A program made the translations under genes and the position numbers. The notes beneath the pieces were generated by a model, which was given only the letters and a program-made list of their open reading frames with translations, had not been told where the DNA came from and ran no database searches. 64,000 nt of DNA from a bacterium. Lineage in GTDB: Bacteria; Zhuqueibacterota; Zhuqueibacteria; Residuimicrobiales; Krinioviventaceae. Positions 1 to 64,000 of the stretch are shown here, one piece after another (within the stretch, counting starts at the first letter, position 1; each line of letters starts with the position of its first letter). The stretch lies in contig CAXXMD010000002.1 in assembly GCA_963675755.2 (NCBI GenBank), positions 1,536,001 through 1,600,000 on the forward strand, in the 5' to 3' direction.

Positions 1-1163
1 AGAGGATTAGGATAGAAAAAGTGGGTGCCGTCAAGTGACAGACCTGCAAGCATTCCGTTATAAAGCGTCCGTTCAATCACATCGATATATTTTGCATTGC
101 CTGTCAGTTGAAACAGACGCTGGTTCCAGTAAATACTTCCTATTGCGGCACAAGTCTCGTTATATGCGGTTAAATTGGGAAGCTCGTAATTGTCGCCAAA
201 AGATTCTCCGCTGTGTCTGGCACCAATACCACCGGTAAGATACATTTTCTTGCCGACCATATTTTCCCAAAGCGCATTTACTGCTTTTAAATACTCTGAA
301 TCTCCATAGATAGCGGCAATATCGGTCATGCCCGCATACATGTACACAGCACGCACCGCATGGCCTACAACCTCATCCTGTTCTGTCACCGGCAGATGGT
401 CCTGGCTGTATGCTCCATACAAATCATGGGACAAAGAGTCGCCGCGCTGGTCCAGAAAATATTTTGCCAGCTCCAGATATTTCTCATCTTTACTGATCCG
501 ATAAAGTTTGATCAGGCCGGTCTCTACAATCTGGTGTCCCGGTGTTGCCTGCAATTTATCGGGACCGAAAACCTCTGTCAGCAGGTCCGCGTTTTTCAAA
601 GCAATATTTAAAAATACCGTATCCCCTGTTGCATAATAATTGGCAGCAGCCGCTTCAAACATGTGGCCGCTGTTGTACAGTTCGTGACTCGCACCCAGGT
701 GCTCCCAGCGCTCACCGGGATTCACCCATTTTGCAGGAGGATGATGAGGATCAATGGTTCGCCAGGTAGTCAGGTATCCATCTACTTCCTGTCCCACTTT
801 AATGATTGCAATAACCGAGTCGATATAGGCTTTGAGTTTCGGGTCAGGTGCGCTGATTAAAGAGTAAGAAGCACCTTCTATGATCTTGTAAAGATCGGTA
901 TCATCAAATGGCATTTTACCGCAGGTTTTACCTTCAAGTTCTCCGCCGGCAATGAGAAAATTGTCCATGCGGCCCTCGGTACTGCATTTATCAAACGCAT
1001 ATTGAATGGTCTTTTCCTGCACAGTTTTGATAATGGGCAGCCAGAATCCATCTATTAGCTCTACATTTTTTACATCCAAAGCAGAAATTGGATAATCGTG
1101 CAATTTTGTTCGTGTTCCGCAGCCTAAAAACAAAGCGATCAGTACAATCCATGCTTTCTTCAT
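1..1163 (-). CDS. Glycoside hydrolase family 127 (beta-L-arabinofuranosidase-like) lipoprotein, 3' end runs off window
   Basis: Not in ORF track; manual translation from ATG 1163 gives MKKAWIVLIALFLGC (lipobox) and GH127 motifs FDDTDLYKIIEGASY, GHAVRAVYMYAG, YITGGIG, YNETCAAIG, ERTLYNG. Confidence 0.88.
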   Translation of the reverse strand, partial: MKKAWIVLIALFLGCGTRTKLHDYPISALDVKNVELIDGFWLPIIKTVQEKTIQYAFDKCSTEGRMDNFLIAGGELEGKTCGKMPFDDTDLYKIIEGASYSLISAPDPKLKAYIDSVIAIIKVGQEVDGYLTTWRTIDPHHPPAKWVNPGERWEHLGASHELYNSGHMFEAAAANYYATGDTVFLNIALKNADLLTEVFGPDKLQATPGHQIVETGLIKLYRISKDEKYLELAKYFLDQRGDSLSHDLYGAYSQDHLPVTEQDEVVGHAVRAVYMYAGMTDIAAIYGDSEYLKAVNALWENMVGKKMYLTGGIGARHSGESFGDNYELPNLTAYNETCAAIGSIYWNQRLFQLTGNAKYIDVIERTLYNGMLAGLSLDGTHFFYPNP

Positions 1164-1356
1164 ATTTACCCTCTTAACCAAAGTCGTATTTAATTTCAAT
1201 GACGCATTTCTTAAACAGATTATTAAAACAGGAACAGGCACTGCATACCAAACGATTTATCAGAATGAATAATATAAAATAAGAAAATAAAACCCCTGAG
1301 CAAACAGAAAATAAGAAATACCGGAAAAATATTCCGGGTTCAACATCCCCACGTAT

Positions 1357-2439
1357 TTATTTAACTGATACAGGTTTGAGGAAAATGCTCTCTATAATTT
1401 CATCCAATTTTAAATCAGCAATATCCTGCCCCATTTCATCCAGTATTGCTTTATTATCGGACAATTGGATTTCCACAACGCTTTTTTCATCCATTACCAG
1501 AAACGTTTTCATGGGAAATCTTTTTTCCGAAACAATATTATTATTTTTGTCACGTATTATTACTTCCTGTAACAAACAAAATTCGATTAAAAAATGAAAA
1601 TCCTCAATAGTGTTATCTTTATCTTTTGTATCAGTAGGGACACAGGTCACCCAAAGGTTGTACTCTAAATCGCCGCCAGTATTGGCTTTAATTTTTTTTA
1701 CTGGTATCTTTAGGGATTGCAAGGGCGTAACATTTGTGAAAACCTGGTCATGTCCTATTGAGGGACTGTATTTTAAATCAAAATTCCATGGAATTTTGAC
1801 TAAATCAATATCACGAAAATACGATACAAAATCTTTAAACGGTTCATTTAATACGGACGCTGAAACAGACTCGAACCAGAACGAGTTGAATATGATCTTT
1901 TTATCATCCTGATATAACAGCAATTTCTCGCTACCGTCATCAATAAAATCCTTTAAAGGCGAACTATTTGCAACTTTTGCAAACTGCCGGGCAATCTGTT
2001 TTTTGTTCAGGGAGTAATAATCCAGTTTATACTGATTATCACTCTCGGGTATGTATGTAAACTGCTCAACATTAAAAATTATATCCCTGATTTTAAAATT
2101 CTCAATGTCCTCAAAAACCGGTGTAAATCCAATATTCCACCTTTTGTTAAAATACTGTCCGTTTCTTTTATAAGCTTTTTGAAGTTCTGCAATATCGTCA
2201 CTATTCAACCGTGTAAAACAAGCCCCGTTTGTACAATCCGAAACAATTTGATTATCATGGATCAACAGGACACAATAAGGGTCCATGTCTGCAATGCGGG
2301 TGTGCATCTTACCGATTCGGGTCAGTTGCTTTGATTGATAACTGTATTCATATTGCTCAATGCTTACAAATACATCCTGTGCATGAATACGAGAACAGAA
2401 CAAAAAGGATATAAATAAAATTAAAATCGGCTTATTCAT
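1357..2439 (-). CDS. Hypothetical secreted protein
   Basis: 360-aa ORF with signal peptide; overlaps the upstream anti-sigma-like gene. Confidence 0.7.
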   Translation of the reverse strand: MNKPILILFISFLFCSRIHAQDVFVSIEQYEYSYQSKQLTRIGKMHTRIADMDPYCVLLIHDNQIVSDCTNGACFTRLNSDDIAELQKAYKRNGQYFNKRWNIGFTPVFEDIENFKIRDIIFNVEQFTYIPESDNQYKLDYYSLNKKQIARQFAKVANSSPLKDFIDDGSEKLLLYQDDKKIIFNSFWFESVSASVLNEPFKDFVSYFRDIDLVKIPWNFDLKYSPSIGHDQVFTNVTPLQSLKIPVKKIKANTGGDLEYNLWVTCVPTDTKDKDNTIEDFHFLIEFCLLQEVIIRDKNNNIVSEKRFPMKTFLVMDEKSVVEIQLSDNKAILDEMGQDIADLKLDEIIESIFLKPVSVK

Positions 2440-2758
2440 CTGATGCTCCTTCTGATGAAATCCTGTCTTTATTAGTCAATTGTACAACCTGGGTTGGGGT
2501 AAATTCAGAAATTGTAATCCTTTCCGCTGTAACAATGAGGGTAGGAGTAAAATCCTGATTGATGGGTACTTGCTGAATTGAACAAACAAGCAGGATGATG
2601 ATCAAAATACCGGCTATTGCCAGTTTATATATGCTAACCGGATAATTATTCTGAAAGGGTATCTCAGAAATAAGTTTTCTTAACAGGGTTTCATCCGGCT
2701 CATGTTCAGATTCAAATACATGCTTTAACCTGTTATCAATATTTTTTTCCTTCTTCAT
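2432..2758 (-). CDS. Putative single-TM anti-sigma factor
   Basis: 108 aa, one TM helix, start overlaps the stop of the ECF sigma gene. Confidence 0.6.
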   Translation of the reverse strand: MKKEKNIDNRLKHVFESEHEPDETLLRKLISEIPFQNNYPVSIYKLAIAGILIIILLVCSIQQVPINQDFTPTLIVTAERITISEFTPTQVVQLTNKDRISSEGASDE

Positions 2759-3339
2759 TTCAACTCCTGCACATTTTTATTTTGACGCAGTTGTTCCAAA
2801 CCAGCATTTAAACGTGATTTCACTGTTCCATTGGGTATCTCAAGTATTGTAGCAATCTCTGATATGGACAGCTCGTGTTGGTAATGTAAAGTAATAACAA
2901 CCTTTAGTTTTTGTGGTAGTTGGTTAATTTGTTCAATTAAAAAAACAGATTCTATATCTGTCAAATAATCATTGTACTCTATGTATGAATCACTAAACTT
3001 TTCAAGTATCTGATCATCATTTAACAAGGTTTGTTTTCTTTGCCAGTCCAGAAATGTATTATAAGCAATTTTATAAGACCAAGTTGAAAACCTGGATTTT
3101 CCATTAAAGCCTTTAATATTTTGCCAAATTTTAATAAAGGTTTCCTGTGTTAGATCTTCTGCAGTTTGCTTGTGCTTGCAAAAACTCAAAATGATTGAAT
3201 AGACCTGTTTATAATTGGCCTTTATCAACTTTTCAGCTGCACTCCTATCATTCTGTTTTACAAGATAAATCAGAATTTTTTCATGAACAGGAATCAATTC
3301 ATATCCGCTTTTTATTATTAAGACGTAAAAATTATTCAA
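2755..3339 (-). CDS. ECF-type RNA polymerase sigma-70 factor (start may be a few codons downstream)
   Basis: AEDLTQETFIKIW, FSTWSYKIAYN, EIATILEIPNGTVKSRL region 2/4 motifs. Confidence 0.92.
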   Translation of the reverse strand: MNNFYVLIIKSGYELIPVHEKILIYLVKQNDRSAAEKLIKANYKQVYSIILSFCKHKQTAEDLTQETFIKIWQNIKGFNGKSRFSTWSYKIAYNTFLDWQRKQTLLNDDQILEKFSDSYIEYNDYLTDIESVFLIEQINQLPQKLKVVITLHYQHELSISEIATILEIPNGTVKSRLNAGLEQLRQNKNVQELK

Positions 3340-3620
3340 GGTGTTCGATTTTTAATACCCATATTATAATATTTATTTCACACAAATATTCAAATAGAAA
3401 AAACAAACATTTTTAATTCACTTCAATTTGAGCCTCAAAAAAACTATTGCGTTCAACTCAAATTATGCTTATAATCATTCACATGTTTTTTGACGCAAAA
3501 TGGTAAAAATGCCGCTATTAACAAAACATATAATACTCTCTGCAAACTATCATTGTAATTATAAATTCTGTTAATATCCGATTATGATCGGAACTGAATC
3601 CTGAACGGAAAGGACCAATA

Positions 3621-4355
3621 ATGCACGTTGTTGGAATCATCCCGGCCCGGTATGGCTCTTCCCGGTTTCCCGGTAAAATCATTGCTGACATTGCGGGAAA
3701 ATCCATGATCCAAAGGGTATATGAGCAATCTCAAAAATCAAAATTGTTAAATGATCTCTATGTTGCTGTAGATGATCAAAAAGTAATGGATGTGGTTGAA
3801 GGTTTTGGCGGTAAAGCAGTCATGACAGGAGCCCACCACCAATCCGGAACCGACCGCATTGCTGAAGTTATGGACAAGGTTGATTGTGATATTGTGGTCA
3901 ACATCCAGGGAGACCAGCCCCTGTTTGACGCACGTATGATAGATGAAGCCGTTGCCCCCATGCTTGAGAATCCCGAAATACAAATGTCCACATTAAAAGT
4001 AAAAATTGGTCAGGAAAGCTACAAGGACCCAGCGGTTGTCAAAGTGGTAACAGATCTTGACAACTTTGCATTATATTTTTCCCGTTCGCTGGTACCCTAT
4101 CCGCGTGAAGGACAGGATATAGATGTATTTGAACATGTGGGACTCTATGTTTATCGCAGAGATTTTATTCTAAACATAGCGAAGCTATCCCCCTCTCCTC
4201 TTGAAAAAATTGAAATGCTGGAGCAATTAAGGGTCCTTGAAAACGGACATAAAATTTATGTCGCAGAAACAACCTGTACCAAAGAATCCGGCATGAGTGT
4301 AGATACACCGCAAGATCTGGAAGCTGTTGTAAAAATCATCAACAATATGGAGTAA
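3621..4355 (+). CDS. kdsB: 3-deoxy-manno-octulosonate cytidylyltransferase (CMP-Kdo synthetase)
   Basis: IIPARYGSSRFPGK, HQSGTDR, NIQGDQP, ALYFSRS, LEQLRVLENG, SVDTPQDL. Confidence 0.93.
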   Translation: MHVVGIIPARYGSSRFPGKIIADIAGKSMIQRVYEQSQKSKLLNDLYVAVDDQKVMDVVEGFGGKAVMTGAHHQSGTDRIAEVMDKVDCDIVVNIQGDQPLFDARMIDEAVAPMLENPEIQMSTLKVKIGQESYKDPAVVKVVTDLDNFALYFSRSLVPYPREGQDIDVFEHVGLYVYRRDFILNIAKLSPSPLEKIEMLEQLRVLENGHKIYVAETTCTKESGMSVDTPQDLEAVVKIINNME

Positions 4356-4362
4356 TAATATT

Positions 4363-5553
4363 ATGGCTGTAAATCGATCCGTAATAGAAAACCTGTATAA
4401 CAGTCTTGATCCAACAGTTAAAAATCAGGTGGAACAAGCATTAAACAGTATCATTTCCGCAAAACAAAAAGACGGCAAAGTGGTTGTTGTTACAGGCAGC
4501 GGTCCCAATGTTCATGAAGGCATCACCACATTGATTGCAGAGCTTATACATAAAGGCATTATCGATGGTGTTACCACCAGTTCGGCAGTCATTGCGCATG
4601 AAATGGCCGGCGCCCTTGATCGCGTTAAACGTGTTGATGGTAAAAAGCTGGGTTTTAATCCCGCAATTCTGCCGCGTGGTGACATTTTTGAAGCAACTAT
4701 TCTGACAGATGAATGGACATCCATTCTTGAGCAGGAAATGCTGCTGGACAAAGAACTCATCAATAAAACTCTTGAAACGGATGGCCAAACCATTATTAAA
4801 GCCGCAGGTAATATGGCTTACCCCATGGGTTTACGGACCGAAAACCTTGCCAAAGAAATAATGATTATGGCCAAAAGTAAAGGTAAATCCTTTGAATTTA
4901 TTGCAGGTGCTGGTTCAGATCGCATGACCATGCTGGGTGCAGGATTTGAAAAAGGTGTACCGGTGCTGGTTACGCTTCCACAGCTAGTTGGTGGTGGTAT
5001 GGTAGGCCTGGCAATTGGTGACTCTATATCTATAATCGAACGTTCAACACAAATTTCAAGAATGATGGCCAGTGCAGATGTAATTATCGAATCGGCAGTG
5101 GCATTGACTCAGGAAATCCATGACGGCCCATTCGAAACCTATACCGGTCATGGAATCTGGGCACACTGGGAAGGTTACAAAACCTACAGTCTGGATGGAA
5201 AATCACTTATACGTATCGATACAGACCCCAATCTGCAAAAAGCCTGGGACTTTGAAAAAAATTCAAGCACTGTTCAGGAAGCCATAGATAAAGGATTACC
5301 TAAAACCAAGCTGATGGATATCCCCTTTAGAATGGAGATGTCTGGATTTGCAAGACTCGAAAAAAGCATTCCCGTAGTTGGTGATATTGGAGCGATTTGG
5401 CCTATTCTTGCCCTCAAGCTTGAACAGGCGCTCGGATTTGAACTCGATTTTATATCGTATCCCCAGCAGACTCCGGAAGGTCAGGAAATGCGCAACTGGA
5501 TTGTTGAAAATATTCAACCGCTTGACAAAAAGAAAATGATTAAAAACAGCTAA
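4363..5553 (+). CDS. Conserved hypothetical protein, probable deoxyhypusine-synthase-like NAD-binding fold
   Basis: 396 aa, 7 nt after kdsB; VVVTGSGPNVHEG...LIHKGIIDGVTTSSAVIAHE resembles the DHS-like N-terminus. Confidence 0.55.
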   Translation: MAVNRSVIENLYNSLDPTVKNQVEQALNSIISAKQKDGKVVVVTGSGPNVHEGITTLIAELIHKGIIDGVTTSSAVIAHEMAGALDRVKRVDGKKLGFNPAILPRGDIFEATILTDEWTSILEQEMLLDKELINKTLETDGQTIIKAAGNMAYPMGLRTENLAKEIMIMAKSKGKSFEFIAGAGSDRMTMLGAGFEKGVPVLVTLPQLVGGGMVGLAIGDSISIIERSTQISRMMASADVIIESAVALTQEIHDGPFETYTGHGIWAHWEGYKTYSLDGKSLIRIDTDPNLQKAWDFEKNSSTVQEAIDKGLPKTKLMDIPFRMEMSGFARLEKSIPVVGDIGAIWPILALKLEQALGFELDFISYPQQTPEGQEMRNWIVENIQPLDKKKMIKNS

Positions 5554-5616
5554 TATATAATCAAGGGTAAATGGTTAAATAGAGCATACAAGAATTTTTA
5601 ATTTCAGGAGATTACT

Positions 5617-7017
5617 ATGGAACCAACCAAAAATGTAAAGGACGACAAAGAACAGGTGAGTCGTCGTACCTTTATTAAAGGCGCTGCCGCGGCAACCGCT
5701 TTTACAATTGTTCCCCGTCATGTATTGGGCGGAACGGACGAGCTCTCTCCCAGTGACAAATTGAATGTCGCTTGTGTGGGTATTGGAGGTATGGGTAAAA
5801 ACAATACCAGACATGTTGCTACAACTGAAAACATTGTTGCGCTTTGTGATATAGACAAAGCTTATGCCGCTCCGGTTTGGGAACTCTATCCTAAAGCTAA
5901 ACAATATCACGACTACCGTGTAATGCTTGAAAAACAAAAAGATATTGATGCTGTTATTGTTGCGACTCCTGACCATACACATGCCTTTGTTGCGCTTGCA
6001 TGCATGGAAGAAGGCAAACACGTATATGTTCAAAAACCCATGACCCACTCGGTTTTCGAAGCCCGCAAGCTCACCGAAGCTGCCCGTAAATATGGTGTGG
6101 CTACCCAAATGGGTAACCAGGGTCACTCGAATGACGGCGCACGCATGCTTTGTGAATGGATTTGGGATGGCGCCATTGGCAACGTTCATACCGTTCACGC
6201 ATGGACCAACCGTCCGGTTTGGCCGCAGGGTATTGAAGTAGATCGTCCGTCTGAAACCCCACCCGTTCCTGAAACTTTAGACTGGGATATGTGGCTGGGA
6301 CCTGCCCCGTATCGTCCTTATCATCCAACTTATCTGCCTGAACGCTGGCGCGCGTGGTGGGATTTTGGTACCGGTTCTCTGGGAGATCTGGGCTGTCATA
6401 TTCTTGATCCGGTTTTCTGGGCATTGAAATTAAAATATCCTGAAAGTGTTGAAGGCAACATTTCAACTTATTGGGAAGGATTCTGGAAATATACCGAACC
6501 GAAAAACGAAACGTACCCACGCTCTACAATCGTACGTTACAAATTCCCTGAACGTGAAGGTATGCCGCCTGTTAAACTGACATGGTGGGACGGTGGTTTG
6601 ATGCCACCAAGACCTGATGAGCTGGAAGAGGGTCGCCGCATGGGTGACGAAGACGGTGGTTTGCTGATTATTGGTGACAAAGGCACCATTATGACCGGTT
6701 GCTATGGTAAAGGTGTTCGTTTGATCCCTGAAACCAAAATGCAGGAATACAAGAAACCTGAACCTACGTTGAAAAGAGTTCCGGGTGGAGAGTCCGGTCA
6801 CGAAGCAAACTGGGTTGCCGCATGTAAAGGCGGAGATCCAGCATGTTCTAATTTTGATTATTCCGGTCCGTTGACCGAGATGGTCCTTATGGGTAACCTG
6901 GCAGTACGTTTTCCGCAAAAACGCCTGTTGTGGGACGGTCCCAATATGAAAGTGACCAACGACGAAACTGCAAACGCCTATGTACAACGCGAATACCGCG
7001 ATGGATGGGTTTTATAA
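5617..7017 (+). CDS. Tat-exported Gfo/Idh/MocA family oxidoreductase
   Basis: SRRTFIK twin-arginine signal, GIGGMG, VATPDHTH, QKP, GDLGCH. Confidence 0.92.
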   Translation: MEPTKNVKDDKEQVSRRTFIKGAAAATAFTIVPRHVLGGTDELSPSDKLNVACVGIGGMGKNNTRHVATTENIVALCDIDKAYAAPVWELYPKAKQYHDYRVMLEKQKDIDAVIVATPDHTHAFVALACMEEGKHVYVQKPMTHSVFEARKLTEAARKYGVATQMGNQGHSNDGARMLCEWIWDGAIGNVHTVHAWTNRPVWPQGIEVDRPSETPPVPETLDWDMWLGPAPYRPYHPTYLPERWRAWWDFGTGSLGDLGCHILDPVFWALKLKYPESVEGNISTYWEGFWKYTEPKNETYPRSTIVRYKFPEREGMPPVKLTWWDGGLMPPRPDELEEGRRMGDEDGGLLIIGDKGTIMTGCYGKGVRLIPETKMQEYKKPEPTLKRVPGGESGHEANWVAACKGGDPACSNFDYSGPLTEMVLMGNLAVRFPQKRLLWDGPNMKVTNDETANAYVQREYRDGWVL

Positions 7018-7027
7018 GAAAACAGTT

Positions 7028-7059
7028 AACCCGGAAGGTTTTGATCTTCCGGGTTTTTT
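7028..7059 (+). terminator. Rho-independent terminator
   Basis: AACCCGGAAG-loop-CTTCCGGGTT followed by a T tract, just after the oxidoreductase stop. Confidence 0.85.
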
Positions 7060-7079
7060 ATTATTTAAATCCCTCTATT

Positions 7080-7728
7080 CTATTTTGAAATATCCGGTAT
7101 ACTATCAGCTTTAGCGTAGGGATATTCGGCAATCATTTTTACCTCATGATACATATCCAACCCCGATGCACAAACATCATCCACAGCATTTAATTGCAAA
7201 CGGCCATCATCCATTAATGCAGATTTTTGGACATATACATGTTCAACCTGTCCAATGATCAATTTGGTATCATTTAATGTAATAGGGATTTCCTGTACAA
7301 ACCGCAATCCCATCTTGATCTTACTTTCAGCAACAAAAGGCGCTTTGAATCCCTCCTGCATTTCCATCGTCAAACCACATGCCTCGAACTCTGATACATC
7401 CGCAGCAAATTTTGCCGATGTATAATGGGCATTTTCCACAAAATCCTTGTGTACATGGTTCAAGGTGTATACACCGGTTTGTATAATATTATGGTAGGTA
7501 TGGCTGAAATCTTTTAAAATGGGTCTCTGAATAAATCCAATATAAGGCGGATTCGCGCCTATATGAACAATATTTTCAAATACCGCAAGGTTCGGGAACA
7601 TTGTCATCAGAAAGGGTACCAATCAACATGACCGGTTTGTATCCGGATAAAGTATTGATAAGATTGGTACGGTAAAACCTGTCCATGGATTCAATATCTT
7701 GACCGGAAAAATATGTCAAATTTCCCAT
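7080..7728 (-). pseudogene. Flavin reductase-like protein with a 1-nt frameshift (or sequencing error)
   Basis: ATG 7728 with AAGGAG RBS reads MGNLTYFSGQDIESMDRFYRTNLINTLSGYKPVMLIGTLSDDNVP, then continues in another frame as NLAVFENIVHIGANPP; extra base near 7593-7596. Confidence 0.75.
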
Positions 7729-7744
7729 ATTAAACTCCTTTTTT

Positions 7745-7843
7745 CTACCTTCTTTACTGCATCAAAGCAGAATTAACTGCTTCTTGAACGCGTCGTCTCG
7801 GTTTGCGGATATAGATTAATCCATGTCCTGGCAGCATTATGTC
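7745..7843 (-). pseudogene. 3' remnant of a second MBL-fold hydrolase gene
   Basis: Translates DIMLPGHGLIYIRKPRRRVQEAVNSALMQ*RR*, colinear with 8705-8803 (DMMLPGHGLIYFHKPRRRVEEAFNSALMQWRG*). Confidence 0.8.
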
Positions 7844-7892
7844 ATTCCCTTCGGGATCTGTTTTCATGAATTATAATAGATTTCCATACAAA

Positions 7893-8672
7893 CTAGAATA
7901 GTAAATTTACCTGCCCTCCGTCAATCACTATACTTTGCCCGGTGATATATCCCGCATATTGAGAACATAAAAACGCACACAATGCCCCAAATTCATTTAT
8001 CGTTCCCAATCGTTTCATTGGAGTTTTGTCTGCGTATAATTTCAAAGCCTGGTCAGCTGTTATATCAGATATTCCGCTTGTTTTTACAGCATACTGACGA
8101 ATTCTGTCTGTATCAAAAGGTCCCGGTAAAATACTGTTTACAGTAACACCAGATGAACTGTTTTCACGGGCCAGAGTACCCAATGCCCCTAATAATCCTG
8201 GTTTTAAACTATTGGCAAGCGTTGTACCGGGTGTTATTTCTTTGGCAGATGTTGAACTGATATTTACTATCCTCCCAAATCTCTGATTGACCATATCAGG
8301 CATACAATATTTCACCATATCAATAGCCGAAAGCATTACCAATTCAAAAGCTTTTTGCCAGTCATTAGCATTTTTTGATGTAAATGCCCCGGCAGAAGGA
8401 CCGTCAGCATTTGTAACCAGGATTGAAATGGGACCCAAATATTCACGAGCTTGTTCATAAAGCCTTTTTCTTTCATCAGGATTAGAAATATCAGCCTGTA
8501 TAAAATAAGCTTTTCCATCGAGTTTTTCTACCGCTTTCATGCCCCGATCAGTATTACGCCCATTAATAACAACATTGACTCCTTCAGCAGCCAATGCCTG
8601 TGCACAACCAAATCCCAAACCGTTTGTGCTAGACATCAGAAGCGCAGTTTTACCATTCAATCCTAAATCCAT
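7893..8672 (-). CDS. SDR family oxidoreductase
   Basis: MDLGLNGKTAL..SSTNGLG, GRIVNISS, VNSILPG, YITGQSIVIDGG. Confidence 0.9.
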   Translation of the reverse strand: MDLGLNGKTALLMSSTNGLGFGCAQALAAEGVNVVINGRNTDRGMKAVEKLDGKAYFIQADISNPDERKRLYEQAREYLGPISILVTNADGPSAGAFTSKNANDWQKAFELVMLSAIDMVKYCMPDMVNQRFGRIVNISSTSAKEITPGTTLANSLKPGLLGALGTLARENSSSGVTVNSILPGPFDTDRIRQYAVKTSGISDITADQALKLYADKTPMKRLGTINEFGALCAFLCSQYAGYITGQSIVIDGGQVNLLF

Positions 8673-8704
8673 TTCGTTCTCTCGCTTATTTCAAAATTTA
8701 AAAT

Positions 8705-9424
8705 TTATCCCCGCCATTGCATCAATGCGGAATTAAAAGCTTCTTCAACTCGTCTGCGTGGTTTATGAAAATAGATCAATCCATGTCCAGGCAGCATCAT
8801 GTCCGTATCAATTTTAGCAAAACGCTGCAAAGAATTCATATAAATACTACGATCAAAATCAATAGAACCGCTCCAGCCAAAATCACCAGCCAGCAAGGTT
8901 CCTATTACGTCTCCACTGATGACAATAGATTTGCCTTCATATTTAAAAAAGAAAATCGTGCATCCCATACTGTGTCCGGGTAAATGCATTGCTTTGAAAT
9001 CAATTCCCATTAGGTTGAATATTTCACCATCAGATACAATTTTATCGACAGTGAACGATGTAAAGGTTTTATGATACAAATAAGGACAACACCGTTCATC
9101 TCCGGCAGAAACAGCTTCCGCTGTTTCCTGACTGGATATAATAGAGACTCCCATCTGTTTCAATAGATATCCGGCTCCTGTATGATCCATGTGTGGATGC
9201 GTTAAAATACAATAGCGGATGGCTTTGGGATCAAGATCCCAATAACGCATATTATCAAAAATCTGCTCAAGGGTATCGCCGCAACCGCAATCCACAAGAA
9301 TCAGACCCTCGGGACGTTCAATTATATAAGTATTACAATCATTATATGCTTCTACATCAACTCCATCCCAGGTTACTCCGTTTAAATCTCCCCCAACCTG
9401 ATATAATTTCTTTAATATCTGCAT
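8705..9424 (-). CDS. MBL-fold metallo-hydrolase
   Basis: THPHMDH, PGHS, SGD, LPGHG motifs. Confidence 0.9.
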   Translation of the reverse strand: MQILKKLYQVGGDLNGVTWDGVDVEAYNDCNTYIIERPEGLILVDCGCGDTLEQIFDNMRYWDLDPKAIRYCILTHPHMDHTGAGYLLKQMGVSIISSQETAEAVSAGDERCCPYLYHKTFTSFTVDKIVSDGEIFNLMGIDFKAMHLPGHSMGCTIFFFKYEGKSIVISGDVIGTLLAGDFGWSGSIDFDRSIYMNSLQRFAKIDTDMMLPGHGLIYFHKPRRRVEEAFNSALMQWRG

Positions 9425-9540
9425 ATTCAGCTCCTGTTAATATTTTTAGAAAATAAGAGTTTTACAGCAGAGAGTCAAAGGGATTTTAAAATGGAATATG
9501 AGTCGAGTATGTAGAATAAGGGGATAATTGTGGATTTTAT

Positions 9541-9583
9541 AAAAAAAAGGGTTTTACCCGGTTGTATTCCGGATAAAGCCCTT
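9541..9583 (-). terminator. Rho-independent terminator
   Basis: Minus strand AAGGGCTTTATCCGG-loop-CCGGGTAAAACCCTT plus T tract, downstream of the 9634 gene. Confidence 0.75.
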
Positions 9584-9633
9584 GAAATATTTTCAAACCG
9601 AATATAAAAATATCTGGGTAGATTTTATCAGTA

Positions 9634-10128
9634 TTAATTGATAGGAGAATAACTTTCAAAAATTCTACTCATAATCTCTTCATTATCATCAAACTTGTTG
9701 AGTTCAGTAAAGAGATAGGTGATATAATTATTTTCATCATAAGTTGCAGCCAAAATGATAATCGCAACGCGGGTATGTTCAATAACAGAAGTACCATAAC
9801 CGTACCAAATATCCATACCATTATGTTCACCTTCTTCAGCTTCACCATCAATGGCAATATCAAGGCTTTCAACAGCCTGATCAAACAAACCTTCGGTGGT
9901 GATATTTACATCTTTGTATGCCATTGTCATAAAAACAATCTCACCATCGGGATCACTAGCCATCAAGCTGGGAACATCCTCATCATTATCAATTTCAACT
10001 TCCCAATTGGAGGGAATGTCGAACTGAATATTAAATTCATCGGCTGTGTAGGTAACCCAGTTAAAAGCACCAAATAATAAGCTGGCAGACAATAATATAA
10101 CGCCAAGTATGGTTATTCTTGTTTTCAT
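9634..10128 (-). CDS. Hypothetical secreted acidic protein (PsbP/DcrB-like fold possible)
   Basis: ATG 10128 after AAGGAG; signal peptide; F-x-I-x-x-P-x-x-W motif. Confidence 0.65.
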   Translation of the reverse strand: MKTRITILGVILLSASLLFGAFNWVTYTADEFNIQFDIPSNWEVEIDNDEDVPSLMASDPDGEIVFMTMAYKDVNITTEGLFDQAVESLDIAIDGEAEEGEHNGMDIWYGYGTSVIEHTRVAIIILAATYDENNYITYLFTELNKFDDNEEIMSRIFESYSPIN

Positions 10129-10510
10129 TTGCAACTCCTTCAGTTGAATGTGTATTAGGTTTATTAAAATAAAATTCTGGTTCAAGGTAAACAGGTGTTA
10201 CTGCATATCAGATTTCAAGTTCTTTATATTCGTGTTAAAAAAGTCAATTTGCAAAGCATCAAATATAATGCCATTTGAGGAAAAAGACAACAAGTAAGAT
10301 TAAAAAGCAAACTTAATCGCCAAAGATTAAAAGCACATAATTAATTGATATTAAAGAGCTTGTGGGAATCTCTATAACATCATAAAACATCAAGAAAGCT
10401 CTATTGGTTTAGGATTCGAATATTAAATTTGATATATATAAAAAAGACCTGGATGAGGCAAAAACGGGACAGTTACATGAAATAAAAAAAGAATTGTTTA
10501 AATAAGGATT

Positions 10511-10747
10511 GTTCAAATCCGTCTTCCCCAAAAGACAGATTGAGGTGTTTATTGTTTGGTACTAAATCCAAAATCAGAGTAACGGGATAAATGTCCCGCA
10601 TAATATTTCACGATGCATGAATAAGCATCGCGATCAAGTTTTAACTGGCCCTTATCCTTCGATACGTCCGCCAACTGGCGGCCTACTCAGGAACCGGGCC
10701 ATGACTTTTTATTTTTACTCGTTCCCAAACTCCTGTTTGGGAACGCA
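10511..10747. repeat. Composite REP-like palindrome mosaic A
   Basis: Contains CGGGATAAATGTCCCG..CGATGCATGAATAAGCATCGCG, CCTTCGATACGTCCGCCAACTGGCGGCCTACTCAGGAACCGG and CTCGTTCCCAAACTCCTGTTTGGGAACG modules that recur in five other spacers. Confidence 0.85.
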
Positions 10748-10751
10748 ATAA

Positions 10752-12302
10752 TTATGGCTTTTCATTATCTGGATTATTTATTCGCACCTGATTGGCATCC
10801 ACTTCTTCTCTCATTTCAAAGATAAATGTGACGTTACTAAAATCATTGTTCATCAGAGAAATATCTCGGGTTTTGTCTCCTTTTACAGACAAAAATGTGG
10901 TAACAAAACTAAACGGCATACAGTCCCTTATAAAGGCATTCTGAACGTTATAAAAATGTAATACAGATTTGCTGTAATTGCCGGGAGCGGAAACAGATTC
11001 AATTTCAAGATTATTCACATCATTAAAAATATATCCATATCTGTAATCTGTATTCAAGAGTGTGATTGCAATATCCTCCAGCTTTAAACCTGTTACATGT
11101 CTGGCATATAATCCAAACGCCGGTAAATCACCAAACCGGGTAGCTTCAGGGTAACCGTCTATCAACTCGGGAACACTAATATCTCTTTGTTCTTGAGTCC
11201 CCCCTCCGGCATATTCCACTTTGATATTATCCAATATTACATTTTCTACGGGATGATCAGGGATCCCAGCAAGAAGCATGGGATAATCTGCACTGGCGAC
11301 AGTGACATTGCTTATAATAACGTTTTTCAACGTACCGGGGACCGGCGTTTCCATATCACGACCACGGTTTCCCAAACGCAGGAAAATGGGACATTGGACA
11401 TCTTGTATGGAAATATTGCTGATGGTAACACCGTCAATATTGGAACCATCCACCGATTCGAGCGAAATACCGGATCTTGCCAGTCGTCCCGTATCACGTT
11501 TAAAAATCACAGAATTGCTGAATGTAATATATTTAAAATCCCCACCGGATTCTGTACCCAGTTTGAAAGCATTGCAATTGGTAGCAAGCTGACAATTGGT
11601 AACGGTAAGGAATTCAGTGGCTCGACGCTCACCCAGTGAAAAACTGGCCTTGGGTACAATGGCATCATCCCAGGTTTCGATATGGCAGTTGGAAATTCTG
11701 ACGTGTTTGCAGGCATCGGGATCAATACCGTCGCAATATCCGTTCAACAGAGTAACGCCATCAATATTGACATAATCCGTACCCAGCATACTGATGCAGT
11801 AATTGGGTGAATTGAGAATGGTTATGTCTTTAATGATTACATCCTTGCAGCGTTTCAGAGCAATAGGCTTGGGGCCGCCGCGTTTTTTGCGGTTGGCATC
11901 AATAATCCCGCTGCCGGTAATGGCAATGTGTTTAACATCCTCTCCCCAGATCAGGGCATTGTGGAAAAAACTGGTTTCATGGTCCGAGTCGTTAGGAAAG
12001 TCCAGTGTTTCATAGGGATCAAAATCATTTTCATCGGTACTCATTAACAGCGTTGCACCATGTTCCAGATGCAGTGCTACATTGTCCTTGAGGTGCAAAC
12101 TACCCAGCAAATAGGTCCCTGGTGAAAAATACACCGTCCCCCCGCCGTTTTGGTTACAGGCATCTATGGTCTTTTGCACAGATTGGGTATCCTTGGTGGT
12201 GCCGTCTCCCTTTGCGCCATACTCTTTTACATCGTAGAATTGTCTGGCAAAAATAGTTGTGGAAAGTAAAAGCCCCAAAATCAAAACTGCATTGATTTTC
12301 AT
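10752..12302 (-). CDS. Glycoside hydrolase family 28 (polygalacturonase-like) protein
   Basis: YGAKGDG, CDGIDPD, WDDAIVPK, KLGTES; signal peptide; AAGGAG before ATG 12302. Confidence 0.88.
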   Translation of the reverse strand: MKINAVLILGLLLSTTIFARQFYDVKEYGAKGDGTTKDTQSVQKTIDACNQNGGGTVYFSPGTYLLGSLHLKDNVALHLEHGATLLMSTDENDFDPYETLDFPNDSDHETSFFHNALIWGEDVKHIAITGSGIIDANRKKRGGPKPIALKRCKDVIIKDITILNSPNYCISMLGTDYVNIDGVTLLNGYCDGIDPDACKHVRISNCHIETWDDAIVPKASFSLGERRATEFLTVTNCQLATNCNAFKLGTESGGDFKYITFSNSVIFKRDTGRLARSGISLESVDGSNIDGVTISNISIQDVQCPIFLRLGNRGRDMETPVPGTLKNVIISNVTVASADYPMLLAGIPDHPVENVILDNIKVEYAGGGTQEQRDISVPELIDGYPEATRFGDLPAFGLYARHVTGLKLEDIAITLLNTDYRYGYIFNDVNNLEIESVSAPGNYSKSVLHFYNVQNAFIRDCMPFSFVTTFLSVKGDKTRDISLMNNDFSNVTFIFEMREEVDANQVRINNPDNEKP

Positions 12303-12454
12303 ATACAACTCCTTTTCTTTTCAGCAAGAAATGAAAATGGAATTTTGAATATCCGTTTATCCCGGATATCTGATATTATCTAGAGTTAAAAATTTTATGA
12401 TTGAAAAGCAATAGAAATGTTTGTTGGGATTAATAGAAAGCTCTTTTTCTTATT

Positions 12455-12873
12455 CCCGAGTTCAAATCCGTCCTTTTTTAAAGCACGGATTAGAATAAAA
12501 AAGAACCTCTATACTGCGTCCAATCCGCCGGTTGGCGGATAGGAATGAGTAATTACTGTGCGGTAACGCAACAATCTAACGGGACAAATGTCCCGTCGAA
12601 TATTCCACGATGCATGAATATGCATCGCGATAAAGGAATTTCAAAACTTTAATGCCGGTTGCTGAGTGCGAGACCGCAAATAGGCGGACGAGCGTATCGA
12701 AGCACCGGCGTTTAGACACTACATGATAACCTGATATGAAAAAGTTTTAAACTGGCCCTAATCCTTCGATACGTCCGCTAACTGGCGGCCTACTCAGGAA
12801 CCGGTCCAGAACTTGTTTTCCCTACAAGCCTCATGCTAACAACATCAGCACCCAGACAGAGCCAGGGTAAGAG
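12455..12873. repeat. Composite REP-like palindrome mosaic B
   Basis: Same modules as A plus the inverted CCGGTTGCTGAGT..GTATCGAAGCACCGG and ACCCAGACAGAGCCAGGGT. Confidence 0.85.
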
Positions 12874-12883
12874 AATAAACTAA

Positions 12884-13588
12884 TTAGATTAAATCAAATA
12901 CAAGTCCAAAATGATCAGACAAGTTTTTACCATCATTATCAACTTTTGAAATGATCTCATAATCAACTTTTTTCAAAGGTATATCTGTCAATAAATGATC
13001 AATAGAAAGTTTATTATTGTCATCTAAAATATTTTCAGAGACTATTTGAAAATCATCACCAATCATTGTAATTAGTTCATTATAAATATTTTTCGGTGCA
13101 CGGGTTTTAGGTATGGTTTGATTAAAATCTCCCAATATTATCTTGGGGTATTTGTTATTATATTGTAAAAATTCTTTTAATCCGTTAATATACGATAAAT
13201 GATCCTGCCAGGCTTGCCGATCTTTGCGGCCTGTTCTCACATGAGCTTCTTTCCAGGGGATGCATACACCGATGAACTGTACAGGACCCCAGGCAGTATC
13301 TGTCACAGCAGAAACAAATCGACCACCAGGCATTATAATGGATCCCGTTTGATCAATGTTTATCCATTTCTTTTTTGAATATAATATTACTTTACGTCTG
13401 CCCGGTTTAATCTTGTATCCATAATCAAAAAAAGAATCAACTATATATCCATCATTAGGCAAAATAGTTTCATTACTTTCAGTTATACAACATATATCAG
13501 GATCATAATTTTCAATTATATTTTTTACTTTTTGACCGCGATCATTCGTATTTGAAGCCCATTGTACATTCCACAAGAGTATTCGCAT
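12884..13588 (-). CDS. Endonuclease/exonuclease/phosphatase (EEP) family protein
   Basis: WNV, TE, LGDFN, IDH, SDH catalytic motifs. Confidence 0.9.
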   Translation of the reverse strand: MRILLWNVQWASNTNDRGQKVKNIIENYDPDICCITESNETILPNDGYIVDSFFDYGYKIKPGRRKVILYSKKKWINIDQTGSIIMPGGRFVSAVTDTAWGPVQFIGVCIPWKEAHVRTGRKDRQAWQDHLSYINGLKEFLQYNNKYPKIILGDFNQTIPKTRAPKNIYNELITMIGDDFQIVSENILDDNNKLSIDHLLTDIPLKKVDYEIISKVDNDGKNLSDHFGLVFDLI

Positions 13589-13648
13589 ATTTCCTTTTCA
13601 CTGATTATTAATATCTTACATTATTTATTACTTGCAAAACACCCGCTG

Positions 13649-13904
13649 ACTCGTTCCCAAACTCCTGTTTGGGAACACAATAACTCTGTTTATTCTGATT
13701 CACGCATCTTTACTATTACGTTATTCGCACTCAGGCAGAGCCAGGGTATGAGAAAAATTTAAGACCTCTGACCGGTCCCTGAGTTCCAATCTGTCCGCTT
13801 TTGAGGACGGATTGGAGTATCGAAGGGCCGGCATAAAAATGTTTGAATAACGTGACTAATATCCAGATTAATATTACACGATGCATGAATATGCATCGCG
13901 ATCA
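13649..13904. repeat. Composite REP-like palindrome mosaic C
   Basis: CTCGTTCCCAAACTCCTGTTTGGGAAC / CAGGCAGAGCCAGGGT / CCGGTCCCTGAGTTCCAATC..GATTGGAGTATCGAAGGGCCGG / CGATGCATGAATATGCATCGCG. Confidence 0.85.
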
Positions 13905-13916
13905 AAGGATAAATTC

Positions 13917-14747
13917 TTAACTATCAAATCTAAAACCACTTATGTCTTTAAAATGTAAATCCCTGGTTTTTCCATCAAAACCTTCAATAGTAAGATAAAG
14001 TCCTTTGGTTGAAAGTAAATTGCCGGTATATTTGGATCTATCTAACATAAAAACTGTGACATTACGTTTTCCCCTATATAGCAACTTGTAGGGATCAAAA
14101 TTCCTTTTATACTTGAATTCCAACATTAACGATTTAATTAGAGATTCAATACATTCTTCGTTCGTTGGGTCAAAAGCTGAATACTTTAGACAATACCATA
14201 ATACCTTGCCAGTATCAAGGTCAACTAGTAATAAAGTTATATTTAACTTGTTTAATCCACCACTTATTAATATTGATTTCCCTTTTGAATCAAAGGTTCC
14301 CTCAGCTTTACAGAAAAGTCCTACATTAACAGAAGACAATTCAGCCAAGTCTGTTATATCTTTACCAACAGATACATTTAAAAAACCATCTTTACTGTTA
14401 TTGTTTTTTTGAATTTGTTTAATACATTTATCAATTTCAAAATTAATTTTCTCTAATTTTAATTTGTCTGTTGGTAAAACATTTCTATCATCAATAACAT
14501 TATACTCAAAAACATCTAATTGTTGCATTAATATGGATGCCACCATATTTTGTGAATCATAAATATCAGTTGAAAAGATGTTCTTTTTTAACAGAGTATA
14601 ATCACACCAGATTAAACTCAAGGGTTCAGAGTCTTTTATTTCGAAACCTTGTGCTATTTTATAAGTCGAAACGCTTCTAAAAGCACATGAAAATAATAAA
14701 GTTGTTATAACAAAAATAATAAATATTAAAAATTTTCTTTTTAACAT
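13917..14747 (-). CDS. Hypothetical lipoprotein
   Basis: MLKRKFLIF...LLFSC lipobox; ATG 14747 with GAGGGG RBS. Confidence 0.7.
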   Translation of the reverse strand: MLKRKFLIFIIFVITTLLFSCAFRSVSTYKIAQGFEIKDSEPLSLIWCDYTLLKKNIFSTDIYDSQNMVASILMQQLDVFEYNVIDDRNVLPTDKLKLEKINFEIDKCIKQIQKNNNSKDGFLNVSVGKDITDLAELSSVNVGLFCKAEGTFDSKGKSILISGGLNKLNITLLLVDLDTGKVLWYCLKYSAFDPTNEECIESLIKSLMLEFKYKRNFDPYKLLYRGKRNVTVFMLDRSKYTGNLLSTKGLYLTIEGFDGKTRDLHFKDISGFRFDS

Positions 14748-14766
14748 TAATCTAGTCCCCTCTTTA

Positions 14767-15237
14767 TTAGTTATTATACCTGTCATTACGAATTTTAACA
14801 GCAACACCTAAATCTTTATAACTTGAAGCATCAAATGTAAAACTTGCTGTTAACAATACAGCAGCAGAAATATAAAAATATTTACTTGTACTATTATCCA
14901 ACAGAGGATCATCCGAAAGTGAATTTGCCCATGCAAAACCTATCAAACCACCGGCAAACATGCCGAACAATGAACTTGCTTTTTGCTTCTTTACTGACTT
15001 TGAAAAATATTGAGATTCCAGGCCTTCCTGCAAAAACAAACTTTTGAAACGATCTGTATATGTACCCGTCAAAGGATAAGACGCTTTAATATAATTCTCG
15101 CCATCAAAACTATACAACACACCGGAAATAAAAAATTTATCGATAAATATTTTATCTGAAAGTCCAGTTTGTTCTTGTGAGTACAAATTTGTAGTAATAA
15201 TTACCAAAAAAAGAATACCAACACACTTTAAATTCAT
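14767..15237 (-). CDS. Hypothetical exported/membrane protein
   Basis: ATG 15237 with GGAGGG RBS; signal peptide and two C-terminal hydrophobic segments. Confidence 0.65.
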   Translation of the reverse strand: MNLKCVGILFLVIITTNLYSQEQTGLSDKIFIDKFFISGVLYSFDGENYIKASYPLTGTYTDRFKSLFLQEGLESQYFSKSVKKQKASSLFGMFAGGLIGFAWANSLSDDPLLDNSTSKYFYISAAVLLTASFTFDASSYKDLGVAVKIRNDRYNN

Positions 15238-15312
15238 TTTCCCTCCAATTAGTTTTTCCAGTTTCATATTCACTGCCACAGAATTCTTGTATTTTCTATT
15301 CCAACAACTTTC

Positions 15313-15664
15313 ACACCCAGGCAGAGCCAGGTTACAAGAAGAATTAAAGGCCTTTGAATTGTCCCCGAGTTCAAATCCGTACGTTTTGTGAGAACGAATT
15401 TGATTATAAAAGGGCCTGTATACTGCGTCCAAAATTCCCGTTTTGGTCGCAAATGACAAAGATAAACTCTGTTTATCTGATTATGGATATAAAATGTAAC
15501 ATTTAAACACTTTTAATACATAAACAGAGTTTATGTGATCATTACATTCCAATCCGCCTGTTGGTGGATCGGAGTAAGTAAGTACTGTGCGGTAACGCAA
15601 CAATCTAACGGGGACAAATGTCCCGCCGAATATTACGCGATGCATGAATATGCATCGCGATCAA
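15313..15664. repeat. Composite REP-like palindrome mosaic D
   Basis: Shares long blocks with mosaic B (15364-15432 vs 12455-12523; 15549-15663 vs 12520-12631). Confidence 0.85.
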
Positions 15665-15677
15665 TCCCGAGCCTGGT

Positions 15678-16394
15678 TCATTTCGCTCGTCTAAATTTTT
15701 TCCGGTATTCCTTGTCCATTTTTTCGGTGGCGTATTGAATGATCAGCCGCCCGCATTCATCCTTCCACTGCATCAGGAAATCCTCAATGGCTTTGGGATA
15801 TTTTTTCCACAGTCCCCGCAAGAGCGTGCCGATACCCTTCTGTACATATTCGGAAGTATCGGTCATGAGTGGAGCGATCACTGGCAGGGCTGTCTCCGGC
15901 TCCAATCCTTTGTCAACCATTTCAACCAGGGTAACCGGTACAACACGCCGCTGCCACTCGGATTCAGCGGTTACCCATGTACCCAGTTTTTCATAACTGA
16001 TTATATTTTCCTGCATAATATATGCAATGACGGTCATACAAAGCACATCCGTATTGGCCCAGTTATCAATGCCTTTTACAAACCATCTGCCGATGCGGTC
16101 AAAGGTATTTTCGGTAAAATCGAGTCGCTTGGAATACAATAATCCGATGGCAAAAGAAATCTCTTCGTATTTGCCAACCTGCGTCAGCTTATCTCCCAGA
16201 TCAAGAAAATCATCCACAGTCATTTCATCCTGCCATTGCTCGATCCAGGCGTCCCGCTGTGATTCGTACACATGGCGGTCCAGACCATAGCCGTCGAACC
16301 CGCCTTTGAAATACCGGGACATTTTTTCAACTTCTGCCGGGTTTGCGTTTTCCACGCAAAAATCATGGATCTGTTTTACTTTTTCGTCCAGCAT
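15678..16394 (-). CDS. DNA alkylation repair protein (AlkD-like HEAT repeat)
   Basis: IDNWANTD, SEWQRR, YVQKGIGTLLR, YATEK motifs. Confidence 0.85.
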   Translation of the reverse strand: MLDEKVKQIHDFCVENANPAEVEKMSRYFKGGFDGYGLDRHVYESQRDAWIEQWQDEMTVDDFLDLGDKLTQVGKYEEISFAIGLLYSKRLDFTENTFDRIGRWFVKGIDNWANTDVLCMTVIAYIMQENIISYEKLGTWVTAESEWQRRVVPVTLVEMVDKGLEPETALPVIAPLMTDTSEYVQKGIGTLLRGLWKKYPKAIEDFLMQWKDECGRLIIQYATEKMDKEYRKKFRRAK

Positions 16395-16415
16395 ATATAC
16401 TCCTTTTTATTTTGC

Positions 16416-16678
16416 TGCGTCCCAAACTCCCGTCTGGAATGCAAATGACAAAGATAAACGCTGTTTATTCTCATTTCTGCATACCCACTCGAACTATATT
16501 AGCACCCATGCTAAACCAGGGTACGAGAGAAAATGTAAATCCGCTGACCGGTCCCTGAGTTCCAATCCATTCGCTTTTGAGGACGGATTGGAGTATCGAA
16601 GGGCCGGTATAAAGATGTAAGAATAATGGGACAAATGTCCCTCCTAATATTATACGATGCATAAATATGCATCGCGAC
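16416..16678. repeat. Composite REP-like palindrome mosaic E
   Basis: Same module order as mosaic C. Confidence 0.85.
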
Positions 16679-16711
16679 CATTTTGGTTTCCACTAGTACG
16701 GTACAAAATTT

Positions 16712-19072
16712 TCACTTTGTTACCATCTCTACTTTAAATTCAGACTGGTTTCTAAAGATCACCAGATTCAGCTTTCCTTTCCAGCTAACGCCCTGGTAGA
16801 TACTGAACAAATCTTTAATATTTTCCACGTCTTTATCATCAGCCATGATTATGACATCGCCGTTTTGTAATCCTGTTTTTCCGGCAATCGAGTTTTTTTC
16901 AATACCGTCAATCAGTACACCTGCGGCTTTGCTTAAACCATAAGCGGAACGTTCTCCCTGAGTTGTAATATTTTTGAGCTTTGCGCACATCCACTCTACT
17001 ATTTGCTCATCGGCTTGACCATCGGCATTAACAGACAGCATCAATGGCAATTCCGGGATCTTGGCAATCTTTTTAAAAGCCGGTTTAACAACGCCAAAAC
17101 TGTCCATTGCAAAATTTACAAATCCCAGTTTTAGCGCGGGTGATGTATCTTTGACACGAAAATCATAATTTTGCGGATCAATAAATTGGGGGTCTCCAAA
17201 CGTGCTGTGCATATCTATGTCATGTTCCCTGGCATTTGCAAGCGTTTGCTCGTCCGCAAAAAGATTGTAATCAATCTCTTTGCCCCATCCCAGCATGCGG
17301 TATTCCCGATGTTCAGCAGAAACAATATTTCTCCTAAAAACATCACCGCTGTTTTCAAACCATGCATGCGGATGAAATCCATTATTGACCATGATATTGT
17401 TTTCAACCGTACGGAAAAATCCCTCACGCAGTTTAATACCACCGTTCAAACACAAATTGTTATAAAGATAATAGTTTGACGATCCGTCATCCAGGTCAAT
17501 ATCCCAGCCGTGATCACATCGAAACCGGTTATCATGAATAACCGTGGTGTTTACCGCATCCCAATAGGCCATTTCAGGATTTTTTTGGGTTATTTCATCC
17601 ATTTTATCACGGATCGGCAGCCAAAACCGGTCACGTCCCCAGGAGTTGAACGAACCATGATCACCGGTTTCCAATACTGTATTGAACACATCATTATATT
17701 CAAGCACATGGCCGCCCCAGGTCCCATCTCCTATATTGATACCGGCACGCGGCACATCATATATCGAGTTGTGACTGATGGTAATCCCCATTGACATGGC
17801 AATCTGAATCCCGGCTGTTTGTTTCTCTGTCCGGCCTGTACGGTGTATCAGATTGTTATAGGCAATACAATCTTTTGGATACAGATCATTCTTTGGTCCA
17901 GGCTGGGTGTCCATTTTATCAAGCGGCACATATTCCTTATATTGAAAAGATGGTGAACGTACAGCAGAAGGATCACCAACAAAAAGAATTCCGCTCGCCC
18001 CGCAATCATGAATGTGGTTTCCTGATATGGAAACATTACGATTATAGCCGCTTGTAAAAACAACATTGCCGCCAAGATTAACAAATTCACAATCCTCTAT
18101 TGAACAATTCTCTGCTCCATTAATAAAAACAGCTCCACCACGGTATATGGTCCAGTCACTGCGCAGCAGCGGTTCATATTCCTCCATAAACGTACGCTGT
18201 GTATATTCAAAGGTAATGTTGCTGATCCTGATATTGCGAACCGGGTACTTTTGACTACCCGTAATCTCTATCAGTGATTTTAACACAATCCCTTCAAACA
18301 CAGCGGATTCCAAATCCAGTTCCTTTTCGGGCCAATAATATAACAGATGGGTATCTTTGTCCAGAAACCACTCGCCCGGACTGTCAAGTTCTTCAAAAAC
18401 GTTCTCTACCATTCGATATTCAGGATGCAGTTCCGCATGGCGATTGTTCTGGTGCCCACCGGTTAAAATGGGTTTACCGTTTTCGTCCATACCGGTAATG
18501 ATAAAATGATAATCCCCCCACTCTGACTTGTGCATGGCGTTTACGATCGTTCCAACCGGATTTTTCCAGGATTTTACACGCTCATCCGAGTATGCGTCTG
18601 CAGCGTGTCCCTGAAAATGGCCTCCATTTTCATCATAATTTGGATACCTTGCCAGAATCTGGATTTTACCGTTAACCACCAACTGGTCGAATGAAATATT
18701 CTCATTAACGGGTGCGACATAAACATGCTGATCATATTTCTTCCAGTCAAGATCCAGCACCTGTGATCCTTTGATTTTCACACTTTTGGCATCCTGACCT
18801 GTTATTGTCAGATCACTCAATTCAGCAGGTATACGAACAAGCCTGTTTAAATGATACTCGCCTAGCATTAAATGAATGGTAATGGGACGCGTATCACCAA
18901 TTTTTCTATACTCAAAAGCTTTAAGGATGGCTTTTTGTATATCGAAAAATGGGGCATTCTCTTTACCGGAATTACTATTCTTGCCAGCTGGAGAAACATA
19001 AATATCATTACTATATAGAATTACGGGAAATATAAATAGTATGAATAATAAACGAATGCTTTTCTTTTTCAT
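16712..19072 (-). CDS. Secreted right-handed beta-helix glycoside hydrolase-like protein (GH141-like) with C-terminal PDZ domain
   Basis: IYVSPAG, LARYPN, EELDSPGEW, HNSIYDVPRAGI, DIDLDDGSS; C-terminal SIAGKTGLQNGDVI. Confidence 0.8.
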   Translation of the reverse strand: MKKKSIRLLFILFIFPVILYSNDIYVSPAGKNSNSGKENAPFFDIQKAILKAFEYRKIGDTRPITIHLMLGEYHLNRLVRIPAELSDLTITGQDAKSVKIKGSQVLDLDWKKYDQHVYVAPVNENISFDQLVVNGKIQILARYPNYDENGGHFQGHAADAYSDERVKSWKNPVGTIVNAMHKSEWGDYHFIITGMDENGKPILTGGHQNNRHAELHPEYRMVENVFEELDSPGEWFLDKDTHLLYYWPEKELDLESAVFEGIVLKSLIEITGSQKYPVRNIRISNITFEYTQRTFMEEYEPLLRSDWTIYRGGAVFINGAENCSIEDCEFVNLGGNVVFTSGYNRNVSISGNHIHDCGASGILFVGDPSAVRSPSFQYKEYVPLDKMDTQPGPKNDLYPKDCIAYNNLIHRTGRTEKQTAGIQIAMSMGITISHNSIYDVPRAGINIGDGTWGGHVLEYNDVFNTVLETGDHGSFNSWGRDRFWLPIRDKMDEITQKNPEMAYWDAVNTTVIHDNRFRCDHGWDIDLDDGSSNYYLYNNLCLNGGIKLREGFFRTVENNIMVNNGFHPHAWFENSGDVFRRNIVSAEHREYRMLGWGKEIDYNLFADEQTLANAREHDIDMHSTFGDPQFIDPQNYDFRVKDTSPALKLGFVNFAMDSFGVVKPAFKKIAKIPELPLMLSVNADGQADEQIVEWMCAKLKNITTQGERSAYGLSKAAGVLIDGIEKNSIAGKTGLQNGDVIIMADDKDVENIKDLFSIYQGVSWKGKLNLVIFRNQSEFKVEMVTK

Positions 19073-19187
19073 GTTTTCAGAATCCTTGCTATAATCATTT
19101 TAGCTGAATGGGTTTACTAAATCAATACAGGTATGCTTTATAAATGAATCTGTACATTTCCCGGTATCAACCGGGGTAAAAAATGTA

Positions 19188-19709
19188 CTCGTTCCGAAAA
19201 TCTTGTTTAGAAATGCAATAATTCGGATCAACGCTGTTTATTCTAATTCCTGCATCTCTGATTATTTGATATTCGTACCCATGCAGAACCAGGGTATGAG
19301 AAAACGGGACAAATGTCCCGCCTAATATTACACGATGCATAAATATGCATCGCGATCAATAACAAAAATGCCGGTTGCTGAGTGCGAGACCGCCAATTGG
19401 CGGTCGAGTGTATCGAAGCACCGGCGTTTTGAGAAATATTCACTAACCGATATTACGATATTTTTAAACTGGCCCTAATCCTTCGATACGTCCGCCAACT
19501 GGCGTCCTACTCAGGAACCGGGCCAGTACTTGTTTTTAATCGTTCCCAAGCTCTTGTTTAGAAATGCGATAATACGGATAAACGCTGTTTATTCTGATTC
19601 CTGCAATCCTGGTCATACTTTTCTCGTACCCATGCAGAGTCAGGGTACGAGAAAACGGGACAAATGTCCCGCCTAATATTACAGGATGCTTAAATATGCA
19701 TCGCGATCA
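19188..19709. repeat. Composite REP-like palindrome mosaic F with internal ~170-bp direct duplication
   Basis: 19188-19358 resembles 19539-19709; between them lies an inverted pair of CCTGAGT/CTTCGATAC-type modules. Confidence 0.88.
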
Positions 19710-19722
19710 TTCCAGTAAAAAC

Positions 19723-20883
19723 CTACTTCCACTGAATCAGCACACTCTTGGCCGTATCAGCTTCGGATGCAATAATCACCAGATCATCCGTAACATTATG
19801 CTTGGGACCGGTGGCATTGTTCAACTGTGCATCGATGGCAATCTCTGCAGGACTAAAATCAATCACATCCGCATCAGATTTGCGGACTTTGATTCTGTGA
19901 TGTAATGAGTAAAACAGCAACACATCATTCGTCAATTCATTCAGGCAGATAATCCCGCGGGTGCCATCATCGTCTACATACACCAGATCATCCCAGGTTC
20001 CGTTAGAATGGCGGCGTAGAAATGCAATCTTTGGATATCCTTTTGTGTCATAACTGGTTTTGACAGATACGAAAAGCGTTCCATCATTAGCCACACACAT
20101 ATTTAAATGATCATCGGCCATACCGTCACCAATTTCATCCAACGCGGATTGAGAAGCGGGCTGCTCGTCCATAGACCAGGTTTCGGGAGCGTCTCCGTCT
20201 TTATGCATGCGGAAACCAAAGCGTTTGGTATCTTGATTAGACCACAATACCGCAATCTTTTTTCCGGGTAATGCCGTTAACGCGCAAATATCATCTTTAT
20301 AAATATCATTTGCAAGAGGAACCGGGGCACTCCATTCAGTATACGGAGCGTCACTGTAAATCACCATTACATCATGCAGGGTATCAAATGCGCTCCATAG
20401 ACGACCGTTAGAATCCATATCCATAGACGCGGCTTCAGTATCCGGATGATAGGTAATTGGAGAAATTTCCGGTCTTTGCTCCCACATTTTATATTTACCG
20501 GAGGCTTTATCATATTGGACAGAAACCAGACCTGAATATTCTCCTCTGAACAGCAGGATATGCGCCAGATCATTAACAGATTTTACATCTGCGTGACTGT
20601 CGGTCCAATCTGCAATACGCAATGTCTTTTGCCATTGCGTAGCGTTTAATTTCCATATAAATGTGCCTTCTGAATCCGGTAAAACAGCCCACCAGGTATT
20701 GTCGTATTTCCATACTTTGGATTGGGGCTTGAATTCGGTATTGGCAGAAATTTTGACCGGATCCAGATCAGTGATCTTGTATTCCATCTTTTGAGGACCT
20801 GCAGAGCAATTTAAAAACAACAATGCAGCTAAAATTCCTGTTAAAATACAAGACATGAAAATTTTTGTTCTTTTCAACTTCAT
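19723..20883 (-). CDS. Hypothetical lipoprotein, probable beta-propeller (BNR-like)
   Basis: FLNC lipobox; KPQSKVWKYDNTWW, ADDHLN, VKTS motifs. Confidence 0.65.
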   Translation of the reverse strand: MKLKRTKIFMSCILTGILAALLFLNCSAGPQKMEYKITDLDPVKISANTEFKPQSKVWKYDNTWWAVLPDSEGTFIWKLNATQWQKTLRIADWTDSHADVKSVNDLAHILLFRGEYSGLVSVQYDKASGKYKMWEQRPEISPITYHPDTEAASMDMDSNGRLWSAFDTLHDVMVIYSDAPYTEWSAPVPLANDIYKDDICALTALPGKKIAVLWSNQDTKRFGFRMHKDGDAPETWSMDEQPASQSALDEIGDGMADDHLNMCVANDGTLFVSVKTSYDTKGYPKIAFLRRHSNGTWDDLVYVDDDGTRGIICLNELTNDVLLFYSLHHRIKVRKSDADVIDFSPAEIAIDAQLNNATGPKHNVTDDLVIIASEADTAKSVLIQWK

Positions 20884-20945
20884 AATATCATTCCCATCAG
20901 TTAATACTATTGACTACAAGATACAAAATCAGACAGAAATCTGAT

Positions 20946-22991
20946 TTATTTATTCATACGTTTATAGGTGATCAATTGTGAACCGGGATTATCAAGAATA
21001 CGGATTTCAATACCGTTTTTCAATTCACTCCCGGATTTTGTACAAATTGCACCATTATTTTCATAACATAGTTCATAATTACTATCATCTTTCAATCCCT
21101 GCAATGATATAGAATATGCAATATCATTACATCTGGGACGGCGAAAGACCAGAACCATTCCGGTTCCATCCTCTATTTGATGGAACTGATACGCCATCCA
21201 TCTGTCATGACGGGTAGAGTACTCGGTCAATGGATAAAAATCGCCCTTAAAATTGGACCGGATCTTTTTATATTCATCATATATGAATCTGGCTCTATCT
21301 TGAGGAAAATTGTTTTCATACAAATTCCATCCTGTCACCATAGATGCAGAATAGGTACTGCGTGCCACATACATATCCTGTACGGTACTACCGGTACCGT
21401 GCTGGGGAAAATAAAAAGACAATCCGTATGTATGGTTCTGACGACCGGTGGGCTCGGTGTAATTGTAATCCGAGCGCCAAAGCGCAACACTGCGCGAAAT
21501 CATCTCGAGGTCCAAACGCCTGCCGCCGCTGGCACAATTATCAATCACCAGTCCGGGATGCCGTTCCAGTAACTCGTCCCAAAAGGCATACAGTCCTTCA
21601 ATATGACGGATTTCGGTCATGCCCTGCCTGTCAGGTGCGTCAAGAGAGCGCCAATAGTCCAGGGGACGAATATTAAAATCCTGCCGATACAGATCAACAC
21701 CGTTTTCCTCGATCAGTGTAGAGATCAGATCGGTCATCCACTGACGGGCCTCCCGTATGCCGAGATTGAAAATACCATTGCTATCATCAAAATTGCGTTT
21801 AATTACCCATTCGGGATGTTCTGTATCTACCCACGTTCCTTTATAAACACGCTCCGGTTCAAACCAGAGAATAAATTTGAGCCCCATCTTTTCAACTGCG
21901 TCTGCCACCGGTTTCAGGCTGTTGGGGAAATGCTCTTTACGGATATACCAGTTGCCCACATTCTGGTGCCAGGTACCTTTTTGAAAATCCATACTGCCAT
22001 ACCAGCCGGCATCGATCCACCAATACTCAGCCTGAAGCCCGAATTGTTGATAGCGTTCTGCCAGTGCAATCATGTTGTGCTCTGTAGCCAGCGTAAACTC
22101 TTCAAACATGAACGCGCCGCCATTGCACGCCAACGGTCCGGTATAGGGTTTACCCTCCAGTTGCGGTGTATGATGAGCCAAAACAAACTGTCTAAACAAG
22201 TTGTGACCGCGCATACGGTCATCTCCCTGCCAGAATAGCAGTAATATCCTCGGGGTACGAATGCATTCACCGGGATACAAAACGAGATGTGTCTTCTCCA
22301 TCCCCGCGCTGAATTCAACACCCTTTTCATCTTTTCTGCTAAAAACGGATTGCCACTGTCCGGTCCAGCCAACCGCAGCCATTACACCCCGGTCTCCTGC
22401 CTGCAGATTAAAAAACGGTAACGCAGTCTCATCGGATGACCGTCCGCCTTTTGGGGCCAGTACCAACTCGGAATGGGGTTTCAGTTCATTTATTAACGGG
22501 GCAAAATCATTTTCTCCATGATTGCTGCCCAAAGCGTGGTGTAATACAAATTCATTGCGATCATTAAAAAGCTGCAAATCCGCTGCCTGAATATTCTCCA
22601 GAATAGGCGTGTTAGTTGTACCGGTATTCTCAAACTCGAGCACCCACTCTACCGCGGGGAAATCCGCATACACATCCGCGCTGCAATGAATGACAAGCCC
22701 GGTTTTGGAATCTTTAAAAGTAAGGATATATTTTGTAATATTGTTACCGGCTTTAGATTTATCAAGCGAAAGCTTCCAATCCTTCAAAAGTGCATCGGAT
22801 GCCTGATTATCATATTGAAATGAAAAAAACGGAGTTAATTCTGTTGACAGGTGATCAGCAACCCACTGTTCAAGCATTTCTTTTTCAGCTTTGGAATTAT
22901 CATCAGTTATCTCTGCTTTTAATGAAACAAAGCTTATTAGTATAATTAATAAAACAAATATTCTATGCTTCAAATCCAGGTCCGATAACAT
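20946..22991 (-). CDS. Alpha-galactosidase (GH36 family)
   Basis: WIDAGWY, LWFEPE, YRQDFN, DNCASGGRRLD, WRSD. Confidence 0.88.
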   Translation of the reverse strand: MLSDLDLKHRIFVLLIILISFVSLKAEITDDNSKAEKEMLEQWVADHLSTELTPFFSFQYDNQASDALLKDWKLSLDKSKAGNNITKYILTFKDSKTGLVIHCSADVYADFPAVEWVLEFENTGTTNTPILENIQAADLQLFNDRNEFVLHHALGSNHGENDFAPLINELKPHSELVLAPKGGRSSDETALPFFNLQAGDRGVMAAVGWTGQWQSVFSRKDEKGVEFSAGMEKTHLVLYPGECIRTPRILLLFWQGDDRMRGHNLFRQFVLAHHTPQLEGKPYTGPLACNGGAFMFEEFTLATEHNMIALAERYQQFGLQAEYWWIDAGWYGSMDFQKGTWHQNVGNWYIRKEHFPNSLKPVADAVEKMGLKFILWFEPERVYKGTWVDTEHPEWVIKRNFDDSNGIFNLGIREARQWMTDLISTLIEENGVDLYRQDFNIRPLDYWRSLDAPDRQGMTEIRHIEGLYAFWDELLERHPGLVIDNCASGGRRLDLEMISRSVALWRSDYNYTEPTGRQNHTYGLSFYFPQHGTGSTVQDMYVARSTYSASMVTGWNLYENNFPQDRARFIYDEYKKIRSNFKGDFYPLTEYSTRHDRWMAYQFHQIEDGTGMVLVFRRPRCNDIAYSISLQGLKDDSNYELCYENNGAICTKSGSELKNGIEIRILDNPGSQLITYKRMNK

Positions 22992-23039
22992 AACAGCACT
23001 CCTTAAAAGAAATCATACAATAATCAAAAAATATTTTAA

Positions 23040-23648
23040 TCAGGCTTTGAATCGATATAGATAAAAACGGTACAAAAACCAGAATAATACGCCCTGACTG
23101 ATCAGAAAATAAACCAACATTCCCTGATAAAAGCCGGGTGAATGTTCTGTCATGAATCCGGTAAAATAATAACGTCCAAATTCAATCAGTACCCATAACG
23201 CTTTTAATATTTCTATAGCCAGAACTATTGTTAATACATTTGTTGCTTTTACCAATTCTGTTTCTTTAACAGGTAATTGTTTTTTATAAAAGATCAACAC
23301 TATTAAAAACAAAATTGAAACAAGAGCACCCAAGCCCAATCTCATAAACCTGCTGTCTATTGGACCCAATACGTTGATAACAAAAGGTATATTTAACAAA
23401 AGCGTTACCAGGTGACAAACAATTAGAGCTTTGAACCAGGATTTTAAAGGACTTTTTTCTGCCTGATCCAGAAAAAATAAAATCAGAAAAATAAAAACAA
23501 CTATTTTTGACAACTGTGTAAGAATTTTAGTAATACTCGCAACACCTGAACTCTCGAATAATACAGGTGCAATACCATGGCCCAGCTTGTTTAACATAGT
23601 ATAAACGATAACAAGCATGAAAACGATTGTCATATTTTTTAAATTCAT
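23040..23648 (-). CDS. Hypothetical integral membrane protein
   Basis: About 6 hydrophobic helices; ATG 23648 after AAGGGG. Confidence 0.7.
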   Translation of the reverse strand: MNLKNMTIVFMLVIVYTMLNKLGHGIAPVLFESSGVASITKILTQLSKIVVFIFLILFFLDQAEKSPLKSWFKALIVCHLVTLLLNIPFVINVLGPIDSRFMRLGLGALVSILFLIVLIFYKKQLPVKETELVKATNVLTIVLAIEILKALWVLIEFGRYYFTGFMTEHSPGFYQGMLVYFLISQGVLFWFLYRFYLYRFKA

Positions 23649-23705
23649 GATATCCCCTTTTAATATATAAAACGATATTAAAAGTTTTACACCTGGCAAA
23701 TGAGT

Positions 23706-24506
23706 TTATTCGTTCAGATTTTCACGGATATACTCGGGGCGATTGGTGGTAATTGAACCCGCTCCCCAGGACTTGAAGCGATTGGCTATATCCGTGTCAT
23801 CCACCGTCCATACATGATATTCGTACCCTGTTTTTTTAAAAGCATCGATAAAATCTTTATCAATCAGCTTGTGGCTGGAACTGAATCCTGTAGCTTTTAT
23901 CTCATTTAATGTTGCCAGTACAGATTCTAATGTAGGCGTTACAACACCGTCATCATCCTCATCAAATCCGCTCAACCAGTTTGCTTTGAATTGCGGTGCT
24001 TTTTCACGCATTGCCTTGATCACGGATTCATTGAATGAAATAATCACAATCTGTTCGTCTTTTAATCCTGATTTTTCAATCTCTTTCAACATTGCAGGAA
24101 TGATCTCGGAACCGCATTTAATCTCGATATAGATCATTTTTCCATCCGGTACCACATCCAGAACCTGTTTCAGCGTAGGAATACGGGTACCTTTGAATTT
24201 TTCATCCTTCCAGGCACCTGCATCCAGATCGCGTAACTGATCATAACTGCAATCTTTAATCTCCAGATCAACACCGGTAACGCGTTTGAGGTTACCATCA
24301 TGAAAACAGACGATTTTGCCGTCTGTGGTCAGGTAAAAGTCGCCTTCAATAGCATCTGCATTTTTTTGCCAGGCAAGTTCAAAAGCAGGAATGGTGTTTT
24401 CGGGGGCATCATGAGATGCGCCACGATGCGCGACGATCAAGGGTTCTTGAGAATAACTATAAATAATTAATAGTAATAAAATAGCAATAGTAAATCGAAT
24501 TTTCAT
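23706..24506 (-). CDS. Glycerophosphodiester phosphodiesterase
   Basis: IVAHRGAS..PENT, EGD, HD, IEIK, WTVD, ITTNRP. Confidence 0.92.
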   Translation of the reverse strand: MKIRFTIAILLLLIIYSYSQEPLIVAHRGASHDAPENTIPAFELAWQKNADAIEGDFYLTTDGKIVCFHDGNLKRVTGVDLEIKDCSYDQLRDLDAGAWKDEKFKGTRIPTLKQVLDVVPDGKMIYIEIKCGSEIIPAMLKEIEKSGLKDEQIVIISFNESVIKAMREKAPQFKANWLSGFDEDDDGVVTPTLESVLATLNEIKATGFSSSHKLIDKDFIDAFKKTGYEYHVWTVDDTDIANRFKSWGAGSITTNRPEYIRENLNE

Positions 24507-24927
24507 GGTTAATGTTCCTCTCATTCTGAAATAGTATCTGAATATATGAATATAGTTTTTATCAAATATTGTCTTCCTGAATAGACTAAAAAATTTAGTG
24601 ATAAAACATTATTGACAAATCATTGCCAACAATAAACAAATAATAAAAGGTATGAATATAGCAATTAATACATTTTTTAAGAAAAATGCAAGTTTATTAA
24701 AAACCGTATATTCGACACACTCGATATAATTGCATATAATGAATTAATCAACAATAACACAATCTAAAGTAACTGCTTGAAATGGTTCAATACCAATTTC
24801 AAATTTTATGCTTTTAAAAGATTGAATTTAGCAAATATGTTATTTATTTCCTTACAAAAAATTATGAATAAATTAAGTAGGGATTTAAAGCAAAAAAAGT
24901 AAATTGTACACAGTAGGAGATAATAAT

Positions 24928-25611
24928 ATGAAAATATTAATCATTGAAGATGAAAAAAAGGTCGCCATAGCATTAAAAGAAGGCCTTACAAATCTGGAAT
25001 TTGAGGCAGAAACTGCCTTTAGCGGCGAAGAGGGTTTTTTTCTATTAAACACCAAAAAGTATGATTTATTAATCCTTGACATTATGCTCCCGGGACGAGA
25101 TGGAATTGAAATCCTTAAAGCTTTGCGTAATCAGGGCAACAATATGCCGGTACTGCTTCTTACAGCCAAAGATGCAATTGAAGACAGGGTTCTGGGCTTG
25201 GAAAGCGGTGCAGACGATTATCTGGTTAAACCGTTTGCATTTCCTGAACTGACCGCGCGTATTCGCGTCTTGTTACGTCGTGGTAATACGGACTTGAAAA
25301 CCCGGTTGACCCTTGCGGGATTGGAAATGGACCTTTTGGCCCGTAAAGTGTCAAGGGACCAGAAACCAATAAACCTTACAGGGAAAGAATTTGAATTACT
25401 CGAATACCTTCTCAAACATACGGGATGCCTGGTTTCACGCGAAATGCTTGCCAAAGATGTTTGGCATGAAACTCTACGTGCTACACCTATTGATAATGTT
25501 ATTGATGTTCATATTACCCGTCTGCGTAAAAAGATTGATGGGCCGTTTGAAACAAAACTTTTGCACACTATCCGGGGCTTGGGATTCAAGATGGAGGTGC
25601 ATAATTCATGA
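24928..25611 (+). CDS. OmpR-family response regulator (CusR/CzcR-like)
   Basis: MKILIIEDE, LDIMLPGRDG, GADDYLVKPFAF, NVIDVHITRLRKKID, LHTIRGLG. Confidence 0.92.
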   Translation: MKILIIEDEKKVAIALKEGLTNLEFEAETAFSGEEGFFLLNTKKYDLLILDIMLPGRDGIEILKALRNQGNNMPVLLLTAKDAIEDRVLGLESGADDYLVKPFAFPELTARIRVLLRRGNTDLKTRLTLAGLEMDLLARKVSRDQKPINLTGKEFELLEYLLKHTGCLVSREMLAKDVWHETLRATPIDNVIDVHITRLRKKIDGPFETKLLHTIRGLGFKMEVHNS

Positions 25612-26957
25612 AACATTTTAAACATAGTGTTCGCAAACAGCTTTTGCTTTGGTACTCTGCTTTACAATTAGTAATTTTGTTGCTTTTTTCTTTACTGATT
25701 TTAATCGTCCTTAAAACTGCTCTCAACAGGCATTTACAAACACAACTCGAACTCGATTTTTCACAGATTGAACAAATTATTCAAAAAGAACCCGATGAAA
25801 TTGATGAAATAGATGAATTCAGTCCATTACGTCTTTTTATTATTTCCAAAAACGGAGAAATTGAAAGCAAAAGCCGCGCCTGGAAAGCCTCAAAATTGGT
25901 AATACCGCCAAAAGACCAATTTGGAATATTTTCCCAAACTTCTCCGGACAATAAACAATATACTATAAAAAGCGGGATTGTCCAAAAACACTATATTCTA
26001 ACGGTGGCTGCTGATAATGGCCCGATTCAAACTGTTCAAAAATTCTTTATTATAATATTATTGATTTTATTACCAGCAGCAATGGGGCTTACAGCAGCAA
26101 GTGGATATTTTTTGAGCGGCCGCTTGCTACGACCTGTTTCAAATATGGCAAAATCAGCGGCACATATATCGTTCGCAAACCTGTCGCAACGCCTTTATGT
26201 TCACAATCCACATGATGAATTTGGAATACTGGCAACTGTTTTCAATAACATGCTGGACCGTTTACAAAACGCAATTCTTCGTTTACGTCAATTTACAGCA
26301 GATGCTTCACACGAACTTCGCACCCCCCTGACGGTAATAAAAAGTGTAGGAGAAGTTACATTGCAGGAAGACCCCTCCCCCGAAGTCTACCGCGACAGGA
26401 TTGGCAGCATGTTAGAAGAAACTGAACGATTATCTCGACTGGTTGATAATTTATTAACGTTAACACGCGCAGACAGTAGCAACTTTAATTTTAATCCTCA
26501 AAAAACACTCTTGAATGAATTTTTATTTAAAATCATCCAGGATTACAGAATTTTGGCTGAAGAAAAAAGACAAACCATTACTATAGATTTTGATCCTGAA
26601 AAACCAATTACTGGTGTTGTTGATGAAGACCTTTTAAAACGGGCTGTTGTAAATTTATTGGATAATGCTATTAAATATACTCCCAACAAAGGTAAAATAA
26701 CTATTAAATTGGTATCAACTGATAAATTAAATATTATAAAAATCAAAGACACGGGGCCAGGCATTCCTCAAGAACATTTCGAAAAAATATTTGAGCGGTT
26801 TTACCGGGTTTCAAAAGCCCGATCACGTGAATTGGGCGGGACCGGTTTAGGCCTGGCTATCGCCAAGTGGGCCGTGGAAATGAATAACGGATCTGTATTC
26901 GCGGCAAACGATACGTATGGCGGTACAATATTTTGTATTGAACTTTATAAGAATTAG
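25608..26957 (+). CDS. HAMP sensor histidine kinase (CusS-like)
   Basis: Two TMs, DASHELRTPL, NLLDNAIKY, DTGPG, FERFYR, GTGLGL. Confidence 0.92.
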   Translation: MKHFKHSVRKQLLLWYSALQLVILLLFSLLILIVLKTALNRHLQTQLELDFSQIEQIIQKEPDEIDEIDEFSPLRLFIISKNGEIESKSRAWKASKLVIPPKDQFGIFSQTSPDNKQYTIKSGIVQKHYILTVAADNGPIQTVQKFFIIILLILLPAAMGLTAASGYFLSGRLLRPVSNMAKSAAHISFANLSQRLYVHNPHDEFGILATVFNNMLDRLQNAILRLRQFTADASHELRTPLTVIKSVGEVTLQEDPSPEVYRDRIGSMLEETERLSRLVDNLLTLTRADSSNFNFNPQKTLLNEFLFKIIQDYRILAEEKRQTITIDFDPEKPITGVVDEDLLKRAVVNLLDNAIKYTPNKGKITIKLVSTDKLNIIKIKDTGPGIPQEHFEKIFERFYRVSKARSRELGGTGLGLAIAKWAVEMNNGSVFAANDTYGGTIFCIELYKN

Positions 26958-27026
26958 AGATTTTTCTTGATATTTCCCAATACTTTAGGGTGAAATACGT
27001 CTGGACATAAAAAAAAAGAGGATACA

Positions 27027-29159
27027 ATGCGAATTCACACAATTTTACTGGTTATCTTGACGTCTACTCATATTCTTTATACACAGGAAACAAAACCGGT
27101 TGTACAAGCAATACATATACAAAGTCCTATTATAATGGACGGTAAGCTGTCTGAAAATTCATGGAAAACTGCAAACGTTATTTCAGATTTTACACAAAGG
27201 GAGCTAGAAGAAGGGAAACCTGCAACTGAACATACCAGCGTAAAAATATTATTCGACGAGAAAAACATCTATATTGGTATTATGTGTTATGATAAAAATC
27301 CGAACAAAATCATTCATAACGAACTGAAACGAGACGGAAAAATCAATGATGATGATAATATCGCTTTTATACTCGATACCTATCATGATTATCGCAGTGG
27401 ATATTATTTCCAAGTTAATGCTAACGGTGCACGTTGCGATGGCCTCTATTCAGGTGAAGAACATATAAATTATGATTGGAACGGTGTTTGGGATGTTGCA
27501 ACACAGATAACAAATGAAGGTTGGTGTGCAGAAATAGTTATTCCTATTAAATCCCTTCGTTTTCCAGTCAACAATACAAATAAATGGGGGTTTAATATTC
27601 AACGTACAATTAAACACAAACTGGAAGAAGTACTATGGACATCTTGGCAACGTAACGACGGTTTACTGCAACTCTATAAGGCCGGAACAATAACAGGATT
27701 GCAGCAGTTGAGAATGAAAAGGATGGTTGAAGTTAAACCTTTTTTACTTACAGGGCAAGAAACAGATTTTAATAAACAAAATATCAATACATTAAAATAT
27801 GGAATTGATATTAAATATCCTATTGCATCTAATCTTGTTCTTGATATGACTACATTTACAGATTTTGCACAAGTTGAATCGGACCGCAATCAGATTAATC
27901 TCAGCAGGTTTAATATTCGCTATCCGGAAAAAAGAGATTTTTTTCTGGAAGGCTCTGGTGTTTATAATTTTGGTCTGCGTGGTGGTGATGTTTTTTACTC
28001 CCGTAGAATAGGAATTACAGATGATCGTCAACAAGTTCCAATTCTTGTCGGTGCCCGTTTAACTGGTAAAACCGGAAAATATCGTATTGGCCTTTTAAAT
28101 GTTCAAACTGATAAAGAAAACAATACTGCTTCTACAAACTATGGTGTAGTTCGATTACAACGGGATATATATAAAAACTCAAGTATTGGAATAATAGCAA
28201 CAAATAAATCTGAAAATGATAAACCATCAAACCAGACAGTTGGTGCTGATTTTACTTATCGTACTTTATCATTTTTGGGTAATAACAACTTAATTATTTC
28301 GGGGGCAATAGCCGGAACAATTAAAGAAAGAACAACAAAAAATAACATTGCACATAGTATATATATTGATTACCCAAATGATACATTTGAAAATTATTTA
28401 TCTTATTCTGTTATACCAAAAAATTTTGATCCCGAGATCGGTTATGTGAACCGAAAAGGTATTAAAACCTATGGTGGAGCCTTTCGCTGGACACCACGTC
28501 CCGATTTCCCATTCATCAAAAAAATCATTATTAAACCCATAGAATTAAAATATCTAACCAATATGGATAATGTTTTAATGTCAAGAAATTATGAATTACG
28601 TCCCTTAGGTATTGAATTCAATTCCGGTGATAAATTGGAATTAAACAAAAGTTATAATTATGAAAATCTTGATGAAGATTTCAATATTTTTAATAATGTG
28701 GTAATACCTAAAGGTATATATAGCTGGTGGGACAATGAAATTCAATATGAAGGTAGTGGAAAACGAAAAATACAAGCAGATATTTCAATCAAATTCGGTG
28801 ATTTTTATACAGGATATCGAACTGAATATGATCAGGAACTTTTATTTAAAATAAATGAAAATATCGCACTTTCTACCATGTTTCAAATAAACCGAATAAA
28901 TGCGGAAAATCAGTCATTTATAACCCGTGAATACAGCAGCAGATTGGTTGTCAATTTTTCCACACGTTTGACAAGCCGCACATTTATTCAGTGGAACAAT
29001 GAAGATAAACGCGTGTATCTCAATTTTCTCATAAATTTTATACCCAAAATCGGTAGTGATATGTACTTTGTTTATAATCAGGTTTGGGATGGCTATCAAG
29101 GATATCGTATTCATTCTAAAACCGGAATCGCAAAAATTGCTTATATGATCCGTTTTTAA
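27027..29159 (+). CDS. CBM9-like/DUF5916 outer-membrane protein
   Basis: DGKLSE..W, WDVATQI..GWCAEIVIP..SLRF, DFAQVESD, PEKRDFFLEG, FYSRRIG; C-terminal Phe. Confidence 0.8.
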   Translation: MRIHTILLVILTSTHILYTQETKPVVQAIHIQSPIIMDGKLSENSWKTANVISDFTQRELEEGKPATEHTSVKILFDEKNIYIGIMCYDKNPNKIIHNELKRDGKINDDDNIAFILDTYHDYRSGYYFQVNANGARCDGLYSGEEHINYDWNGVWDVATQITNEGWCAEIVIPIKSLRFPVNNTNKWGFNIQRTIKHKLEEVLWTSWQRNDGLLQLYKAGTITGLQQLRMKRMVEVKPFLLTGQETDFNKQNINTLKYGIDIKYPIASNLVLDMTTFTDFAQVESDRNQINLSRFNIRYPEKRDFFLEGSGVYNFGLRGGDVFYSRRIGITDDRQQVPILVGARLTGKTGKYRIGLLNVQTDKENNTASTNYGVVRLQRDIYKNSSIGIIATNKSENDKPSNQTVGADFTYRTLSFLGNNNLIISGAIAGTIKERTTKNNIAHSIYIDYPNDTFENYLSYSVIPKNFDPEIGYVNRKGIKTYGGAFRWTPRPDFPFIKKIIIKPIELKYLTNMDNVLMSRNYELRPLGIEFNSGDKLELNKSYNYENLDEDFNIFNNVVIPKGIYSWWDNEIQYEGSGKRKIQADISIKFGDFYTGYRTEYDQELLFKINENIALSTMFQINRINAENQSFITREYSSRLVVNFSTRLTSRTFIQWNNEDKRVYLNFLINFIPKIGSDMYFVYNQVWDGYQGYRIHSKTGIAKIAYMIRF

Positions 29160-29306
29160 AGGTCTTATTTATAAGAGTCTTAAATTTATTAATTATAATT
29201 CCCTCCAAAAAATAACCCGAAAACAATAAATCAGAAAAATGGGTTGCATTCAGGCCAGAAATCTATTATTTTGAATTGATTTAAAAATAAACTATGGATA
29301 TAGAAA

Positions 29307-29864
29307 ATGCAACCATCAACTGAAAAACAATTATATCTACCGAAATGGATCAAAGATATTGACACATCATCCCCTCTGAAAACAGATAAAGCGAAAATGG
29401 ACTTTTGTATTGATCTGGCAAATCGAAACATACAAAACAATACCGGAGGACCTTTTGGCGCTGCCATTTTTAATATGGAAACGGATGAGCTCATATCAAT
29501 TGGTGTCAATGTTGTGGTTGAACAAACATGTTCATCTGCTCATGCCGAAGTCATAGCGCTTATGTTGGCACAGGAAAAAATCAAAAATCATCGACTTGAA
29601 CCGGCAGAGTATGTTATATTCTCATCCGCACAACCCTGTATCATGTGTTTTGGAGCGGTCATGTGGTCTGGTGTCAAAAAGCTGATTTTTGGAGCAACCA
29701 AAGCGGATGTGGAATCCATTACCGGATTTGATGAAGGTCCATCCATCCCCAATTGGGACAAAGAGCTAATAGATCGCAACATTGAGGTTGTTTCCGGATA
29801 CATGAGAGAAGCAGCTTGTACGGTTTTAACTGACTATAAATCCATGAACGGAATAATTTACTAA
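29307..29864 (+). CDS. Nucleoside/guanine deaminase family protein
   Basis: GGPFGA, HAE, PCIMC zinc-binding motifs. Confidence 0.88.
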   Translation: MQPSTEKQLYLPKWIKDIDTSSPLKTDKAKMDFCIDLANRNIQNNTGGPFGAAIFNMETDELISIGVNVVVEQTCSSAHAEVIALMLAQEKIKNHRLEPAEYVIFSSAQPCIMCFGAVMWSGVKKLIFGATKADVESITGFDEGPSIPNWDKELIDRNIEVVSGYMREAACTVLTDYKSMNGIIY

Positions 29865-31232
29865 ATGGGAAAAGAAATGGATAATTCAACAAAAATCTCC
29901 AGACGTACATTTGTAAATACGGCAGCGGCAAGCGCATTTGCCTTTCACTTTATTCCAGCTCGTCTGCTTGGCAAAGACGCACCCAGCAATAAATTAAACA
30001 TAGCGGGTATTGGAATTGGTGGAATGGGTAAAGGCAATCTCACACGCTGTGAAAGTGAAAACATAATGGCATTGTGCGATGTAGACAGCAGTTATGCTGC
30101 ACCCATATTTGAAAAATACCCGAATGCCAAAACCTATACCGATTATCGTGTAATGCTTGATAAAGAAAAAGACATTGATGCAGTAGTCATTGCTACTCCA
30201 GACCATACACATGCTGTTATTACCATGGAGTGTATGGAAGCAGGCAAACATATCTATTGCCAAAAGCCTCTTACTCATACTGTATATGAAGCCCGTAAAA
30301 TTACAGAAGCAGCACGAAAATATGGTGTGCAGACACAAATGGGCAACCAGGGACACTCGTCCGAACATATTCGCTTATTAAAAGAATGGCTTGCAGATGG
30401 AGCAATAGGCAATGTGACTGAGGTGCATGCCTGGACAGATCGCCCCGTAGGTGGAGATCCCTGGTCTACATTTGCGGTCAAAGCCAAATCAAAAGAGATT
30501 ATACCTGTACCTGAATCACTAAATTGGGATCTATGGTTGGGTCCCGCGGCCAGTCGTCCCTATCATCCGGATTACCATCCGCTCTCATGGCGTGCATGGC
30601 TTGATTTCGGCACCGGTGCATTGGGAGATATGGGCTGTCATATTCTGGACCCGGCTTTCTGGGCCCTTGATTTAGGAGCACCAGATACCATACAAGCAAC
30701 CTCTACACACTGGCAGGACGATGTAAGCTCGGAAACCTTTCCTCGGGCTTCAATAGTCAGATTCCATTTCCCAGAAAAAAACAACAGACCACCGGTCAAG
30801 ATCACCTGGTACGATGGTCGCTTAATGCCGCCAATGCCTGCAGAACTTGAAGCTGACCGTGAGTTGCCCGGTAGTGGGGCTTTGATCATTGGTGACGAGG
30901 GTACTATCTTGCATGGTTCTCATGGCGCCGGTGCAATGCGTATAATACCTGAGAAAAAGATGCAAGCATACAAACCACCTGCCAAAACGCTGCCGAGAGT
31001 TGAAGGTACTCACGAAGGTGACTGGATCAGAGCATGCAAAGATGGGAATCCCGCCAGCTCAACATTTGATTATGGTGGTCCATTGACTGAAATGGCATTA
31101 TTGGGAATGATTGCAATTCGTATGAAAAACAAAATACTGAAATGGGATACCAAAAATCTCAGGTTTACCAACAATGATGAAGCAAACAAGCTTTTGCATA
31201 TCGATTATCGAGAAGGTTGGAAAAAAATCTAG
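29865..31232 (+). CDS. Tat-exported Gfo/Idh/MocA family oxidoreductase
   Basis: SRRTFVN, GIGGMG, IATPDHTH, QKP, GDMGCH; paralogue of 5617-7017. Confidence 0.92.
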   Translation: MGKEMDNSTKISRRTFVNTAAASAFAFHFIPARLLGKDAPSNKLNIAGIGIGGMGKGNLTRCESENIMALCDVDSSYAAPIFEKYPNAKTYTDYRVMLDKEKDIDAVVIATPDHTHAVITMECMEAGKHIYCQKPLTHTVYEARKITEAARKYGVQTQMGNQGHSSEHIRLLKEWLADGAIGNVTEVHAWTDRPVGGDPWSTFAVKAKSKEIIPVPESLNWDLWLGPAASRPYHPDYHPLSWRAWLDFGTGALGDMGCHILDPAFWALDLGAPDTIQATSTHWQDDVSSETFPRASIVRFHFPEKNNRPPVKITWYDGRLMPPMPAELEADRELPGSGALIIGDEGTILHGSHGAGAMRIIPEKKMQAYKPPAKTLPRVEGTHEGDWIRACKDGNPASSTFDYGGPLTEMALLGMIAIRMKNKILKWDTKNLRFTNNDEANKLLHIDYREGWKKI

Positions 31233-31272
31233 TTACTATTATTCCCCCATTAAAAAAAAATCAAGTTATAAT

Positions 31273-31309
31273 AAAAAAAAGCCCTGCCGGTTAAACCGAC
31301 AGGGCTTTT
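31273..31309. terminator. Bidirectional rho-independent terminator
   Basis: A8-GCCCTG.CGG-loop-CCG.CAGGGC-TTTT between convergent genes. Confidence 0.85.
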
Positions 31310-31326
31310 ATAATATTAACAGGATA

Positions 31327-34300
31327 TTATTTTGTCAAAACCGCTTTTTTGATTTGGGTAAAATCACCGGCGGTAATTTTGTAGAAATAAACACCTGAAC
31401 CATAATTAACTGCATTCCATGCGATTGTATGGTAACCAGCATTCTGGAAACCATCCATCAGGGTAGCAATTTCCTGACCCAGTGCATTGTGAACGGTAAC
31501 GGTAACATGGCTGGCATTCGGCAGACCATATTTAATTGATGTTACCGGGTTGAACGGGTTAGGATAATTCTGGCTCAGTGAATAAACAGTAGGTACTGCT
31601 TCTGCTTCTGTAATAGCATCCGGGAAAGTAACCGAAACGCTATAGGTTTCAGAAGACCAGGTACCATCGGAGTATTCATCTACTGCTTTGACTTTCCAAT
31701 AATAAGTCTTGTTGCGTTCGAGGGCAGCCCATGTGAAAGTGGTTTCAGTCAATCCACTCTGAGTCATTGGGCTTGTGAATTCAGCATCTTCTGACAAATA
31801 CAAGGTATAAGTCATGTTACCACCCAATTCAGAGTTGGTTGTTGGTTCCCATATGAATTGAACGGTGTTTTCGGTAACAGTTGTATCATCAGCAGGTGAA
31901 GTCAAAGAGAATTCTGCCGGTGGCAAAACTTCAATCATAAATGAGAATGTTTCTGTTGATTCAGTACCTTCGGTATTGGTATCAACAGCTTTGACTTTCC
32001 AATAAATTGTATTGTTCAGAATATAATCTGCATAACCAGCAAGAATTGCTGCGGTGTCCCAGGTATATTCAGAATCTTCCAGGCCTTCCATTGCAATGGT
32101 CAACAAGGGGCTGAAAGAAGGATCAACAGAGACATACAGATTATAAGTTACAGCATCGCCGGGATCATCATCATATGCATCTTCCCAGTCAAATGTTACA
32201 TCTGCAGTATTGTAAACTGCATCATCTTCAGGAGTCAGCAATGAGAAAGCCATGGGTGGGAATACAGGTACAAAAACCTGACCCAGGAACGGATCGTAAT
32301 CAACACGATCAGAAACCGGAGAACCAGCACCAGGACCATCACCAGCAGGACCAGAAGCATGTCCCCACCAGTTGTTTTCAGCATTAATTTCAAGTACCTG
32401 TGATTCATTCAATACACCAAACAAGGTACTACCAACAATGTTGTTATAGTTAACAACGGGTTGGCCTTCTAATCTGGCATATACACCACGTTTTGCGCCA
32501 AGAAGATCATTGTACATAACCGTGGGAGAACCACCATAACAGAACACATTGCTCTCAAGGTTGTTCTGGAAAACATTTGCTTCAAGGAAAGCATGTTGAT
32601 TAACCTGAACACCATTGGTTGCGTATTCAATGGTACAACGTCTCATTTTTGAAGAGTCATCAGCTGCATCTTCAAAAATGATTGCGCCCCATTCACCAGC
32701 TTCAGGATCGAAATCGTTAGAAGAGGTAAAAGTTGCACCCATAGCTACCAACTTACCAGTAGGATCATCAACCTGAACTGCATTTGCACCAGTTCCGGCT
32801 GCATTCAAAGCGCCATTCAATTGAGAACCTACAACCAGATCAGCTTCTTTATTAAAAGTAACTACAACACCTGGTTCAATGGTCAAAGTTGGCATATCTA
32901 AGGCATTTTCAACAAATACATCGTCAAAGATATAATAGTTAACGCCCAGTTCGCTCCAAACAGCATCAGTAGAGATAAAACCTCTATAGATATAAATTGC
33001 GTTGAAACGGTTATCTGCATAAGTATTACCAGTCACAAATTGTGCCTGATCAGGATGTAATTGAATTACATATTTATTATTATTGGTAAAATCATTACCA
33101 GATACCATTATTTCTGCATTTACATTTTTAACACTGATAACATCAGAATTGATGTTTGTCAATGTACTATTCATAACATCAAGCTCGCCAACTGCGCTAG
33201 CTTCATAGAAAACGCCGGTGAACATGGTGTCAAAAGTACTACCATCAACATACACATCTGACATGCCTTCAGCATAAATACCACTCTGAAGAATGTTGCT
33301 AAAAGTAGTACCAGTTACTGAAACATCATTATTGTGTACTAACAAACCATCAGTAGCATATTCAATGGTACAACCATCGAGTGCACAGTCATCTGATGCA
33401 TTATCGAAAAAGTAAATACCTTCCCAATCGTCAGCAGTTTGACCTGAAAGTTTATATGAGGTAAATTTGGTATCAGTTGCGGTCAATTTTCCGGAATTGG
33501 CTGCTGTTTCAGAACCAACCCACAATTGAACGCCATCAAAAAAGCTCAAAGTGGCATCAGGACCGATTGCCAAAGCAGCTTCCGCACCATTACCGGCAAC
33601 AGTAATATCGCCAGCAATAAGATATTCAAGTTCAGATTCAGGCCATGAAGAGTTGACACTCATGGTACCAGGTCTTACACGAATTCTGTTATATTCAGGA
33701 GCATTATCAGAAGCGGAAGAACCTGACATTGAACCAACCTGATTCGGATACAGACTTGCTGCATAATCAACAAGGTTGGTAAAAGTATTATCAGTAATAA
33801 CCGGAGAAGCTACAGCACTTTCAACATTGATAGCAATATCGCCAAGGTTATCAAAAGTGTTGCCGGAAATTACAGGAGCAGCAGTACATTTAAAATCTAC
33901 CAAAATACCTACAGGGGTATTTGAAAAAGTATTGCCACTAAAAGTAGGAGCTGAATTTTTAGCAACAAAAGCTCCATTGTCTTTAATATTATTTAAAGTA
34001 TTACCTGTCAATGTTGGTGAAGAACCATTTACAGTTATACCTGTTTCAGCATATTCTACAGTACATCCTTCCATTGAAGAAGAAGCATCAGCGGTAGAAT
34101 CAAAGATTACAGAGTACCAGTCTCCTGCTGCTTTGCCGGTAACTTTGCGAGAAGTCAAAGTAGCACCGGTTGCCATCAATGTACCAGGATTTCCACCAAC
34201 AGGTTCACCAACCCAAATAGCAGAGCCAGTTGAAAAAGTCAGTGTAGCACCTTCAGTAATGGTCAATACTGGATTGTCTGCACCGCGTACATACAAGTCA

Positions 34301-35907
34301 TTAGAAATATAATATGGAATTTCTGTTTCAGTCCAGCTACCAGTTTCAGAAAGATCACCGGCTTTAACACGGAGCATATTAAATTCTGCTTCGTTATCTG
34401 CACCAGTACTTCCTGACAAATTGGTAACCTGATTGGGATACAAATCAACAAGAAATTTTTTATTATTATTAAATTCATTATCACTAATTACCGGCATTGA
34501 ATTAGCACTTTCAATCTTGACGGTAATATCAGTACAGTTTGCAATTGTATTGCCAGAAATAGTAGGACTACCGGTAGCAAATTGATCAACCCAAACAGCA
34601 ACAGGAACAGTATCAATCGTGTTACCAGAAATGGTGGGAGACGCGCTTCCGGTTACCAGTACTGCAATATCCATAATATTGGAAACTGTATTGTTACTGA
34701 ATGTTGGACTAGCATCAACTGTGAACAATGCATTTTCACAATTTTCAATTGTACAATTATCAACAACAGAAGAAGGATCTGATGATACATCAAAATGCAG
34801 TGCATACCACCAACCTACAGGTATCAACGCATCAGTAGTATTATCACCTGTTTTCTGTACAGTTGGGCCACCTTCTTCATACCCTACTTCATTAAACGAA
34901 GTAAAAGTAGCGCCAGAAGCCAACAACTTTGCAGGTTCGTTTACATTAGCGGTACCAACATATAAACCTTTATGTTCTTCAAATAACAACTGAACACCAT
35001 CTTCAATGGTCAATGTTACCAATGTACCCGCATTACCTTTAATAAAAATATTACTTGAAATCAAAAATGGGATCTGAGCTTCACTCCAGGTTGCATCTTG
35101 TAAAACATCGCCACCGGCAACATAGATCATGCTGCGGGTAGGATCAGCACTGGAGCCTGTGTTACCCCAAATTCCACCCATTGTTGTCGGATATACAAAC
35201 ATAACATAATGAGTAGCAGTTGTGATATTGTTATTATAGATTTGAGGGGTAGCAACTTTACTTTCAGCATAGATACCAAACTCTTTACTGCTTTCAACAG
35301 TATTGTTTGAAAAATCAACAGAGCCGGTACTTTTATCAACTAAAAACAAGGCTGATTTAACTTCTTGAAAAGTATTTCCCTGAATAACAGCATTAGATAC
35401 ACCTACAACATTTACACCAAAATTGGTAAAATCGCTGATTGTAGAATTTTGTACCGTGGGGCTAGCATCAGTAAGGAAAATACCAGTAACACCTGTTTGA
35501 ATAACACAGTTGTCTAAAATTGATGAATCATCTGACCAGGCTTCAAAATAAATTGAACGCCAGCGATATTCTGCTTTTGTATCATCCCAATATGCTTCAA
35601 ATGTAATGGGATTTTCAGCAGTACCTTGTGCAACAATTTTACCATCTGTTACACCTGCGTTATATGAACCAATATAAAGTGCAGTGTTGGGGAAAAATTT
35701 AACCTCAACACCCGGTTCAATGGTTAATGTAGCCAGACTGTTTCCGCCCGAAATTGTCACATTGCTTTTGACAACGTAGGGGCTGCCGGCAAGATCCCAA
35801 ACGGTATCTGTACTAATCGTACCGCTGACATCAGTAGCAAGAACTGCCGTTGTGCAACATAGTGCCATGATGGCAATAAATCCTGCCAGTCGTAAAAAAG
35901 ATCTCAT
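31327..35907 (-). CDS. Large secreted beta-helix repeat protein with FN3-like domains and C-terminal secretion/sorting domain
   Basis: ATG 35907 after GGAGGG; signal peptide; five repeated modules; two FSL.(T/S)P..YWKVKAVD domains; YSLSQNYPNPFNP C-terminus. Confidence 0.85.
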   Translation of the reverse strand: MRSFLRLAGFIAIMALCCTTAVLATDVSGTISTDTVWDLAGSPYVVKSNVTISGGNSLATLTIEPGVEVKFFPNTALYIGSYNAGVTDGKIVAQGTAENPITFEAYWDDTKAEYRWRSIYFEAWSDDSSILDNCVIQTGVTGIFLTDASPTVQNSTISDFTNFGVNVVGVSNAVIQGNTFQEVKSALFLVDKSTGSVDFSNNTVESSKEFGIYAESKVATPQIYNNNITTATHYVMFVYPTTMGGIWGNTGSSADPTRSMIYVAGGDVLQDATWSEAQIPFLISSNIFIKGNAGTLVTLTIEDGVQLLFEEHKGLYVGTANVNEPAKLLASGATFTSFNEVGYEEGGPTVQKTGDNTTDALIPVGWWYALHFDVSSDPSSVVDNCTIENCENALFTVDASPTFSNNTVSNIMDIAVLVTGSASPTISGNTIDTVPVAVWVDQFATGSPTISGNTIANCTDITVKIESANSMPVISDNEFNNNKKFLVDLYPNQVTNLSGSTGADNEAEFNMLRVKAGDLSETGSWTETEIPYYISNDLYVRGADNPVLTITEGATLTFSTGSAIWVGEPVGGNPGTLMATGATLTSRKVTGKAAGDWYSVIFDSTADASSSMEGCTVEYAETGITVNGSSPTLTGNTLNNIKDNGAFVAKNSAPTFSGNTFSNTPVGILVDFKCTAAPVISGNTFDNLGDIAINVESAVASPVITDNTFTNLVDYAASLYPNQVGSMSGSSASDNAPEYNRIRVRPGTMSVNSSWPESELEYLIAGDITVAGNGAEAALAIGPDATLSFFDGVQLWVGSETAANSGKLTATDTKFTSYKLSGQTADDWEGIYFFDNASDDCALDGCTIEYATDGLLVHNNDVSVTGTTFSNILQSGIYAEGMSDVYVDGSTFDTMFTGVFYEASAVGELDVMNSTLTNINSDVISVKNVNAEIMVSGNDFTNNNKYVIQLHPDQAQFVTGNTYADNRFNAIYIYRGFISTDAVWSELGVNYYIFDDVFVENALDMPTLTIEPGVVVTFNKEADLVVGSQLNGALNAAGTGANAVQVDDPTGKLVAMGATFTSSNDFDPEAGEWGAIIFEDAADDSSKMRRCTIEYATNGVQVNQHAFLEANVFQNNLESNVFCYGGSPTVMYNDLLGAKRGVYARLEGQPVVNYNNIVGSTLFGVLNESQVLEINAENNWWGHASGPAGDGPGAGSPVSDRVDYDPFLGQVFVPVFPPMAFSLLTPEDDAVYNTADVTFDWEDAYDDDPGDAVTYNLYVSVDPSFSPLLTIAMEGLEDSEYTWDTAAILAGYADYILNNTIYWKVKAVDTNTEGTESTETFSFMIEVLPPAEFSLTSPADDTTVTENTVQFIWEPTTNSELGGNMTYTLYLSEDAEFTSPMTQSGLTETTFTWAALERNKTYYWKVKAVDEYSDGTWSSETYSVSVTFPDAITEAEAVPTVYSLSQNYPNPFNPVTSIKYGLPNASHVTVTVHNALGQEIATLMDGFQNAGYHTIAWNAVNYGSGVYFYKITAGDFTQIKKAVLTK

Positions 35908-36149
35908 TCTCGATCCCTCCAATTTAATTAAAGGTTTATAAGTGTTTTCATGTTTTGAGTGCCTGCCCGTAAAGGGCATTTGGGAATAAGGTCCTATTAT
36001 TCTTTATTATAACCCATTTTTATATTTTTATATTCCATACTAAAAATACCAAACTCATATCACTAAAAAATGGTAAAACTAAAAGAAAAACATGGTAATG
36101 TAGAAACTTTGGCAGGTATATAATCGCAATATACGCATATATTAGTAAT

Positions 36150-36165
36150 TGCAATTTCTATACCA
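36150..36165 (-). promoter_or_regulatory. Putative sigma54 (-24/-12) promoter
   Basis: TGGTATAGAAATTGCA: GG-N10-GC spacing matches TGGCAC-N5-TTGCW and points toward the 35907 gene. Confidence 0.65.
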
Positions 36166-36676
36166 AAGAATTAGATAAATTAGAAACCCCTCACAACCCG
36201 GTAAACCCAATAAAAACAACAATACTAAATTTATATTCTATCTTCCAGGCGTTAACATAGGAAAAATTTGCATGGTTAACACCTTTTTTCGTTACATATA
36301 TGTCACAATAAATATAACATATTAGATACTAGTATTGCAAATTTCTTTCTCGGCAAGTATTTGACGACGAATACATCCAATTTTTCAACTATCAAATACA
36401 AGTAACTAATTATTAGAAATTACTAAAATTAAACTTTATAAACAATCATTATTTATTACAAATTCTTAAGAAATAATCACAAATACGTTTATATTTACGA
36501 TCAAAAATTATTAGTTTTTTTATTGACTATAATGTGAACATTCTTAATTTATTATACAATTTGTTATTTCTGTTTTTCTTGTATACATTATTAAGTACCA
36601 TACTAAAAATGCAATCTGTCTTGACCCGGCATTTAATTTGCTTAATAAAGCAATTATCAATTGAAAGGAAAATGCC

Positions 36677-37480
36677 ATGGAATCCAGCGCTTTCAATCCA
36701 AAAGAAAAGCTCAAGAAAAATTTTTACGAAAATGAACTGCTGAACCTTCAGATAGAATTGGTGAAACTCCAGGAATGGATAAAGCAGAAAAAACTCAAAG
36801 TTGTAGTTATTTTCGAAGGTCGTGATGCAGCCGGTAAAGGAGGAGTAATCAAGCGCATTACTCAATCTTTAAATCCCAGGATCTGTCGAGTAGTTGCACT
36901 GGGTGTTCCTACAGAAAAAGAAAAATCACAATGGTATTTTCAGCGTTATGTTCCACATCTTCCTGCTGCAGGTGAAATGGTATTATTTGATCGTAGTTGG
37001 TACAACCGGGCCGGAGTTGAACATGTGATGGGCTATTGTACTGAAGAAGAGTATCGAGAGTTTCTGCGCACTTGCCCCGAGTTTGAGCGTATGCTGGTAA
37101 GATCAGGAATTACATTGATTAAATATTGGTTTTCTGTAAGTGATGAGGTACAGGAAAAACGTTTTCAATCAAGAAATGAAGATCCCACCAAACGCTGGAA
37201 GCTCAGTCCCATGGATCTAAAATCCAGAGACATGTGGTTGGAATATTCCAAAGCCAAAGACCAGATGTTTGATTATACTGACATTAAACAGGCACCCTGG
37301 TGGGTAGTAAACGCGGACGATAAAAAACGCGCGCGTTTAAACTGTATTAGCCACCTGCTGAGCCTGATAGATTATCAAGATCTTACACCAGGGCCCATTG
37401 ACCTAAAGGCCCGTAAAAAAGATACCGGTTATATTCGTCCACCTATCACAGATCAGACTTTTATACCGGATAAATATTAA
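36677..37480 (+). CDS. ppk2: Polyphosphate kinase 2
   Basis: FEGRDAAGKGG, QWYFQRY, FDRSWYNRAGVE, KRWKLSPMD. Confidence 0.95.
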   Translation: MESSAFNPKEKLKKNFYENELLNLQIELVKLQEWIKQKKLKVVVIFEGRDAAGKGGVIKRITQSLNPRICRVVALGVPTEKEKSQWYFQRYVPHLPAAGEMVLFDRSWYNRAGVEHVMGYCTEEEYREFLRTCPEFERMLVRSGITLIKYWFSVSDEVQEKRFQSRNEDPTKRWKLSPMDLKSRDMWLEYSKAKDQMFDYTDIKQAPWWVVNADDKKRARLNCISHLLSLIDYQDLTPGPIDLKARKKDTGYIRPPITDQTFIPDKY

Positions 37481-37503
37481 GCGATTAGAACAGCGGTAAA
37501 ATT

Positions 37504-39465
37504 ATGCACGAGATCCCCTATCTTAAAGATGTGGTCATATTGTTCGGAACTGCCCTGGTTATGCTGGCAATCTGTAACCGGTTCCGCATTCCATCTATTA
37601 TTGGCTTTTTGTTTACCGGTTTGTTAACAGGTCCCTCTACACTTGGCTGGATCAAAGATTCACATCATATTGAAATTTTTGCCGAGTTGGGTGTTGTCTT
37701 TCTGCTGTTCATTATCGGGTTAGAGCTTCATTTTGAACGCCTCAAAAAACTGATAAAACCCATGCTGGTTGGAGGCAGTCTTCAGGCAGCACTGACACTG
37801 CTTGCAATAACTGTAGCTGCATTTGGATTAGGTTTGGGGGCTAAAACCGGTTTCTTTTGGGGAATGGTTATCACGCTCAGCAGCACAGCCATTGTACTGA
37901 CATTATATCAGGAACGGAATGAGATTGAAACACCTCATGGCCAAACCGCTTTGGGGATTTTACTTTTTCAGGATTTTTTAATTGTACCCTTTATTCTCAT
38001 CGTACCCATTTTGGGCGGCTCCATGGATGGAACCGGACTTCAAATTGCATTCCGGTTTGGCGGAGGTTTGCTGCTTATTGGAGCAATGCTTTTACTGGGA
38101 CGCTTTGTACTTCCCCATCTATTACACCTGATCGTGCTCACACGTGTACGGGAACTCTTGGTGTTGGGCGCATTGTTCATTTGCCTGGGTGCAGCTTTGG
38201 CAACCGAAGCCGCAGGATTTTCACTTGCACTCGGAGCTTTTCTTGCAGGTATCCTGATCTCGGAAAGCGATTATCACTACCAAATCGAAAGCGAGATTAC
38301 CCCCTTCCGGGACGTCTTCAACAGTGTCTTTTTCATTTCCATTGGTATGCTGATCAATATAAAGTTTTTTATTTCTCACTGGCAAATCGTATTGCTTATA
38401 GCGGGCACGGCACTGGTATTAAAAACCATAATCCTGATAATTGTTACCTCACTCCTCTTTCTTCCCTGGCGGACAAAGTTCATTGCCTCTACAAGCCTTG
38501 CCCAGATTGGAGAATTTTCATTTATACTCATCAGCACCGGTTATTTTTACAAACTGATCCCTTATGATCATTATCAATATGCAATATCGGTCACTGTTTT
38601 GACCATGCTGCTCACACCTGTTTTAATTTCAACAGCACCTTTACTTTTCAGATCTTTGAAAAAATCCATAAAGTCCAAAGAGACCACCCTATCAGGCCAC
38701 ATAATCATTTCCGGATACGGATTAACCGGTCAGCATCTGGTTCGTGTTTTACAAAGCGCAAACATTCCTTACATTGTTACTGAAATAAATGGCCAAACGG
38801 TAAAGCAAAATAAAAAACTGGGCACAAATATCATTTATGGGGATTCCTCAAAGAGAACCATTTTGGAAAAATGTGGAATCCACTCAGCCAGCGTATTGGT
38901 TACTGCCATATCTGATCCCTATGCATTACGACAGACTATAAAACTGGCACGACAAATCAACCCGGATATTTTTATTATTGCACGCAGTAACCGCTTGAGT
39001 GAGATTCAGGAACTGGTTGGATTCGGAGCCAGCCATGTCATTGCGCAGGAATTTGAATCTTCAATAGAAATTGTAACCAATGTGCTGGAACGTCTGCATA
39101 TGCCGCAAAACATAATCCGTATGGAAGAAAAAATATTAAGACAAGATGGTTACCAAATGCTTCGTCAACCTGCTACAACCTCTTATGGAATCTCAGATAA
39201 AATCATGGATCTGCTGGCAGAAGGTGTTACAACAACCTTTATGGTATTGGAAACCCATTATGCCGTCAATAAAAAGATAAGCGATCTGGATTTACGTAAA
39301 CAAACCGGGGCGACAATACTCGCTGTTATGCGGGGCGACAAGCCAAATAAAAATCCGGCCCCTGATTTAGAGTTATCAAGTGGAGATGTTTTGATATTGA
39401 CCGGAGCGCATGCAGAAATAGACAATGCCTTTGCATGGCTTGAAAAAGGTGGTAACCAGGAATAA
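37504..39465 (+). CDS. CPA2 family cation:proton antiporter (Kef-type) with TrkA-N and TrkA-C domains
   Basis: AELGVVFLLFIIGLE, LSSTAIV, LLFQD, LAQIGEFSF, GYGLTG, C-terminal RCK_C. Confidence 0.9.
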   Translation: MHEIPYLKDVVILFGTALVMLAICNRFRIPSIIGFLFTGLLTGPSTLGWIKDSHHIEIFAELGVVFLLFIIGLELHFERLKKLIKPMLVGGSLQAALTLLAITVAAFGLGLGAKTGFFWGMVITLSSTAIVLTLYQERNEIETPHGQTALGILLFQDFLIVPFILIVPILGGSMDGTGLQIAFRFGGGLLLIGAMLLLGRFVLPHLLHLIVLTRVRELLVLGALFICLGAALATEAAGFSLALGAFLAGILISESDYHYQIESEITPFRDVFNSVFFISIGMLINIKFFISHWQIVLLIAGTALVLKTIILIIVTSLLFLPWRTKFIASTSLAQIGEFSFILISTGYFYKLIPYDHYQYAISVTVLTMLLTPVLISTAPLLFRSLKKSIKSKETTLSGHIIISGYGLTGQHLVRVLQSANIPYIVTEINGQTVKQNKKLGTNIIYGDSSKRTILEKCGIHSASVLVTAISDPYALRQTIKLARQINPDIFIIARSNRLSEIQELVGFGASHVIAQEFESSIEIVTNVLERLHMPQNIIRMEEKILRQDGYQMLRQPATTSYGISDKIMDLLAEGVTTTFMVLETHYAVNKKISDLDLRKQTGATILAVMRGDKPNKNPAPDLELSSGDVLILTGAHAEIDNAFAWLEKGGNQE

Positions 39466-39505
39466 GACTAAATTTATAATCAAAAATTGTAAAACATTTT
39501 CAGGA

Positions 39506-39943
39506 TCACCCAATTTTGCCTTTGAGTTTATTCCACAATCCCTTTCCCAACATTCGATCAGCAGCATTTAATACCCGCTGAATCACTTCCAGGGCATCAT
39601 CATCACCAGGCCAATGCTCTTGAATGATCTCGGGATCGGTATAATTAACCAACCCATTCAACACATAAGCCGCTAATGCGATATCATCTGTAAAAGCAAC
39701 CGGACCGAAAATAGCTTCCGGCAACAGATCTATGGGAGAGATAAAATAAGCCAAAGCAGCCAATAATTTCACTTTTTCAGATTTGGGAACCCGTTCATCT
39801 TGAGAAAGCTTCCACATCAGGTAAAACAAATCGGGCGCCCATATCAGATATTTGCTCCACTCGTTGTTTTGACCGTCCTTACTGTCCAGCCAGGCTTGCA
39901 GCTTGTTGCGAAGTTTTTTATAAAAACCAGCTTCTTTATTCAA
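39506..39943 (-). CDS. DUF1232/YkvA family membrane protein
   Basis: AALAYFISPIDLLPE..GPVAFTDD. Confidence 0.85.
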   Translation of the reverse strand: MNKEAGFYKKLRNKLQAWLDSKDGQNNEWSKYLIWAPDLFYLMWKLSQDERVPKSEKVKLLAALAYFISPIDLLPEAIFGPVAFTDDIALAAYVLNGLVNYTDPEIIQEHWPGDDDALEVIQRVLNAADRMLGKGLWNKLKGKIG

Positions 39944-39984
39944 TCTTTATAAATTCCTGTTAACCATTTAATATTCTGTGACGC

Positions 39985-41487
39985 TTATTTGACCAGACTG
40001 GTATTGGTTTGAAAATCGTATAATGTTTTTCGTTTCAGATCTGCAATTGCTAATTTATAATCAACATATGCGGATAAATACGCCGACTTGGCACTTACCA
40101 GGCGGTCACGGTTGTCTGCCAACACCGTACTGGTTATATCACCGTTATTAAAACGTTCAAGGGTAATATCAAAATTCCTTTGAGCAACCGATTGACGTTT
40201 TTCAAGAACATTCAAACGATTCTCAGCTTCTTTGAGTTGACGGACAGCATCTCTCACTTCACGAACGATTGTTTTTTTCTGTTCCTGCAGATCCAGTTCT
40301 CTGCTCCGCATTACTGCTTTTGCCTGTTCAACTTCTGCCTGATTTACTCCCCAATCAAAAATAGGCACTGATAAAGTAAAACCCACACTCCGGTTATTGG
40401 GACGTCTGTCCATATCTTCCAGGCTTGAATTCCAAAGTGTACCGGGAGAAGAATCGTAATCCAGGTTGGCATCACTCACTCCCACAAGCTCATAAGAAGC
40501 CCACAAATTACCTTCGATGGTACTTTGTGCGTCGACTTCTTTGATTGTCAATTTTGCAAGTTCTATATCGATCTCATTTTCACGGATTTCGGACCGGTTT
40601 TCAAGTGCAAGCTCTACGGCTTTATCTAGATTTACATCAAATTCCTGAACGTCGATTTCTGTTTGCACTGTAATATTGTCGCTGAAATTCAAACCAATTT
40701 CCTGCAAAAACGTGTCCCGGGTACGCTCCATATCAGATTCTGCAATAACCAGCAGGTTTTCGCTTTCCGCAAGGTCAACTTCCATTTCAAGGGCTTCAGT
40801 TTCAGCAATGAGTCCCGCATTGAATTTTTTACTGGCAATATCATACAGCTCTTTTTGCTGCGCAACATTGTCCTGCGCGATCTGGAATTGTCGAACACCC
40901 TGATAATATTGAAAAAAAGCATAGGTTACACGGTAAATAATAAACAGTTCATTCTGATTACTTTGCCTTTGCGTACGTTCATAGTTTAAATCTGCCTGCT
41001 TTAAACCCAGTTTTAAACTGTTGACAGTAAACAAGGGTTGATCAAATTGCAGACTCAGTGAAGTATAAACATCCTTTCTCATAAGATCGGTTGAGGTTTC
41101 GGCAAGATAAGTTGATACATCACGATGATATGTGGACCCCCGTAAACGAATTACACCATCGGTTGGCAGCGGCTGGTTCAGATCCATTCGACCATAATAC
41201 ATAACACTTCCAGTCGTATTAAAAACAGGCAGAGAATTTTGGACCGGAATAGACGAAACCGATTCCTCCCAATTGGGGAGTTGAAATGACATATCCGCAT
41301 TGGTTTTAAAACGTCCTTTTGCGGCGATAAGACCTTGTTCCGCGCGCATCAAGTTAAGGCGTAGTACTTTCATGTCGTAACTTTTTTCAAGCGCAATATC
41401 AATAGCATCATCAAGTGTCAGCATATAATCAGCAGCAAGGACTGGCATAAAAAAACATAAAATTATTATGGGTAAAATACTTTTCAT
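39985..41487 (-). CDS. TolC family outer membrane efflux protein
   Basis: LTLDDAIDIALE, LSVPIFDWG, coiled-coil repeats. Confidence 0.9.
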   Translation of the reverse strand: MKSILPIIILCFFMPVLAADYMLTLDDAIDIALEKSYDMKVLRLNLMRAEQGLIAAKGRFKTNADMSFQLPNWEESVSSIPVQNSLPVFNTTGSVMYYGRMDLNQPLPTDGVIRLRGSTYHRDVSTYLAETSTDLMRKDVYTSLSLQFDQPLFTVNSLKLGLKQADLNYERTQRQSNQNELFIIYRVTYAFFQYYQGVRQFQIAQDNVAQQKELYDIASKKFNAGLIAETEALEMEVDLAESENLLVIAESDMERTRDTFLQEIGLNFSDNITVQTEIDVQEFDVNLDKAVELALENRSEIRENEIDIELAKLTIKEVDAQSTIEGNLWASYELVGVSDANLDYDSSPGTLWNSSLEDMDRRPNNRSVGFTLSVPIFDWGVNQAEVEQAKAVMRSRELDLQEQKKTIVREVRDAVRQLKEAENRLNVLEKRQSVAQRNFDITLERFNNGDITSTVLADNRDRLVSAKSAYLSAYVDYKLAIADLKRKTLYDFQTNTSLVK

Positions 41488-41506
41488 TTTTCATTTGCTC
41501 CCGCGG

Positions 41507-42748
41507 TTATTCGTATCTCAGGGCTTCGATAGGATTGATCTCTGATGCACTCTTGGCGGGAAACGTACCGAAAATAACTCCAACCGCTCCTGACACACCA
41601 AAAGCCACAATTACAGAAATAGGTGTTATTGCTGTTCTAAATTCAGCAAAGCTGTTGATGACCAATGACATGACCACCCCCAGAATGATACCAACCAATC
41701 CGCCGGTAAAAGAGAGTCCTACGGCTTCGATCATAAACTGGTAAAGGATTTCTTTGCGTCGCGCGCCTAATGATCTTCGGATACCAATTTCACGAGTGCG
41801 TTCCAAAACCGTTGCCAGCATAATATTCATAATACCTATACCGCCAACCAGTAGAGAAATAGCCGCAATAGATCCCAAAACCATATTATAGATACGTGTT
41901 TCTTTTTCTTCCTGTTTTAACAACTCGTAAGGAATTACAATATCAAAATCATTATTTCCACGATGTCTGCGGTTAACAATTCGCCTCACAACGGCAGCAC
42001 TTTCCAACAGATTTTGAGAATCATCAATCTTGATGGTCAACTGATTAATCTCACTGGCCAATTGCTGCTCTTTATCAAATCTGCGTAAAAATGAAGACAG
42101 TGGTACATAAATATCCTGATTCAGGTTCCTTGAAGCAAGCTCCCCAACCGTTTCAGTAAATAAGGATTTGGTTCCCATAACTCCAACCACCTCGAACCAT
42201 TGATCGTCCAGTTTTACTTTTTTACCAATAGGGTCCTGCACCGGGAACAAGTTTTTTGCAACATCTGCGCCCAGCACGCAAACACGCAATTGTCGTTCAT
42301 GCTGGTCAGGAGTTAAAAAACGACCCTTGTCGGTTTCGTAATTAAGTATATTTGAAAAATTTGAAGAAACCCCAACAACGGTTGATTTGGTGGACTTGTC
42401 TTCATATTTAGCATCCATATCCATTTCAGACTGTGAAGCAACCATATCCACTGTGGGTACAATTTCCTGTATAGCCTGTGCATCACGAAGTGATAAACCA
42501 CGAGAAAATTTAGCACGGACTTCTTCCAGCTCTTCCTCATTCAGGTCTTTGTCCCGAACAATAATATTATTAACTCCAAGCATTTTGTATTTTGCAAGGG
42601 CTTCACGTTTGGCGCCTTCACCAATAGAAAGCATGGCAATAACGGCAGAAACACCAAAAATAATACCCAGCATAGTCAACAGTGAACGCAATCGATGGAC
42701 CTTGAGTCCTTCCAGTCCTATGAGAATTATGTCCCGCAATTCCATCAC
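41507..42748 (-). CDS. MacB/FtsX-like ABC transporter permease (no NBD)
   Basis: RSLLTMLGIIFGV, GGIGIMNIML..V.ERTREIGIRRSLGA, PIEALRYE. Confidence 0.92.
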   Translation of the reverse strand: MMELRDIILIGLEGLKVHRLRSLLTMLGIIFGVSAVIAMLSIGEGAKREALAKYKMLGVNNIIVRDKDLNEEELEEVRAKFSRGLSLRDAQAIQEIVPTVDMVASQSEMDMDAKYEDKSTKSTVVGVSSNFSNILNYETDKGRFLTPDQHERQLRVCVLGADVAKNLFPVQDPIGKKVKLDDQWFEVVGVMGTKSLFTETVGELASRNLNQDIYVPLSSFLRRFDKEQQLASEINQLTIKIDDSQNLLESAAVVRRIVNRRHRGNNDFDIVIPYELLKQEEKETRIYNMVLGSIAAISLLVGGIGIMNIMLATVLERTREIGIRRSLGARRKEILYQFMIEAVGLSFTGGLVGIILGVVMSLVINSFAEFRTAITPISVIVAFGVSGAVGVIFGTFPAKSASEINPIEALRYE

Positions 42749-43932
42749 ACTTCTCCCGTGCTTAAATCCACTACCTTGTCTCCCGGTTTGAATCCTTCAC
42801 CGGAAATAACAACATGTTCAAAATTTTTAGGGCCCAGTTCAACTTTTACTCTCTTGTTTCCGGAGCCTTTTTGTAAATATATATAATAGTTGCCATCTTC
42901 TTCTTCAATGCACTCGTTTTTTACATAGGTTGCATCTTTGATCTGCGATACCAGAAATTCACAGCTCACTGTCATACCCGGTCTTACAATGCGTGTAATA
43001 TCATCCAACAATACTTCAACATCAAAAACTTTGATCTTGGATTCCCGTTCTTTTTTACGACACACCTTGCTTACAAAGGTCACAGTGCCGGTAAATTCAT
43101 CTTTTGGAAACGCATCGAGCCATACCGAAGCCTTTTGTCCTACTTTGATCTTTGTCGCGTCGCGTTCATTTACGGTGGTTAGTACTTTCATTTTGCTCAA
43201 ATCCGGAAGCTTTATAATTCCGTGCCCTGGTCGTAATTCACTCCCCACCTCAGTTTTGCCCCTCCACCGATGAACATAGTGCACGACCATTCCATCTGCC
43301 GGAGCACGCAACATAAAGTTATTCATTGTTCGTTCGGCTTTATCAATTGCAGACAATATCTGCTTCTTTTTTTCATCCTGAATGATCAATTCTTCATGAT
43401 TGAGGATTTTCTGCAACTCGAGTGTTTCACGACATTTTTCAAGTTCTATTTTGGCAATTTTAAATTCGAGTCGGGATATCTCTTTTTGTGCATTGGATTC
43501 AAATTGTACACGCTGAGTATCAATTATCGCTTTTCGAAACGTAGCTTCAGCGGATTTTAGCTCTGCTTCAAGTCCTTTTATCGCTGTTTCCTGCTCTGCT
43601 AACAGTTTATTATAGTCCGCAGTGTATATTTCCATCTCAGATCTACGAGTACCCAATTCCTTTGCAACAGATGAAGTATCGATCATACCTACATATTCAC
43701 CTTTTTTTACACGGGTACCTTCATCCACCATATCTGCAACTTTGGGTCTGCCATACGCCCAGTTAAATTGGGGCATAACTACCAGCTTTGAATTCACAGA
43801 ACGCACTTCACCGGTTTCTGTAATTGTGGCCTCAAATGTACCTTTTTGTATTCTGTCGCCACCGGACAATGCTCCTCCACATGCAGCAATTAATGATGCC
43901 AATAACGGAAAGGCGATTAACCATTTTTTCAT
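42745..43932 (-). CDS. Efflux periplasmic adaptor (MFP) 3
   Basis: Lipobox, LRAPADGMV, VNERD, RPGMTV. Confidence 0.85.
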   Translation of the reverse strand: MKKWLIAFPLLASLIAACGGALSGGDRIQKGTFEATITETGEVRSVNSKLVVMPQFNWAYGRPKVADMVDEGTRVKKGEYVGMIDTSSVAKELGTRRSEMEIYTADYNKLLAEQETAIKGLEAELKSAEATFRKAIIDTQRVQFESNAQKEISRLEFKIAKIELEKCRETLELQKILNHEELIIQDEKKKQILSAIDKAERTMNNFMLRAPADGMVVHYVHRWRGKTEVGSELRPGHGIIKLPDLSKMKVLTTVNERDATKIKVGQKASVWLDAFPKDEFTGTVTFVSKVCRKKERESKIKVFDVEVLLDDITRIVRPGMTVSCEFLVSQIKDATYVKNECIEEEDGNYYIYLQKGSGNKRVKVELGPKNFEHVVISGEGFKPGDKVVDLSTGEV

Positions 43933-45164
43933 GATTCCTCTCCCTTTTCTTTTTCTTCCGGTGCTTTAAAAATTTCAGGATCAACAAGAGCAAGTTCCAT
44001 ATTCGGTTCAATTCCCTTAGCTACAATCACATAATCATCATTCTCCGAACCCAGTGTAACCGGAACCGTATCAAAATCTCTGCCTTTTTTCACATATACA
44101 ACATCCTGACCGTCTTTATGAAAAACAGCTTCTATAGGTACATATAGTGTATCCGCAATTCGGTCAATCACAATTTCGCAACTGACAGTCATGCCGGGCA
44201 TTAAAGCTTCATGGGTTCTGTCAAGGTTGACAATAACATCAAAAACTTTGACTTTGGAATCACGTTCTTTATTACGTGCCAGGGTTGCGATATCTGTTAC
44301 TATCCCTGTAAATACAGAATCCGGATATGCATCCAAACGAATGTTTACCTGCTGCAAGGTATCTATCTTGGCAATATCCACCTCATTGACCGGCACTTTG
44401 GCGCTCATCAGTGTCAGATCAGGAAGTTTTGCAATAGAATTTCCCCGCCAAACATTATCGTCAACCTGATATTTATCATCAGTTGAACGGTTTCTTTCAA
44501 GAATGGCAATACCGGGAGATGGTGCGGTTATGGTCAATTTATCAAGAGTGATCTGTGCTTCTTCAAATTTGGTTTCTTCCTGGTGAACCTGAAGTTGTAA
44601 TTTATTTAGCTCTTCACGGCTTACATTTTTTTGGTTTTCAATTTCCTGTTTTGCTTTTTCCAGCGTAATAACCGAACGGTCCAGCTCTAGCTGAATTTCT
44701 TTTTTACGGATCTCTGACTCGTATGTAGCTTTTTCAAGATTGAGTTGAGAAATCTTGTATTGCAACTGGGTCTTTTCAAGATCAGATTCCAATTCTTTCA
44801 TCCGTGATGCATTACTTGCCTGTGCTTTACGTAATTCTGCTTTGGCAATCTCGAGGGCTGCCTCAGCATCATCCAGCGCTTTTTTCACTTCGGTTTGATC
44901 AAAACGGACAATCAAATCTCCATTTTTAACCTGAGCGCCATCTTCAATAATATCTGTAATCTGCAATCCACCAAACCGCCATGAAATAGACGGCGCTTTA
45001 ATCATGATGGAATTTACTGCTTCCAGCTCACCTGTTTCAACAACACTGTACAGGAAATCACCGCGTTTTACTTTATAGGTTTCTATTTCCATTTCAGTTT
45101 CGGAACCACAGCCCGCTAATAACCAGATTACCAGTAATGCAAATAATAAAATTTTATTCTTCAT
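43929..45164 (-). CDS. Efflux periplasmic adaptor (MFP) 2
   Basis: LAGC lipobox, ITAPSPG, VNEVDI, MPGMTV, VPIEAV. Confidence 0.88.
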   Translation of the reverse strand: MKNKILLFALLVIWLLAGCGSETEMEIETYKVKRGDFLYSVVETGELEAVNSIMIKAPSISWRFGGLQITDIIEDGAQVKNGDLIVRFDQTEVKKALDDAEAALEIAKAELRKAQASNASRMKELESDLEKTQLQYKISQLNLEKATYESEIRKKEIQLELDRSVITLEKAKQEIENQKNVSREELNKLQLQVHQEETKFEEAQITLDKLTITAPSPGIAILERNRSTDDKYQVDDNVWRGNSIAKLPDLTLMSAKVPVNEVDIAKIDTLQQVNIRLDAYPDSVFTGIVTDIATLARNKERDSKVKVFDVIVNLDRTHEALMPGMTVSCEIVIDRIADTLYVPIEAVFHKDGQDVVYVKKGRDFDTVPVTLGSENDDYVIVAKGIEPNMELALVDPEIFKAPEEKEKGEES

Positions 45165-45178
45165 GCTTTTGTCCCGAT

Positions 45179-46507
45179 TTATTCAATTGTTTGAGATATT
45201 TTTCTGTTATCTGACAGTTGTGTTAGAGTTGAATCCGCCGCCGGTACTGTTTGTGTAGAATCGCTTTTCAGTGAATCAACTGGCAGCTTGTATGCTGTCA
45301 AAGTGTCCGGCCAGTCAACATTTTTTTCCGGTGGCTGCAAAAGTGCAAGTTCAAGAGCATTTGTAAAATCCCCATGGATCAATGTATAATCATAATCCTG
45401 ACCGGTTTGTGCAATGGGATAAGGTTTAAATTTCTTGCCATCTTTTGCATATACAATTTTTACACTGTCATGTTCAAAAATACATTCAAGGGGAACTGCC
45501 AGTGCATTTTCAATGGTTTCAACTTTAATATTACACATTGCAGTCAATCCTGGCACCATCCCCGGGTATGTACTATCCGCTTGAACAACCACATCCACTT
45601 TTTTGACTTTGGAACGCCGTCTGATGGGTTTGGCCATTTTATCAACAAAACTAACCTTGCCTGTAAGGTTTAAATCTTTTAATACGGGAATATAGATTGT
45701 TGCCTGCTGACCAAGTTTAAGCTTTTGAGATTCCGTTTCACTCACCTGGAGTTTTACCTGCATTGCCGACATGTCTGGAATTCTGGCAATAGGTCGTCCG
45801 GGATACGCCCGGTCACCAACCAGTACCGGTTCATTGCTCCAGCGATTTCGGACATGTACCACATAGCCGTCAACAGGTGCCAAAATGGAAAGCTTTTTCA
45901 GGTCCTGACTGAATTTATCAACCCTGGATTGCGCCTGGCGAATGATCAAATTCTGATGGGCCCGCTCTTCTTTCTGAATTGCGGCAAGAAATTCCATCTT
46001 TTCCATATTTTGCTGGGCATCCAGCTCATATTGTTCAATTTGGAGCTGCTTTATTTCTCTGACTTTGGGAGGTTCGAATTCAAGTTTTGAAGACTGGAGT
46101 TTAGCGGACTGCATGGAAGCAAGTGCGTCTTTGTATTGCGATTCATATTGCAAACGCTCTAATTCTAATTCAGCAAATCGTTGTTCCGCATCTGCTTTTG
46201 CTACCTGCAGTTCATCCAAAGCGTTTACATAATTATTTTGTAGTTCTTCTGCTTCGAGTGTAAATACTACGTCCCCTGCATTAATATAGGTCCCTTCTTC
46301 CGCCAAATAAGCTACCTGCATATCCGCCCAAATATGAGGTGCGGGAAGGACCTGGGCCTTGATTGCTTCCAAAACCCCTTCTGCTTCAACCTGAACAGTA
46401 AAGTCCTGTCTGGTGGCATGATATGTCAAGATCGCTTTTCCGGATTTGGAATTGCAACCCAACAACAAATAGAATAACAGGAAAACATATATGTTTTTTT
46501 TCATCAT
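45179..46507 (-). CDS. Efflux periplasmic adaptor (MFP) 1
   Basis: MMKKN..LLGC lipobox, ILAPVDG, VPGLTA, VPLECI. Confidence 0.85.
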   Translation of the reverse strand: MMKKNIYVFLLFYLLLGCNSKSGKAILTYHATRQDFTVQVEAEGVLEAIKAQVLPAPHIWADMQVAYLAEEGTYINAGDVVFTLEAEELQNNYVNALDELQVAKADAEQRFAELELERLQYESQYKDALASMQSAKLQSSKLEFEPPKVREIKQLQIEQYELDAQQNMEKMEFLAAIQKEERAHQNLIIRQAQSRVDKFSQDLKKLSILAPVDGYVVHVRNRWSNEPVLVGDRAYPGRPIARIPDMSAMQVKLQVSETESQKLKLGQQATIYIPVLKDLNLTGKVSFVDKMAKPIRRRSKVKKVDVVVQADSTYPGMVPGLTAMCNIKVETIENALAVPLECIFEHDSVKIVYAKDGKKFKPYPIAQTGQDYDYTLIHGDFTNALELALLQPPEKNVDWPDTLTAYKLPVDSLKSDSTQTVPAADSTLTQLSDNRKISQTIE

Positions 46508-46594
46508 GGTTCCTGGTTGTTTTAAATCTATTCTAATAACCGTTTGCCGGTTCTGTTTGGAAATCTTGAGGACTACATGCAAAGAATATTATAT

Positions 46595-47821
46595 TCAGGG
46601 ATATATCATATATTTTTTACGTAATGTAATAAATTTCTCAACACCAACTTGTAAAACATTGTAAAAACTCTTCCCATCTTGTATTGTCACCCTTACCTTA
46701 TCTGTCCCCATTGCGAAATCAAACATATCTGTTCTTTCCGAATCAAATATATCATGATCAGGATACAACCGATATAATGCATCAAGAATATGGAATTGTG
46801 TCTCCATTGGCCTGTATAAACTATAATCTATTATATGTACTTGAACCCCCTCAAGTTCCTTATTTTCAAGAGAAGTATAGTATGGAGTAAAGTACAGGGG
46901 TCTAAATTTAACTCCGGGAAGATCCTGTTTGTTTAAATAATCAGCAAGTTCTTTACCATTAATCCATACCTGCCCCACCAGTTCAAAAGGCAATGTATAA
47001 CCAACGCCTCCATTTACCTTACTCAACTCGCCCATACATCCGGTTGTTGCGGTAAAGAATGGCGTTGTGCTTCTGGGAATATGCGGAGAAGTAGGCACCC
47101 ATTCCAGACCAGTATCATCAAAACGCATCCATCTCTGCCAGTTTTTCATGGGTACAACTGTCAAATTTGCATTGATGTCAAATTCTGTATTAAATAACTG
47201 AGCCAGCTCGCCAATTGTCAGTCCGTAAATATACGGTATTTCATACATGCCAATAAAGGATTTAAATCCGGGTTCCAGCATGGGCCCTTCAACCAGCTCA
47301 CCGCCCAAAGGATTGGGACGATCAAGAACCAAAACAGGCAGATTATTTTCTGCTGCTGCTTTCATAACATTGGCCATGGTATAAATATAAGTATATGCTC
47401 TTGAACCGATATCCTGTATATCAAATATCAATACATCCATATTCTCAAGCATTTCAGCAGTGGGCTTTTTTGTTTTTCCATAAAGACTGTAAACGGGTAC
47501 ACCGGTTAATGAATCGATATAGGAAGCCACTTTTTTACCGGCATCATGACTGCCTCTCACACCATGTTCAGGGCCAAACAAAGCAGTCAGCGTCACATCC
47601 GGATGATTGCTCAAAACGTCTACACTGCTTTGCAAATCCCGGGTAATGCCAGTGGGATTGGTAACCAAACCTACTCGTTTACCACTAACCAGGTGCAGAC
47701 TGTCACTCATCAATACATCAATACCGGGCAAAACAATGGATTGGTTTAGCGATTCCGGCTGTTTTGTGCAATATACAACGAATGATAGAATGAATAAAAT
47801 TTTTAGTAACAATCTAGACAT
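46595..47821 (-). CDS. namZ: Exo-beta-N-acetylmuramidase NamZ (DUF1343)
   Basis: GLVTNPTG, LFGPEHG, YSLYG, FDIQDIGSRAYTY, LDRPNP, WVPTSPHIP. Confidence 0.9.
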   Translation of the reverse strand: MSRLLLKILFILSFVVYCTKQPESLNQSIVLPGIDVLMSDSLHLVSGKRVGLVTNPTGITRDLQSSVDVLSNHPDVTLTALFGPEHGVRGSHDAGKKVASYIDSLTGVPVYSLYGKTKKPTAEMLENMDVLIFDIQDIGSRAYTYIYTMANVMKAAAENNLPVLVLDRPNPLGGELVEGPMLEPGFKSFIGMYEIPYIYGLTIGELAQLFNTEFDINANLTVVPMKNWQRWMRFDDTGLEWVPTSPHIPRSTTPFFTATTGCMGELSKVNGGVGYTLPFELVGQVWINGKELADYLNKQDLPGVKFRPLYFTPYYTSLENKELEGVQVHIIDYSLYRPMETQFHILDALYRLYPDHDIFDSERTDMFDFAMGTDKVRVTIQDGKSFYNVLQVGVEKFITLRKKYMIYP

Positions 47822-47833
47822 TGATGAAAACCA

Positions 47834-49087
47834 TTATTCGTTTTCAATGGGGATAAAAAACAGCATTAATAAACCCGGGACTGTTAACAACAAAACCGAT
47901 ACAAAAAACCAGGTGTATCCCAATTGCTGCTGCAAAAACCCGCTTAAAACACCGGGCAGCATCATACCCAATGCCATAATACCGGTTGATATAGCATAAT
48001 GAGATGTTTTATATGGCTCTTTGGCAAAATACATGAGGAAAACCATAAAAGCAGTAAAACCGATACCATATCCAAACTGTTCAAATCCCACAAGTACATA
48101 TATCAATGCCAGTGAAGGTTTATAGATTGACATATAGATATAAACAACATCAGGGAGTTTAAGCATAAGAGCCATGGGCCAGAGGCATTTTTTTAGTCCG
48201 AATTTAGAGATCAGCCAACCGCCCAATATTCCACCTATGGTCAGCATCAAGACCCCCATTGTTCCCTTAACCATACCAACAGTTTCAGTTGCTAATCCCA
48301 ATCCTCCGGCATCTACCGAATCCAGTAAAAACGCGGGAGACATTTTTTCAAGTACCGCTTCACCCAGTCGATAGAGTAAAATAAACAACACAACAATCCA
48401 AACTTTTTCCTGCTTGAAATACGATACAAACACATCAAACAACTCTGAAAATCCCTTGTTCTGTTTTTTCTCAATCGTATTTTCTGGGTATGGTAAATAA
48501 AACCGATGAAACAGAAACATAATCAAAAACAACAGACCGGTGAATCCCATTACGACCTGCCAACTCGCAGCCATTGAAAATGATCGTTTTTGCAGCAATC
48601 CGGCCAAAACAACCAGAAAACCGGATCCGAAAATAACAGCAATACGATAAAATGTGGATCGAACACCAACATATAAGGATTGCATTTTTTCAGACAACGA
48701 CAGCATATAATAGCCGTCAATGGCAATATCATGCGTGGCGGATACAAAGGCAAGAGCAGAAAACACGATTATACTGGCAAGAATATAAAAATTGAACTGT
48801 AGAAAAGCGGCAAGTAAAAATAATCCGGTACCGAGTAAAAGCTCCGAGTAAACAATCCAGTTGCGTTTTGTAGACTGGGTATCAACCAACGGGGCCCACA
48901 GCATTTTAATTACCCAGGGCCACATGAAAAGTGCTGTTAATCCAACAAACTGGTTAGAAGCACCCAGATTTTTATACATGATCACAGAAACACTATTGAT
49001 CACAATATAAGGTAATCCCTCGGCAAAATAAAGAGTTGGGACAAAAATCCACGGTTTGCGGTCAGGCCGCGAAGCAGTATCAGCCAT
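47834..49087 (-). CDS. ampG: AmpG-like muropeptide MFS permease
   Basis: LYFAEGLP, PWVIKMLWAPLVD, SATHDIAIDG, HYAISTG. Confidence 0.85.
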   Translation of the reverse strand: MADTASRPDRKPWIFVPTLYFAEGLPYIVINSVSVIMYKNLGASNQFVGLTALFMWPWVIKMLWAPLVDTQSTKRNWIVYSELLLGTGLFLLAAFLQFNFYILASIIVFSALAFVSATHDIAIDGYYMLSLSEKMQSLYVGVRSTFYRIAVIFGSGFLVVLAGLLQKRSFSMAASWQVVMGFTGLLFLIMFLFHRFYLPYPENTIEKKQNKGFSELFDVFVSYFKQEKVWIVVLFILLYRLGEAVLEKMSPAFLLDSVDAGGLGLATETVGMVKGTMGVLMLTIGGILGGWLISKFGLKKCLWPMALMLKLPDVVYIYMSIYKPSLALIYVLVGFEQFGYGIGFTAFMVFLMYFAKEPYKTSHYAISTGIMALGMMLPGVLSGFLQQQLGYTWFFVSVLLLTVPGLLMLFFIPIENE

Positions 49088-49122
49088 ACTAATAAACAAT
49101 CAGATTAATTATTTTTCAATTT

Positions 49123-49695
49123 TCAGGAATTACTGCGCAGATCTTTTTTCAGTCGCTTAATTTCATCTCGTATCTTGGCGGCATCTTCATAACGTTCATC
49201 TTGAACAGCACTGCGAAGGTCAACATTCAACTGTTCCAAACGGTCCCCCGGGGCCAGTTCTTCATCAAAGACTTCTTCGTCACCCTTGGTTTCATTTTCT
49301 GTAATTGACGCTTTTGACATTACATCTTCTTCAACAAAAATGTCCGCTTTCATTCTCAAGGCAAGCGCGATAGCATCACTGGGACGCGCATCTATATTTT
49401 TCACTTCACCGTTTACATCCAACCCCAAAAGAGCAAAATAGGTATTATCTCTCAAATCGTTAACAATGATACGTGAAATATAAACATCTATGGTTTCGAG
49501 TAGATTTTTAATCAAATCATGGGTCAATGGCCTCGGAGGAGAAATATTTTCCAACTGTAATGCAATAGCCTGAGCTTCGGTCGAACCGACGACTATGGGC
49601 AGCCAGCGATTCAGTTTTTCATCTTTGAGAATAACGACAAAACGACTGGTCGCTGTGTCTAATGTTACACGTTCTACTTTAACGCGAACCAGCAT
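49123..49695 (-). CDS. Bifunctional nuclease (DUF151) with C-terminal UvrB/C motif
   Basis: LPIVVG..EA.AI, RPLTHDL, DARPSDAIALA, ERYEDAAKIRDEI. Confidence 0.92.
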   Translation of the reverse strand: MLVRVKVERVTLDTATSRFVVILKDEKLNRWLPIVVGSTEAQAIALQLENISPPRPLTHDLIKNLLETIDVYISRIIVNDLRDNTYFALLGLDVNGEVKNIDARPSDAIALALRMKADIFVEEDVMSKASITENETKGDEEVFDEELAPGDRLEQLNVDLRSAVQDERYEDAAKIRDEIKRLKKDLRSNS

Positions 49696-49737
49696 TAACT
49701 TTCCTCCGTAATCAGAATAACTACTTTTTGATCTGTA

Positions 49738-49766
49738 ATTTTACTAATTTTTCGTTCCAGTGTCAA
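49738..49766 (-). promoter_or_regulatory. Sigma70 promoter for the DUF151-ampG-namZ-efflux gene run
   Basis: TTGACA-17 nt-TAAAAT, about 40 nt upstream of ATG 49695. Confidence 0.75.
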
Positions 49767-49799
49767 GGTTTATTTTTATGATTTTTAATAACATACACC

Positions 49800-50165
49800 T
49801 TAAACCTCAAGGTCTAGTCTGCATGATAAAAATTGACGATTACGAGCAATCCATGCATAAATTCGTGGTGACAGCTTGCGGAAAAATGGTAATCTTAAAA
49901 CTCTGGCCATCCATCGCCATCGTTTTAAATTCATGATAATATCAGGTATACCGTCTGCACCACTCAACACTGAACCATCATTCAAGATTACTTGTATAGC
50001 GGTCATACAGGCATCTGTTGTTATCTGCGGAAAACGTTCTTTACGTTCATCAGACTGACAGGATATATATTCGAAGCGATTTGGCAATTCGTTTTTCCGA
50101 ATCCAACGAACGCTGGCCTGGCATAAACCACATTCACCATCATATATTATAACTATTTTTTTCAA
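49800..50165 (-). CDS. DCC1-like thiol-disulfide oxidoreductase (DUF393)
   Basis: YDGECGLC motif, YAWIARNR. Confidence 0.85.
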   Translation of the reverse strand: MKKIVIIYDGECGLCQASVRWIRKNELPNRFEYISCQSDERKERFPQITTDACMTAIQVILNDGSVLSGADGIPDIIMNLKRWRWMARVLRLPFFRKLSPRIYAWIARNRQFLSCRLDLEV

Positions 50166-50297
50166 AAGAATATGCGCTTTTAATTCACAATTATATCAAA
50201 AAAGTTGCATCACATTTCATAATTTTGTATGTTGACAATCAATTGGAAATCAATTTATTGTCTTTAATCACCATTTCTTTATAAATACGGAGCCAAA

Positions 50298-50756
50298 ATG
50301 CTGACATTTGAAAATGCAATTATTAAAAAATACTGGCCGGCTGAAAACAAGGTTGATGATGATATAATCCGTCAGGTTCATATACAAACAGAAGTCGAAA
50401 TAGACAATTCCATGCAGGTTGCTGAGCTATATAACAATATGGTTCGCGGCCTTGTCAAAGTAGTGCTGCTGGATACCCTGACTGGTGAAGAATACACCCT
50501 CCCACCTGTTACTATCAGACCGTTTAATGTTAAGCAAAAGTCTGTAAAAACCGGCAAAGGTCGTGAAGCAGAAATCAGCAAAACAGAAATTGCCTCAATG
50601 ACACTGGTTAGCAAACTAACCGACAATAATGGCAGCACAATTCTAGCCGACCTGTACCGGTTCTTCCATATTCAGATCACAATCAACATGTACGAACTTC
50701 AACTCGCAGACACGGTAGAAACAGATGAAAGCGATGAAGTGGACGAATTTATCTAA
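50298..50756 (+). CDS. Hypothetical protein
   Basis: 152-aa ORF with GGAG RBS; no recognised motif. Confidence 0.7.
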   Translation: MLTFENAIIKKYWPAENKVDDDIIRQVHIQTEVEIDNSMQVAELYNNMVRGLVKVVLLDTLTGEEYTLPPVTIRPFNVKQKSVKTGKGREAEISKTEIASMTLVSKLTDNNGSTILADLYRFFHIQITINMYELQLADTVETDESDEVDEFI

Positions 50757-50761
50757 TCCGG

Positions 50762-51280
50762 CTATAACAGGGATTTCAATGCCGCAAGTGCCTTGTCATA
50801 ATCCGGATGTGTGGCATTTTCTGAAAGCTGCTCTTTATATCTTACAACCTGGTCCGCGTCTACAATAAAGATCGAGCGGGCCAGCAATCTCAATTCTTTA
50901 ATTACCACTCCATACGACATACCAAATGACAAATCCCGATGATCAGACAGCACTTTGACTTTATCAACGCCTGCGGCACCACACCAGCGTTTTTGAGCAA
51001 AAGGCAAATCAACACTTAATGTCAAGATCTCAACCTGATCGCCCAGCTTTGCGGCTTCTTCATTGAAACGCTTGGTTTGAATGTCACAGATTGAAGTATC
51101 CAAAGAGGTGACTACGTTATATACCTGAATTTTTCCCTTTAAATCTTTGGACGAAAATTCTCCCAAAGCATTATCCAGGACTGTAAAATACGGTGCTTTG
51201 TCCCCTACTTTGACTTCCGTACCCAAAAGGGTTACAGGATTACCGCCAACAGTTAATATATTTTTACGTTCATTACTCAT
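50762..51280 (-). CDS. tpx: Thiol peroxidase (atypical 2-Cys peroxiredoxin)
   Basis: SLDTSICD.QTKRFNEEA, SVDLPFAQKRWCG, RLLARS. Confidence 0.93.
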   Translation of the reverse strand: MSNERKNILTVGGNPVTLLGTEVKVGDKAPYFTVLDNALGEFSSKDLKGKIQVYNVVTSLDTSICDIQTKRFNEEAAKLGDQVEILTLSVDLPFAQKRWCGAAGVDKVKVLSDHRDLSFGMSYGVVIKELRLLARSIFIVDADQVVRYKEQLSENATHPDYDKALAALKSLL

Positions 51281-51356
51281 AATTTTCTCCCAATTTTCTA
51301 GTGCTTTTGGAAGATAAAACGATTAGAAAAATGCAGATATTCCCCCTGATTGCAAC

Positions 51357-52577
51357 TCAGCTCATAAACTGTGTACGTCTTTTAATTTCCTGATCGCTCC
51401 AGCTGCCACAGCCGGGTATCATGGTGCGCACAATGGATACAACATCGGAACTATCTACGAGCCCCAAACGCAGTGCGTGTTTGAGCGGTAAAAAATAATC
51501 TTCCGGAAGCACACGGTAATGTGCCTCACATTGCGGATGCGGTAACGGATGTTTGATCAAACCGGTCATTGCTAAAAAGATACCCACATAATGGCGGTAA
51601 ATCCCTACATTCCCCGGCGTCCAAAAGTCTTTGGCTGCGGCCTGCAGATCCTGCTCAATAGCCAGTGAACAGGGTTTGCCCATCCTTACAAATTCCCGCC
51701 ACAGCTTGAATAGCGTTGGACTGATTTGAGATGCGCCCAATAAATAACCATGCCTTTTCAAATTCTTTCCGTAACGTGCAAGTGCAATAAACCAGTCATT
51801 ACCAGTAGAAAACTGTACCCTGTCAGGGGCCACCTGCTCAACAATACGTAATCGATCGATATCATCACAAAAATCATACTGACAAACAAAATTCGATTTT
51901 CTGCTGATCAACGCACTTTTGTATTCATGGATCTCTGGGGTTTGCGCAATGATAGATTCAATTTCAAAAAGATTAAAGTTTGAACCAAATCCCGGAATAC
52001 CAATATCCAGTTCAAAAAACACAAAACCAAAATCCGTAAATTCAGAGACAACCTTGCCAATTTCACGATACGCTTTAATCTTTTCATCTGACGGAGCGTC
52101 ATACAATCGCTTATCCGGTACCGGCATATAACGAATACGACGGGTTGTTTTGCGTTCTCTCAGGCCGGCATCAATTTCTTTGATCAGCTCACGGGTCTTG
52201 CCTGCTACATCCTTTATATCAAGATCAAAAGGATTGGTATTAAGTCCGGCAACAATGAGTGGTCGGTCACTTGCTATATAGCCTGAATTTTCGGAAGCCA
52301 ATTCGGCGGTTCGCCAGATGAGTCTTTTGGTCAGGTCCCAATCGTTATAAATGGCCCAGGTTGTATCTACATTGGTTGCAGGCACATGCCCGGAGCGCAA
52401 GGCGTCAATAACCAGGTTATCATAACTCTCCCAGTCAAAGTTACCTTTTGGGTCCCACGGCCCATACAGGGCCGTTGTTCCCAGAATTTCTTTATTACAT
52501 TGACGGTCATACACATCCTGAATGGTCACTCCTGTAACCGGAGAATATGCTTGTGTCAATGGAATGCCTTTTGTCAT
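51357..52577 (-). CDS. Divergent dihydrodipicolinate-synthase-family (class I aldolase) protein
   Basis: P...G.FDW, VPATNVDT, FEL, EYK (candidate Schiff-base Lys), TGND, YLLG motifs of the PAVNMDT-type DHDPS-like subfamily. Confidence 0.65.
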   Translation of the reverse strand: MTKGIPLTQAYSPVTGVTIQDVYDRQCNKEILGTTALYGPWDPKGNFDWESYDNLVIDALRSGHVPATNVDTTWAIYNDWDLTKRLIWRTAELASENSGYIASDRPLIVAGLNTNPFDLDIKDVAGKTRELIKEIDAGLRERKTTRRIRYMPVPDKRLYDAPSDEKIKAYREIGKVVSEFTDFGFVFFELDIGIPGFGSNFNLFEIESIIAQTPEIHEYKSALISRKSNFVCQYDFCDDIDRLRIVEQVAPDRVQFSTGNDWFIALARYGKNLKRHGYLLGASQISPTLFKLWREFVRMGKPCSLAIEQDLQAAAKDFWTPGNVGIYRHYVGIFLAMTGLIKHPLPHPQCEAHYRVLPEDYFLPLKHALRLGLVDSSDVVSIVRTMIPGCGSWSDQEIKRRTQFMS

Positions 52578-53824
52578 TAAGGAATTACCCTCAAATTATT
52601 TTTTTGTAAACGTTCCGGTTCCCAATTTGCAGGTACAGGTTTGGGATATTTAAAAAAATCATCAGATTCAACCGGAGCGCCATTATTGGCAGCACTGTCA
52701 TACAGAGCCTCAACCTGACCCAGAATATTCAAAGCATTGACAGCGTCTTTTTCGTATTTTTTACCGGTCAGTATGCAGGTTAAAAAATCAGACAATTCAT
52801 AAGCGAACGGATCATGATACGGGAGATCCAAATATTCCCAATGATCTCTCCACTCTATCTTTTCACCTACAACTGATTTTTCCCAGCGATTTGCAGGTGC
52901 CGTTTCTTTCCACTGTACTTTGAGTCCATAAAGACCGAAAATCATAGAACCCCCTTCACCATCTACTGTGATTTCAAGAGGACCAAACTCGGAATTAACA
53001 CGACGATACCATGACCAGATAGAAGTATTGACTACCCCACTGGTATGTTCACGTCGAAGCGCAGCATAATCTTCAACATCACAATCGATCACAGTCTTCC
53101 CGTCTGTGCTCATTCTTTGAGGAACAATGAGTCTTGCAGAAGCGCTCAATCTCTCGGTTTCACCAAACAACGCATTTGACAAGTATCCTTCATGGCACAT
53201 ATCCAGAATAATACCGCCGCCAGCTTCTTTAAACACCCAGTTAAAATCAGGGCGTTGACCAGAGAATTCAGCATTGCCTTCAAGTCCGGCACCTACTTCA
53301 TAACCAAACAACATCTGGGCGCTAAGGGGTTTGATTTTGGGCATCAGTTCAATGGCTTTCAACAAGCCAGGGGTAGAGATCATGTGATGTACAACACCGT
53401 GGGTAAAACCTCCTTTTTCCATCGCTTCAACAATGGCAAAGCCATCATCATAATTCGATGCCAGGGGTTTTTCCATAAAACAAAAGGTGGTTTTGGAATC
53501 CAATAACGGTAATGTATCAAGTACAACCCGGCGGCGGATACCGGTAGAAATTGTACAATGATAAATCTGAACATCCGGATTTTGACTTTTTGCAAAAGCA
53601 TACGCTTCCGGAATGTTATCATAATAATGTTTCAGTCCTTTTTCTTCTGCAACAGCTTTTACTTTGTCAAGATTACGGCTCACTCCAATTGGCAAGGGTT
53701 TTACAATATCACCGTTAACAATTGTTTTTTCATCATTGGCAATACTATTTAAAGCAGTTAATGCAATTTGTCCCATTCTTCCTGTAACACCATGTATAAT
53801 TACAGGGACAATTATATTTGCCAT
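52577..53824 (-). CDS. Gfo/Idh/MocA family oxidoreductase
   Basis: IIHGVTGRMG, MEKP, QRPDFNW..GGGIILDMCH; stop overlaps the next ATG. Confidence 0.85.
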   Translation of the reverse strand: MANIIVPVIIHGVTGRMGQIALTALNSIANDEKTIVNGDIVKPLPIGVSRNLDKVKAVAEEKGLKHYYDNIPEAYAFAKSQNPDVQIYHCTISTGIRRRVVLDTLPLLDSKTTFCFMEKPLASNYDDGFAIVEAMEKGGFTHGVVHHMISTPGLLKAIELMPKIKPLSAQMLFGYEVGAGLEGNAEFSGQRPDFNWVFKEAGGGIILDMCHEGYLSNALFGETERLSASARLIVPQRMSTDGKTVIDCDVEDYAALRREHTSGVVNTSIWSWYRRVNSEFGPLEITVDGEGGSMIFGLYGLKVQWKETAPANRWEKSVVGEKIEWRDHWEYLDLPYHDPFAYELSDFLTCILTGKKYEKDAVNALNILGQVEALYDSAANNGAPVESDDFFKYPKPVPANWEPERLQKNNLRVIP

Positions 53825-53858
53825 GTTTATGTTCCTCCATCGTGGATTAATATTTATA

Positions 53859-54914
53859 TTACAACAAACCCTGACGATAAGCCATTTCAGCGTTCAAAAT
53901 TGAACCACCGGCTGCACCGCGAACAAGGTTATTTGAAAGTGTTACAAAACGAATAATGTTACCCTCTACCTGCAATCTACCAACAGAGACAGCCATACCC
54001 GCTGCTCGCTCAGGGCTGCCGGCTTTCACATCATAACGATGCTGTGGACGATCAATTTCAGTACGGTAAATAACCGCTTGCTCAGGAGCTGTTGGTAAAC
54101 CAGCAACCTGTTCGGGAGATTTGTAATTCTGAAATGCTGACAGAACTTTATCATATTCCATGTCGTTTTCCATTTCCGCGTGAACAGAGATGAGGTGACC
54201 TACTATTGCCGGAACACGAATACAATGCGCATGGATTTCCCAATCCGCATCCAAAATATGACTATCATTAAAAGTACCACAAATCTTTTTGGTTTCGCTC
54301 AACAGTTTAGGTTCTTCATTGCCGATATAAGGAATCACATTTCCCTGAATATCCATAGCAGACAAACCGGGGTACCCGGCACCAGAGATTGCCTGATAAC
54401 TTGCAACAACGAGGCGTTTAATGCCCATAGGAATAATTGGCAGCAGCGCCATGGTTAATCCTGTGGTAGTACAGTTTGCATTGGTTATGATAAATCCTTC
54501 AGTATCACTTTGTGCTTTTGTCAAACCAATATGCTCATGATTAACTTCCGGTATTAAAATAGGTACATTCTTGTCCATACGATAAGAGCTGGCATTTGAA
54601 AAAACCTTCATACCTTCTTTGGCAGCTTTTTTTTCTATAGTATCTGCAATATCTGCTGGCAATGCTGAAAAGATCACTTTAATCTCTTTTTCCATCAATA
54701 TATCAACATCAATAGGATCAAAAACAAGATCAGCAAACGCTTGAGGAATACCACCATCAATATGCTCTTTCATCTCACCCAGTGTTTTACCTGTTCGAGC
54801 TTCACTGGCACATACAGCACCCAACTCAAAATAGGGATGACCGTTCAAGAGTTTCAAAAAATGCTGGCCTACAACACCGGTTGCACCCAAAACTGCACAT
54901 TTTACTTTTTTCAT
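53859..54914 (-). CDS. asd: Aspartate-semialdehyde dehydrogenase (archaeal/fungal-like type)
   Basis: LGATGVVGQ, SNASSYRM..VPILIPEVN, TNANCTT, QAISGAGYPG, RVP...GH, NLVRGAAG. Confidence 0.93.
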   Translation of the reverse strand: MKKVKCAVLGATGVVGQHFLKLLNGHPYFELGAVCASEARTGKTLGEMKEHIDGGIPQAFADLVFDPIDVDILMEKEIKVIFSALPADIADTIEKKAAKEGMKVFSNASSYRMDKNVPILIPEVNHEHIGLTKAQSDTEGFIITNANCTTTGLTMALLPIIPMGIKRLVVASYQAISGAGYPGLSAMDIQGNVIPYIGNEEPKLLSETKKICGTFNDSHILDADWEIHAHCIRVPAIVGHLISVHAEMENDMEYDKVLSAFQNYKSPEQVAGLPTAPEQAVIYRTEIDRPQHRYDVKAGSPERAAGMAVSVGRLQVEGNIIRFVTLSNNLVRGAAGGSILNAEMAYRQGLL

Positions 54915-54951
54915 AACATCCTCGTTTATTATATGATTTTCATTAAATACT

Positions 54952-54988
54952 AAAAAAAAAGCCCACAGTGTAGTTCTCTGCGGGCTTT
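54952..54988 (-). terminator. Attenuator terminator upstream of asd
   Basis: AAAGCCCGCAG-loop-CTGTGGGC-T9 on the minus strand, between the leader ORF and the asd start. Confidence 0.85.
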
Positions 54989-55010
54989 AAAAACTCTAAT
55001 GGATATAGTA

Positions 55011-55073
55011 TTATAAAGCCCAACTCTTTTTAAAAGTTTTTTTCATGGTTTTCTTTTTCATATCAATAGTCAT
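55011..55073 (-). CDS. Attenuator leader peptide MTIDMKKKTMKKTFKKSWAL (aspartate-family amino acids)
   Basis: 20 codons; 15 of the first 16 are Lys/Met/Thr/Ile/Asp; 3' end GGGCTTTA is complementary to TAAAGCCC of the terminator 5' arm; purine-rich AGAAGAG upstream. Confidence 0.8.
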   Translation of the reverse strand: MTIDMKKKTMKKTFKKSWAL

Positions 55074-55097
55074 AATTTTCTCTTCTATTAGGTTTAT

Positions 55098-55126
55098 AAA
55101 TTACTCATTTCCTGACGAAATGTCAA
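55098..55126 (-). promoter_or_regulatory. Sigma70 promoter of the leader-asd operon
   Basis: TTGACA (55126-55121)-17 nt-TAATTT (55103-55098). Confidence 0.7.
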
Positions 55127-55197
55127 GATTTAATATTGGCTTTTTGAAAAGGAATTCTTATAATATAGTGGTAACTGTTAAATGGAAATGATCAGTA

Positions 55198-55629
55198 TTG
55201 CGAATTGAAATTCAAAAAACAGGATTTACCAAAGTATTACCGGGATTGTTTTTCGCCGTAATTGGCAGCACAGGTGTTGCTGTAATTCATTTTTTTCCAG
55301 AAATATTACATCAAATACCCGCTTGTTTGTTCAGAGAGTTTTTTAATATACCCTGTCCGGCTTGCGGTGCAACTCATAGTGGCATATATCTGGCACATCT
55401 GAACATTCCGGCTGCTCTGTTGGCCAATCCGTTTTTCTTTTTGGTGTATATTTTTATATTCCTGTGGAGTTTGAATGCCCTGGCAGGATTATTGTTTAAG
55501 AAAAATATGCAAATTGTTTTAACATTAAAAGAGCAGACAATCCTTTACCGGATTATTCTCTTTTCTTTTCCACTTAACTGGCTGTTTTTAATTCTCTTTT
55601 CCATTTTTACAGGAAGAAATGGTCAATAA
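55198..55629 (+). CDS. DUF2752 family membrane protein
   Basis: C.F..FFNIPCPACGAT, ANPF. Confidence 0.8.
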   Translation: MRIEIQKTGFTKVLPGLFFAVIGSTGVAVIHFFPEILHQIPACLFREFFNIPCPACGATHSGIYLAHLNIPAALLANPFFFLVYIFIFLWSLNALAGLLFKKNMQIVLTLKEQTILYRIILFSFPLNWLFLILFSIFTGRNGQ

Positions 55630-55672
55630 TTTTGTTAATAATATTTAGAATTTAAATTAATGAACAAGGCAG

Positions 55673-56503
55673 ATGAATAAAATATTAACCGGTGTCACTG
55701 TTGACACATTCGACGGCTTTACTCCCTCATTTCTCATTGGGGGCCTCAAATTACTCGGGCTTGATTTTGTAGAAATCAATAAAACCGTATTTCAGGAAAC
55801 AGAATTATTTGCATCTAAAATCGGGAAAACCAAAACCGGCTTTCACCTCCCCATAATCAGTGAATCCGGGTGGGATCTATCATGTCCCGCTTTTCAAAAT
55901 GAGATTGAAACCCTGATCAACAATCTCAATACCTGGAAAGACAAACTGAACATACAACATGTTGTATCTCATCCAATCGAGTACAGCAAAAGACATCCGA
56001 ATTTAGAGACATCCAGGGATTTTTTAATAAAAAACCTTGAACAAATAGATCTCCCTGTTTATATTGAAAATACTACATTATATACTCCGGAAACATTTCA
56101 GGAATTTTACATTGAAATGAAATCAATCCTAGACAAAAAAGTATCAGGTGTTTGTTTCGACGCTCCCCATCTCTTTATAACCGGGAACGATCCTGTCGAT
56201 TTCTTTAATAAAATGTCTGACAACATTGGTACCATACATTTATCTGATTGTGAAAAAGACAAAGACAGACATCTTACTTTTGGTAAAGGCGTATTACCCA
56301 TTCAAAATATTTTAAAACAGATCAAACATTCAAATTTTTCGGGTTATATTACCCTTGAAATTCAACCCCACTCTATTCAGGATCTCGATCCATATATAAA
56401 CAGTTATTTACAAACAATAAAAGCTGTTAATTATACCAAATATCTAAGAACACGGCTTCGAATGATCTTTTTACAACCTCTGATAAAAAGATTTATTAAC
56501 TAG
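55673..56503 (+). CDS. Sugar phosphate isomerase/epimerase (xylose-isomerase-like TIM barrel)
   Basis: FHLP, IEN, CFDAPH, IHLSD, DRHL.FGKG, TLE. Confidence 0.8.
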   Translation: MNKILTGVTVDTFDGFTPSFLIGGLKLLGLDFVEINKTVFQETELFASKIGKTKTGFHLPIISESGWDLSCPAFQNEIETLINNLNTWKDKLNIQHVVSHPIEYSKRHPNLETSRDFLIKNLEQIDLPVYIENTTLYTPETFQEFYIEMKSILDKKVSGVCFDAPHLFITGNDPVDFFNKMSDNIGTIHLSDCEKDKDRHLTFGKGVLPIQNILKQIKHSNFSGYITLEIQPHSIQDLDPYINSYLQTIKAVNYTKYLRTRLRMIFLQPLIKRFIN

Positions 56504-56716
56504 TCTAGCATGAATACTCGATTCATAATAATATATTCAGCAGCAGAGCTGAAGGATTAATATTTTGAAGAGAATCATCCAGATTTTACTATCCGAAATA
56601 TTTCAATCAATCGAAATTAAATTGAAATTTATCATTATTCTATGGGTTTATAATAATATGAACCTATGGAGCCATTCTAATTAATTATTCTCATAAAATT
56701 ACAGGAGAAATTCAGC

Positions 56717-57856
56717 ATGTCTAATCAATATCAAGCAATTCTTCCCGAGCTCAAAGATAAAATTCTGGGATATCAGCTTGAAAATACTAAAGACACAGAA
56801 ACATTAATTGGGCTTCCCTATCCGTATACCGCATCTGGGCAAGACAAACGTAACGCACTCTATTACTGGGATACGTTTTTCATTAACCAGGCTTTAATTA
56901 AATTTAAATTGGTAGAAAATGCCCGCTACAATGTTGAAAACCTGATCTACCTGTACCGACAATTACATTATATACCAACCTCAAACCATAAACAACCGGC
57001 ACACTATTATCATCCACCTCTAATGCCCTGGATGATTCGTGATGTTTACCGCGCAACGGGAGATAAAGAATGGCTGCGCAGAATGCTGCCACATGCTTTG
57101 GATGAATTCCATACCTGGACTACAAAACCCCATACCTCTCCTTCGGGTTTATTTCGGTACCACGCAAAAGAAGAAAATACACAAAACATTGAAAGTGTTG
57201 ACAAGGGATTAATGTGTTCACTTCGTTTTGACAACTTGAACAATGTAAATCCCGTTGATTTAAATGCAATCCTATATCGAAATGCAAAACTGTTATATGA
57301 TTTGCAAATTGAAGAATCTGGTAAAGGCGATGAAAGTCTGTTGCACAAAAGTCAACAGATTAAGAAACTTTTAGAAATCTGTTGGGACCCCGAAGAAAAT
57401 TTCTACTTTGACAATGATTTTACCAACAAAACTCACATAAAAATCAAATCTCTTTCCGGGTTTATGCCCCTGTTTGTAGAAATGGTTGATGGTGGTCGCG
57501 CAAAGATTCTGATTCAACAGCTTAAGCTTTTTGCACAACCCGGAGGTCTCTCTTTTACTGACAAGGACTATAACTTGACATCAGCCGGTTTGCAATATCC
57601 GTTAACCACTGCTCCCTGTATCTATTTTATCATTAAAGGCTTGTGTGATTATGAATATATGGAAGATGCTCTGGATATTGGTTCAAACTGGCTTGATATG
57701 ATATATGATACTTTTAAAAGCTCGGGAGAAATGTGGGAATGGTACAATACATCCACAAAATCGGTTAAACCTGAAAATGGTATTGCCAATACTCCCGTTA
57801 TGGGCTGGACAGCAGGAACCTACATTGCATTATTAGACACTCTTGGATTACACTAG
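56717..57856 (+). CDS. Trehalase-like (GH37) protein with degenerate active site
   Basis: LPYPYT, LYYWDTFF, PVDLNAILY, FMPLF, MGWTAG; lacks ESGWD and QWD. Confidence 0.75.
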   Translation: MSNQYQAILPELKDKILGYQLENTKDTETLIGLPYPYTASGQDKRNALYYWDTFFINQALIKFKLVENARYNVENLIYLYRQLHYIPTSNHKQPAHYYHPPLMPWMIRDVYRATGDKEWLRRMLPHALDEFHTWTTKPHTSPSGLFRYHAKEENTQNIESVDKGLMCSLRFDNLNNVNPVDLNAILYRNAKLLYDLQIEESGKGDESLLHKSQQIKKLLEICWDPEENFYFDNDFTNKTHIKIKSLSGFMPLFVEMVDGGRAKILIQQLKLFAQPGGLSFTDKDYNLTSAGLQYPLTTAPCIYFIIKGLCDYEYMEDALDIGSNWLDMIYDTFKSSGEMWEWYNTSTKSVKPENGIANTPVMGWTAGTYIALLDTLGLH

Positions 57857-57868
57857 ACTATTACGGAT

Positions 57869-59773
57869 ATGGACACTCAAAAATACTTTATTATTGGAAC
57901 AGCAGGGCACATTGATCATGGCAAATCTGCCATGGTCAAAGCGCTCACGGGAACAGATCCCGACAGGCTTTCAGAGGAACAGGAACGCGGAATGACCATA
58001 GATCTGGGATTCGCGTTTTTGAATGAACAGATAGCAATTATTGACGTACCCGGTCATGAACGGTTTATTAAAAATATGGTGGCTGGTGTCAGCACTATAG
58101 ACATGGTAATGATGGTCATTGCGGCAGATGATGGTGTAATGCCGCAAACCCGTGAGCATTTGGACATTTTGAATGTATTAAATGTTAAACAAGGTATAAT
58201 TGTTATATCCAAAGCTGACCTGGTTGACGATGAATGGTTAGAGATAGTCAAAGAAGATATTGGCACTCTGGTAAAGGGGACTTTTTTACAGGATAAACCC
58301 ATCATCCCTATTTCTTCGGTTAAAGGCACTGGAATTAAAGAGTTGAAACAACTTCTTTTAGATACAGTTTCAACCCTTCCACCTAGAAAAAACCGGGGTG
58401 TATTCTGGATGCCAATTGACCGATCCTTTTCCATCAAAGGATTTGGCACTGTGGTTACCGGCTCTGTATTGTCAGGCAGTCTTCAGCCCGGTAATGTTCT
58501 TGACTTGCTGCCGGAGGGAAAACAGGTCAAGGTTAGGGGCATTCAAACACATGGTAAATCAACAGAAACAGTAAGGCTGGGTGAACGTGCAGCAATAAAC
58601 CTGGCCAACATCTCGAAAGAAGAAATCATTCGGGGAGATGTATTGGCTAGTCCCGAATATTTTACTCCCTCTAACATATTTGATGCAAAGCTGGATATCT
58701 TAAAATCAGCAAAAAAACCGTTAAAAAACAGAGCAAGGGTTAGGGTACATATCGGGACGCGTGAGGTTATTGGCCGCATTCGGATACTGGACCGGGACCT
58801 TATCGCTCCCGGTGAAAACGGGTATGTACAGCTAAAGCTTGAACAAACTGCGGTAGCTATTCGTCGTGATCCGTTTGTGATACGGCAATACTCTCCTGTT
58901 GTGACAATTGGCGGTGGTATCATTCTGGATACCAACCCGAAACACCATAAACGGTTTGATCATGCCATATTGAAAAAACTGCAAACTCTTGAAACAGAAA
59001 ATCCATTAGAGACGCTGAATATCCTTTTAATGAGCAATGCAGAAACAGGTCTGAATCTGAATGAGCTGGAAAAGCAATCAGGCATGGAACAAGGGCCCTT
59101 GATCGAATACCTTGAACAATTGTTAAATCAGGAACAAATTGTTAATTGTGGTTCAAACAAAAAACCGCAATATTTTCCTGCAACCCAAATTGCGCAAACG
59201 CGTGAAACCATTCTGAATCTGTTGCAACAGTTTCACGAGTCTGAGCCATTGAAACCGGGTATGAACAAGGCTGAATTAAAGAAAACAACACGTTCGGCCA
59301 TCTTGTTCGAATTCATTCTGGAATCACTGATTAATGAAGAACTGATTACCATAACATCAAACCGGGTCAAACTGAGCAGCCACAGAATTAAGCTGGATGA
59401 AAAACAGGAAAAAATCGCAGATCAGATAATGGATATGCTGACCAAAGCAGGTTACAGCCCGCCGGGTATTGATGAACTGGCTAAATCAATTGGAAGCCGC
59501 GTTCAGGAGACTGAAAATCTTATTTATGCACTTGAAGGATTGAACAAAGTTGTCAGAGTTGAAGATGATGTTTATTTTACAGCGCCCGCATTAAAAGCTG
59601 CCAGAGAAAAACTGATAAACTTTATCAGGCAGAACAAGGAAATAACTGTAAGCCAATTTCGTGATGAGCTGGACACCTCGCGTAAATATGCTATGGCCCT
59701 TTTACTCTATTTCGACAATATTGGTTTGACGGTACGAGTGGAAGATGTAAGAATTCTGGATCAGGTAATTTGA
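57869..59773 (+). CDS. selB: Selenocysteine-specific translation elongation factor
   Basis: [45 protein letters not shown]-terminal SRKYA winged helix. Confidence 0.96.
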
Positions 59774-61053
59774 TGATATAACGGAAGCAAAATTGTGATG
59801 GTTGTACCGGCATCGGGGGCGCTGGTAACCTGAATTTTGCCCTCATGCTTTTGAATAACATTATATGCAATGGACAATTCTGTTCGTAGTTGAATGCGGG
59901 AATCTTTTGTCCAAAATCCCAGATCAAACATGGTATTTAATTGTTCTTCTGACAAGGGTTTACCCGTATCGGAAATAGAAACTTCTGCAAACTCGGCTTT
60001 TTCTTTCTTATCCAGTTTTACAAATTTCGTAGTAATGGTCAATGTGCCTTTGTTTTCCATATTTTGAACTGCAAAAAGAATAAGGCTCATAAATACCTGG
60101 TTCATTTGATTGACATAACATGGAACCTTGGGCAGCTCGGAATAATTTTTGACAATACTGATCTTTTCATCCAGTTCTTGTCTTATCAATGCCAGTGTAT
60201 TATCAAGACAATCATGAACATCCACTGCCTGCATGTCTGCTTCATCCAAACGTGTAAAACTCTTTAGACTTTTAACCAGTCGCGAAATACGGTCACTGGC
60301 CTGAACGATAATCTGATTATTGCTTTTTAAAATATTCAGCGTTTTGTTGTACTGCTCACCATCTTTCAAGTCCGGGCAGTCACTGTCGCCAACCAATTTT
60401 TCAATTATTTTCAAACATCTATCTGATATATCCGCCGAGCTTTTCACAACACCAATAGGATTATTAACTTCGTGGGCAATTCCTGCAACCAGGTTACCTA
60501 CTGCGGCCATTTTTTCCGCATGAACAAGTTGAAGCTGTGTTGCTTTTAATTCTTCCAGGGTATTTGAAAGTTCCTGTGTACGTTCTGTCACTTTTTGCTC
60601 AAGAGTCTGGTTCATTTCCAATAAACGCTGGTGTTGTTCTTCCAGTTGTTTTTCCTGATAAAAGCTCTTTATGGCTTCCTGAATAGTCAAAATCAGATCT
60701 TCCGGTTCCCAGGGTTTGGGGATATATCGATACAATTTTGCTTCATTTACGGCTTTGCCTATAGCATCGAGATTAGCCTGTCCTGTCAGCATTATCTTTA
60801 ATGTTCCGGGTGAAATCTCGTGAATGCGTTTCAAAAGTTCATCACCCTTCATATCGGGCATAATATAATCTGCAATAACTACAGGAACATCACACTGGTC
60901 ACTCATTAATTCTTCCAGTATCTCGAGAGCTTCCAGACTACCTTCAGCAGTTTCAATTATATATTCTTCACCAAATGTACTTTTCAGTTCAGCTTTAAGA
61001 CTGCTAAGCACAAACATTTCATCATCAACACATATTATAGCGGGTTTGCTCAT
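59761..61053 (-). CDS. Hybrid receiver-histidine kinase with degenerate ATPase domain
   Basis: REC (VDDE, ADYIMP, MLTG, KPW) plus H-box HEVNNP; N/G1/G2 boxes degenerate. Confidence 0.85.
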   Translation of the reverse strand: MSKPAIICVDDEMFVLSSLKAELKSTFGEEYIIETAEGSLEALEILEELMSDQCDVPVVIADYIMPDMKGDELLKRIHEISPGTLKIMLTGQANLDAIGKAVNEAKLYRYIPKPWEPEDLILTIQEAIKSFYQEKQLEEQHQRLLEMNQTLEQKVTERTQELSNTLEELKATQLQLVHAEKMAAVGNLVAGIAHEVNNPIGVVKSSADISDRCLKIIEKLVGDSDCPDLKDGEQYNKTLNILKSNNQIIVQASDRISRLVKSLKSFTRLDEADMQAVDVHDCLDNTLALIRQELDEKISIVKNYSELPKVPCYVNQMNQVFMSLILFAVQNMENKGTLTITTKFVKLDKKEKAEFAEVSISDTGKPLSEEQLNTMFDLGFWTKDSRIQLRTELSIAYNVIQKHEGKIQVTSAPDAGTTITILLPLYHQIT

Positions 61054-61445
61054 AACCTTGCCAGTCCAGTATTTATGGTATCTACCAATTCTTCTTCAGT
61101 CCAGGGTTTATGCAGACATCTGTGTAAATTGGCATTTTCAACAGCACGTTTGATTGCAGTATCATCCGCCTGGCCTGTCAGCATGATCTTGACAATCTTG
61201 GGAAATTTTTGATGAACCTGAATCAAAAATTCATCACCTTTAATTCCTGGCATTAACCAGTCAGAGACAATAATAATTATATCCAGGCCATCCTCTTCAA
61301 GCTCTTCGATTAGCTCCATGGCATCATTTGCGTTTTCTGCAACTTCATAGGTAAACCGATCGCCGAATCTATCTTTTAACTGAATTTTCAAACTATCCAG
61401 AATCATTTTTTCATCATCTACGCACAGAATAACCTGCCGACTCAT
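61050..61445 (-). CDS. Single-domain response regulator
   Basis: VDDE, SDWLMP, MLTG, KPW. Confidence 0.9.
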   Translation of the reverse strand: MSRQVILCVDDEKMILDSLKIQLKDRFGDRFTYEVAENANDAMELIEELEEDGLDIIIIVSDWLMPGIKGDEFLIQVHQKFPKIVKIMLTGQADDTAIKRAVENANLHRCLHKPWTEEELVDTINTGLARL

Positions 61446-63205
61446 GCTTTCTCCTCCGCTATAGGTGGTGTTTCCATAGGTAATATCACACTGAACGTTG
61501 TTTTGCCCGGCACACTCTCAACATTGATACTGCCGCTATGTTTTTCTACAATACGTCTCACAATATCCAAGCCCAGACCGCTTCCCTCGCCTCGTGCCTT
61601 TGTAGTATAAAATGGCTGAAAGATCTTTTCCTGAATTTCCGGTGGAATTCCACAACCACTGTCAGTAATTTTTACTATTATATTTTTATCAACCTGTTCC
61701 ACATCAATCTGAAGGGTACCCTTGTTCTCCATTGCTTGCAGGGCATTGTGAATTATGTTAGTCCATACCTGGTTCAATTCATCCGGGTAGCATAAAATGG
61801 GTGGTACCTCTTTAATATTTCGGACGACTTCAACGCCATGTTTTAACTGGTTATAATATAAAGTAAGTACTGTTTCAATTCCATCTGCAATACTTGCAGA
61901 AACTTTTTGCCCTGACTGGTCATATCGTGCATAACTCTTTAATGCAAACACCACTTTGGAAGCCCTGTCTGTTGCAGTACGGATATTATCTGCACTGCGC
62001 TGCAAACCTGACAATTTATAAGCCATTTGCAAGACCATCATATTGTCTTTGTGATTTAACAGGGATGCAAACTGGCTGAGCGAATTATATATTCCCATAT
62101 CCACCAGGGTATCAGCAATACTGTCCGCCTGTTCAATTTGCAAATCCTGCAATTCCGTTGTTAAATTTTTGCGATGCTGACGTTCTTCTTTAGCAGAGAT
62201 GCTAAAAGAACGGGACAAAGATTTTTCCATTAATTTAAAAAATGCTTCCCGCTGCTCGGCATTCAGAATTTCAAAAAATCCGGGTAACTGATCAAGCGTT
62301 TGTTCCAACGCACGCGAAATATATCCAACAGAAGAACGGATCGCTCCCAGGGGAGTATTGACTTCATGAGCAACACCGGCAATCAACTGCCCCAATGCTG
62401 CCATTTTTTCGGACTCTATCAACTGATTCTGGGTAGCCTTTAACTCGTCCAGAGTTTGGCTGAGCTGGTTGGTTTTCTCTTGTAATGCAGTAACAGCCTG
62501 GTCACGTTCCTGTTCACGTTCTTGTATAGCTTCAAGCATATTATTAAATCCATCATACAGAACACCAATTTCATCATTTCCCGGTTTCTTGACGCGAATG
62601 GAATAATCGGCATTTTCTGATATTCTGTTGGTTACCTTGGCCAGTTTTAATACGGGGCGTGATACAAATCCCTGTAACCATAAAGCCATAAAATGGATCA
62701 ATACCATGATGGAAACCAGCAATCCCGACATCATCATTAAATATTTCTTAATTCGCGCCTGAAGCTGGTGGGTAGATGCTTTTAACAGTATTGTACCCAC
62801 TTTTTGGTTATACGATTTTATTGGCTGAAAGACATATAATAAATTCCGCTCAAAATAGACAGCGCTGTCTTGCACCGCGGGAATAACATCATTGGGAGAA
62901 ATGGAATAAGAAGCAAATACAGAGTCTTGATTATTGTACACAATTCCCTGTACCAGTTCGGGCAGGGTTTCAATTTTTTCGAGTACTTCCTGAGCGCCAA
63001 TGGGATATTCAAATTCAAGTGAGGTTACACAATACTCGCCCATTAACTTGGCATTCATAAGCGTATTATTCACCAGCTCTTGTTTAAAAGATTTAATATC
63101 ATTAAAGATCACAAACGCAAAACCAAAAAAGATGGCAACAAAAGTAACAATCCAGATAATGTAGATTAGTTTATTGCGTATTGATAAATTCTTCAAGATA
63201 CTCAT
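61442..63205 (-). CDS. Membrane sensor histidine kinase (CHASE8-like sensor, HAMP)
   Basis: Two TMs, DEIGVLYDGFNNML, AHEVNTP, NIIHNALQA, DSGCG, GSGLGL. Confidence 0.9.
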   Translation of the reverse strand: MSILKNLSIRNKLIYIIWIVTFVAIFFGFAFVIFNDIKSFKQELVNNTLMNAKLMGEYCVTSLEFEYPIGAQEVLEKIETLPELVQGIVYNNQDSVFASYSISPNDVIPAVQDSAVYFERNLLYVFQPIKSYNQKVGTILLKASTHQLQARIKKYLMMMSGLLVSIMVLIHFMALWLQGFVSRPVLKLAKVTNRISENADYSIRVKKPGNDEIGVLYDGFNNMLEAIQEREQERDQAVTALQEKTNQLSQTLDELKATQNQLIESEKMAALGQLIAGVAHEVNTPLGAIRSSVGYISRALEQTLDQLPGFFEILNAEQREAFFKLMEKSLSRSFSISAKEERQHRKNLTTELQDLQIEQADSIADTLVDMGIYNSLSQFASLLNHKDNMMVLQMAYKLSGLQRSADNIRTATDRASKVVFALKSYARYDQSGQKVSASIADGIETVLTLYYNQLKHGVEVVRNIKEVPPILCYPDELNQVWTNIIHNALQAMENKGTLQIDVEQVDKNIIVKITDSGCGIPPEIQEKIFQPFYTTKARGEGSGLGLDIVRRIVEKHSGSINVESVPGKTTFSVILPMETPPIAEEKA

Positions 63206-63240
63206 ATCTTGTCCTTATTGCGTTCAACTATTGCATTCCA

Positions 63241-64000
63241 TCAAGGCAAAATTTCAAAGCCAACCAGGTAGGTATCATAGATATAATCCGCAAAACCATA
63301 TTCACGGTGTTTTCCAAATATATTCTTGGCACTGACAAAAGCGGAAACATTGTCCCATAATTTATATGAACATTTTGCATTCAAGCTCAGATATGGATCA
63401 AGATGAAGAGGATAGTCTTCTTCCACACTCACACCGGTAAAAGTTTGAGACCCAGAATAATATCCGTTAATATTCACATTAAATCTTGAAGGTGAATTAT
63501 AATTCAAGGAAAACCCACCATAGAAATATGGAGTAGAATCGGGTTTATCGCGGGTATCCGCTTCAACAACGCTATCCAGCTGGGCTTCGGTATAATAATC
63601 ATATCCGAGAATGTCTTCCACCTGATCTATATTTCTTTTCAGGTTATTCTTGATCTGGTCTTTGTCCCAAATTGTATTGGTTTGCTGCAGAACACCAAAG
63701 AACTTTAGCTTCCAATTTTCAATGGGCGTATAGGTAACAGAAAATTCTAATCCAACTTGCATTGCATTTTGATAGTCAACATTATCATAGGTTAAATTCT
63801 CTGCAATTACCGGCAATTGAAAACCATCACTCGTTGATATTGTATCAATACTAAATTCAGAAACCGGAGTTACTAAAAAATCATCCAGCAATGCACCAAA
63901 CACCTGTACATCAACATCCAATCTGGGATTAATTTTTGAACGTAAACCCAATTCAAGATTATGATTAGAAAGATAATCTGTATCCTGATTGGCTTGAAAT
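63241..64000 (-). CDS. TonB-dependent receptor, C-terminal part (5' end beyond window)
   Basis: Frame open to the window end; ELGLR, LNAKCSYK, SAKNIF, terminal YLVGFEIL beta-strand. Confidence 0.75.
   Translation of the reverse strand, partial: FQANQDTDYLSNHNLELGLRSKINPRLDVDVQVFGALLDDFLVTPVSEFSIDTISTSDGFQLPVIAENLTYDNVDYQNAMQVGLEFSVTYTPIENWKLKFFGVLQQTNTIWDKDQIKNNLKRNIDQVEDILGYDYYTEAQLDSVVEADTRDKPDSTPYFYGGFSLNYNSPSRFNVNINGYYSGSQTFTGVSVEEDYPLHLDPYLSLNAKCSYKLWDNVSAFVSAKNIFGKHREYGFADYIYDTYLVGFEILP

What the first reader, a model, noticed from the sequence alone, without database searches (positions are those of the whole stretch)
54952..55126. Unannotated Lys/Met/Thr-rich leader-peptide attenuator upstream of asd
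Seen on the minus strand, in order: a TTGACA-17-TAATTT promoter; a 20-codon ORF MTIDMKKKTMKKTFKKSWAL (7 Lys, 3 Met, 3 Thr, 1 Ile, 1 Asp; 15 of the first 16 residues are aspartate-family); a GC hairpin plus T9 terminator; then asd. The last leader codons (GGGCTTTA) pair perfectly with TAAAGCCC, the 5' arm of the terminator. Established: this is the thrL/trpL logic, where stalling frees the antiterminator and full translation masks it. Asd sits at the branch point supplying Lys, Met, Thr and Ile. Lysine genes are usually controlled by the lysine riboswitch or by transcription factors. Inference: this is a ribosome-mediated attenuator dominated by Lys that integrates all aspartate-family end products; I know no characterised example of that.
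Basis: partly seen in the sequence, partly recalled or inferred. Interest (0 to 1): 0.88.

Follow-up and report, generated by a model that had tools for sequence, protein, structure and literature searches.

The report
Lys/Thr/Met leader-peptide attenuator before asd
A tiny 20-codon gene rich in lysine, threonine and methionine codons, followed by a stop-or-go RNA hairpin switch, sits just ahead of the asd gene and most likely lets the cell make more of this enzyme when those amino acids run short; this is a familiar kind of switch with an unusual codon mix and target gene.

Summary
On the minus strand lie TTGACA-17-TAATTT, a 20-codon ORF (MTIDMKKKTMKKTFKKSWAL), an 11-bp hairpin plus T9, then asd 38 nt later. 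The ORF's last 9 nt pair with the terminator's 5' arm.

It is more than chance:
- It is one of only 3 strong terminators in 64 kb, and the only one in a 5' leader.
- A species with 96% identical Asd keeps the peptide, with 2 synonymous changes and none at codon positions 1 and 2.
- A species with 66% identical Asd has a different 18-codon ORF (MTKSTKKMTTKLRDVGLL) with the same promoter spacing. It has the same ORF-end/terminator overlap and a K/T/M-only block at the same 7 codons before the stop.
- Nascent-RNA folds give antiterminator probability of about 0.9 when a ribosome stalls in that block, and 0 when it reaches the ORF end.

Limits: only 3 instances, 2 of them near-identical. A fourth relative lacks the element, the window copy has a weak Shine-Dalgarno, and Lys richness partly reflects A-rich composition. 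Nothing was tested experimentally.

Verdict: a probable ribosome-mediated attenuator sensing Lys, Thr and Met. It is a new variant of a known kind, of moderate interest. The downstream genes include an unannotated DapA-like aldolase.

The parts
55121..55126 (-). -35-like hexamer TTGACA of the leader promoter
   Evidence: Read. CTTGACATTT is invariant in the window, L001 and L002. L002 has the same 17-nt spacing to a TAnTTT hexamer.
55098..55103 (-). -10-like hexamer TAATTT, matching TATAAT at 3 of 6 positions
   Evidence: L002 has TACTTT at the same spacing. It falls below the threshold of the promoter scan. There are no differences between the window and L001 in the -35, spacer or -10.
55080..55086 (-). 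Weak Shine-Dalgarno-like AGAAGAG, 6 nt before the leader ATG
   Evidence: It contains no canonical 4-mer, whereas 28 of 51 ORFs in the window have one. L002 has AAGGAAG at this place.
55011..55073 (-). Leader ORF of 20 codons plus TAA: MTIDMKKKTMKKTFKKSWAL
   Evidence: L001 has the identical peptide with 2 synonymous third-position changes and 0 of 42 changes at codon positions 1 and 2. L002 has an 18-codon ORF in the same place.
55035..55058 (-). Regulatory codon block K6-T13 (KKKTMKKT). Codons 14 to 8 before the stop are K, T or M only in both the window and L002
   Evidence: Register table. With the ribosome A site on these codons the antiterminator keeps a probability of 0.90-0.94.
55014..55022 (-). 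Antiterminator 5' arm (A), UGGGCUUUA, formed by the last 9 nt of the leader coding sequence
   Evidence: It makes 9 pairs with B. It is masked when the A site is at codon 16 or later, or at the stop.
54981..54989 (-). Shared arm (B), UAAAGCCCG, which pairs either with A (antiterminator) or with C (terminator)
54952..54988 (-). Intrinsic terminator: 11-bp stem, 9-nt loop, T9 tail
   Evidence: Energy of -16.3 kcal/mol alone. It is one of 3 strong terminators in the 64-kb window, and the other two lie at 3' ends of genes. The stem-loop and T-run downstream of the B-arm positions are identical in L001, whose only changes in this span are at 54989-54988.
53859..54914 (-). asd, aspartate-semialdehyde dehydrogenase (archaeal-type asd_EA), the first regulated gene
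   Evidence: TIGR00978 at 4e-121, 404 bits against a cut-off of 301. Pfam Semialdhyde_dh and Semialdhyde_dhC.
52577..53824 (-). 415-aa Gfo/Idh/MocA-family oxidoreductase, second gene of the operon, with N-terminal motif GVTGRMGQ
   Evidence: Pfam C-terminal domains. The N-terminal part matches GFO_IDH_MocA at E 0.0025 and DapB_N at E 0.082. PDB 3oqb at 7e-27. Atlas clusters. 66% identical to the L004 gene.
51357..52577 (-). 406-aa protein with no Pfam or NCBIfam family, predicted DapA/NAL-type class I aldolase fold. Third gene, whose start overlaps the previous stop
   Evidence: No family found. 87 homologues, all unnamed or 'hypothetical'. AlphaFold2 pLDDT 89.8. Top Foldseek PDB hits are dihydrodipicolinate synthases at E 7e-11 and target-normalised TM about 0.8. 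A family profile hits only DHDPS chains in the PDB, 6 of 6, best E 0.006.

Best explanation
This is a ribosome-mediated (leader-peptide) transcription attenuator of the asd operon, which comprises asd, a Gfo/Idh/MocA oxidoreductase and a DapA-like aldolase.

Proposed mechanism:
1. Transcription starts a few bases after TAATTT.
2. A ribosome translates the 20-codon leader while RNA polymerase moves on.
3. If lysyl-, threonyl- and methionyl-tRNA are plentiful, the ribosome reaches the last codons or the stop and covers arm A (UGGGCUUUA).
4. Arm B is then free to pair with arm C. The hairpin plus T9 forms and transcription ends 38 nt before asd.
5. If one of these tRNAs is poorly charged, the ribosome stalls in the K/T/M block (codons 6-13), which is far enough upstream to leave A exposed.
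6. A then pairs with B as soon as B is made, the terminator cannot form, and asd is transcribed.

Shown here: the anatomy, its conservation and the structural alternatives.
Inferred: translation of the ORF, stalling at K/T/M codons, coupling to polymerase, and the response to amino-acid supply.
For: 1. A strong intrinsic terminator lies inside a 5' leader, with a divergent gene upstream. It therefore terminates no upstream gene.
2. The terminator and antiterminator are mutually exclusive. The antiterminator appears in the MFE of the whole leader (-28 kcal/mol, z -2.3, 4 of 200 shuffles fold as well).
3. In nascent transcripts cut at the terminator loop, P(antiterminator) is 0.90 (window), 0.86 (L001) and 0.97 (L002) with no ribosome.
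It is 0 from codon 16 (window) or 13 (L002) through the stop.
5. Between the window and L001 the ORF has 2 differences in 63 nt. Both are synonymous third-position changes, with 0 of 42 at positions 1 and 2.
6. For comparison, the 5'UTR has 5 differences in 24 nt, and asd has 58 of 352 third positions changed.
7. L002 (Asd 66% identical, same synteny with DUF2752 and the TIM-barrel gene) has a different ORF with the same layout:
   - TTGACA-17-TACTTT and a good Shine-Dalgarno (AAGGAAG);
   - an ORF end (GUGGGCUUG) that pairs with the terminator 5' arm (CAAGCCCAC);
   - a T9 tail.
8. One A:B pair changes on both sides: U-A in the window, G-C in L002.
9. Codons 14 to 8 before the stop are only K, T or M in both versions (KKTMKKT and TKKMTTK), with Met at -11 in both. 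In the window's proteins K is 6.3%, T 6.0% and M 2.5%.
10. Shuffle tests gave 6 of 20000 (window) and 79 of 20000 (L002).
11. The regulated genes fit the signal. Asd feeds the Lys, Thr and Met branches (established pathway knowledge). The third gene has a DapA-type fold. Relatives insert aspartate kinase in the same operon.
12. The scan predicts no sigma-70-like promoter between the terminator and asd in the window or in L002.
13. No Rfam family fits.
Against: 1. There are only three instances, and two of them (window, L001) are near-identical.
2. L004 has the same synteny but no mini-ORF or terminator. L003 is uninformative because its contig starts 16 nt upstream of asd. None of L005-L080 has the element.
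3. The window and L001 leaders lack a canonical Shine-Dalgarno 4-mer, although this genome uses them in 28 of 51 ORFs.
4. Given an ORF, 7 or more Lys codons arise in 74 of 834 shuffles for the window. In L002, 4 or more arise in 570 of 1689. Lys richness alone is therefore largely a matter of A-rich composition.
5. The choice of K, T and M was made after seeing the sequence, which flatters the shuffle numbers.
6. Lys codons 15 and 16 of the window lie where a stalled ribosome would already mask arm A. P(antiterminator) there is 0.64, falling to 0.
7. At equilibrium the full-length window and L001 leaders fold into the terminator (P 0.96) wherever the ribosome is placed. Switching therefore depends on co-transcriptional order, which I modelled only crudely.
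8. No anti-antiterminator exists, so an untranslated leader would read through. This differs from classical attenuators.
9. In L001 the B arm change (TAAAGCCC to CCAAGCCC) weakens the antiterminator from 9 to 7 pairs and is not compensated.
10. In L002, 220 nt separate the terminator from asd, so a second promoter missed by a consensus scan is possible.
11. In the window a TATAAT hexamer (54933-54928) lies between the terminator and asd. It has only a 3 of 6 match at the -35 position and would start transcription inside the asd Shine-Dalgarno.
12. There are no expression data.
Confidence: 0.6

Rival explanations
1. The element is a translation-coupled attenuator that senses general translation capacity rather than specific amino acids. 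The ORF is translated and a ribosome at its end triggers termination. Any slowdown of ribosomes or any failure of initiation gives read-through. On this view the K/T/M content only reflects a need for A-rich, unstructured RNA.
For: The three-segment design reads through by default when no ribosome is present. The 5' part is 49-56% A, and Lys richness is largely explained by composition. The Shine-Dalgarno in the window is weak.
Against: The 7-codon block made only of K, T and M sits at the same register in two diverged versions, with K and T swapped for each other rather than for other A-rich codons such as N, I, R or E. K+T+M reached the observed level in 6 of 834 shuffled ORFs for the window and 79 of 1689 for L002. 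The amino acids match the products of the Asd pathway.
Confidence: 0.15
2. The promoter, A-rich body and hairpin plus U-tail form an independent small gene. This would be either an Hfq-type small RNA, with A-R-N repeats and a U-rich 3' end, or a 20-aa basic peptide. On this view asd has its own promoter, and the adjacency is inherited synteny.
For: The architecture of promoter, about 140 nt of RNA and a strong terminator is that of many sRNAs. In L002 the terminator is 220 nt from asd. A review seen (PMC12612679, passages only) notes that attenuated leader transcripts such as rnTrpL can also act as sRNAs, so the two roles need not exclude each other.
Against: In the window only 38 nt separate the T-run from the asd ATG, and no promoter is predicted there. 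The scan finds none in the L002 spacer either. The ORF end overlaps an antiterminator in both diverged versions, which an sRNA has no need for. The peptide sequence is not conserved between the window and L002 beyond the K/T/M class, which argues against a functional peptide.
Confidence: 0.1
3. The terminator/antiterminator switch is real but is set by a trans-acting RNA-binding protein or a small ligand binding the A-rich leader, as an unknown riboswitch or a protein-mediated attenuator. The ORF would then be incidental.
For: An ATG ORF of at least 15 codons ending at that stop arises in 4-8% of shuffles. L004 controls the same operon without the element.
Against: The substitution pattern is coding-like: 0 of 42 changes at positions 1 and 2, against 2 of 21 at position 3 and 5 of 24 in the 5'UTR. 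The leader upstream of arm A has no conserved structure: the small hairpin in the window is not kept in L002. No Rfam match was found. Nucleotide sequence is poorly conserved between the window and L002, while the frame is kept.
Confidence: 0.1
4. The ORF and hairpins are a chance combination with no regulatory role.
For: AT-rich intergenic DNA is involved, the sample of relatives is small, and the element is absent from L004.
Against: This is the only 5'-leader terminator among 3 strong terminators in 64 kb. All parts are conserved in L002 despite sequence turnover. The shuffle results point the same way. The promoter hexamers and spacer are fully conserved, 0 of 29 differences, while the adjacent 5'UTR changed at 5 of 24 positions.
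Confidence: 0.05

Closest known systems
E. coli thr operon leader (thrL; Rfam Thr_leader RF00506)
   Same: A short leader ORF is rich in the end-product codons of an aspartate-family operon and is followed by a terminator/antiterminator switch. It is multivalent, with Thr and Ile codons (recalled textbook knowledge).
   Different: There is no sequence or structure membership: Thr_leader scores 16.8 bits against a gathering score of 55. Here the codons are Lys, Thr and Met, and the target is asd rather than thrA. The switch has three segments and no anti-antiterminator. The host is a KSB1-like uncultured bacterium (names), not a proteobacterium.
ilvGMEDA / ilvBN leaders (multivalent attenuation by Ile, Leu, Val)
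   Same: One leader peptide integrates several end products of a shared pathway (recalled).
   Different: The amino acids and genes are different. Those leaders use the four-segment design.
Lysine-codon leader peptide of the Thermus thermophilus lysine (alpha-aminoadipate) gene cluster
   Same: It uses ribosome-mediated attenuation with Lys codons as the signal. This is recalled from a 2005 J Biol Chem paper. No call retrieved it, and searches did not find it.
   Different: It controls the aminoadipate pathway, not asd or the diaminopimelate branch. As far as I recall it senses Lys only, not Thr or Met.
Lysine riboswitch (L box, RF00168)
   Same: It performs the same task in many bacteria: premature termination upstream of lysine-pathway genes when lysine is plentiful (recalled).
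   Different: It binds lysine directly through a structured aptamer of about 180 nt. No match appears in the E<=10 Rfam scan of this region or in the gathering-threshold scan of the window. The leader here is too short and too unstructured, and it contains a conserved ORF.
asd RNA motif of Lactobacillales (Rfam; name recalled)
   Same: It is a conserved RNA element found upstream of asd genes.
   Different: It is a structured non-coding motif without a leader ORF. It is not among the 13 sub-threshold matches.

Membership tests
Ribosome-mediated (leader-peptide) transcription attenuators | Short translatable ORF in the 5' leader with a start codon and ribosome-binding site | tested here: met
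   ATG ORF of 20 codons. The Shine-Dalgarno is weak in the window and L001 (AGAAGAG / AAGAG) and good in L002 (AAGGAAG). Translation itself is not shown.
Ribosome-mediated (leader-peptide) transcription attenuators | Enrichment of codons for the amino acid(s) made by the regulated pathway | tested here: met
   K 7, T 3 and M 3 of 20 codons. The K/T/M-only block at codons -14 to -8 occurs in both the window and L002. Shuffles gave 6 of 20000 and 79 of 20000. Lys alone is not significant given the composition.
Ribosome-mediated (leader-peptide) transcription attenuators | Intrinsic terminator between the leader ORF and the structural gene | tested here: met
   11-bp stem plus T9, -16.3 kcal/mol. 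It ends 38 nt before asd.
Ribosome-mediated (leader-peptide) transcription attenuators | Antiterminator mutually exclusive with the terminator, whose formation depends on ribosome position | tested here: met
   A:B has 9, 7 and 9 pairs in the window, L001 and L002. P(antiterminator) is about 0.9 with the ribosome on the K/T/M block and 0 with it at the ORF end or stop (in silico only).
Ribosome-mediated (leader-peptide) transcription attenuators | Anti-antiterminator (1:2 pairing) giving termination when the leader is not translated, as in classical trp, thr and his leaders | tested here: not met
   Without a ribosome the nascent RNA forms the antiterminator (P 0.86-0.97). The only upstream hairpin in the window does not compete with arm A and is not kept in L002. 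This feature defines the classical four-segment subtype, not the mechanism as such.
Ribosome-mediated (leader-peptide) transcription attenuators | Conservation of the ORF and the switch in relatives, with coding-type substitutions | tested here: met
   Present in 2 of 3 informative close relatives (L001, L002) and absent in L004. L003 has no upstream sequence. The window and L001 differ at 0 of 42 positions 1+2 and 2 of 21 position 3. The sample is small.
Ribosome-mediated (leader-peptide) transcription attenuators | Read-through rises on starvation for the cognate amino acid | not testable with these tools
   Needs reporter, Term-seq or in vitro coupled transcription-translation experiments.
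Rfam Thr_leader (RF00506) and Trp_leader (RF00513) | Covariance-model score at or above the gathering score | tested here: not met
   16.8 against 55 bits, and 15.9 against 41 bits.
Lysine riboswitch (RF00168) | Match to the aptamer model | tested here: not met
   Not among the 13 matches at E<=10 in 54700-55400. No gathering-level hit anywhere in the window and none at E<=0.1 in L001-L004.
DapA / N-acetylneuraminate lyase class I aldolase family (for the 406-aa operon gene) | TIM-barrel fold and sequence similarity to DHDPS | tested here: inconclusive
   Fold is met: top Foldseek hits are DHDPS, E 7e-11, target-normalised TM about 0.8, 14-20% identity. Sequence is marginal: the profile hits only DHDPS chains, best E 0.006, N-terminal 60 residues only, and there is no Pfam hit. 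A near-invariant Lys (K220) lies in predicted strand 6, but its equivalence to the Schiff-base lysine was not verified by a structural alignment. Activity is unknown.

The most novel reading that the evidence does not exclude
In a KSB1-like lineage the shared branch-point enzyme Asd is controlled by a multivalent leader peptide that reads Lys, Thr and Met charging at once. This would be a transcriptional counterpart of the concerted Lys+Thr feedback known for aspartate kinases.

The codon mix may also track what is co-transcribed. It is Lys-heavy (7 K, 3 T) where asd is fused to a non-canonical pair resembling DapA and DapB. It is balanced (4 K, 4 T) where asd stands alone, as in L002.

The switch is a minimal three-segment design that reads through by default. 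The linked 406-aa and 415-aa genes would then be unrecognised analogues of the first two committed lysine/diaminopimelate steps.
Probability: 0.3. Interest if true: 0.65.

Novelty: new variant of a known kind. Interest (0 to 1): 0.5.

Why it matters
Leader-peptide attenuation is a classic mechanism, but described cases cover mostly Trp, His, Phe, Leu, Thr and Ile/Val operons in a few phyla. Lysine-pathway genes are normally assigned to the lysine riboswitch or to protein regulators.

A Lys/Thr/Met leader on asd would show that the branch-point enzyme itself can be placed under multivalent ribosome-mediated control. It would extend the mechanism to a poorly known, uncultured lineage. It would also give a compact three-segment switch of about 140 nt that could be tested, or reused, as a sensor of lysine and threonine charging.

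The element also flags the two downstream genes as candidates for a non-canonical start of the lysine branch. These are a DapA-fold protein family with no Pfam entry and a Gfo/Idh/MocA oxidoreductase.

The limits are the small number of instances and the lack of any experiment.

Tried and rejected
- **Rfam.** The region at E<=10 gave 13 sub-threshold matches. These rest largely on the terminator hairpin, as the three printed alignments show (best: sau-41, 30 bits against 80). The whole window at gathering threshold gave 0. L001-L004 at E<=0.1 gave only a tRNA and a weak DicF match elsewhere. A known RNA family is rejected.
- **Equilibrium folding of the full leader with a sliding ribosome mask**. 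In the window and L001 the terminator wins everywhere (P 0.96), so this test does not discriminate. I replaced it with folds of the nascent transcript.
- **MAFFT alignments of the leader**. These put the L002 A arm 5 columns out of register. One search fixed the A arm but placed a gap inside the B arm. I therefore did not run the count of structure pairs or build a covariance model, and made the pair tables by script instead.
- **Search for the element upstream of more distant asd_EA genes.** In 76 loci from Acidobacteriota, Ignavibacteria, archaea and others, none had a terminator plus mini-ORF. One (L021) had a terminator-like hairpin without an ORF.
- **Other leader-type elements in the window.** There is no other amino-acid biosynthesis operon in the 64 kb and no other 5'-leader terminator.
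- **Slippery poly-A reading.** The A7 run in the window (AAA AAA A) is broken in L001 by AAA to AAG, so it is not conserved.
- **Literature.** Ten searches found no leader peptide upstream of asd and no Lys/Thr/Met leader. Passages of PMC2965389, PMC4833913 and PMC12612679 gave nothing on lysine or asd leaders. The Thermus lysine leader paper that I recall was not retrievable.
- **Sequence search of the 415-aa and 406-aa proteins against the PDB.** This gave only a structural-genomics 'oxidoreductase' (3oqb) for the first and noise-level chitinase-like hits for the second. The fold search and the family profile were informative instead.
Full report
**1. What is there**

Read on the minus strand, the 283-nt gap between asd and a divergent DUF2752 gene (55198-55629, plus strand) contains the following parts in order.

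| Part | Coordinates | Notes |
|---|---|---|
| -35-like hexamer TTGACA | 55126-55121 | |
| Spacer | 55120-55104 | 17 nt |
| -10-like hexamer TAATTT | 55103-55098 | 3 of 6 match to TATAAT |
| AGAAGAG | 55086-55080 | weak Shine-Dalgarno-like |
| Leader ORF, ATG to TAA | 55073-55011 | MTIDMKKKTMKKTFKKSWAL |
| Spacer | 55010-54990 | 21 nt |
| Hairpin AAAGCCCGCAG / 9-nt loop / CTGTGGGCTTT | 54988-54958 | |
| T9 run | 54960-54952 | |
| Gap to asd | 54951-54915 | 37 nt, contains a GAGGA Shine-Dalgarno |
| asd ATG | 54914 | |

- The last 9 nt of the ORF, UGGGCUUUA (arm A), pair with UAAAGCCCG (arm B). Arm B is also the 5' arm of the terminator.
They do list a good divergent promoter for the DUF2752 gene at 55136-55164.

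**2. Is it more than chance?**

- With stricter criteria (at least 6 pairs, at least 4 G-C pairs, T6 or longer) the whole 64-kb window has only three terminators. Two sit at the 3' ends of long genes. The third is this one, inside a 5' leader with no gene upstream on its strand.
- Dinucleotide shuffles of the sequence upstream of arm A gave an ATG ORF of at least 15 codons ending at the same stop in 834 of 20000 cases. Such an ORF with at least as many K+T+M codons arose in 6 of 20000.
- The same test shows that Lys richness alone is weak evidence. Among the 834 shuffled ORFs, 74 had 7 or more Lys codons, because the region is 56% A.

**3. Relatives**

Only four are close. All others are 45% identical or less.

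| Locus | Asd identity | Upstream of asd |
|---|---|---|
| L001 | 96% | same peptide, same switch |
| L002 | 66% | different ORF, same layout |
| L003 | 63% | contig starts 16 nt upstream of asd, so uninformative |
| L004 | 60% | same divergent DUF2752 neighbour, but no mini-ORF and no terminator |

None of L005-L080 has a terminator plus mini-ORF upstream of asd.

*L001.* The ORF differs from the window at two positions, ACC to ACA and AAA to AAG. Both are synonymous.
- 0 of 42 first and second codon positions changed, against 2 of 21 third positions.
- 5 of 24 bases of the 5'UTR changed.
- 0 of 29 bases in the promoter hexamers and spacer changed.
- In asd, 58 of 352 third positions changed.
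- This is the pattern of a translated sequence under purifying selection, although part of it is also constrained by RNA pairing.
- The B arm changed from TAAAGCCC to CCAAGCCC, which shortens the antiterminator from 9 to 7 pairs without compensation.

*L002.* This is the informative case. The nucleotide sequence has largely turned over, yet the layout is the same:
- TTGACA, 17 nt, TACTTT;
- a good Shine-Dalgarno (AAGGAAG);
- an 18-codon ORF, MTKSTKKMTTKLRDVGLL;
- an ORF end (GUGGGCUUG) that pairs with CAAGCCCAC, the 5' arm of a 10-bp terminator with a T9 tail.

One A:B pair differs on both sides, U-A in the window and G-C in L002.

Counting codons back from the stop, positions 14 to 8 read KKTMKKT in the window and TKKMTTK in L002. 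They are only K, T or M in both, with Met at -11 in both. A hydrophobic residue follows at -7.

Shuffles for L002 gave an ORF in 1689 of 20000 cases and an ORF with K+T+M at the observed level in 79 of 20000.

In L002, 220 nt separate the terminator from asd. The scan finds no sigma-70-like promoter there and the spacer has no unusual structure (z -1.6).

**4. Does the switch work on paper?**

| Quantity (kcal/mol) | Window | L001 | L002 |
|---|---|---|---|
| Terminator alone | -16.3 | -15.9 | -15.6 |
| Antiterminator region | -13.1 | -11.2 | -17.3 |

(All values.)

- The MFE of the 156-nt leader contains the antiterminator (-28 kcal/mol, z -2.3).
- At equilibrium the complete window and L001 leaders prefer the terminator wherever a ribosome is placed. 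As in known attenuators (recalled), the decision must therefore be kinetic.
- I folded the nascent RNA up to the terminator loop. The antiterminator forms with probability 0.90 (window), 0.86 (L001) and 0.97 (L002).
- It persists (0.90-0.98) when a ribosome footprint is centred with its A site on any codon up to 14 in the window or 11 in L002. That range includes the whole K/T/M block.
- It drops to 0 from codon 16 (window) or 13 (L002) through the stop codon.
- So a ribosome that finishes the peptide frees arm B for the terminator, and one stalled in the K/T/M block does not.
- Two of the window's seven Lys codons (15 and 16) lie past this boundary and would not help.
- There is no anti-antiterminator, so an untranslated leader is predicted to read through. 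This departs from the four-segment trp/thr design.

**5. What is regulated**

- *Gene 1* is a bona fide Asd of the archaeal-type asd_EA class.
- *Gene 2* (415 aa) is a Gfo/Idh/MocA oxidoreductase. Its N-terminal GVTGRMGQ gives a weak DapB_N hit (E 0.082). This is a lead only.
- *Gene 3* (406 aa) has no Pfam or NCBIfam family.
  - Its 87 homologues are all unnamed or 'hypothetical'. Those that carry a name come from candidate division KSB1, Chloroflexi and Lentisphaerae.
  - An AlphaFold2 model is confident (pLDDT 89.8).
  - Its best PDB matches are dihydrodipicolinate synthases and sialic acid lyases (E 7e-11, TM about 0.8 normalised by the target).
  - A family profile hits only DHDPS chains in the PDB (6 of 6, best E 0.006, N-terminal region).
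- In L003 and L004 an aspartate kinase lies between asd and these genes. In L002 asd stands alone. L001 is organised like the window.
- The operon therefore belongs to the aspartate family. In the window it plausibly includes analogues of the first lysine-branch steps. That fits the Lys-heavy leader there and the balanced K/T leader before the solitary asd of L002, but this rests on two data points.

**6. Comparison with what is known**

- No Rfam family reaches its threshold. Thr_leader scores 16.8 against 55, Trp_leader 15.9 against 41, and there is no lysine riboswitch or asd-motif match.
- Functionally the element works like thrL or ilvL, which are multivalent leader peptides (recalled). 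It also resembles the Lys-codon leader that I recall for the Thermus thermophilus lysine cluster. That paper could not be retrieved.
- Ten full-text searches found no leader peptide reported upstream of asd.
- The attenuator survey of Naville and Gautheret (PMC2965389, passages only) mentions neither lysine nor asd.
- The library lacks most subscription papers, so 'not in print' holds only for these searches.

**7. Verdict**

This is most likely (about 0.6) a ribosome-mediated attenuator responding to Lys, Thr and Met charging.
- The evidence for Ile or Asp sensing is nil. The 'Lys-dominated' label holds for this copy only.
- The design is a minimal three-segment variant.
- Weaknesses are the tiny comparative sample, absence from L004, a weak Shine-Dalgarno in the window copy, composition effects, and no experiment.
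- It is a new variant of a known kind, with moderate interest (0.5).

**Left unchecked**

- Further genomes of the lineage, and other aspartate-family genes in the same genomes, were not searched.
- It is unknown whether the organism has a second asd or canonical dapA/dapB.

Noticed in passing
window 51357-52577 (-) and 52577-53824 (-); L001 5091-7558; L003 2472-4912; L004 6502-7746: A conserved gene pair travels with asd, and in L003/L004 also with aspartate kinase. One member is a 406-aa family with no Pfam or NCBIfam entry: 87 homologues, all unnamed or 'hypothetical', the named ones from KSB1, Chloroflexi and Lentisphaerae. Its confident model has a DapA/sialic-acid-lyase fold. The other member is a 415-aa Gfo/Idh/MocA oxidoreductase with a DapB-like GxxGRMG N-terminus. 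Together they may be a non-canonical start of the lysine/diaminopimelate branch, or another pathway that consumes aspartate semialdehyde.
   Followed up: partly
L004 3811-4000: L004 has the same synteny as the window (a divergent DUF2752 gene, then asd) but no mini-ORF or terminator. There the operon carries aspartate kinase directly after asd. The leader was therefore either gained in the window/L002 branch or lost in L004.
   Followed up: partly
window, whole 64 kb: Only three strong intrinsic terminators (at least 6 pairs, at least 4 G-C pairs, T6 or longer) occur in 64 kb: at 7030-7053 (+), 31305-31281 (-) and the asd leader. Most genes here end without a canonical hairpin plus T-run.
   Followed up: no
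window 55136-55164 (+): The best sigma-70-like promoter match in the region (TTGGCT-17-TATAAT, 10 of 12) points towards the DUF2752 gene. It lies back to back with the leader promoter, 10 nt apart.
   Followed up: no
window 57869-59773 (+): A selB gene is present (selenocysteine-specific elongation factor; TIGR00475, 7.9e-111), so the organism probably makes selenoproteins.
   Followed up: no
window 39985-46582 (-): An efflux-type cluster carries three consecutive membrane-fusion (RND_mfp/HlyD-like) paralogues of 395, 411 and 467 aa, next to a MacB-like permease and a TolC-family outer membrane protein.
   Followed up: no
window 5617-7017 (+) and 29865-31232 (+): Two paralogues of the BT_2158-type glycoside 3-dehydrogenase family occur (E 2.4e-171 and 2.5e-152, both below the curated cut-off). 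Glycoside hydrolase genes lie alongside, which suggests a polysaccharide-degrading lifestyle.
   Followed up: no
window 8705-9424 (-): A 239-aa metallo-beta-lactamase-fold protein has a weak match to the subclass B3 model (87.5 bits against a cut-off of 240). It is far below the level needed to call it a beta-lactamase.
   Followed up: no
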